DNA of 56,176 nt, filler included, from Sphacelaria rigidula (Eukaryota), in the NCBI GenBank assembly GCA_964200075.2. It is 5 parts of 5 records of this genome, joined end to end, with 100 filler letters (N's around TTAATTAATTAA, not from the genome) between each part and the next. Parts side by side here need not be neighbours in the genome. Positions count along the whole stretch, not along the records: positions 1 to 11,156 come from CAXNAA020005315.1; 4 more parts are not named here. The stretch is one strand, 5' to 3'. The position numbers and the translations under genes are program-made. Below the pieces are notes generated by a model. That model worked only from the letters and a program-made list of their open reading frames with translations. It did not search any database and had not been told where the DNA came from. Each line of letters starts with the position of its first letter. Position 1 is the stretch's first letter. Shown piece after piece: positions 1 to 56,176 of the stretch.

Positions 1-43
1 ATCAGAAGGTTACGAGGTTACCAACTGAGCCACCGGGGCGACC
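1..43 (-). mobile_element. tRNA-derived SINE family 1, 5' head fragment truncated by contig start
   Basis: Reverse complement reads GGTCGCCCCGGTGGCTCAGTTGGTAACCTCG, containing a Pol III A-box. Near-identical to the heads of the copies ending at ~14626 and ~46882. Confidence 0.75.
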
Positions 44-1900
44 ACTCTACGGGTCAAATTGACGTGACCTCACGTGCCTACTTGCATGAACGCAGCAATA
101 CGTAGGCACCGGTATAGGAGTTGATGTACGGAATGCCCCTCTGTTCCTGATCCCTTTTCAAACCCTGGTGCGTTCGAGGTATTAGAATGTCGCCAAACCC
201 AAAGCGTCATTTGGTGGTACGCTGCACGTCACGTTCCGCAACTATTACACATGTGAGAACGTACTAGAGTGTATCAGAAAGAGTTGGCCTCTAGGGCGCC
301 GACATTGTAGACCGGAACATTTTACCATCTATAATACTCATTTCTCCGTTCCAGCTGAGGGACAACACGGGCGTCTTGGGGGTTGACGCATGAAAAGCTG
401 TGCTACCGACTGTACCGTGTTGTTGAATATTGTGTGTGTTGATTGTGTTGTGCAAACAGGGTCAACTTGCCAAGGTATCATTTACGAATACAGTACATAC
501 GATACAGCGCGAACTCCGTGCTGTCGTTCTTCACTACAGTAGTACATACAGTCTGCGCTGCTCCTGTGCTCGCTTCTGGCTGCAGTCACTGCTTTAGTTC
601 GCGCAATTTACTCAGCGAGTAAGAAGATAACGCAACGGAGACTGCGCAAGCAGCAGCAGCAACTCTCTTTCATGTGATTCAACAATCGGCGGTCACAAGC
701 AAACCGCAAAACGGGGTCTCGCTGCGGGTTTAGCAATGAGTGATTGACAGTGGAACATGGCAAGTCTAGTTTTGAATGTTTTCACATCCGCCCCGCTCGT
801 TCTGTAGACAGTTCTAGGGTTCTCGGGTGTGTCCCAACACCCGCGGAAAGACGCACACAGATCCCGCCGTGACGCACGGGACTGTCATCGAAACAGTTGT
901 TCCGAGAGGAGGCTCGCAGCCCTGTTCTCTGAGCTTTTAAGCTCACCCCAACCCGTCGCAAATGGTCATCGATTCATTTGTACTGCGTGGGTTACACCAG
1001 ACATTCGATTTTCTGGTCTAGAAGGGATTGATAGTCCCGCGGGCTCGCTAGCGTACGCTGCACACGTTTCCGTGTGAGTCGGCAACACACGCCACCCATT
1101 TGAGAAATGCCAACTCACGATTCGCCTACTTTTATGACGCAGTTTGTAGTTGAGATTTGGGGTCACGTTGAGGTTGAGGTAGTGGTGGCGGTTGCGGTTG
1201 CGGTAAAACAAACGCTAATATGACTGCGTCAGCCATGGATTTCTGGTGGCATTGTACCCGTCACCCATGCAGCCCTCAAGGTTCGAGTGATGACGCTGTG
1301 TAGCCGCCGCTGTCCTCGTTCTTCCCCGACCCGAAGCACATGCCACACAGCTTTCGAGGCCAACGCACTGAATCACCTAGTGCAGAGAACAGCTATAATA
1401 AGACGCTTTGTTCCGCGTTGACTGATTTCGTGATCCCGCACTTGAGGCCGCATTGGTCATCGCATAGCAATGCAGCTCCAGTGCTGTCTGTATGTCGTCT
1501 ATCTACTATAGTAAACGGTTTGCGTGGATTTCGCGGGCGGGCTGTTCTTTGATGTGTCTTGATATCTCTGGACACAGGGGCTACTTTGACTTCAGGCAGA
1601 CGGCAAACTCCTCCGAATCAAAACTGGACAAGGGAGCCGTGCGAAGGGGGACATATTTGTATTCATCACAGTAGTAAATTGCACAGTACTGCAGCGTGAA
1701 TCTGTGCCATTGAACCCAACACCGGAGGACCTCAACGATGAACGTGGCAGTAATATATCTTGGCCCACGACACCCACCAGCGTCATTATGCTGCAGCATT
1801 CGGAACTACCGCCACCTACGGTTTTTTGGTTCGCTGGTTGTGCGCAGGTGTGCACGAAGTTGCCGTGCGTAAAAATCATCCCTGCGATGAAGTATCTCGT

Positions 1901-2044
1901 AGGCAGAGGGGGCGTTGCCAGAGCTCAAATCGACGCCTTTTAGCCGATTTTGGGCCAAAACACATTCTGGACGAGCTGGGTCTACTGCTCACCACTGCTC
2001 CCCTGCCCGAAGTCATGAATTTTCTCAGAACTTCCTTCAGTCTG
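1901..2044. repeat. ~145-bp dispersed repeat, inverted copy of 5155-5299
   Basis: CAGAGCTCAAATCGACGCC...CTGCCCGAAGTCATGAATTTTCTCAGAACTT is the reverse complement of 5155-5299 with scattered mismatches. Confidence 0.85.
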
Positions 2045-3364
2045 ACATGAAGTAAAATCGAGTACCAACCATTGTTTACGTACATTTCGTCAGATCTACT
2101 GGCCGTGACCGCAACGCCTCCGTGGTGGCGCTTGCGGCAAGACGATGTGAGGCGTTATGTATATTCAATGGCCCTTTTGGCGCGCCCTTTGTTGTCGTAA
2201 TTGCTCGAAGCCGTCGTTTTGACGATAGGCCTGCAGGACGATGGTGGCGGTTGTGTTCCATGCCCGAGCATGTTCCCTCGCTTGGTCCTTGCTTGACACA
2301 CCATCTTCCCCCTACACGGGCGTTTTATATTAGTCTCATACAGCATCACTTTTCACACGTTTTGTTCACGAGTGGTATGTTTGGGCCGTGGTCCATTTCG
2401 GTACTACTGTGTACCAGAAGCAAAGAAGGCACTACGGTGGCTCGAAACGTTTCATGGTCTTGATTTACCAGCAATTCGTCCGGATATGCCTCTTATCCCT
2501 CTCGACCCCCAAAAGCAGGTAAACGACGCCAACCCAGAGCGCTTTTATTGCACAAGCCGAAAGCCCTTCACGAGGAGGCAAAACCGACTGAGTACTACCT
2601 GAACCTGTTCACTACCCAATTCCGACGAGTGTGGGCAAGAAAACAGGGAGCATCGTTGGCAACCGCGACTCGACGGCAGCGAAGGTACGTGTACTAACTG
2701 TACTAGTATAACTGTATTAACGAGTATTGTTGCAGTACTGCCGCCGCGGGACGGTAAAAGGTAACGCCAACTCGGCGACAAACATCGATTCTTATGAACA
2801 GTTGGTTGCTGGTGTGGACAACCATATCCGGATTTCCAGAGGACTCGTAGCTCCGATATCTCACCCAGCGTGCACAGCACACATGTGGACCCGCGGCATC
2901 GATTTGAATTACTGCTAACCCACACACTTCACGTTGAACAATGGATGTCTCCCGCCAGCCCGAGGGTTCTCGGTCCCCCTCGGGGTAGAGTTGGGGTTAG
3001 GGTTCGCGATGTGGTTGGACAAGAACAAGACGTGTTCAACTATGAGTTTGTCTCGCCGGGTTCGCGTAAATCCGCCTCCCGCGGGATCCTTTCGTTGATA
3101 ATGATGAGAGACGCTTGTTGTTCGAGGTCAGTTGACCACTTGGCTGGACAAGGAATTCCTCGGAAATATACGTGCTGCAGACCGTGTCGTGAAACATCCT
3201 GCCCATTACGAGTACGCACCAAAGATTGCGGCGTGGCGCTTTTTGTTTGAGATTCACCTCACTGAATTCCGTGCACGTTGAAATCCCCTGTTCAGCGTGC
3301 CGCTATTACAGCGGCCAACTAATGAATGACGAGGAGGGACGGTCTTACATGATCGTGCGAACTC

Positions 3365-5450
3365 AGTCTGGGATGTGGATGCCCATTTGGTACACCCATT
3401 TGACCTGTTATATCCATCTGAGATGCCATGTCTATCTGAGATATCCATCTGGGATCTTACCATAACGATCTGGGACATCGTTTCTATGTGGGATACTCAT
3501 CTGAGATGCTATTAAAAGCATCTAGTATTTCATACCCATCTGAGATATCCATGTAAACTATTATTTTGATCTGTCGATCTGAGTTGTCCATCGAGATCGT
3601 TGATATCCATGCAGGATGTCTGCACCACCTGCGATGTCAGATCCACCTGAAAATATATCCATCTGACGTATACACCTTCTATTAAGCTGGTCGATAGATC
3701 GTCGCACATTCACTGGTACCCGAAGAACCCAGTATTGGTGACGAGAAAGACCTGCTCAAGATACAGACGAAACGGAATTAATATTATACTGGATCTGACA
3801 CAAAAAAGATGGGAGGCATGGTAAAAAAAAAAAAAAATGGAGACGAGAGTGGGGAAAAAGAGTAAAAAAGGGAGGACAAAAGTGAGAAGAAAAAACCGGT
3901 CCCGATGAACATCATCATGATCTAACAATATTGAACAAAAATGGCCGGCACGTGACGTGCGGCCTTTTTTTCAAGTGAAGGGGTCGTGTTGAAATCACGT
4001 GGGATATGGGTTTTGTTTGTCACACCTTGAACTCCTCCTTTTCCTTGGGACGAATCCATAGTCTCAAGAGATCGACCCATATTTCCCCCAGTGCACACCT
4101 TACATTTTGGTATGGCGGGTTGGACCATGACCGGCACTATCGCACCGCATCGAGTCTGGTCGAACAAAGTATCGGAGGAAAAGAAAGCTTCCTGCTCACG
4201 TCTTTATGCTTCCAATGACGTAGTCATAACGCAGACAAGGTCTAAACCTGACGCATCTGACGGAAATCAGACCCACACTCTTCAAGACCGAATGGTGTCG
4301 GTGGAACCTTCGGGGTGCGGCGGCTACAAGGATATACATGTGGAGTACGACTATACATACGGGATGTTCATTCAGGATGTCTACGTATAAATGGGATATC
4401 TATCTGGGATATCCAGGGATGCCCCACGTAAGAGATCCCAGATCGGAATGGACGTCTATCCGAATCCTAGAATATCCATCCGAGACGTATCAGATTGGGA
4501 TGAACGTACAGATCGATCTGGGATAGCAGTGTTGGATACTGCCGTCCATTCGAGATATTCGTCTGTGATGTAGGCGCCATTCAGGGATGTCCATGATGAG
4601 AAGTCGACATCGATCCCGGAATTATCCGCGAGGTCCACGCGTAAGTAGTTCTTCTGCATTTTATACACGTACTCATTGCGTATTCGGCGTGAAATGTTCG
4701 ACTGGAGGGGAAAGAGCCGAATCAGGGCCCTGGTTTCAAGCCTGATACAGAGATGGAACCTCATCCCGCATGGACTTTCACAACACACGTGGAGATCCGA
4801 GGAATGTGTGCCAGGAGGATGTTCAAGATGGTTGCTCACATCCTACTATGGATGGACGTCCATTGGAATATCTCAGGTTCAGCTGGACGGTTCGGATGGA
4901 TCTGATCACCCAGTTGGGCGTCTCAGAAGCATGTCCCAAATTGATGTCTGGGGTCTCCCAGGTGGATATCCCAGATAGATACAGTATCGCAGATGGATCT
5001 GACATCCCAGATGGAAGTACCAGATTGAAGTCCCAGATTGAAATAGATACCCCGGATGGGTGTAGGTATCCCAGCAGGATAGGCCAGATGGTTATAGATA
5101 TCAGTAGACCTAAGGAAATGTAAAACAATAGTTGGTACTCTGTTTCACTCAATTTCAGGATGAAGAAAGTTCTGAGAAAATTCATGACTTCGGGCAGGTG
5201 AGCAGTGGTGAGCAGTAGGCCCAGCTCGTCCAGGACGTGTTTTGGTCCAGAATCGGCTCAGAGGCGTCGATTTGAGCTCTGGTAACGCACACTTTGCCTG
5301 AGAAACGCGCTGCACCCCCCTTGCCCGAGGGTTCTCGGTATGCCTTGGTCGGGGTTAGGGGTAGGGTTAGCGTTAGGGTTATCCCGAACCGGGGGGTCGA
5401 TATCCCAGTAGGATATCTCAGATGAACAGCAAGGATGGATGTGATATCCC
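3365..5450. repeat. Degenerate GGATAT/ATATCC/CAGAT-rich arrays (3365-3670, 4330-5110, 5398-5450), probably transposon-derived
   Basis: Dense recurrence of GATATCC, GGATAT, CCCAGAT and ATCTGAGAT. The same motif class recurs at 41950-42310 on another contig. Confidence 0.7.
5155..5390. repeat. Dispersed repeat: inverted partner of 1901-2044, followed by CCCGAGGGTTCTCGGT and a TTAGGG-like tract also seen at ~2960-3005
   Basis: Direct sequence comparison within the window. Confidence 0.75.
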
Positions 5451-5689
5451 ACATGTAGGTTGCACGCCAATACCGAACTACCCAAGACAGTCACTCGACA
5501 GGATTCTATACGCTGTAAACAGTTTTCAGATACTGCGTTGGTTTCTTGATATGCTCTTGGGTGCGAAGAAACCGTTTGCCGAGAAGGCTTGGGCTTTTCC
5601 TCTTGGGCACCAGCGCGTAGCGTAAGTACAACAGTAATAGTATTCGCATTTTTTGTCCGTCGCTCGTGTTCTCTCATGAATGCAAGGTG

Positions 5690-8600
5690 ATGATGGGCGG
5701 CCGAGCCAAACGATCGCAACGGGCTACCCTAGCATCCCTCCGCCAGGACTCCTCGCGGCGCCCGCACGGCAACGACAGGCACCACCAACAGGAACCACAA
5801 CATCAGCAGCAACAGCGTGGGCAAGATGTCGGAGATCATACCATGGCCATGATGATGGAGATGGAAAGGCAGATGCACCACATCCCCCAGCACCATGTCC
5901 ATCACAACAACCATATGCTGCCCGCCCCCCCACCCCCTCTACACATAGCCCCGGTATCAAACGAGGAGCAGGAACTGCGTATCGGCATCGAGGTCGCCAA
6001 GCAGGAACCCCGCCAGCTCGACCTTACTCAGGCCATTGCCACTGAGGCCGCCGGAGCCGACGCAATCGACCCCTGGCACACGAGGGAGACATGGGAAGAG
6101 GGACAGAGCGCTGGTACTGGTGAAGGGGGTGATGATGAGAGTGATGAAGGCGATGGTGTTCCGGGATCGATGCGGCCAGCGCCGCCTGGGCTCGGCGCTG
6201 CGACTCTGTGGGCGCGAGAGGCCACCTCCATGAAGCGGTGCAGAGGTATGAGTGATGTGCAGTCTGAAGTCTCCGCGTTATAGGGCTCGCCAGAAGTTGC
6301 GGCCTTTGCTCACAATCCTCGAAGCGGGTCGGTCGGGTTCGGCACATTGAATAACTTGTACAAGTGAAGGTTGAGTGCCGCTTCAAGGCCGGCGCAAAAA
6401 TGAGCTGTTGCTTTCAACAAAGTGGACATGTCTCACGCCATGACCGCATTCACCCGGCGTTTCCTGGGAGGTCTGGATTCCGTCGGGGGAAGTACCACGT
6501 AAGCTTGGCCATGTGTACTCTAAGTGACACGAGAGTGCTACCGTTGTTGCCTCCCTTGGTCGGTTATTTTACGGCAAAGTTCGCACTAGTCCCGCCAATT
6601 TATCCCCCTCCCCCCACCCCCCACCTCCGTTCTCCCTTCCACTGCACCTTCCTCGCTCCCATCCCTCGCGTACCGCCGCCGACGTTGGATGGCATGCGCT
6701 TCCCCTCTTTTCCAAACCTTTTCGATAAACCAAGAACAAGCGTCGGAAGCTGGTGCTAGCGATGAAGGCATGTCCTCGTCGTTCACGTCAATCACAAGAA
6801 TGACACCGACCACCGTGCCGATGCCGTCCACCAACAAGGAGCTGGCCGTGCTCATCCGTGATGTGGTTGGCGCCAGACCGAAGTACGGGGATGAATCGGC
6901 CCGTCCCGCCTATTGGCCAGACGACGTCCCTTGGAAGAAGGGCAAGAGTATCAGCCAGGTAGTTGCGGGCTCTGCCAAACCTTCACCCCCAACTGCAACT
7001 CCAAGCCTAATCCTTTCTCTAATCCTGGCCCTACTCCGCTAATCCTAGCGCTACTCCGCTAACCCTAGCCCTACTCCACTATACTAGCGCTAATCTGCTA
7101 TCCCAACCCCTTCTCCGCTAACTCATACTCCAACCCGACCGCTTAGCGCGAGCACTAGCTGGACAAGAAGTAGGCCGAATCCGTAATCCGTAGCTTGAGC
7201 TCTAAATCCGCCGCTCAAATCTCGGCCTCGCTCGTGTCTAGCCGTCTCTGATGTTTTCTATTGTGCCTGATGCGTTCTGCAATCTTTTTTCTGTTGGAAA
7301 AACAAAACACACGGAAACATGAACATGCGCGACAAAACTAAAACAAATGCGCAGATGAACAACCTGACCCTGCGGCGACTTGCTAAAGCTGTGGTTCAGC
7401 ACCAAGCCCGAGCTCGCGAACGGTCTCGGCTGATGGGAGGGAACGTCGTTCCCATTGGAGGCGTCGGCTGCGGCCGCCGCACGAAGAAGGAGCTGTCGGC
7501 GCTCATCCGCTCCAAACTAGGCGAGATTCCGTACAGCTAGCAACGCAGATTGTATTGTTCCCCTCTTACTATGCCTCAACCTCCACCCCTCTTGCTTGCG
7601 ACGAGTCCGCAGTCTCAGGTAATCAGCGCATCTGCCCTCCGGTTTACTACCTGCCTTGCACTTCGTCGAGTGTTGGGTATCATCAATCCCGTAAGCCTGT
7701 TGACTTTCACGTCGAAAACAAGCGGGGTACAGCGATGCTTTGGAGAAGTTGCTCGCTCATGTCTTGCTTCTACTTTGACATTCCAACATTGCCCTCCATA
7801 TTCCCTCGTCGCCCCCGCCCCCGCCCCCGCTCCCGTCCTCGGATTTGCACAGGACTTCGTCTGCAGTACGGAGAGAAGGGCCGGCGTCCGGCATTCTGGC
7901 CGGCGGACGTTCCGTGGAAGAAGGGTAAACCCCTATCTATGATGAACCACGGAGAGCTATCCAGCGTCTTTTCCGCCATGTGAGAGCCCGAGCCCCTATT
8001 TTATCCAAAACAGTTTGCTGTAGTTCGCATATCAGGATCTCCCCGACGCTTTTTGCTCCATAGTCTGACAAGACATACACACGCGCGCGCCTGCCTGAAC
8101 TGTGTATCATGCGTGTGCATTACGCATGGCATTATCAACAGGGTTGGCGCCGGCTTGTGCCCCGCGGGAGCGTGCATCGACCCGCCGCACATCTATCAGA
8201 TCTCAGAAGGGTCGGACAGTAGCGGCTCGGTATCCATAGACGAGTGGACCACGGACAACAATCAGCAGTCACAGCCAGCGTCTTCATCAGCAACATCGTC
8301 GTCAGCAACGGCACTTCCCTCATCTTCCTACTTTTCATCGTCGTCGTCGTCATCATCATCATGTACTGAGGCTGGCGGCGGCGGCGGCGGCGGCGGCGAC
8401 GGCGGCGGCAGCGGCGGCGGGAGCGCATCATGGGGTGACGACTCCTATAGCATCGCCATGAAGCAACAGACCATGAATCATGAAGATACCATCGCCGACG
8501 AAATGTATTTGGGCGACGACGGAAACCCCTCGACCTTCACCGGATATCAGGGCGAACAGAGCGGAGATGGTGTAGGAATGACGGCGGGCGGCGAAGACTA

Positions 8601-9951
8601 CGACGGAGACAGCGATTGGCAGGTCAGCTTGGAGGCGGCCTTGAGTCGCGACAACGCAGCAGCCGGTGGCGGCCCGGGCGAACTTATCGATGAGTCGGTC
8701 TCTGCGGTGGTGGAACCCAGCGAAATGTTTCTCGAAAAGGTTCGCTTCGGGTTTTAATGCTCCCCGTTTGAGTGTTGGCCCTGTCTTTCATTGGATAGTC
8801 ATATTTTTGTTGTTGCACTCTTCATACGAACTATGTATCAAAGTGTCCGTAAATCTTCAGTATACACACTGCTCTCCGTTGTTTTCCTCTACAGGATATG
8901 GGTCGAGTGCAGGAGTAGTGAAACGAACCAGTCTGTTATTTCCCTTCTCGTACCATAGCCCTTTTAATAGTATATAGTTCTCTTTTGCGTTGGAGGCGCT
9001 CATGGTGTACGTGCTGGTGATGACGGCGGTGGGAGAGGGTAAGGTCTGTCACATCTGTCACATATCTATCCCGCCGTACCACGGTGGTCACACTGCTGCC
9101 TCATCGCCCAGCTTGGGCGGAGTGAACATAGTGGGTTCGAGTTCTTCAAGAAATGTTGTATTTCGCTGGTCTTCGAATGCCCGAGGACGTGAGTTGGCAA
9201 CAAATATATTCGGTCAAGGTCGAGGGCGGGCTGCGGGCGTGTTGATTCAGTGCTCGACTATAGGTCGCATGGCCGGGACACATACCAGGGAAGAGTGGGT
9301 TGATGTTTGGAGGTAACGGGCTCGTCCCCAGGAAGGTGGGGTTGGAAGTATGAAGACTTTTGCATGAATGTGTGTGCATGGATGCCAAAAGTTGTGTACG
9401 TATCGTTCAAATGGCACGCTTCTCATTGGGCGAGACGTCCAACTCGCTCTGATACACACCTTACTCACTCCCGTAGAACCGCTGTCTTTGTATTCGTGTT
9501 TGTTGTGTGCTTCAACACATACCAGGCAGAAACCCCAACATTGAGCGACTACGACCTCACGTTTCCATCATCCGCAGCCGCCGGTGGCGCCATCTCGGGC
9601 TACGGCACTACTAACGGCACTGCCGGTGGGAATTTGCCGACCTTCCCAGGCTCGAGAGGTGGCTGCACGATGCTTGGGGCGGGAAGCATGCCCAGCTTCC
9701 CATCCCTCGATAGCCTGACCAACGTCAACATGGCTGGCTCCGCGGCGTCCACCAGCAACATGGGTTACTTCGGCGCGTTTGGGAGCGCGCCTGCTGCCAC
9801 CGCTGCTATTGCACAGGGAGGAGGGGTGGTCCATCCTGGGTCTTTTGCCAACGCCGCCGCCGCGTCGTCTTCGGCGATGTTGCCACCATCATTCTCCAAG
9901 GAATTTTATCAGCACGCCAAGCACGGTGAGAAAATCCAGAGGAACAGCTGA
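5690..9951 (+). CDS. Putative transcription factor (~698 aa) with two tandem NRF1/EWG-like modules and Q/H-, S/G- and A-rich low-complexity regions
   Basis: Phase-consistent exons 5690-6245, 6735-6958, 7355-7520 (GC donor), 7853-7979, 8142-8739, 9526-9951 total 2097 nt with no internal stop. Repeat 1 is KELAVLIRDVVGARPKYGDESARPAYWPDDVPWKKGKSISQM; repeat 2 is KELSALIRSKLGLRLQYGEKGRRPAFWPADVPWKKGKPLSMM. The 5' end is uncertain (possible acceptor at 5686). Confidence 0.8.
6975..7140 (+). repeat. Degenerate CCCTAA-like hexamer tract in intron 2 of the NRF1-like gene
   Basis: 6-bp periodicity with CCCTAA variants (CCTAAT, CTAACCCTAGCCCTA, CTACTC). Confidence 0.6.
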
Positions 9952-11156
9952 GGGGGAGGGCCGGGAGAAGGCTGTGCTCAGGTTACGTGATCCATGGATT
10001 TTGTTTTTGACACCTTGACCTTCAGGTTAAGTCACCCCTCGATCGTTTTTCTGTGGGCGTTGGTGTATTTCACCCTCCCTGCTGCTTTTTGTCAGGATCC
10101 GCACAAGATTTCGTTGTGCAAAGCTCGCTCCTTGGTGCTCTGGATGTTTTGTACACTCCTTGATTGTATTCTGACTGTCATGTACAGGAATCTCGCACGA
10201 TTTTGTCGCCAAAACCGACCCCAGATCATCAATTCCGTTGCATGTGTTCCGTCTGCTGTCTCCGTCTGCTTTTCCCGTCTTCTGTTTCCGTCATATTCCA
10301 CAGAAATGTCAGGGCCTCTCGCGCAGCCGATGAACTTGGGAGAAATCCGCCCTCACCCGCATGACGTTTTCCATGACGCGTGGACCGTGGGAGAAGAGTT
10401 CTGATCGCATGCGTCCCGTTGGTTTTCCAGTGTTTTGGCTCGGGGCGTACATCTGTAAATACACAACTGCGTACGTCACCGTAGCAGCGTCGAAATGACC
10501 TTTTTTCGTTTCACACATGGAACTACACGACACACACACGGCTCCCCACGAATGGCAACAAGAAAAAACATGCACGCATGCGTGGTACGTATATCGCGTG
10601 TTGCCAAGACTTCTCGCGCATCATGTGAACTTCGCCGGCGATTTTTCGTGCGTGCGGGTTTATTATGAACGGAATGGGCGATCTGTCAGGGGCAGAAAAG
10701 AGAGTATACATGCGCCGTATGCTTGTCTTGTGTGTCATGTCTGGGCTGGGTTTTGACTGTTTCCCGTCACTGTATGGAGGCGAAAAATAGAGCATTCGCT
10801 GCTATCGGGAGTCAACAGGCAGCGATCGCTTCTGTTTGGTGTAAAAAAAGAGTCCAAAGTTGGTGGGTGTATGGTGCGGTACGGTATGGTAGGGTAGGGA
10901 ATGGTATGTACGGTACATACGTGTTTCGGAAACACTCTCGGAAATTTATTTAGAGATACCAGACGGCCTCCAGCTTTTTTCGAACGGATGAGGGGTGGGT
11001 TGGCGATACAGTACGTGCTTGGAGGTGAGGTGAACGGTCTCTGTGGGTGTTTGTACATGGCACGACGGGGGTGTGACGGAGGGAGGGGGAGGGGGGGGGG
11101 GGGGGAGCGGGGAGAATTGGGGGGGAGGGGAGGGGCAAGCGGCAAACAGGAAGCAC

Positions 11157-11256
11157 NNNNNNNNNNNNNNNNNNNNNNNNNNNNNNNNNNNNNNNNNNNN
11201 TTAATTAATTAANNNNNNNNNNNNNNNNNNNNNNNNNNNNNNNNNNNNNNNNNNNN
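11157..11256. other. Artificial contig spacer N44-TTAATTAATTAA-N44
   Basis: Identical 100-nt spacer, with stop codons in all frames, occurs four times at ~11255-bp spacing. Confidence 0.98.
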
Positions 11257-11904
11257 ATTACTCTCGTGGCTTTCAGGCCGGTTTTGGCCCCAAAAGTGCA
11301 GACCCTATCGAAGCATCACTCTCCGTTATTTTGCTACCATATCAAGTTTGCTGAATGTACTTCGAATTTTCGACGGGGTACAACCTGCCTTTGTTCCTAC
11401 GAAGGCCACAAGTAATGATTCCATTGTTCACCATGTCGTCATTTGGGGCAGGCTACAGTTTCAGGTATACACGGATCTTTTCCCGCCAAATATACACGCT
11501 GTACCACGATATACACGGTCGAGATTTCCCGTCAAGCGATTGCTCGAAACAGCCGCGAAACTATTCTTAGCGCTAAACGCAACAGATCTACTGTACCTGC
11601 CGAGTCCCCCGTTTTCCAATCCCGTAGCTGAACCTCGCCCAGTGCCTGAACCTGACGGAAATTGTACTTGTTTGCCATATTTCGAACCTTCCAACAGAGG
11701 CAAAATAGCGATGATTATGTAATGTCGAGCTCATCCCACAAGACACACTCGTCCAAAATTGACCCTCAAACAGATGTGTTCCTATCTCCGAACAGCGTCC
11801 GACTTTATGATGACTTTCTGTGGAGATATTTTCCAGCTATTCTCCGGATACCAAGTTTGTCCGGGATAGACAACACGCGCACGGACAAATGGAACCGGAG
11901 ACAT

Positions 11905-12200
11905 GAACAGAATCCAACCGTGGGGATTGATTCTCCCCATGATCCTCTCTTGACCAGTCCTTCTTCAGCAAGCATCGTACAGAGGAACTCGACCACAGCG
12001 ACATTAACGGAACCCAATTGCGGAGTTCGATCCTCCCCATGATCCCTTCTTGACCAGTCCTTTTTCAGTGAAGAGAACACAGAGGTACTCGACCAAACCG
12101 ACACAAACAAAACCCGATCCTGGGGTTCAACCTCCATGATTCCTTCTCGACCAGTCCTTTTTCAGCAAGCAGGGTAGAGAGGTACTCGACCAAAGCGACG
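11905..12200 (+). repeat. Tandem repeat, three units of ~100 bp
   Basis: CCATGATyCyTyyTyGACCAGTCCTTyTTCAG...AGAGGwACTCGACCA recurs at ~11933, ~12033 and ~12131. Confidence 0.85.
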
Positions 12201-12836
12201 ATAAGTACCTATACCTCTCGGTAAGAAGAAGCTCAGATATCCTGCTCGTACCGTAGGAAAAATGGGCGAGAGCGGCGCTGATTACACGGACAGGAACCCC
12301 GGGTAAACACCCGGGTCTGATGGCTCAACAGCCTGAAGGGCCCCGAGATTTGCTCTTGTTAACCCCTCGGCCGCGAGGGTCATCCATCTGCATCATGCAT
12401 CATGCATACTTTCTTTCAAGTGCAATTGAAGCCGATTCAACAAAAGACCTATGCTCGTCGTCAAAGGGTCAAAAAGCCACAGATATGACTGAGCTGAACA
12501 CAAGCAAAAAGTGCCAACAAGGATCATTCACGCACTCCGAAGTCCTGAAAGAGTCATGTCGAAACCCTCACGTGTACCCGTAACCCACAGAGGTGCAAGT
12601 ATCAAGTATCACTGGTGTCACTATTTATAAACGGTGTCACTACTAGTGTCGCAGATGACAAGCTCCCGCACCATGTACTGAACATTGTATGTGCGTGCGA
12701 GCGTACGCACAGACGAAAAGGCAGGGGTACATTGCCATGCACACAGCAGTCGCGCACGCGCAAAATTAAATTTGCACCAGACCGTACCGTCTACACTGTC
12801 AGTAATGCCGCTTATTGTCAGGACATGCAAACACCC

Positions 12837-23493: not shown

Positions 23494-26400
23494 TTACTCG
23501 TCGGTTTGCAGCAAAACAGCGGTTCCCGTCAGTGTCCACTTGCTGACAGGATCCTCGGTCTTCAGAGTTGCCAAGAATACATAAGTTGGTCCACGGAAAC
23601 TTGTGATGTACACGGGAGCCTCGTAGACTTGAGGGTCATGACGAATGTACCCCACGGCCGACGGTTCCCAGCTTGCCTGGAAATTGAAGAGCAACGAGTG
23701 CGAGCTAGTTTATAAACGGGTGCAAGACGATCACATACCGTGCTCATGGTTGTAAGCCGAGCGACATTTGAGGCGTACGTTGCGCAGATCTAAGGTGGCC
23801 TGCACACGGAGGATAACGTTGAGTACTCGTACATATTGCTCATTTTGTGAGTCCTCCACATTGAAACGTACAGTTTATGTTTTATAAATATTCTCGAGGC
23901 ATCATCGAACCTGAACTGGAACCGCCTTGACGTAAATCACAGGTAGAGCTGGCAAAAGTTCCTTCAGGCGACTGTCCACTAGGTTGCCAGCACATGGAGT
24001 CCCAGTAATCATTTCCGTGTCACCAGCCTCATCCCCTGTCGACCATCTGTAAGGAGAGCGGCGAACGGCCGTACCTCTCGAATGGAGGGCTCGTTGGGCA
24101 AGGGTTGCATGTCTGTGGCATGGACCGCGCACGACTGAACTGAAAACAGCGAGGAATGGCTAACGCGGTAGGTTTCAGAGATAGTTCAGCGTGCGGAAAG
24201 AACACCCCCTTGACTTGGACGGCAGTCCGCGCGGACCATTGTTTCTCGCTTCAAACGCTTTTTGAACCGTGGCAGCGAACAAAGAGCCACTGAGCGAGAC
24301 ATGAACTACCGTAGTCTTCACTACACACAGTTTCGATGCGAGTCGCGTGTGAATAAACTGTATCGTACCTGCAGCATATTCATGACCAGAAATTGGCTCA
24401 GAATAACCCAAACTAGGCATGTGTCGCCACTTTGACTTCGCATGAATCTCAGCAATGATTGAACAACATGGCTGGGGGGATTCTCACCGAGCACCCTCAA
24501 TGTAGAGCCCGTTGACGAAAGCGCCATCCTGAGGATGGTAGTCTACTTCGGTTGGCTCCATGTACGTGGTGATATGTGTTTCAGTTGTCATTTTGTCCAA
24601 AGGAGATCCCGTACTTCGGGCGGTGACCTACCGTAGGAAGAAACAGGCGTGAAACGTTAGGTGTGCGAGACAAGGCACATGCATCACACGCATGTCTGCA
24701 CCACGTGAGTGCAAACATACCTATTCAGCCAATAATTGAAGAACATCAGCTTTCGCACTGCAGAAGCTTCTCGATAATGAAAAGCACCTGCCTTTGCAAC
24801 CCACAAATTCGAAGCAACCTCCACCTTTTGGCCGACAACAAACAAATGCGTTAGGCCAACCACAAATAGACGCCGACACCTGTGGAAACTCGCCGATATG
24901 TTTTTGCTATCCCAGGTGTAGAAATGGGTCCAGCTGGAACGTAACCCCCCAATACTCAGTCAGGCTTGCGCAGCAGTCGAACGGGGCGAAGCCATGCGTT
25001 TGTATGCTACGTAGCACCCCGAAAGTGTGGAAGCAGCGTGAATATTGCATGGCTCGGGAGCAGTGGGCGCGGTCGAGAAATTGTATATTCGTTGCAAGAT
25101 ATGGCATACCTGCATCACAGCTGTGAGGTAGGCGGTAGGGTTGAACAATCCAGGGAGCCACACACACTGCGGGGTGACGAGATCATCTGACCAGGAGCCA
25201 AGTTGCTCAATACGACGAAGCATGTCCATGAACTCGCTCAGAAGATTCTTTTTGGATGGCCACGCCAACTTCTCCCACGCGCACTGCAAATAAGGGAACG
25301 CAGCAAGGGAAACAGTTGAACCTCGAGGAAGGTATGTCCGATGGCGGTGTGTTCATATGTCATGATGCTCGCTCATTCGCTCGGACGATCCACAGAGGCA
25401 CCCAGCTCTCCTAAACGGTGCTAGTGTATTCGGTAGTAGTTCTTTGTGATATCTAAGGCCAGATCGTAGTAGTGGTACCTCCCATAATGGTGTATGTGCG
25501 TCTCAACTGCTTAGGAGGCACCTCGCGGGGCATACTGCATACTGCCAAGCTTTACTTATACCTGAGCAAAGGGGTTACGACCAGGCCACTCGTTAAGCCC
25601 AAAAGCGGCGACGAGATCTTCCATGCTCTGCGACATGTTTAGTTGTCCCTTCAAACCCTTATCAAGCTCCACCAAGGACCTCCTAATTTCAGACAACAGC
25701 GCATTCATGCGCGAACATTCCTGCCAAAAAAGTAGTTGGAAGAAAACACGAGCAAGAATCGTGTGTCTTTAGGATTTTGCACGTCTCTGTGACCACACGG
25801 CAGCACACCCGAAGTTATTGAAAACAGGTGACGCTAAAAATCGTTTGCGATGAACGTGCGGACACGCGACGAGATCGGTCAATGAATCGACTTCTGAAGA
25901 ACACAGGGGTACATACCTGTAAGGCTACAACAACGAATGGCCCGGCATCGCCAGCGAGCAAAGGCTTCGCACGGAGTTGCATGGTGATCATTTCAAAATT
26001 TTCAGGGAGCCTGTCCAGGAGATCCGCCATGGTGTCCTTCACGATAGATCCGCTGCCCCCTCCGCCTCCTCCGCTGCTCCCTGCATTGTTTAGTAGAACA
26101 CGGAAAAGCTGTTCCCCATTCGACCGTCTGTGATGGCGAATCTGTCCCGATCGCAATACGCGCTGACATTGAATTCACTCTACCGACAGTGGGTAGCTCC
26201 CGGTTTTTCTACTCAGCAGTCACCCGGTGAGGGTGTGCGATATCCGTACAAGAAATCTCCTTCGTGTGACTGAGCCAAATCTCCATGAAGTAAAGCTCAA
26301 GATCACCCTGCCTATCGAGTCGCGGGTTATGTACCATAGTGGGCTTGTGTGCAAGGAAAGCACCCTTGGGGACACAGGCATCAAGTGCCTGCTCGTTCAT

Positions 26401-29400
26401 CCATTCAGACGGTGCTTACTCAGCTCTTCGCCACGGGGTCGGTGGAAGCACGTGTAATGCGTGAAAGGACCGCGTGCTTAGAGGATCGCATCGGAATTTG
26501 AACATCCCTATGGTTAGGGTTAGGGTTAGGGTTAGTGTTGGGGTTATGGTCAGAGGCGTGGTACCTCCAAGTACTGACCCGATTGGTATTGAAAAACGTC
26601 GATCCTGAGGTGTTTTGAACTACGGCGCGGTCCTCTAAGCACGCGGTCCTCTCACGCATTACAATACGCCTAGGTGGTGAGTGCATGTTACAATTCGACC
26701 ACTGTAGACCCTTCTTACGCATACCTGCAATGTTGAGGATGGCCTTGAACAAGCTTTCACAACTGTTCGTGAGGTATCCGATCTCCGCGTTGGGATGAAG
26801 TCCAAACTGTGGCGGGCTTTCGGCCGGGAGTTCTCTATCGGTGTAGTCGAGGAATCCCTATCAACATGAAAGAGCACGAGCCGGTGATCCACGCGCCGGA
26901 CGAGCGAGCTGCGTGAGGCGTGAAAAAATCTTCAGTGCTAACTGGAGTGCACCATATCCTGGTGAACCTCACCCACCAGGGGCACGTTCGCGACTTGCCC
27001 AGCTTCCAGCACGGTCGTCTGTTCTGTACGCTACCCGCTGCACGTGCGGATACATTGCTTGCGTGCGCCAGAATATCGCGGTGGGTGACCTTTAGCAACT
27101 CACCTGGAAGTCGTGTGAATGTGGGTCTGGCGCCTTGAACCCTGGTCCCAGCTCCATTCCCGAGAAAAGACCGGGGTTGAACAGCACCTGGCAAAAAGCA
27201 TTCGCATGAGTCGGACAGTCGGAACAGTGCGCGGGTATACCGGATTTCAGTGCCTCTGTCCCTTACACTCACTCGTGTGTACGGCTGAAGTGGGGATATC
27301 GCGCATCACATATCGCGGCACGTTCACGCCGACCGTACCTCCAAGTAAACGTTGTTTGTGCGACGATCCCACGCATCCGTTATGTGTCCACCGTACATGA
27401 TTTCCCCGAAAATGTAGCGCAGGTCGTCCCATGGCACGTCAGGGTTGTCGTTAAGGTATGAGCCTGGGAAGCGACGACGAGGGTCGTCAGTAAAACGTGC
27501 AATTTTGGATTGTCAACTCTGGTGCCCCAACTAGCTGGCCCGCACAAAGCAGTGTATACAGTAGCTATGGTGACTAGGAACGACTCTGTAGACTCTCGAT
27601 GCTCGACATCGAAAATTAACAATTTCCCTAGCGCGGTTGTTTTGCAGTCTATTGAGGATTATACGCACATGCTCCATGGTGGTGCTAGATTTGAGGCTGT
27701 ATGTAGTCAACATCAGGTTGATGACATGTACCGCAAACTGTTGCTAGTATGCACCTCTTTCACAGCCGAAGTGCTGTATATGCGGCCACTAGTTATGGAG
27801 CTGTGCCTACTCCGAAGATGATGTATGTTCCGTTGAACTGTTGTAGCATGTGTTCTCAGGTAGATCGGGGGATGTCGATAAAGTCTGCACTACCTTTTAT
27901 CCGCCAGTTTTGGGCTGAACTCCGAGGTCCTCCAACACTGTTCGTGGCAAGAGAAAACAATCTTTTCCAAGACGACTAGTTTTATGTCATTTCTGGCCTA
28001 GAACCTGGCAGTGGAGAACGCCTTAACGTGAATGGACGCCCTACCAAAGAAAGTGATCTCAATGTATATACTACCATTTCGTATAGCCCGGCTGTGCATG
28101 ATGGTGGTTGCGGGCTAGGGTCAAACGTAAAACGTTGTAGGGGCAGGTGGTGCTTATTGTACTCGTTGACGTCAACATGTTACTTCCACCGAACCATGCG
28201 GTGCATGAGTATATTCGTGTGAAGAGTCGGACAGTGAAGTGATCACGCCAACACCGCATATTCACGTGCCCATACAAAGATTCATACCGTTCATGTGAAC
28301 ATCCACGCGCTCTGGATCAAGACACAGCCGTTCACTGTGAAGATTCAGGTGAACATATGAACACTCACATCCCAAATGTTGTGGAGTGTGGACCCGTTCG
28401 TCAACTCAGGATAAACATATGTAGGGTTTTTCTTGTAGAAAAACGTGCGACTTGTTCCGACGTCGGTAAATGATACTTATCATAGCGGCACTTTCGAACC
28501 TCCTGGCTCATTTCCAAGCCAGTGCTCCATTTCGGAAAGAGCCCGCAACGCTACATTCGCTGCCCCGCCAAGTTCGAGGGGAAAGGCGATACAACGGGTA
28601 GTGCGCCACATGGACACAGTTAGTGCTAAGCCATTTGCTCACCCAGCACATTGGCGCATATGGTGAGGTCGCCGGTGTTGAACGAGTACGGGCGAGACCA
28701 GCCCTGTGGCCCGAATCGTCGGCGACCTGTCAAATGCAACAAGCGGCAGATTTAGTTGTACGGGGAAGGTTAAGCCGCGCCCGTCGACAAGCTAGCCTGC
28801 GGAGATCATTTGTAGCTCGGCCTTCTCCTTCACGATTGTACGCGGTGAGGCGTCACCATTCATGTAGTCGATTGCCACGGACGATAGAAAAGGTATGCTC
28901 ATGACTTGCACTTCTCGACAGAAATCATCATCTGAAAAAAGCGATTGGGGCCAAAACAAGCAAAACAAAGAGAGGGTAACCCACCTAAAACAATAGAGTG
29001 GAACCAACATAAGCTAAATAGGCATGCTTTGTATTCCGTTGGTTTGGTGCAGCAGTCCATTTTCTCCTGGTCGAAGTTTGCCCACGCTCGAGTCAAGTTA
29101 GACTTTATGTCCGCTGGGGCCTCGTTTGCCACCTAAAAAGTCGGGATGACCACGGCAGACAAATGCAGGGATTGCTACATGAGCGAGGAGGTGAGATCAC
29201 GCTCCAAAGCTGCTACGAATCACTGCACTTCTGACGGTATGACTCAGGAACGGGAATATCCAACAAATCGCAACGCCCCTCACAGAGTGTCACCGCACGT
29301 CACGTCTGATGTGTGAAGACATTATTCAAATAATTCTGGTCGTTTAACATGACTTGCTAGGGGGCAGCTCCCATGGGTAACGTCGACATCCTTACCTTAA

Positions 29401-32400
29401 TACATGACTGCATGAGGCTCTCGGGCATGTTCTTCATGCTAACCATCGGAGGAGGCTCAGCCGAGATGAAACATCTGCGCAATACGGCGAAACCATGGGA
29501 AAACCACGGTAACGGGATTTGAAAATCAACCCCACCATTACACTCCGGCCACTGATTGACCCCATCGCAATGCTGCATGACCGCAAACGCACGCGTGTCT
29601 GAAGATGCTGCTCCCGCCACCATCTGTCATCGTACTTATATTTTCCATTTCCCATCCGGACTGCTGAACCCGGTTTAGTACCACAATTTTCCTCGTTGCT
29701 CTTTCGATTGCTCATCAGTCCCCACTACGCCATTCGAGACGGAACCCGATTACCTACGGATATGTGTTTGCGGCCTAAACGACCGCAGTGACCAAAAGCT
29801 GTGCCTCACCGGAATGTTTCGTGTGCGCCATGTTGCACTATTTCCAGCAACCGCTCAAGGCTTGGCACCCAGCTCTGCATCAAGTGACAGTTCTGCAGCA
29901 AAACCCATCCCCCATCTTTCGCGAATCTGCGGGCCGCGTAGGCAGTTTGAAAGGAACGCAGATAGGCGTGGTCGTAATCGGGAGAGCGTGCGAATATGGC
30001 GTTACGTACTCGCGTAAACACTATTATATAGATATCTTGGACTCTACTGAGGTATCCTCTTGAGGTTTCAAAACTGAACGCTGTGCGCAGCCTGAAAACA
30101 ATCAGCGCAGATGACCCTTCACGCTTCCCAGCCTCGTAGACCGCCAAGTTCTGTAGTTGTACGTATGTGCATGTAAGCTATAGCACGACTCTCACCTCTC
30201 AACAACACCCTCCGCGGGCTTCTCCTGACCTTGGCCCATAGATATGTTGATGAACTTACCTAAAACGGTGGAAATGTCGAAATGTGATGCACCGGAGAAA
30301 CGCCCAAGGCGACAAACCGCAGAGCAGTTGCACGATCAACATATGACTGCGGCGTTGATGATATCGACTCTCAACCTTCCCGATATCCCTCTACCGTATG
30401 CAGCCGATAGCCGATAGGATTGTTCCCTTTCACACCGCAAGCTATATGACGTTCAATTGATCAAGATGCGTTTGATAATCAAGCGACGGCACACACAATA
30501 TATTCGATCATGTGCCCACCGTTCTCAGTAGTAATATCTAGTGTTCTGGCCAGATTTTCCACCCACGGCGTGGGATCAACTCCGGGAAAAAGCACGAAGA
30601 ACATGGGCGTCGCAGGGGATGTCTCCATGTACGTCTCTGCCATGTCATACGGCTTTTGTAGAACGTAGTTGGTGCCCATGGTCTGGAGATCAAGGAATAT
30701 CACACAACGGTATAATTTTATGAATGCATGCCGCATGCACGGCTTGGCGATCAGGGAGAAAATACAAACGCAGTCCGCACGTGTCCCGCTCCAAATGTTC
30801 CGCGAGTAACCCCTTGCAGACGGCCGCCCCGTATCGCAGTGATTTACCTGGCCAATCCACTTTGCCAAAGCAGTAGAGACCCGATCGGGGCGCATGGCTC
30901 TTAGGAGAATAAGTCTGTCGAATGCACTCAAAGTTTTCTCGAAGTCTCCAGGCAGCTTGGCTTGGTCCGCCTTTTCATCGTCGAACCACGCCTGCTCAGA
31001 ATACCATCAAGGTTATACCAGTGTATCGTACAGGCGAGTGGTGTAGAATGATAGATACTCGTCGACCGAGGGTGTTCCCGAAGAAAAATCGCACACGTGA
31101 CACTTGCTGCACATATGACAGGTAGGGCAAACGAAGCGTCTGCTGCAATTCCCCGACGCGGCTTCCATCAGTCCAAATCAGTCGTCGTGGGTCCCTCAGC
31201 TCACCTGCCAATCGTCAGAATCGGACTGCATCGCATCGCCGATGTTGTGGAAACGCTTGACCCTCTCAAGGGATTTGAGCTTCGGCCAAATTGCTTCGGG
31301 AAGCCATTCGCCAAGGGGACCCATGTTTCCCGGGTCGATCGAGATCTACACAGCAACAGGGGTGAGAGGCGTGGAAGGCGTGGAAGGCGGGCGAGTAGGA
31401 CAGTGCATGGAGATGGTTGATTAATGCCCCCACTGCGTGCTGCTATTCTTACGGGTGGGTCACACAACATAGAAGCCATTTTCGAAAGGGATTAGGAGTA
31501 GAGTAGTCAAAATACGAGGAGATACCTGCCACTGCGCACCTTCGACATGACGAGGTAGTCTACTTCTTCTTGGGCAAGCAAGCCATCGTTGACCAGGATC
31601 TTGAGAGTCAGCATGGTGGCTACGGTGAGCTTGTCTCGCTCGAACAGCCCTCGACGTACGTAGTTGAAAACAGTCGTCGTGAGCGCATCAACGAGAACGA
31701 CGCATCTGTGGCAAACGATTCAGTTACAGTAAAAGTCGAGATAAGGACCAACTTTAGAGCACTAGATCGAACTAGACATGTGCTGCAGTTTACTAGGACC
31801 AATGCTGCAAACCACGAGCCGTCGATAACTCCGCGTACTGTATGCCGCGCCCCGGTGGTGTAATGGTCCGGCTGTCGCCAGTAGGGTGGAGAGAACGGGG
31901 GTTCGATTCCGGATGCGTTGGGTTCTTTCTTCGTAATATATATGATTTCCACCGTGGAAATCGTGAGAACGTGAGTAAACAAAGTAGTCGACTGGGTTTG
32001 TGTAACGTGTACCGGAGGGGATATGGAATGATCCCTTGAGACCACGGACTCATCCCGAGGGAGGGGAGGGGTTCAAAGTGTGAGGAAAAAACAAACAAAC
32101 TGTATACCGCACGCCCTGCCTAAACAATGAGAGCGGTAAAAGAAATAGCTTCGCAAGTCTTCACCTGCTCGCCAGCTCTTCATCCGTCATCTCCTTGATC
32201 TCCCCACTTGTTCCGTCTTCGTCCTGCTCTTCGTCCTCTTTCCCAGCAGAATCACCCGCATCCTCCGCGACATTGTCACCTCCGCCCTCCACGCTAAGGG
32301 CCTCAGTACTACCAGACGGTGGCTCTCCATCAGCGCCATCAGACGGCTCTTCTTCAGATCCTGTTGGTTTTTGTGCGGTCTTGCTCACCTTGTCGATTCC

Positions 32401-32624
32401 TTGGTAAAACACCTGGACACAGTAGTCAGAACAGCGTTGAGTCGCCGACTCCAATCGGGTGCTGCTTGCAGCCGCAGTCGTGAGGTCTACGTTCCATGAT
32501 AAGCGCGCTCGTAATTTTTCCCCGATTGCTAGTGAGACGGGTCAGTTCACATGTGCAACTACTCCATGCGGTGTCCCGTGTGCGTTGCCATGTTGTACAG
32601 ACTTTTATTTTATTATTATTACTA

Positions 32625-32674
<50 letters not shown>

Positions 32675-33160
32675 TACGTCTTAGTCTACTATGTCGTTCT
32701 GTTCGATTTTTTTTCTGCTCCATAGTTTCTTCAGTAAGCCTTTCAGTTTTGTCTTTCCTGGGTACGTACGTCTATCATGAGTCCACGGCTGGACCCCTGG
32801 GAGGTCAGTTAAAGTGCGACAATCAATCAAATCAATTGACAGCCCTAGGAGCGACTTGGACGACTCGTAGACGCAACACCGGTCGTCTACAACATTGTAA
32901 AGTTGGTTGTTACGGTCTGCGATCAAAACGTCATTACATTGCCCATCGCGACTACGCGCGCGCCCCACCCATGCGCGACAAGCCTTGGGCCCCCCAAGGC
33001 GGTGCGACTGAAGAAAATGATGGAAGCGCACCTTCGTAAAGGCTGCCAGCGAATAAATGTAGTAGGAGTGAATCTTGACTAAATCGTTCATAAGGAAGAA
33101 TAGCAGCGATGATCTATTCGCCACCGGCCGATACTTCTCGCTCGTGACGCGGATACTAAT
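23494..33160 (-). CDS. Axonemal dynein heavy chain, outer-arm beta/alpha-type (DNAH9/11/17-like); C-terminal 926 aa (post-AAA5 region, AAA6, C-terminal domain); 5' part not on this contig
   Basis: Twenty GT-AG exons, all phase-consistent: 33160-33032, 32412-32165, 31705-31540, 31345-31205, 30991-30848, 30682-30520, 30259-30196, 29926-29810, 29474-29396, 29132-28985, 28726-28643, 27463-27339, 27187-27104, 26857-26725, 26080-25917, 25720-25562, 25283-25110, 24627-24488, 24046-23911, 23676-23494. Motifs include [87 protein letters not shown] and VWLPGLFNP. Confidence 0.95.
26453..26663. mobile_element. TGT...ACA MITE (Ginger-like) with internal (TTAGGG)n, in a dynein intron
   Basis: ~37-bp TIR TGTAATGCGTGAGAGGACCGCGTGCTTAGAGGACCGC. 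Further copies at 34524-34734 and 43351-43531. Confidence 0.85.
31844..32098 (+). mobile_element. tRNA-derived SINE family 2, in a dynein intron
   Basis: A-box TGGTGTAATGG, B-box GGTTCGATTCC, (AAAC)n tail and a 7-bp TSD ACTGTAT (31837-31843, 32099-32105). Second copy at 38028. Confidence 0.85.
32612..32836 (+). mobile_element. (TAT)n microsatellite followed by a non-LTR retroelement 3' end (same family as 13884-14091)
   Basis: Direct similarity to 13884-14091. Confidence 0.75.
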
Positions 33161-33273
33161 CTGCGAACGCCGTCGAACGATGGGGAGCACAGGGAAGGGT
33201 CGACACAACAATCAGGTGGCGGGATTCCACGACGTTCCACGAAGTCTGTTACGAACAGACTAGTTACGGGAGA

Positions 33274-33667
33274 CGAGGACGAACATCTTGAGATATACAG
33301 GGGGTTGAGAGAGGGAATAGGGATGAAAGCATATTTGCATGGTCCAATGGACGCTGCGAAAAATATGAAATTGCGATTTCGGGTGGGGAACCTGGACCTG
33401 CCAGAAAGAAGAAAGAGATGTGCCAGTCGCCGAAAGGAGGAGGAAGTAGATCGACAGAACTGCCTCTGTGGCGAAGGAATAGAGAGCAGACGTCATATAG
33501 TGGCAGGATGTGAACTATGCAAGGAGGAACGAGGTTTGCTAGAGGGGAAAATGCGGGACGTAAACGAAAATAGCATGAGATCGTTTGATGCAGTAGACAG
33601 TAGGGAGAAAACAGTGGCTATACTAGGAGATGGATGGTGGCCAGAGACGGCGAAACAGGACGGGGAT
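33274..33667 (+). mobile_element. LINE ORF2 fragment with C-terminal CCHC-type zinc motif
   Basis: The frame ...MKLRFRVGNLDLPERR...CLCGEGIESRRHIVAGC... fits the Cys/His motif at the end of non-LTR reverse transcriptase ORFs. It runs into the contig end. Confidence 0.7.
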
Positions 33668-33767
33668 NNNNNNNNNNNNNNNNNNNNNNNNNNNNNNNNN
33701 NNNNNNNNNNNTTAATTAATTAANNNNNNNNNNNNNNNNNNNNNNNNNNNNNNNNNNNNNNNNNNNN
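33668..33767. other. Artificial contig spacer
   Basis: N44-TTAATTAATTAA-N44. Confidence 0.98.
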
Positions 33768-34523
33768 ACATTGAACTCAAGTATCTACAGAAAAAGCAGT
33801 ACTTACTTGGACCTTTGGTCAATATTGGGTGGCTCCTAGTTGAACCGAGACCTATTGACCCGCTAATCTGCTACAGAGTAAAAACTCACACATAAGATAT
33901 ACAGCTAGATTGCTGGCTGTGTAAATTTCCAACAGATGAAACACAGTTACTTTTCCAGATCGGGCCATTTGCGTGCGGCCGGGTGCACTCACACGTGTCG
34001 CACCCCCCGTGAATGGTATCGATAGTGAAGACATCAGGACAAGATTTTCATATTAGAATCATGGATGTACGTTAATTCCCCCCTCCCCAAATATTTCACT
34101 TTGTGCAGCTCCTGCCGGCTAAGAAGGTGCGGACAAAATTCTACCCGGAAACCCCGCGGGACACGGTCTACTGGCATTACATGGTGCAACGGTTATGACG
34201 GATAAGGATATACATCGTGGGGATGGATAGTGAATTGTGATACATAACGTCGAAAAATTCATGACACGATTGTAACTACCTAATTACGTTCTCTGTCCTC
34301 CAACGGAGGCCATAACCGGTCTTGTCGGTACGGCGTGGGGAGGGTCTTTTGGGCAGTTGTAGGGCCGGGCTCACCTTCAAGGAGTGATTCCTTTCCACTA
34401 CTATACCCCTGACCAAAACCGTGGTGTGGTGGTAAAGTTGGGTCAGCACGGTGTCCATCAGGCACACACCCTCCTTTTATATCACAGCAGTACAACATCT
34501 CAACACCCTGAGTGCGGACATAG

Positions 34524-34734
34524 TGTTGTGCGTGAGAGGACCGCGTGCTTAGAGGACCGCGCCGTAGTTCAAAACACCTCAGGATTGATGTTTTTCAAAA
34601 CCAATCGGGCCAGTCCCTGCAGGTACCACGCCCCTGACCATAACCCCAACACTAACCCCAACCCTAACCCTAACCATGGGGATGTTCATATTCCGATGCG
34701 ATCCTCTAAGCACGCGGTCCTCTCACGCATTACA
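34524..34734. mobile_element. TGT...ACA MITE (Ginger-like), opposite orientation, with CCCTAA repeats
   Basis: Reverse complement of 26453-26663 and the same 211-bp length. Confidence 0.85.
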
Positions 34735-35230
34735 ATATCCTGGGTTACACGCGATGTAATATGTCAACACCCTGAGTGCGGACATGTTGGGATACGGTGT
34801 GTGCGCGGAGGCAGATGGCATCGCTGTCGAAAACTGGTACGTACACTTTGGTACAAAGGAGCGCGTTCCGGTGTGTAGGCTAGTTTTGAAGCGGTGATCG
34901 ACAGACGGGTAGGATCGGTTTAGCCTCCTGGACGAGACTCTTACAGACCAGAACCAGAGTGCATCACGAAAGAGGAAATGCTTCGTCACGAAAGAAAGCA
35001 GGGAGGGGCACTGTTGTGGAAGGGATCATGGGCACTGGCGAGAATGGGTAGTAGCGTTGGCCATGGGTGCTGGCGAGAACAGATGAGAGCGTCAAGGGAT
35101 CAACTTCGAAGAGGACCTTGCAGCAGAGAAGAGCAGAGTAGGGCAGCTAATTTCGTTGAGGGCGGGATACTATTTTCCTGTCACGTTTTTGATATGGTTG
35201 TGTTGTTGTGGATACTGGATACAGATCATA

Positions 35231-36081
35231 CCGTCGACCCCTCTTTGAGGACACACATGGTTTGTTTGTTTTCAAGGTGTCTTTATCTCGGAAAAGTGTC
35301 TTATCGATTCAGGGGACCATAACTCACCATCCCCAGGGTTGGAGGCGTGTTATGGGTCAAATTAAGCGTCTCGGAGAGGGACATCAATGGGACATGAGAA
35401 AAGGAGGACAACTTGCTGGTCAAATTATGTTATGTTGCTGAAAATAATAAAGGCTATAACCATGTTGTTCTGTTGATTCATCTTACATTTATGTGGCTGT
35501 GGCAGAACCCTTGTCAACTTCTGATCAGTCTACACACATATGACTCCTTTGCGTTAGACTCATTCTATTGTGGTGCAGTTGACGGCGCTTGCCTCAGCGA
35601 CGACGTGTACTTCAATACTGCAGGAGTTCACTACACGATCTACAAACCTCCGACTTCTTCCACACATCGCGAAGAGTTGCCTGTGTCTCCCCCCCCTCCT
35701 TAGCTCGACGCTCGCCCTGAGTTTCATGAATGAACGAATGTACAACTTTCGAAAGAAGGTACAGAGTTTTGCGGTACTCTCCACCCTTCCCTTCTGCGTG
35801 TAAGTTGGAGCGAACCTCCTCTAGCCGAAAGCGGACGTCGGCCTCTGTAAGCGAAGACGTATTGCATGACTCTGGCCTAGCGTCGCCATCATCTTCGTCG
35901 GTCGAGCTATCGTCAATCTCTCAGCTGACGAAGTTGTTTTCATTTTTCAGAGGGCTCCGCGGTTTGTATTATATACCCCCCCGTATGTTTATAATCTGCA
36001 AGGCACCTTGTTTTCGAAAAAATCGTGTCTTCTAAGTGGGGAGTGTCCTTAATGTTGGTGTCCTTAAAGCGGGGTCGACTG
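35231..36081 (-). mobile_element. Internally deleted pogo/Tigger-like (Tc1/mariner superfamily) DNA transposon
   Basis: TA-flanked TIRs CCGTCGACCCCTCTTTGAGGACAC and GTGTCCTTAAAGCGGGGTCGACTG. Minus-strand remnant EIDDSSTDEDDGD...FRLEEVRSNL...TQATLRDVWKK resembles pogo transposase C-termini. Confidence 0.75.
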
Positions 36082-37029
36082 TATCCCATACTTTCATATT
36101 GAACATAGAACACTCTGAACAGATTCTGTTTTTTGCTGATGGCGCTTGTCGTATGTAGGCTTGACACGCCCTGTCTGTTGTGTTTTTGTAACGATGCTAC
36201 TTGCCCAGAACCTACAGGAGATTGTAGTTCCTCGCTTTCCCTCCTCGTTGCCATCGGCTCGTCCTTCTTTGTTGTTTTCGTCTCTTTTGGATCTTCCTAC
36301 CTATCTGACGTTGTTTAGTCTCCGGTGCGCAGGCTCTGTAGAGGGCCTCTTTAAACAGCACCCTAGACAATAGATCTATTTCGGGGTGGGTCTTTGTTCT
36401 TCCGACAGTTTCAATTACCGGCTTACTCGCTATTACTACTCTGTATATACACCGGTACGTGGCAAGGTAGTCGAAGGGGTCACACGCGGGGACTCAGATT
36501 CCAGTAGGTCTGTAGTCCAATTGGCCTTATACGGATCTTTCGTACTGTAGGTGCCCTTTTTCGTGTGGATGTTAAGTTTCTCGCCTTCCTTTCCGAGCTG
36601 TCTGAGCTATGGTTATGGGTGGCATGCCCCTTGCATTCTGTGGCCACGGGTACGAGAAATCGAGCTAATGTAACGGATACAATAAATGATACAATACCCA
36701 TAGTAGACGTGAATATATCCCTCTGGGGTTCGTCACTAATGGCTGTCCATTTTCGGTTATCATTATCATCATTATCAGATATCATGACCGTTAATCATTC
36801 ACATTACCAGCATGAATATCATGACCGTTTTCATTATTGTCGTTGTTGTTGTTGTTGTTGTTGTTGTTGTTATTGTGAAGGATAATAATGTTGTTAATAT
36901 CTTCACATATTATTAGCGCGATATCTCGAACCTGTTGTCGCAAACGTAGTCTCACCTTCCAGATCCGTCACCACCATTCCTTCAATGAGATGGAAGCACT
37001 TATTGAGAAACATCTCCTGATACTCCAGA

Positions 37030-37172
37030 ACAAAACAGAGTAAAACACAACAGAAGAAGGACGTCAAGAAAACAGGAGAGAAAAATCCCCCCCCCCCGAG
37101 CCGATGGAGAGCTCCGTCTCGAAAGAGATGCGTGGTCAATGGCCATACGACTAAGGCAGGCAACTAATGACC
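37030..37172. repeat. Dispersed repeat shared with 47520-47640 (and a short piece at ~45148-45170)
   Basis: C-run...TCCGTCTCGAAAGrGATGCGyGGTCAAyGGCCAwACGA..AGGCArGCAACwAATGA occurs in both copies. Confidence 0.7.
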
Positions 37173-38027
37173 ATATGAAAGGTGTGGTAAATCACACAAA
37201 TCAGATCTGTTAATGAAGCAAAGAAACTCGAGACACGGAAAAGTAAGCAAAACAAGAACTATACCTCAGGAGAATATGTGGATACGAAGCGAGAGTTGAA
37301 TAGCATCCCGAGGTGCCCATGGAGAAAAACAGCAAGATTTGAAGAAAAGAGGGAAATTTCAGAACGGTGCGCACTGGCGAGCATACTATGGGTTATGGGC
37401 TTCGAACGAGGTCTCGAAAATGGGGGTTCAACATCGCGGTGGGATCATCCTGCCATTGGACTTGAGGGGTTTGGGCCGAAATATTTTGTCAAACGACAGT
37501 AGTTTCGGATAGTTTATGCATATGTTAAAAGCTAAGCAGGTGTGGCTAGTAGTACCCAATTAATGCGGTGTATACGTGTGTCGACGACGATACCACCGGA
37601 GGAGCAAGGGCGAAGGGGAAGCTCCGCGCCCGTGTCCTATGTGTGTCCTCGTTCGGGGATTCCCAATCGCTGAAGAGATGGTATCACCATTACATACCCA
37701 TTTTTCCAGCCCTTCCGTCGACACAAGAATGGCAGGCGGTTATTCGCACAGTGCAAAAGAATGATCGGGTTGCCGAAACTCCACTGATGTATTCGTGTTT
37801 CGTCCGTGGCGCTGACCAGTGCAAAGATCGTTTGCTTTCTGCCCCTCTTTTTGGACAGGATGTACCTCTGTGCGCCACAGAGCATATCGTCGAAAAACAG
37901 GGCGACGTTCCTGTCACCGGTATCCCGCTATCATATACTTTGAAGAACACACGCGCGAGCAATGACCGTTCCGCAAAGGTCCAATCGCGCGCGGGGGGTG
38001 CCATCGGTAATTTTGACGTTTGCTTGA

Positions 38028-38815
38028 GCCGTCGCGTCCCGGTGGTGTAATAGTGCGAGTGTCACCGTTAGGGTGGAGAGAACGTGGGTTCGACTCCCGA
38101 TGTGTTTGCTTTATTCTTCGAAGTATCTGATTCCACCGTCGAAAGCGTGAGGGCGTGAGTGAACAAAAAGTAGTTGGCTGAGAGTCATGCTACGATAGGG
38201 TGCACTCATGATCATGCATGCCATAGCCATAAGACCATTGACCTCGCATCCCTACAATGCCGGGNNNNNNNNNNTTGTTCGAGCCGAAGCCTACTGATTC
38301 ATCTTGCGTTTGGATGACAGCCAACAATGAGTTGCTTTATTCTTCGGTATCGCCACTTCCAGAGACCGCCACGGCTTTTACACCTCCTCATGGGTGCATA
38401 CCAGTGCTACGATAGGGGGGGGGCGTATTTTGGGCCGCTTTCTTCCACGAAGTTCTACCTGCAATCGTCGTTGATAGCAGCAACGGTAGTTCGAACGCGC
38501 TTGCTTCCGATTTATGACGCTCATTTATACTGTTTGACATCGTTTGTATCCAAATACAAGCGCATCGCGAGTGTGTGGGGTCATCTGACGCACCTATGAG
38601 CCAATTTGTTCGTGGAATCGAACACCCCCCCCTATCGTAGCATGACTCCTGACTTCGTTCGAGGACAGTTTACGTGGTGCGGGAGTGCTGACCCAATCTG
38701 TGGGACAAAGATACGAGGCGTGTACCAAGGGAGAGATGGGTTGATCCCTTGAGACCACGGACGCGTCCCGAGGAAAGGGAGTTCTAAGTGGGACAAATCA
38801 AAAAGTAATCAAAAG
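38028..38815 (+). mobile_element. SINE family 2 copy interrupted by a MITE
   Basis: Head CCCGGTGGTGTAATAG...GGTTCGACTCC at 38038-38098 and tail GATCCCTTGAGACCACGGAC at ~38743 match 31844-32098. Confidence 0.75.
38182..38648. mobile_element. MITE with GAG...CTC termini and 4-bp TSD (Sola-like)
   Basis: Perfect 19-bp TIR GAGTCATGCTACGATAGGG / CCCTATCGTAGCATGACTC with CTGA on both flanks. It spans a 10-N gap at 38265-38274. Confidence 0.75.
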
Positions 38816-39260
38816 CAACTGGGACAAGGACAGTCGTACACATCCGGGTTGGGGGAACGTACTGTAGTAGAAAATGTTGTAAAAATTTAGACGATGTAGT
38901 CTATATTCATTACGTTTGAATGAAGTTGTTGCAACAAAAGATAGCGGTACAATTTGTTGCGTTTGAACGAAACAATTAACCACGTAAGACCGTTTCATAA
39001 GTATCCTTTTCACGGAGAGTATCTCTTTTGTGTTGATTTATGGTCCACCTGTGTGAATGACGTTTCAGGTAGGATACTGCTACAGTAGGCGTGTTGCCAT
39101 GACTTGTCAATGAAAGATACTCTAGCAGAGTATTTAGGCCACGTAAGCTATAGGGTATCTTGTGTGCAACTTTGCAGTTAATCTAAGCTAGCAAGGCTAC
39201 CGCGTCAGCAATAGCGAAGCTGAATTGAATGATACGATTAGACCTTACATACGTGTAGAG

Positions 39261-40731
39261 TGTTGGATTCTTCTTCCAGTATTGAACATGGTTGTATTCG
39301 GTGGTCTATGGCCCTTGCAATCACTCTCCCAAGCTTACCAAGCTCTTCTTCATTTCCTCAGTACTCTGCTTGCAAAAGAGGCTGTCTTGATTTTATTCGG
39401 CCGAAGTGAAGAGCCCCAAACACCATTTTTGTCTTTGGACTTTCTGTCTGCTGCAGAAGCGAGTGGTTTGACCACCACTGTGCAACCTCTGCTAACCTAC
39501 TGTCTTCGCGACGGTCGTCGGTCTGTTTCGACAACAGTACCAAACCACGAGCCACAATTATTTCCAACAGGTTTTGAGCCTTCGATTCGCGACCACGTAG
39601 TCCTTCCGGTCATCGGCCTTTGATTCAAGACTACGACGGTCAGCACGAGCGAGGGGACGCCTCTTCAAGGTCGTCTCAGCAGCATCAATCAGAAGACCAA
39701 GAATTCAGATCCATTCACAGGATCTGCAGGTGTGAATAGAAAGTTGAACAAATAAAACTTGAGGCAGATGAATACATCGGGAGAGCCATCTTTAACTCAA
39801 CTCATCAGGAGTATAAACAAGTTTGACGGTACGAAATTCGTCGAGTGGACGCGCTCTACGCGCGCGATAATTTCCTTGACTCATCCGAGGATATCTGATA
39901 TTCTCAACGGGGTTGAACGCCCCCCGGAAATTTAAGAAGATTTTTCTGAGGTAGATCACCCACAACCACCTGCCAGATCGACATCAAGAACAAGCCCCAT
40001 TGCGACCCATTCCAGAAGCGATTTGTAGCCGCCCGCTCGTTCGCCGTTACCATCGGTGGAAGCAACCGCGGGGAGCGAGACGACAGCAGCGGCGGGTGAC
40101 ACTGAAGCTGCCGGTGACCGAGCCCAACCTCTTGTTCAAGAAGTGTCTGATCATCCCAGCGGGGACTCAAATGTGAGAAAACTTTTGAACAAGCGTGAGA
40201 TACAAAACTGGGACCGGTATAACGAACAGTTGTTCAACGTTTTGTACTTATCGACAACTGGCTCAGGCAAGTTACTTCTTGCGTTTTCAGCCGAAGGGTT
40301 CAGAAAAAACAAACGGCAAAAGTGCGTGGGGAGGATTGGTAGCCAAGTACCAAAATTCATCTGAGCAAAGACGCCACTTACTGATGCGACAGCTGGACAC
40401 CATGACTATGTCACCAGGACAAGACCCGGATGTTTTTTTGGCAAGACTATTCCAGCTCCGAGACGAGCTCGTGCACATTGGCGAGTCCATCTCCGACGAA
40501 AGACTCACTGATAAAATAGTCGAGGGTCTGACCAGCGAGTATCGCCAAGTGAAATATAACGCAGGACGAGACCCAGACTTGAGCATCAGGGATATTGAAA
40601 CAACCCTACGTAACATGTATGCCAGTAGACTGGCGAGGAAAGTAACCGCGAGCAGATCACATGGCCGTGATTTTTTATGCTGCCGGCAGCAATGTCGAAC
40701 TCCTCGAACCAACCCACAATTATTTCCAACA
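39261..40731 (+). mobile_element. Decayed Ty1/copia LTR retrotransposon: 5' LTR, PBS, gag pseudogene, 3' LTR end; pol missing
   Basis: LTR 39261-39569 is bounded by TGTTGGA...TCCAACA, followed by PBS-like GGTTTTGAGCC. The gag from ATG 39768 (INKFDGTKFVEW...NGKSAWGGLVAKYQ...DPDVFLARLFQLRDEL...IVEGLTSEY) has a stop and frameshift. CACAATTATTTCCAACA is repeated, ending at 40731. Confidence 0.8.
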
Positions 40732-41949
40732 GAAAACCGACGACCATGGAGAGTTTCTGAGCATGCAGAGTAAAACAACATACTTCTGGCGGCGACTTCG
40801 TTGCTGCTGGTGTGGTCCACGTGGGGGCTGGTATACCGTAATCTGTGAGCTGTAGCCCATGTGATATGTAGTCGATGCGCGTGGGGAGGAGCGTTGACTT
40901 CGAACTTTCGACTTTGCGGGGGCCATCACAAGCCTGTGACTAACGCGACATATGGTTCCACCGGGAGCAAGCAGATTTTCGTAACATGAAGTACTTGCCG
41001 CTTCATTTGTGGCCCCCGCCGCGAGCGCTGACCAAAAAGTCTTGACTGAGATAGGTTGGGCTGGCTTTCGAAGAGAGCAGATGAGAGAAGTCCAGATATT
41101 TCACTGTCTCTGGCTGTCGGCGAAGTGTTCATGTGTTTGGGAACAAACATGAATAGTTTTGATATTTGAACTATTTTCACAGCCTTCACAAGGCTGTGAA
41201 GAACTGACAGAAGCCGCTTTCCTCGACTTCCGTCAGGGGTAAAACAAAATGCCACAGTTTTGGCGAGCCCCGGGTAACGTTGCCAAGGACAGGCAGTATT
41301 CAATGAATGAAATTCCACAGTTTCACACCTGTCAAGTGTTTCTAGAAATGAATGTACTATTCCGAACACGAGCGGGTGCACTGCACTTCTTTTCCATACT
41401 TGTCCCCGTATGCCGATGTCCAAACACTCGCGCAACAAAACTCTCAAATGTCCAATGCGAAGGCTAGGATTAATTCGTGCAGACGGGCGGCATAAAATCC
41501 AGCTACCAATGTTAATGAACATGGTTGGAACTCCACGTGCACCACTGCTGGGAGAATTCAAGATACACAGCGCGAACTTGATTGGCATACATCATTAAAA
41601 TTTCATATTTAAATATAATAACTTATGCGCCTCAGAAGGGCAACTTCGACGCAAGGTTTCCCGCTACAGACAGATGGTAGCGCCCTAACTTATATCGACA
41701 CGTTTCCACGCCGGAGACGCTAGGAGCGATGTCGGCCTCGTCCTGAGCCCGCCGGACAAACGACAAACAGATGTTTTGCAATATTTTCGTGGCTATTTGT
41801 GCTCTCGGGCCGAAATCGCGCTGAGGGAACACAACGTAGGCGACGCGATTCCCAAAAGTACCTTGATACGCACAGAGCACCAAGCAGCCCAATATTATTC
41901 GAAGTACTTGCCAAGACAGTTTGTATCAAATAAGGGCGGTTCGAAGCAT

Positions 41950-42310
41950 CCATGGTGTGTATCCATATCCATCTGGAACACCCATCTTTTTGGTAATAAT
42001 ATAAGCAAGGGTTAGGGCGGGGGTGAGTGATTTCTAGTCTTAGTCTTGTACTTAGAGCTAAGGTTGGAGTTAGGGTTGGGGTTACGATATTGTATTCGGA
42101 GTTATGGCGAGGGTTGGGGCTTGAGATATAGTTAAGGCTAGCGATAGCCGTGATGGTCATGGATATCCATCATGGATATCCCAGATGGATAGCCATGACA
42201 GCTATGAATATCCCAGATGGATACCCAGATCCCAGGTCCATGTCGATGATGGACATCCATATCCGTCAAAAACATCAGATCCATCACGGATATCCCATTC
42301 ATCATGGATG
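41950..42310. repeat. GATATC-rich degenerate array enclosing a degenerate TTAGGG tract
   Basis: GGATATCC/CCAGATGG motifs at 41950-41990 and 42150-42310, with GGGTTAGGG variants at 42008-42140. Confidence 0.65.
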
Positions 42311-42329
42311 TTGTGAACAATGGTGAATA

Positions 42330-44922
42330 TCTGCCGATGCCCCACGACCACTTTCATCTTGTGACCATGCTGTAGGATCCACTAGTTTGTAATTTTCTCG
42401 CGGCTACACTTGCCTGTGCAATGCTGAGCTCAGAAAAAGCTGCCTGCCAGTTACATTGATTTATAGCTCATCGACAAAACTGGTCGCTGAAAATGGATCC
42501 AGGCCTGTAGGGCTGCAAGCACAGAGGACTGCTGCCGAGATAGACCCCCCCCCCGAACCGGCCAAAAAAGTGCACGGAGGTGATGGTCATAAATGCCGTT
42601 AAAGCTGGTTTCGTGCTGCACGACGCGACTCATTCGGAAGTTATAGCTGATTTCGGACTGCTACACGCCTCTCATGTGGGCGACATTGCTGCAAACGAGC
42701 CCGATGGTGGGATCGCAACCGGTTCGTCGGACGGTCTCCGGTGCACTTTGTGTGGGGGGCTATCCCGGCATTAGTCAGAGATACGAGTACTTATTGGGAC
42801 ACGAATGCGGTATTCAAACCGTATGATACCTTCCAAGTCTGCGTTGACCCGAAGCCAAAAGGATAATAGCATTATTGGCTTTGCTTTGAGCAGCAGTTGC
42901 TGCAATGCACCGCCACCCATCACCACCCAATAATACGCCAATCGTCCGAAAAAACGTGAAGGCAAGGATCTTACCTTCTCCTTCCAGGTCAGGACCACTC
43001 CATTGTAAATTGACAGCTGCACCTCTAGAGTCAGCTTGTAAAAATCCAGCGGCGAGTCGCTGACCAAATCTCTGCATCCAACATATGCGCAGCAGAGCGT
43101 GCAACAAAAAAGAGTTACCCATCCGTGCTGCAGCGGCATATGCGTGCACATTGTTGTCATTTTTATGACACGATCAAAGCAGACGAAAATGGATTATACT
43201 GCGCGACATCTTTAATGACCAATGAGCCAAGATTGCCAAGATTGCAACACGGGTAACCCTGCAACGGCAGAAAAGCAGTCCCGTCCATTCACCACCCAGC
43301 GAACCTTCCGGTACGGTCTACGGCATCAAATAAACGTTTAGCTAGAGCACTGTAATGCGTGAGAGGACCGCGTGCTTAGAGGACCGCATCGGAATTCGAA
43401 CGTCCCTATGGTTAGGGTCAGGGGCGTGGTACCTGCAGGGACTGACCCGATTGGTTTTGAAAAACGTCGATCCTGAGGTTTTTCGAACTACGGCGCGGTC
43501 CTCGAAGCACGCGGTCCTCTCACGCATTACAGCACACTACTACTGTGGATGGTAGAAATATCAATCAGCAAAAGCGATGAGGTGGCTTTGTCCCCAAAAT
43601 ATTCTCATGATGGTATAACAGCAGCACCGCCGCGGAGTCGATCCTCAACCTACAGGCCATCGGCCTCCCTGCTAGTTCATGGCAAACAAGGTTTTCAGCC
43701 TTACCGCAGGAAGTAGGCAGCCTTGAGCGGAATGAGTGAGGTGAACTTATTGTCGAAGAACTTGATGGTCGACTGCCTGAGTTCGTCAGTCGCTGTGAGC
43801 CGCGACTCGTCAATGACGACGCGTGCATCATCTTTGTACCTGTGACCAAAGGCAAGAACACACAAACGATTGGCGTCTCCAAGGCAGATCATGACGGTAT
43901 ATGAAACAATATCCCGGGGAAGAGGGAGAATGGCATGTGCTCCTAGACCCTCCACAGCAGGGAGAAGGGAATAATCGGGCTAGAAGAAGTATAAAAGACA
44001 ATGTTCAGCTCACCATATCAAGTCCACCGTGATGTTTCACCAATTGAATCAGCCGTAGGAACACTACTGCATAGGCCAGCTGTACTCAAGGTGGTCCATC
44101 GAAGCGAGATAGGATCTGAAACGTGCAAGATTATGAAGTACTGCCAAAGTAGTTGCAGAACGACGCTGATACCCAGCCGATTCAAGTGATGGAACGATAA
44201 AACCCCGAGGGTGCCCGTAAATCAAAATCAGTACACCAAGGCCTGGAAAGTTGAGAATCGGTGGTGCTTCCGGGGGGTAGGCCGGGGTACTCGCGGACTG
44301 GAATCTCAGATAGCATGCACCCCCCCCTCTCCCCTCGGGAAACGTTTCAAATTTTGGACCAAAACGTGTCTGAAAACTGTAGTACTCCCGGTGTGTCAAT
44401 CCACGTATCTCCTGTTCGTTCTGTACATCGACAGGCATGGCGCACCCTCTGTTTCTTTGCTTGATAAGAAGTGGAGGTGCCACCAGTTACTATATTAGGT
44501 AGCAAGCGCCGAAGACACCTGCCAACGTGGCACTGAAACACGACTTGGTGTATTCCCTTCGTGTTTCAGTTGGGAGCCAGTCGGTCCGCACGGGCACCGT
44601 AGGGGGGGGGGAATCTGAGGAGTTAAGGGAGGCAATATTAAGCAAACACCATACCCTCCTGAAAGTCTGAAGTTGTTCTCCAGCATGTAACTGGATACTA
44701 CCCTTTCCTGCCCTAACATCTCTAGTTCATGGAGATAGGAGCGTCCCAGCATGCGAGTTTATCGGCGAAGCTGCACGATTGGGGAACGAGAGGGGTGGTA
44801 AAGTGCAGCATCAGAAGAAAGACCGCCTGTCACATGTCTTGCGAAGCAGCTATTAGCAGCCGATCATCTATGTTGAGGATGGTGCTTTTCATTGAGGATG
44901 AGAACCCGGAGGATTAAAATCT
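42330..44922 (-). pseudogene. Decayed protein-coding remnant, possibly a CxC/KDZ (Zisupton-like) transposase region
   Basis: Protein-like frames broken by stops, frameshifts and MITE insertions (PPPLRCPCGP; FYKLTLEVQLSIYNGVV; EISYNFRMSRVVQHETSFNGIYDHHL). The family assignment is only an impression. Confidence 0.25.
43351..43531. mobile_element. TGT...ACA MITE (Ginger-like), short variant
   Basis: TIR matches at 36/37 positions, with a 4-bp TSD GCAC (43347-43350, 43532-43535). Only one TTAGGG. Confidence 0.85.
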
Positions 44923-45022
44923 NNNNNNNNNNNNNNNNNNNNNNNNNNNNNNNNNNNNNNNNNNNNTTAATTAATTAANNNNNNNNNNNNNNNNNNNNNN
45001 NNNNNNNNNNNNNNNNNNNNNN
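44923..45022. other. Artificial contig spacer
   Basis: N44-TTAATTAATTAA-N44. Confidence 0.98.
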
Positions 45023-46514
45023 AGCGCAAAGGTAGCGCTTTGGCTTCTCGGGCCCTGCTGTCACGTAATTTGTGTTTTTGGATGAGCAATCTGAGAGTCC
45101 CCTTCGATTTGTTATTTTCGGTAGCTCATGAGCTGTCCGACGTGTGAACAAATGAGTACGCCCCCCCCCCTCGATCCCCCGCCAGATGGGCTGCTACCCG
45201 CCAGAGCATCTTGACCATTGGGGGAGACTATAAGAGCGGACAACACCAAATGCGGCATGGTGCAATCAGTTAGCATATTACTATATTTTTATACTTTGAC
45301 GAGGTGTTGACAAATCTGTGCCAGCGCGTTGACCATCATTCAGGCGACATGGCGCGGCGACAGAGAGGGGAGCGAGGGCGCGCGGGGTGTTATTCATCGT
45401 GATTGACGAACGCGTAAAACGGAGCTTGCACCTGTGGTACCGTATGCTTGACCGTTTCACATACTGGTATTGCTAATATTTTATCGCGTCATAGATCAAC
45501 GCCTGCACAGGACCTTGACAGAGATACTGTGGTCACAGGATTTTGCCGTGCGGCGGCGACAGCAGCCTTTTCAGTTGTTGACGTTCGGTTGAGCTTGCCC
45601 GGACTGAACGGTGAGATCGAGGCATAACTCTGCCCGTTCGAGATCAAATCTGCGACCACACAACATCAAGTATCGTACTTCCGTTGAGCCTCGAGGACAC
45701 GACCTAGTGACCCTGCCGCAGCTCTTTTCAGCATCACCAGCGATCCGTGTACAGCACGAATTCCAACATGTAACGCATCTGCCACACAGTATTGTCAGTA
45801 CCGTCACTACATGTTGTGTCGTACAGACAGCACACACGCCAGGGATGGCACACGAAGTTCCCTCACATATTATCGTTGCCCAAGTCCAGACCCCATACCA
45901 AGGACCGCCTTCCGGAAGCACCACTAGCAGCCCCAGTAGTGGTACCGATACTCAAAGACGGTAGCCCTAGTAGCAACGCGAAAGTAAAGATGGCATCGGC
46001 CCCCAAAATCCACAACATCTTTGTCTCGATCCTCGGACCTAACCGTCGCCGCCGCTTGCCACCTGGCACGATACCCGCAAACCGTCGACTTTGCTTCAAC
46101 TGTACTGTGGATTCACTGTCCAGTTTCCTTCATTGGCTCCAGACGAGCAATCACTACCAAAAATATAATGAGTGTTATCTAGGGTAGGACTTCGGGTCGC
46201 TGCACCTGGTAAAATGTCAGCGAGCGACCCCTCGTGATGTCCGAGAGTCCTAGAGACGGACGTACACGTTGCTACCGCAATCACATACGACCATGATATA
46301 TCAGTTCCCGTTTGCAAGTCCGGTTTGAAAATCGATTTTTTTATTTTTTGCTGTGTACGTGCACTGATAGTATTTTTTATTAGTACTTTTCTATTTTCGC
46401 ATATGTAGCTAAGAATGAGCCCGTTGTTCTGAACGCCAACTTACCGGTGTCAATTCAAATGTAAATCCAAACATATTTTGTAAAGCTCGACAACACGCGT
46501 AAAGTAAATATAAT

Positions 46515-46882
46515 GTGTGTGTTATCGTGTTTTGTCGTCATATCTATTCTGGACTCCAGTCTACACCTTTCGGTATATATATATGTGGGCGCACCAGCCG
46601 GGGTCACACAGGAAGGTCAACACAGGAGTCTTTTTGCTTTGTCTTTGTTTTTAGTACCCCACCTTCCTTCTGCGGGGCTTACCTTTCTTTTTTATCGCGA
46701 GAGGGGTTCAGCAACCCCTTTCCCTCGTTGACCGTTTCGTCGAATTTGTGTACCCACGACGTTGTCGCTCTCCACTGTTGGGTATGGTGTGAGAAAAAAT
46801 CCCAGATCGCTCCGAGATTTGAACCCACGATCCAACCGTCCGAAGGTTTCGAGGTTACCAACTGAGTCATCGGGGCGACCGG
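46515..46882 (-). mobile_element. tRNA-derived SINE family 1, full length
   Basis: Colinear with 14262-14626. B-box-like GGTTCAAATC on the minus strand. Confidence 0.8.
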
Positions 46883-46974
46883 CTGAACTTTACAATAGAA
46901 TGAATGATAGTTGGTACTTCCAGATTTAGGGTAGATGAGTACGAGCACGGGTAATGTGAGCGGCCAATACTTCA

Positions 46975-47470
46975 CCACATACATACAAACTCTGAAATAT
47001 TCAGTATTTCGGAAGTCCATACGATACTCCAGCATGTACTGCTCCGGAATACCGATCCTGTTCGGCAGGCGATACTCTACTTCGTAGGTACTAGAAATTC
47101 TCGGAATTCGGTATCGATACTCTCCAGGTAGATAAACTCTGGAGTATCCAGTGTTTTCGGCAGTCAAATTATATGCGAGTGGTGCGACGGTAGGGGTGCA
47201 CAAGATTTTCCCCTGATAATCTCCCAACTTATGATCATTTAAATGAGAAAAATCTGAGCGAAATGGGCAACCTCAGACAACCTTTGGCGTGGCACCACTC
47301 ATACCATACTCAGGGATACCCACTATTTTCATACAGTAGTCGATAATCCAGGTACCACCAGTGTAACTCTGTGGTGTAGCAGTGGGTACTGAGTACGTAA
47401 AGTACTCTAAAACGTACCTGGCGTATCGCACTCTATCCCAGGGAACCTTTAAAATACTCCGACTAAATAA
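46975..47470. repeat. Degenerate GAGTAT/ATACTC-rich array
   Basis: Recurrent ATACTC, GGAGTAT, GGAATA and GTACT motifs. Confidence 0.5.
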
Positions 47471-48219
47471 GTCCTGCACCAGTAATGCACAAAAATATCC
47501 GTCCACTGAAGGACTACGCGAAGACTGACATCACGAGAACCCCCCCCCCCGCGCGCGCGGTGATTTCCGTCTCGAAAGGGATGCGCGGTCAACGGCCAAA
47601 CGATTATATCAAGGCAAGCAACAAATGAGTACGCCCCCCTCGCCGATTACTCGGGTAAAATACGGATTTCGCGCGGACGCTTCTAGCCCAAATACGCAGT
47701 GAGTTGTTTTCAACTCCTGCAGCCTGCAGGTGTAGATATGTTGAATCGGCACCGTCGTCATGACGTTCACTTTCCTTGATGATGGCCATGTATCTCGTAA
47801 ATGACGGCCAGAAGGGGTGTATGTGTCTCTGTTCGTATTATGATTTGACAAGGTTTTAGCGGTAGGGGGCGCAACAACCCTAAACGACAAAAAACTGGGC
47901 GGATAATGATGTCGCGGGCGCAAGAGCGACGGATGTAAATACAACAGCAGCTTGTTGTGCGTAGATTTCTGGAACACCTATTCGATTTCATACATACACA
48001 TGGATTGGGTTGTATATATACAGTATCTTGGAATCTTGCCCCAGTACTTTAAGTTACAGCAAGCAAGGCCGTCAAGAAAGAGCATGAGGGCACGCTCAGA
48101 AAAAAATCATTTTTGCTATTCCAAAGCTAGACAATGTGACATTTGTAGCTCTAATATCTAGCTTCAGCAAAGAAACCAGTTTCACCCTGGACACACCACT
48201 CCGCCGTAATGCTGCGCTA

Positions 48220-48257
48220 TTGCTGCTGCTGCTGCTGCTGCTGCGCTACTGCTTAAG

Positions 48258-48313
<56 letters not shown>

Positions 48314-48329
48314 GAGGATGATGATGATG
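48220..48329. repeat. Compound (GCT)n/(GTT)n/(GAT)n microsatellite downstream of the LRR gene
   Basis: Read directly from the sequence. Confidence 0.9.
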
Positions 48330-48460
48330 TGGTCGGAGCACGGTGAATCTCACGTTTCTCCCATTCTGAAAATCATATGGGGTGGCATGGTGATGAGACA
48401 ACACATTGTCGTAACATCACCACCACAGAAACAAGAAAACCACCAGCTTATATCATTTTT

Positions 48461-51400
48461 TCACATGAGCAAATACGGTGGTGCGCACGCGGTGCGTTTC
48501 CTTGCCGAAGGCGACACGTAGTTGTTCCTCACGCTTATCTTCTCGATGTCAGGAGCCAAGCTAACTCCTGGCGCCGTTACGGCCTTGAACACCGCCTCCA
48601 CCCCTACGTCCCCCATGCCGTTGCCGGACAAATCCAGTCTCGCGAGAGTAGGCCAGGTTCCCGCCCCTGATAACAAAAAATGTGCCACTACTTTCCCGCC
48701 CTCGTCTCGCAGCGCATTAGCGCCGAGGTCGAGCCCCCGAAGCGACGGGAAAGCGCCGGTGGCAAGTGCTCGGCCTAGCGCTCGACTGCCGCCGGCGCTG
48801 ATCCCGTTCCCGCGCAAATTCAACTCTTGAAGCGTTCGCCCTGCAGCTGATGCCCCGCTCCCACTGCTCAGTGCCCGAATCAACGTTCGAGTTCCGACGT
48901 CCCCCACCATGTTCCACTCCAGGTGTAGAACCCGGAGGCGCGGGCACGCCCCATTAGCAAGGTCGGCCGACAAACTCTGCCCTCCTGTGGGGCCCAACTT
49001 CCAACCCCTAATCTCTTCCACACCTCGGAAACGCAACAGGTTCACCTCGAACGCTTCCGAGCTGTGCTTCTTGCCTTGCTTGGTGGGACCTCCTCCGCCA
49101 CCGTTTCCTCCATCGCTCCACGCGGGCTTGGTCGTCACACTGCTCGGTGTTTTCTGTTGCGTTACTGCCGTTACTCGTGCCGCCCGGGGAGAAGGGCGCG
49201 ACCCGGTTGTTGGTGGCTCGTCACGAGGTCGATTCTTGGTTTTCGTGCCCGAACTTTGGTTCTTGTTGACGCTATCCTCTTCGCCTGCACCGACTAGGTT
49301 TTTCGTCGGTTTAATACCACCTTGCGAAACCTCGCTCCTTCCGTTGGTACTGCCTGCGGAGCGTCGAGGTGGTGTCCGTCGTCTGGCTGTGGCTCCTGGT
49401 TCGCTGCCCTGCGACCTCACCTTGAGCCTCAAGAGAAGATACGTCTCAGTTTCGAGTGGAGTGTCTTCGTCGTCCCTCGGGGGCGCGTTGATCCCTCCGA
49501 TCAAGCCCGACTGCCGCATGATCCTCAGCGTGGCTTGTGTGACTGCCTCTCCGTCGTCGTACTCCGCCAAGTATGCGTTCGCAGCGGCTGTAGTAGTAGA
49601 TGTTCACATCCGATTGTGAGGGGGGAGAGCGCACACACGGGGTGGGGTGTGCGCCATTACAACGAGTGTTTGTGTCACGCAATGCGCAAAAATCAACCGT
49701 GATGCTTGCGTGAATTTTTTTGTCATCCAAATTGCATGTGAAGTGCATCTCTCCTGACGTGAGTGTCCGCCGTAAAATGTACCGGGCAACAGGCATTTTT
49801 AAGTATGCAGATGAATACAAGATAGAACGGCTCCCACACATCTTATGACTTGCCGGTTATACAACACCGACCAAGTGCTTGATAGTACTTCCCTCGCCGA
49901 AGCACAACTGTACGTTGCCCGTTGCTCAATATTGACCCCCTCTTCCCCCCCCCCCCCCCTTCTCCCGCCCCGCGACACTCCTTTGAGCTCGTCTTTCGTC
50001 CACACACCTTGCCGTAACTCATCGGCGTCTCGAAGAAGCTCGGCGTACGAGTCCTCCTTGTTCTGCTTCACCTGCACCGCGTCGTCCTCCACTTGCTTCG
50101 TGAGTGTAGCGTTTTGCCAAGCTCCGTTTGTCTTCAGGAAGTAATTCCTCACTTTTTCCTGGTCCATAGACTTGGCATACTCTTGCTTTCCCCGCAGCGT
50201 TATCTCGTTCCTCACCTACCGTCGTGCACACACGGAGCAGTGGCGACGAGACGAAAATATAGTCAGAAACTACGAGAGAAGAAAGGGTGAGGGGCGACCT
50301 GAGAGCGAGTAGTGTCGAAAGGAAAGCGGCGATATACATATAACCGACTTTTTCAAGATTTATACATGCTTTCGTATCAACATCATCGTTTTGGGAACTA
50401 ATCGCCGGCAGATCAGGACCTCCCGCGATCGTTTGCGCCGCCACTTCCTTGTCCGACGATACGCCCATCCTTCCCACTATGATCTGGAGTTGCTCAATCA
50501 ACTGCAGGCATTACGAGGCATACATACACCACAGCTCGAGCAAACGAAATAAGAGACTGCGGACCATGATACGGTAAAACACACACAATTTACCTTTGCG
50601 GTGGAAAGACGGAGTTGAAGGTTCGTGGCTCACGTGCTCAACCCTACGGCGGCCAGTGGAGTTGAGCATAATTCCGCTCTCAACGGGGAAAGTTCGGCAC
50701 TCACGTCAGACAAGAAGTCACGTTGCTCTTGCGCCGCACGCTCGTTCCGCAACTGGGTGCGCAACAGAGATCGCGTCCTGCTCTGCTGCCTCTCCGCCTC
50801 CCTGGCGATGTCACACCAGTGCGTGCATGTCCGTCATCAGCCACAACTGCGATATCTATGTCAATTCAAAAAGGAAAAGGATACGCGTATTCCAATGTAC
50901 CACGCACACCCACTTCTCGCTTAACAGGAAGTGAAGCAACCGGGAATCGGATCTGGATCTCATTAGTGAGGAAAACTAGTGGGAGGCATTCCGCTCCAGC
51001 TCAAGCGATCGTGCAGACAAATAGCCAGGGCCGACTGAAGTTTTCACCCCCTCATTTTATCTTCAGTTTGCGCATTTTTGCTGTTTGTTGTGAGCACCTA
51101 GTATTGATGAGCAGAGTCCTTAACGCTCACTTGTACGGAAACCACCTACAACACGCCTTTCATTACAAAACCTATTCTACAACAGTTTCGCGAGAACACC
51201 GGTGTGGGTCGGCTGGCATTCGTGGGCCTCCGCCGCATCTATTCCCACCCTTCCATGTTCGTTAACGCAGCATTTGCAGTCCTACGCTCCTGGCGTCGAG
51301 CAAGTGATCTGGGACGGGGGCTACGCGATACCGTTCTAGACTACACCATCGACATCAGAAGGATATCGAAACATGCGGCTCACTCTTACATTCAGTTCAG

Positions 51401-53685
51401 GCTAGATGGTGTAGCCTACCACTTGTCGACTGCAAGAAGCTTCTTTCAGCGCCCCAGTTCAGATACGTGTACTACTTACTAGCTTCATCAGTCATGCAAC
51501 CATAAATCCCAGTGTAGATACACTCATCACTTATTGGCTACAACAAACACGGGATTTTACGATATGGATGGACCTTGGGAACCTTCATGAGCATCGAAAC
51601 ATTCCCGAGCACCAAATGCAAATGATGAACTATCCGGCCGTGATATATGCCCCTTCATCCTAAAAACCTCCACCCGCAATTCGAAAAATCCCCTATTAGC
51701 CGGGCATTCTGACAAATATGAACACTTTTTTGTACGGGAATGAGCGGCGGTCGAAGTTGTTCAGCGTAAACACGGGCTTTTGCACATTGCGGATAGATTC
51801 TTTTGAGGATGAGCGACGCCACATATCATCCGAAAAGTGCATCTGCATCTGTTGTTCCGCAAGTATTTCGATGCTTAGATTATTATGAAGGTTCCCAACG
51901 TTTACCCTTTACAAAGAAGCTCGTCCGCAATTTATATAATCCCATGTCAACAGGCTTCCGTCAGCGCACGTGCTATTGCAAGAAGAGATGATATTAAACG
52001 GTGGAGGCACCCGAGAAATGAAAAAATAGAGAACTTGGATGGAAGACCCCGGAGATGGCTTCGAACCTTCCCCCACGGGGATAGCTGGGGTTCCTCCAGG
52101 GCAAACCGTGTAGATTTGGGGGCATCTACCTCCTCCGCCCTGACCGGAAAATGCATATTTCTCGCTTTTTTTTTTCGCTGTGTCTCATCCACACTTCGAC
52201 CACCGCAAAAACCCCTTCTTTCAAAAATAGCATGCATACCTTGTAATTCAAACGGAGGAAAATGAAAATAGTACTAAAACAAGAGGACAAAAAGCGCAAA
52301 AAAAAAGAATACACAGGAAAATATTGAACGAAAAAAACCAAAATATGAATGAAGAAAGCACGGTGGTGCAGGGGCTCGAAACCGCGTTATACAAAATTGG
52401 AGGTGGGCAATAGCTATGCATCATTCATTCGGTCCGTATTGGCCACTTATGTCCGTTCAGAGTGGCATAACTTGGTGCTCACATATCTTCCTGCTCTTGT
52501 AAAACTTTGGCCCTCTCCTCGAACCAATCGAGTGTGCGACTCCTCCGGTCTAACTTGTGCCGTTCGCGGAATGCGTTGAAGTTCCTCCACTCCTGCGCCC
52601 CCCGCTTCGCGATAGGGGACAGGATCCCCTTCGTTACGACCAACTCTCCAATCTTGAGGGTGAGCCGTGCAGTCCTTTTGACCTTCTTGATGCTCCGAGC
52701 GAAGGATTTGAACGTCCGATTGCTCTTCAACGACGACCGTGCGGTGTCCACTCCGGCGTGGATCGCCGCTACCGTAGTGTGAGCGGCCGTGGGAGCCGTC
52801 GCACTTAGTGTCATCATGGTCGGGACCACAGGCGGTTCGGGTGGGGCGGTCACAACTAGTTCACGCTCCGCTCTTTCGAATATATGCTTTCCCGTCCCAG
52901 GGTCCACAACTGCAATCAACCACAGTATACGCCAGCCACAGGGGTTGTTGCTCAGGTTTTGGTTTGTCTTTCAGGAGTTGCAGGTGTACCGACGTATCGG
53001 TCGTCGCCGATTCGTTCTCGTACGAGAGATACGGACAGTCAAGTAGGCTGAAGCACGAGGACAACGTACAATCGTTCAAATTTTACATCCACGGTCATGA
53101 AAGATGCCGTATGTACACGCTCAACTCTGGCGAAGGTCGCCCGTTCCGGTTTCTAGGCCCCCGCTTATCCCAGCTGTTTTGTCTACCGGTACTCAGTAGT
53201 TTGCGCTCGGTCTGCGTTGAGAGAAAATAATAGCTGTATTGTCAAAACTCTTCTCGCCATTATCGGGGTCGAGATCGCCCGTAAGCGAGAAACCCGGCGC
53301 CGTTGTAGTCGTCACGATAGTGCCAGAGGAGTCCTTGACACTCGCCCCATTCTTCTTGCTGCCGCTGCCCGATTCATTGGACGACGTAGCTCTACTTGTC
53401 GATGAATACGAAGATGACAACGACGGTGATGAGGACGAGCCCGATCGTGAGGTTTCAGCAGATGCTGAGTTTGACGTTGAAGAACCTGCTGTTGTGTCCG
53501 ACGACGATCTACTGTAGTCGTTGTTAGATATTTTCTTTTGAGGTGCCGATCGCTTTTTCTTTGCTTCGGCCGCGAGGGAGGGTACGCTATAAGATCGGTG
53601 GCGGACATCTTTCACACCAAAATAGCGTAATGAGGGTGGTGGTGATGATGATGTTGAGGAGGAGCTTGTTCCATCCCTCTCGGTA

Positions 53686-53735
<50 letters not shown>

Positions 53736-53777
53736 GATCTCATCCTGGAGGTCTCGTTTAAACGACTTTGGCGCCAC
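48461..53777 (-). CDS. Large protein (~1000 aa): Ser-rich N-terminus, coiled-coil middle, C-terminal RI-like leucine-rich repeats
   Basis: Phase-consistent exons 52909-52483, 52139-52067, 51848-51736, 51308-51249, 50801-50705, 50501-50349, 50215-49840, 49587-48461, plus a Ser-rich exon starting at 53777 (donor near 53260-53295 uncertain). LRRs include LRVLHLEWNMVGDVG, LQELNLRGNGISAGG, LRGLDLGANALRDEG and LARLDLSGNGMGDVG. Start codon not located. Confidence 0.8.
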
Positions 53778-55208
53778 CTATTTTGCGTTCGGCAAGGAAG
53801 GAGGTCAGATCTAGACAGTGCACGGGTACGGAGTCTATTGGCCTGAGTGGGCGAACCGCCTCAAGCGGGCGATTGGTCAAAGCAACAACGCAAGGGGCAA
53901 GCAACGCGAGGCAATTTTCATGTATACGTCTCGTCATGTTTTTCTATCCTCGCTGGTGATCGATCAATCAAGGATCAACCAGTTCCTTCCTCGAAGCACC
54001 GTGAGGTCGTGGTACATCTGCTAATGAAGCAGTATGGTGCGACTTTTCTGCGCGTACCACGCATGTCCTAGTGGTATCATGTACGCGGCGGTCTTCGCAA
54101 CCTGTGGGTAGGAGGTGCTTGAGGGTAGATATCCTACACAGGGAGCATTTCCCTTGTTTACGCGAAACAGCGTGCTAGTGTCGGTCTTGTTCCCTGCACC
54201 CCCAAAAGAACGCAAGTACAAAGTGCAGCTGTAATGATGTCATCCATCATCGTGCTCGGTGTGGCCGCCAAGACGCAAGGCCTGTACAGTATACGCATTC
54301 CATTAATGTCTGTTTGCATGCTGTTTCCACTCCTCCTATGCGTCACCTTGATGAACGGAAGCGGAAGCATACTTTTCACGTTGTTTCTGGTCAGAAGCTG
54401 TTCTTTTTTGCGCCGTGACCCTGCTGGCCACAGCAATCAATCACCACACGCCTTCCATTTATACTCCGCATATGGCCCAAACAGTCCGCGTTTTACCTCA
54501 TGCAAGAGGCATGTCGCCGCGTGAGCATCGTGAGACTAGCCGCCTCGAACACTCAAGCAACATCATCGCCACACCAGCCCCTGAAATGTGCCGCTGAAGA
54601 TATCATATATATATCATATACCTTCGAATTGTTGGATCTTGCGTAGATTTTGAAACGTAACGATCCGCAAGAAGAATGGCTTTCTATCTGATGGAAATTT
54701 CCGCGGTACGGTATCAACATGAATATTATACCGGGTTCAGTATGATCATCAACCAACGAAGTATCCATCGAGCTATTGCGTGATCGACTTAGTTTTGTTT
54801 GCTCCGCAAAAATCCTGATAATCACCCACACTACTCGTACACACATCCACTACAACAGTACTACTGTGCCGTCGTTTTTGTACAAACACTACTGGGCAAC
54901 CCGGCGCAACGCAGACGACTGAATAAGCAGCGCAGTAGCCAGTGGCGGTGGAAGCGCGTTTTTCTTAGCGCCAGACGACTGGGAGGCGGCCCTAGCCGCC
55001 TAGTGTAATGTTGGGCAAAAAAAATCGAAATGTGATACTTCCGGGTCAACATCACGCTGCTCCTCTCATCGGCGATAACCGTGACGGCCCCTTTTCAGGG
55101 AACCGAGTGCTGCAGAGTGCTTGTGCCCATGATTTTAGTGACACCAGTCGGCGAACGCGAGCAGGCACTGTACATCACTGCAGCACCCGGAGCAGCGCGG
55201 GGGTGACG

Positions 55209-55808
55209 ATGCCGCGTGGTCAGGGAAATGGCTCGAGATCATCTGCTCAGTTACCTGATCCGTCGTTGCCCCACCATGCCACAGCATCCTCGGCCGAAAA
55301 TGTTGAGCACAATCGTATCCGTGAGGTTACGTGTAGTGACGAGGTGGACACGACGGCCGGCTCCGCCGCAGCAGCGGCGGGCGTGGCAAACGCAGCCCTC
55401 GTCGCTCGCGGCGCGCTCAAAAGCGGGTATTTGTGGAAGATGGGCGCTAATGTGCCTCGCTGGAAGCGCCGTTACTTTGTACTGAAGCCCATCACCATGC
55501 TCTTCTACTACCTTTCCGAGCATGATACCGAGCCTCGCGGGTGCATTGATCTCGATCTGTTCGATGCTGTGCGGAGAGTTGGCCCAACACAGCAAAATCA
55601 TGGTGGGGAGGGAGGTGACGGAGCGGAGGGCGGCGCGGTGAGAAGGCGCACGGCATTTGAATTGTACAGATCTGGGTGTCCCGAGGGCAGTGGGTTCATG
55701 CTGGAAGCTCGTGGCCACGAAGATTGGGAGCACTGGGTGGAGACGATCGCGAATGGGCGGCACGGAAAGATGCAAGCAGAGACGGATGTGCTGAAGGGCA
55801 CGAACAAA
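55209..55808 (+). CDS. PH-domain protein, first coding exon (gene continues beyond the window)
   Basis: LKSGYLWKMG..PRWKRRYFVLK...LFYY....DTEPRGCIDL...FEL...FMLEA...DWEHWVETI is a PH signature. The exon ends at a GTGAGT donor at 55809. Confidence 0.88.
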
Positions 55809-56176
55809 GTGAGTGTTAAATCCTGAACCTGTTCGCATGTCGTTTTTTTTCGCCCGAGGGTGGTGATGAAGGCTTCGAGCAATCGGGTCCAACATTATTG
55901 TCTGTGTCGGTTTGACCTGAAGGGATTTAGTACTGGCGGTGCGCCTTCCCATGGTAAATGTAGCACTTTGTCCATGCCCGTTCGTGTAGCTGTGTTCATA
56001 TGTGTTTCCGGTTTGGTGCTCTTGATGCACAGCCGGTGGCCTTGTCTTTCGGCCTCGGTCATGTCTGCCTCCCTCCAGGGCAAGACGAACCACATTTTCA
56101 TTCTGTCAAAACGAACCAAAACAAATCAGAACAGAAATGAGTGACAAGCACGCGAGACCTGAACCCATGCACGACT

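What the first reader, a model, noticed from the sequence alone, without database searches (positions are those of the whole stretch)
6830..7979. Tandem NRF1/EWG-like DNA-binding modules in a probable brown-algal protein
Seen: after splicing, two ~55-aa repeats (KEL..LIR...G.R..YG....RPA[YF]WP.DVPWKKGK..S.MN...L) sit within otherwise Q/H-, S/G- and A-rich disordered sequence. Known: animal NRF1/Erect wing DNA-binding domains have a similar GWG...KPxWWPxDIPW core and bind as homodimers, and plant EIN3 has a PPWWP core. Inference: this may be an uncharacterised stramenopile transcription-factor family with a minimal, duplicated module acting as a single-chain pseudo-dimer. It is the best novelty candidate in the window.
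Basis: partly seen in the sequence, partly recalled or inferred. Interest (0 to 1): 0.75.

Follow-up and report, generated by a model that had tools for sequence, protein, structure and literature searches.

The report
Twin NRF1-type DNA-binding brown-algal protein
A spliced brown-algal gene encodes two shortened copies of the DNA-binding domain of the animal transcription factor NRF1, and the dimer-forming domain that probably once preceded them survives here only as a frameshifted relic in the 5' leader, so one chain may do the job of a dimer.

Summary
Confirmed and extended. Contigs of 3 of 4 runs laid show all six introns, including a GC-AG intron inside repeat 2; the fourth, DNA-like run shows none. 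The 723-aa protein has two ~58-aa basic modules, 30 of 58 identical. Repeat 1 matches human NRF1 DBD (E 1e-4); 4 of 6 full-length brown-algal orthologues pass the Pfam Nrf1_DNA-bind cut-off; a model ranks NRF1 first of 48,161 chains, at middling Z 6.0. Module spacing is fixed at 85-87 aa. New here: a partial Choristocarpus relative has an N-terminal domain with a MADS-like predicted fold, like NRF1's dimerisation domain, and the window's upstream exon holds a frameshifted remnant of it (score 74, null max 54). Best reading: a monomeric tandem-DBD transcription factor with its own specificity (NRF1's three base readers are changed). DNA binding is untested; tandem NRF1 modules also occur in other eukaryotic proteins; named relatives are brown algae only; the frameshift was not checked against reads.

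The parts
2519..2684 (+). Upstream exon holding a frameshifted remnant of an N-terminal (MADS-like, NRF1-DD-like) domain; read as 5' leader
   Evidence: 3' end: 30-nt loose end of spliced contigs in 3 runs maps here; 5' end inferred from an acceptor site and a contig start. Match to Choristocarpus P0013 N-terminal domain in two frames. No ATG in the exon. Single copy in the genome.
2685..5686 (+). Intron (3002 nt, GT-AG) within the domain remnant
   Evidence: Donor at 2685 and acceptor at 5686 from loose ends
5687..6245 (+). First coding exon (ATG 5690): last helix of the remnant domain, Q/H-rich stretch, and at 6179-6245 a short motif with a basic end shared with Ectocarpales orthologues
   Evidence: Joint 6245|6735; BLASTP to five orthologues starts at aa 164; in-frame second half of the remnant
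6735..6958 (+). Exon with helix 1 and WP loop of module 1 (module 1 starts at 6827)
   Evidence: Pfam PF10491 E 3.9e-4; NRF1 8k3d E 1.1e-4
6959..7354 (+). Intron (396 nt, GT-AG, phase 0) inside module 1; relatives' exon fragments break at the same residue
   Evidence: fragments P0001-P0010, P0020, P0022 diverge after the same motif
7355..7520 (+). Exon with last helix of module 1 (to 7402), linker, and helix 1 of module 2 (from 7478)
7521..7852 (+). GC-AG intron (332 nt, phase 1) inside module 2
   Evidence: 332-nt skip in 3 of 4 runs, absent in X5; ends read GC..AG
7853..7979 (+). Exon with WP loop and last helix of module 2
   Evidence: PF10491 E 0.13 alone; 58% identity to module 1, E 1.4e-7
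8142..8739 (+). Exon: end of module 2, S/G-rich and acidic low-complexity region (candidate activation region)
   Evidence: Joints; composition; no Pfam family
9526..9925 (+). Exon: A/G/S-rich low-complexity region
   Evidence: Joints; no Pfam family
10304..10404 (+). Last coding exon to the stop codon; contigs continue to at least 10931-11000 (3' UTR)

Best explanation
A brown-algal, sequence-specific transcription factor of the NRF1/Erect-wing DNA-binding-domain lineage that works as a single chain. Each ~58-aa module is a shortened NRF1 DBD (helix, proline/tryptophan loop, helix). The two modules, held 85-87 residues apart, are inferred to read two neighbouring half-sites, replacing the dimer that NRF1 forms through its MADS-like domain; because the modules differ at the base-reading positions (N versus K at the R206 site), the target is probably non-palindromic and not NRF1's GCGCATGCGC. 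The acidic, S/G/A-rich tail is inferred to be an activation region. The ancestral gene probably had dimerisation domain + module 1 + module 2; the dimerisation domain is frameshifted in this species and undetectable in Ectocarpales gene models. Shown: gene structure, duplication, NRF1 homology, conserved spacing, similarity of the upstream exon to the Choristocarpus N-terminal domain. Inferred: DNA binding, monomeric state, MADS-like identity of that domain, order of events.
For: Splicing: six joints in 3 of 4 runs from two studies, none in X5. Homology: NRF1 is the only PDB match of the module-1 exon at E<=10 (2 of 177,635 sequences; 10 of 25 residues identical); profile A1 gives E 7e-6; PF10491 cut-off (23.5 bits) passed by P0012 27.1, P0014 26.7, P0045 26.1, P0039 26.0. 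Fold: template-free model of the Cladosiphon two-module region (pLDDT 72.7) ranks NRF1 chains 1-3 in Foldseek and 1-2 in VIA (Z 6.0, rmsd 4.5, 74 aligned; Z 5.7), the only 2 of 48,161 with Z>=5. DNA-contact positions of NRF1 (PMC10810270 sections 17, 19): K221 is R and W224 is Y in 29 of 29 modules; N242 is K in 23 of 29; R244 is K or R in 21 of 29; R206 is N 12, R 9, K 8 of 29. Charge +5 and +8 per module. Spacing 85, 85, 85, 87, 87, 86 in six proteins; module 2 forms one group across window and Ectocarpales (89/89). Only one coding difference between runs falls in the two-module span, and it is synonymous. Remnant: frameshift-aware score 74 on the spliced transcript, 0 of 258 shuffled queries reach it even over the whole window (max 54); each half alone 0 of 5000. 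Choristocarpus residues 20-100: 5 of 5 structure rows are MADS/SRF, TM 0.46-0.59; SRF MADS is the closest fold to NRF1's dimerisation domain (PMC10810270 section 16). Isolated NRF1 and EIN3 DBDs are monomers with weaker binding (PMC10810270 section 19; PMC4564277 passages).
Against: No DNA-binding data. Fold scores are middling (Foldseek E 0.2-1.1; Z under 8 is common by chance). The window's own spliced protein could not be folded or scanned; single exons stay under the Pfam cut-off (20.6 and 12.4 bits) and 2 of 6 full-length orthologues fail it (18.2, 18.7). None of NRF1's three base readers is kept in the window, and R244 is hydrophobic (V or M) in 8 of 29 modules. Invariance of R and Y is partly ascertainment, since the set was found by similarity. 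pTM 0.49 and a low-confidence linker give no fixed geometry between modules. The MADS-like call rests on one protein: no sequence match to NRF1's dimerisation domain or SRF-TF, and our own single-sequence model was low-confidence (pLDDT 37). Scanned blind over the unspliced window the exon part alone is the best place but not significant (57 of 689 shuffles). The frameshift lies outside the stretch laid with reads. P0013 is partial, so its second module is unseen, and it lacks the motif shared with Ectocarpales, so it may be a paralogue.
Confidence: 0.6

Rival explanations
1. The N-terminal domain is still made: the frameshift in exon 2519-2684 is an assembly error or one allele, and the protein is a dimer with four DNA-binding modules (dimerisation domain + two modules per chain).
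For: The remnant keeps clear similarity on both sides of a single 2-nt shift with no stop inside either half; the exon is still spliced in. The start of the X8 contig fits either reading: 2 letters shared with the previous exon means the shift is in that run too, 4 shared letters would mean an in-frame allele.
Against: Five Ectocarpales N-termini show no trace of the domain (p 0.34-0.96), so the family functions without it or those models miss the exon; the first coding exon opens with ATG ATG; identity of the halves to P0013 is only about 30-45%.
Confidence: 0.15
2. The modules descend from NRF1 DBD but no longer read bases; they bind DNA or chromatin non-specifically, or bind proteins, and the protein is a co-regulator.
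For: R206, N242 and R244 are all changed in the window; positions 242-244 vary between modules and lineages (K-G-K, K-G-V, N-H-K, S-D-R); the loop after the WP core is shorter than in NRF1.
Against: Replacements are mostly K, R or N, which can read bases; the K221-equivalent arginine is invariant; spacing is fixed; modules are strongly basic in an acidic protein.
Confidence: 0.17
3. It is a sequence-specific factor, but only one module reads DNA; the second stabilises it or adds backbone contacts, so there is no pseudo-dimer.
For: Modules are only about 50% identical and evolve differently (Ectocarpales module 1 has lost basic residues in helix 1; rows); in NRF1 one DBD alone binds a half-site (PMC10810270 section 19).
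Against: Both modules keep the whole core in all six two-module proteins.
Confidence: 0.1
4. The likeness to NRF1 is convergence of a short Trp/Pro-rich motif.
For: Direct sequence matches cover only about 25-29 residues; fold Z is middling.
Against: Profile-profile match over 62 columns to modules that themselves score 66-78 bits on PF10491 (prob 96.6, E 6e-10); independent top rank by fold; a MADS-like domain upstream in Choristocarpus as in NRF1.
Confidence: 0.04

Closest known systems
NRF1 / Erect wing / P3A2 (Pfam PF10491 Nrf1_DNA-bind; PDB 8K3D, 8K4L)
   Same: Helix + G-x-P-x-aromatic-G...P-x-W-W-P-x-D-x-P-W core (10 of 25 identical); best fold match; basic residue at K221 and aromatic at W224 kept; a MADS-like N-terminal domain in the Choristocarpus relative.
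   Different: Module about 58 aa against 84 (aa 201-284); two modules per chain instead of one; dimerisation domain not in the reading frame; R206/N242/R244 read N/K/K and K/K/K.
Unnamed eukaryotic proteins with three NRF1-type modules, two with a BTB domain (P0015, P0016, P0019, P0021), and P0018 with several weak modules plus C2H2 fingers
   Same: Tandem NRF1-type modules without a detectable dimerisation domain before them; found directly by the module-1 search; profiles match.
   Different: Three longer modules with R206 kept in 12 of 12; separate group from all brown-algal modules (100/99), so the tandem arose independently. No taxon was given; my label 'animal' is a guess.
Plant EIN3/EIL DNA-binding domain (PF04873; PDB 4ZDS)
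   Same: Proline-rich PPPWWP loop; monomeric core DBD with dimerisation further N-terminal and sensitivity to site spacing (PMC4564277 abstract and passages); fold rank 5, Z 4.5, rmsd 3.6, 70 aligned.
   Different: No Pfam hit; six-helix, 133-aa core; single copy per chain.
Fungal YDR124W-like / DUF2841 helical bundle (PF11001) and GTF2I repeat (PF02946)
   Same: Weak recurring PF11001 hits over the WP core (E 0.008-0.1); Atlas neighbours at 0.77-0.85; GTF2I fold Z 3.8.
   Different: All far below cut-off or lead-level only.

Membership tests
NRF1/EWG (PF10491) | Pfam gathering score 23.5 bits | tested here: inconclusive
Full-length orthologues: 4 of 6 pass; partial P0013 19.0.
NRF1/EWG (PF10491) | DBD core motif (G-x-P-x-W-G ... 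P-x-W-W-P-x-D-I-P-W) | tested here: met
   10 of 25 identical to 8k3d_A 45-69, E 1.1e-4; profile E 7e-6.
NRF1/EWG (PF10491) | DBD fold: helix 5, long linker 2, helices 6-7 | tested here: inconclusive
   Model of the Cladosiphon orthologue, not the window: NRF1 ranks first by two methods but Z 6.0/5.7, rmsd 4.5-5.2, Foldseek E 0.2-1.1; module is about 25 aa shorter.
NRF1/EWG (PF10491) | Base-reading R206, N242, R244 | tested here: not met
   Window module 1 N/K/K, module 2 K/K/K (R206 bridged through P0016). R206 is kept as R in Ectocarpales module 1 (9 of 29 modules).
NRF1/EWG (PF10491) | Minor-groove K221 and backbone-contact W224 | tested here: met
   R and Y in 29 of 29 brown-algal modules; set found by similarity.
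NRF1/EWG (PF10491) | MADS-like dimerisation domain N-terminal to the DBD in the same chain | tested here: not met
   Absent from the 723-aa frame; only a frameshifted remnant across exon 2519-2684 and 5687-5755.
NRF1/EWG (PF10491) | MADS-like dimerisation domain in the Choristocarpus relative P0013 | tested here: inconclusive
   Atlas model: 5 of 5 rows MADS/SRF, TM 0.46-0.59; helix-strand-strand-helix order in a pLDDT-37 model; no sequence match.
NRF1/EWG (PF10491) | Binds TGCGC half-sites / GCGCATGCGC as a homodimer | not testable with these tools
   Needs binding assays.
EIN3/EIL (PF04873) | Pfam EIN3 profile match | tested here: not met
   No hit for 7 window pieces at E<=10, 12 proteins at E<=0.5, 5 at E<=1; HMMER filters drop most matches above about 0.1.
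EIN3/EIL (PF04873) | EIN3 core DBD fold | tested here: inconclusive
   Z 4.5, rank 5; Foldseek rank 31, E 7.3.
YDR124W-like / DUF2841 (PF11001) | Pfam gathering score 31.3 bits | tested here: not met
   13.2 bits for the module-1 exon; at most 16.7 for brown-algal orthologues.
GTF2I repeat (PF02946) | Profile or fold match | tested here: inconclusive
   No Pfam hit; Atlas cluster with 11% PF02946 at 0.85; Z 3.8, rank 13.

The most novel reading that the evidence does not exclude
'MADS-like dimerisation domain + WP-loop DNA-binding domain' is one ancient eukaryotic architecture shared by animal NRF1, brown algae and probably plant EIN3 and fungal PF11001 proteins, and brown algae preserve the steps of a switch from homodimer to single-chain tandem reader: domain intact in Choristocarpus, frameshifted into the 5' leader in this genome, gone in Ectocarpales. 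The gene would be an overlooked, conserved, single-copy brown-algal regulator with a new DNA motif.
Probability: 0.3. Interest if true: 0.8.

Novelty: new variant of a known kind. Interest (0 to 1): 0.6.

Why it matters
Surveys of brown-algal transcription factors rely on fixed family lists; the main texts of the 60-genome study and of TAPscan v4 contain no 'NRF', so this conserved, apparently single-copy gene seems to be missed. It extends a domain known structurally only from human NRF1 to a distant eukaryotic lineage, gives a minimal 58-aa version for binding studies, and offers a rare visible intermediate of domain loss. The Ectocarpus orthologue (Esi_0000_0120, 'hypothetical protein') lies in a model species, so motif discovery and a knock-out are directly feasible.

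Tried and rejected
Homodimer prediction for P0013 residues 20-100: no answer, score 0.09 against a mark of 0.32; no evidence either way. Fold searches with the low-confidence P0013 model listed no MADS or NRF1 chain and were dominated by one helix: uninformative. No RNA holder was on record; RNA status of X1, X2, X8 is a guess supported by their joints. My first by-eye register put A/S at the R206 site; computed alignments overturned it. GT donor at 7531 for the intron in module 2: wrong phase, not supported by joints. Second copy in the genome: L005 (E 0.045) lacks the WP core and was rejected; one SRF-TF candidate under cut-off. Metagenome scans found no relative; two viral hits are 12-residue chance matches (only L011 was inspected). 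Alignment A3 of short pieces to P0013 misaligned and was not used. No likeness to P0013's first 26 residues in 1-2518, so the first exon was not located. The inverted repeat around the remnant exon is two copies of a high-copy repeat, not evidence of a captured fragment. Papers: no paper held all terms for NRF1+EIN3+structure, brown algae+NRF1 or the orthologue's accessions; searches gave nothing on this family by their listings. The library lacks most subscription papers, and the supplements of the 60-genome preprint (Table S15) were not seen. No earlier scan notes.

Full report
GENE STRUCTURE. Window places 1-11156 are one contig of a 244-Mb assembly. Splice-site inspection gave a model in which repeat 2 is in gap-free register with repeat 1 only if the intron at 7521-7852 is GC-AG. 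Four runs were laid on 5000-11000. Contigs of X1, X2 (one study) and X8 (another) show the same six joints: 6245|6735, 6958|7355, 7520|7853, 7979|8142, 8739|9526, 9925|10304. X5, covering 30 of 30 bins at even depth, shows none. The runs are RNA by guess only, but the joints fall on splice sites. The spliced frame is 723 aa (ATG 5690, stop ends 10404). The same contigs carry a loose end before 5684 that maps to an exon ending at 2684. Of six coding differences between runs, three change a residue, all outside the modules; the one inside the two-module span is synonymous.

THE REPEATS. Module 1 is aa 217-276, module 2 aa 302-361; 30 of 58 identical; score 161 against a shuffle maximum of 51 in 5000. 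Each is basic (+5, +8) in an otherwise acidic, low-complexity protein. Searches of the genome found these two and no credible third copy; such searches give lower bounds.

WHAT THEY ARE. The 41-aa module-1 exon hits Pfam Nrf1_DNA-bind at E 3.9e-4 (20.6 bits, under the 23.5 cut-off) and fungal PF11001 at E 0.095. Its only PDB matches at E<=10 are the two NRF1 chains. Protein searches returned brown-algal relatives: Cladosiphon, Nemacystus, Ectocarpus spp., Scytosiphon, Hapterophycus, Choristocarpus (names), plus unnamed exon fragments 85-98% identical to module 1. No named relative lies outside brown algae. Four of six full-length orthologues pass the PF10491 cut-off, among them E. siliculosus Esi_0000_0120. 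They share with the window both modules, their spacing (85-87 aa in six proteins) and a short upstream motif. A template-free model of the Cladosiphon two-module region (22-row alignment, pLDDT 72.7, pTM 0.49) ranks NRF1 first in Foldseek (E 0.2-1.1) and in VIA (Z 6.0 and 5.7, the only 2 of 48,161 chains at Z>=5), with EIN3 fifth (Z 4.5) and a GTF2I repeat thirteenth (Z 3.8). These Z values are middling; their weight lies in agreeing with the sequence result.

DNA-CONTACT POSITIONS. From PMC10810270 (abstract and sections 16, 17, 19, 21 read): NRF1 has a MADS-like dimerisation domain (54-172) and a DBD (201-284) that is a monomer alone; R206, N242 and R244 read bases, K221 enters the minor groove, W224 touches the backbone. 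In 29 brown-algal modules K221 is R in 29, W224 is Y in 29, N242 is K in 23, R244 is K 17, R 4, V 6, M 2. R206, bridged through P0016 and placed alike by three MAFFT modes, is N 12, R 9, K 8 in an overlapping set of 29 (P0017 and P0043 left out for lacking helix 1, P0045 added). The window has N/K/K in module 1 and K/K/K in module 2. So the surface looks DNA-binding but not NRF1-specific.

TANDEM MODULES ELSEWHERE. Four unnamed proteins carry three NRF1-type modules each (66-78 bits on PF10491), two with a BTB domain; a fifth has several weak modules and C2H2 fingers. In a tree of 23 modules the 11 brown-algal ones stand apart from these 12 (100/99), module 2 groups across species (89/89), and the Choristocarpus module groups with the window's module 1 (94/83) (80 columns, midpoint root, no NRF1 row). 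Tandem arrangement thus arose at least twice, and the brown-algal duplication predates the split from Ectocarpales.

THE LOST DOMAIN. The partial Choristocarpus protein P0013 has an N-terminal region whose Atlas model resembles MADS/SRF in 5 of 5 rows (TM 0.46-0.59); our single-sequence model shows helix-strand-strand-helix there but at pLDDT 37, and there is no sequence match to NRF1's dimerisation domain. The window's upstream exon (2519-2684; 5' end inferred) and the start of exon 5687 match P0013 residues 30-96 across one 2-nt frameshift: score 74 against maxima of 35 and 46 in 60 shuffles and 60 random pieces; each half alone is unmatched in 5000 shuffles; 0 of 258 shuffled queries reach 74 on transcript plus whole window. 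Against this, the exon part alone, scanned blind over the unspliced window, is the best place (ending exactly at 2684) but 57 of 689 shuffles do as well. Five Ectocarpales N-termini show no trace. The frameshift was not covered by laid reads, and the X8 contig start fits both a shifted and an in-frame exon.

MECHANISM. Most likely (0.6) a monomeric factor whose two modules read adjacent, unequal half-sites at a set spacing, the tandem having made the dimerisation domain dispensable; the tail would activate transcription. Rivals: non-specific or protein-binding modules (0.17), N-terminal domain still made (0.15), one reading module only (0.1), convergence (0.04).

COMPARISON AND NOVELTY. It works like NRF1 at the level of the DBD and shares its ancestry with high likelihood, but fails two defining features of NRF1 proper (base readers; dimerisation domain in the chain), so it is a variant, not an NRF1 orthologue in function. 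EIN3 (PMC4564277, abstract and passages read) follows the same logic of monomeric DBD plus N-terminal dimerisation, but only a weak fold match was found. In the 60-genome brown-algal preprint (10.1101/2024.02.19.579948; passages and section 101 read, supplements not seen) and TAPscan v4 (PMC11712027; passages) the term NRF does not occur in the main text. PMC12420836 (passages) had nothing on origins. Ten paper searches found no description of this family; the library is incomplete. That NRF1 is usually regarded as an animal factor is recalled; PMC10810270 names only animal homologues. Atlas neighbours in fungi (scores under 0.9) are leads that the module is widespread. Verdict: real, a new variant of a known kind, interest 0.6.

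Noticed in passing
window 1901-2077 and 5123-5299: Two inverted copies (88%) of a high-copy dispersed repeat (853 candidates in the genome) flank the single-copy remnant exon; the second adjoins telomere-like TTAGGG-type units.
   Followed up: partly
window 2521-2684 joined to 5687-5695: The frame of the remnant's first half ends in two TGA codons that overlap the ATG ATG start at 5690. A stop-start overlap could allow re-initiation if an upstream ATG exists, but it follows automatically from the codons there.
   Followed up: no
window 6256-6596 and 6929-7381: Low-depth contigs covering introns in the three spliced runs: retained introns, pre-mRNA or DNA.
   Followed up: no
window 6179-6245: A ~21-residue motif ending in basic residues is conserved in Ectocarpales orthologues but absent from P0013; candidate nuclear localisation or partner-binding helix.
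   Followed up: partly
window 7521-7852: Gene models of relatives break near this GC-AG intron: P0041 diverges at the same residue, suggesting the non-canonical donor is older and misleads gene callers.
   Followed up: no
P0015, P0016, P0019, P0021, P0018: Unnamed eukaryotic proteins with triple NRF1-type modules, two with BTB, one multi-module protein with C2H2 fingers; possibly undescribed families in their own right.
   Followed up: partly
window 30482-31006 (-), 40189-40770 (+), 48464-49603 (-), 54996-55823 (+): On other contigs of the window: dynein heavy chain piece, copia-type gag, leucine-rich repeats, PH domain.
   Followed up: no
window 21601-22293: Long simple trinucleotide/hexanucleotide repeat giving low-complexity open frames on both strands.
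   Followed up: no
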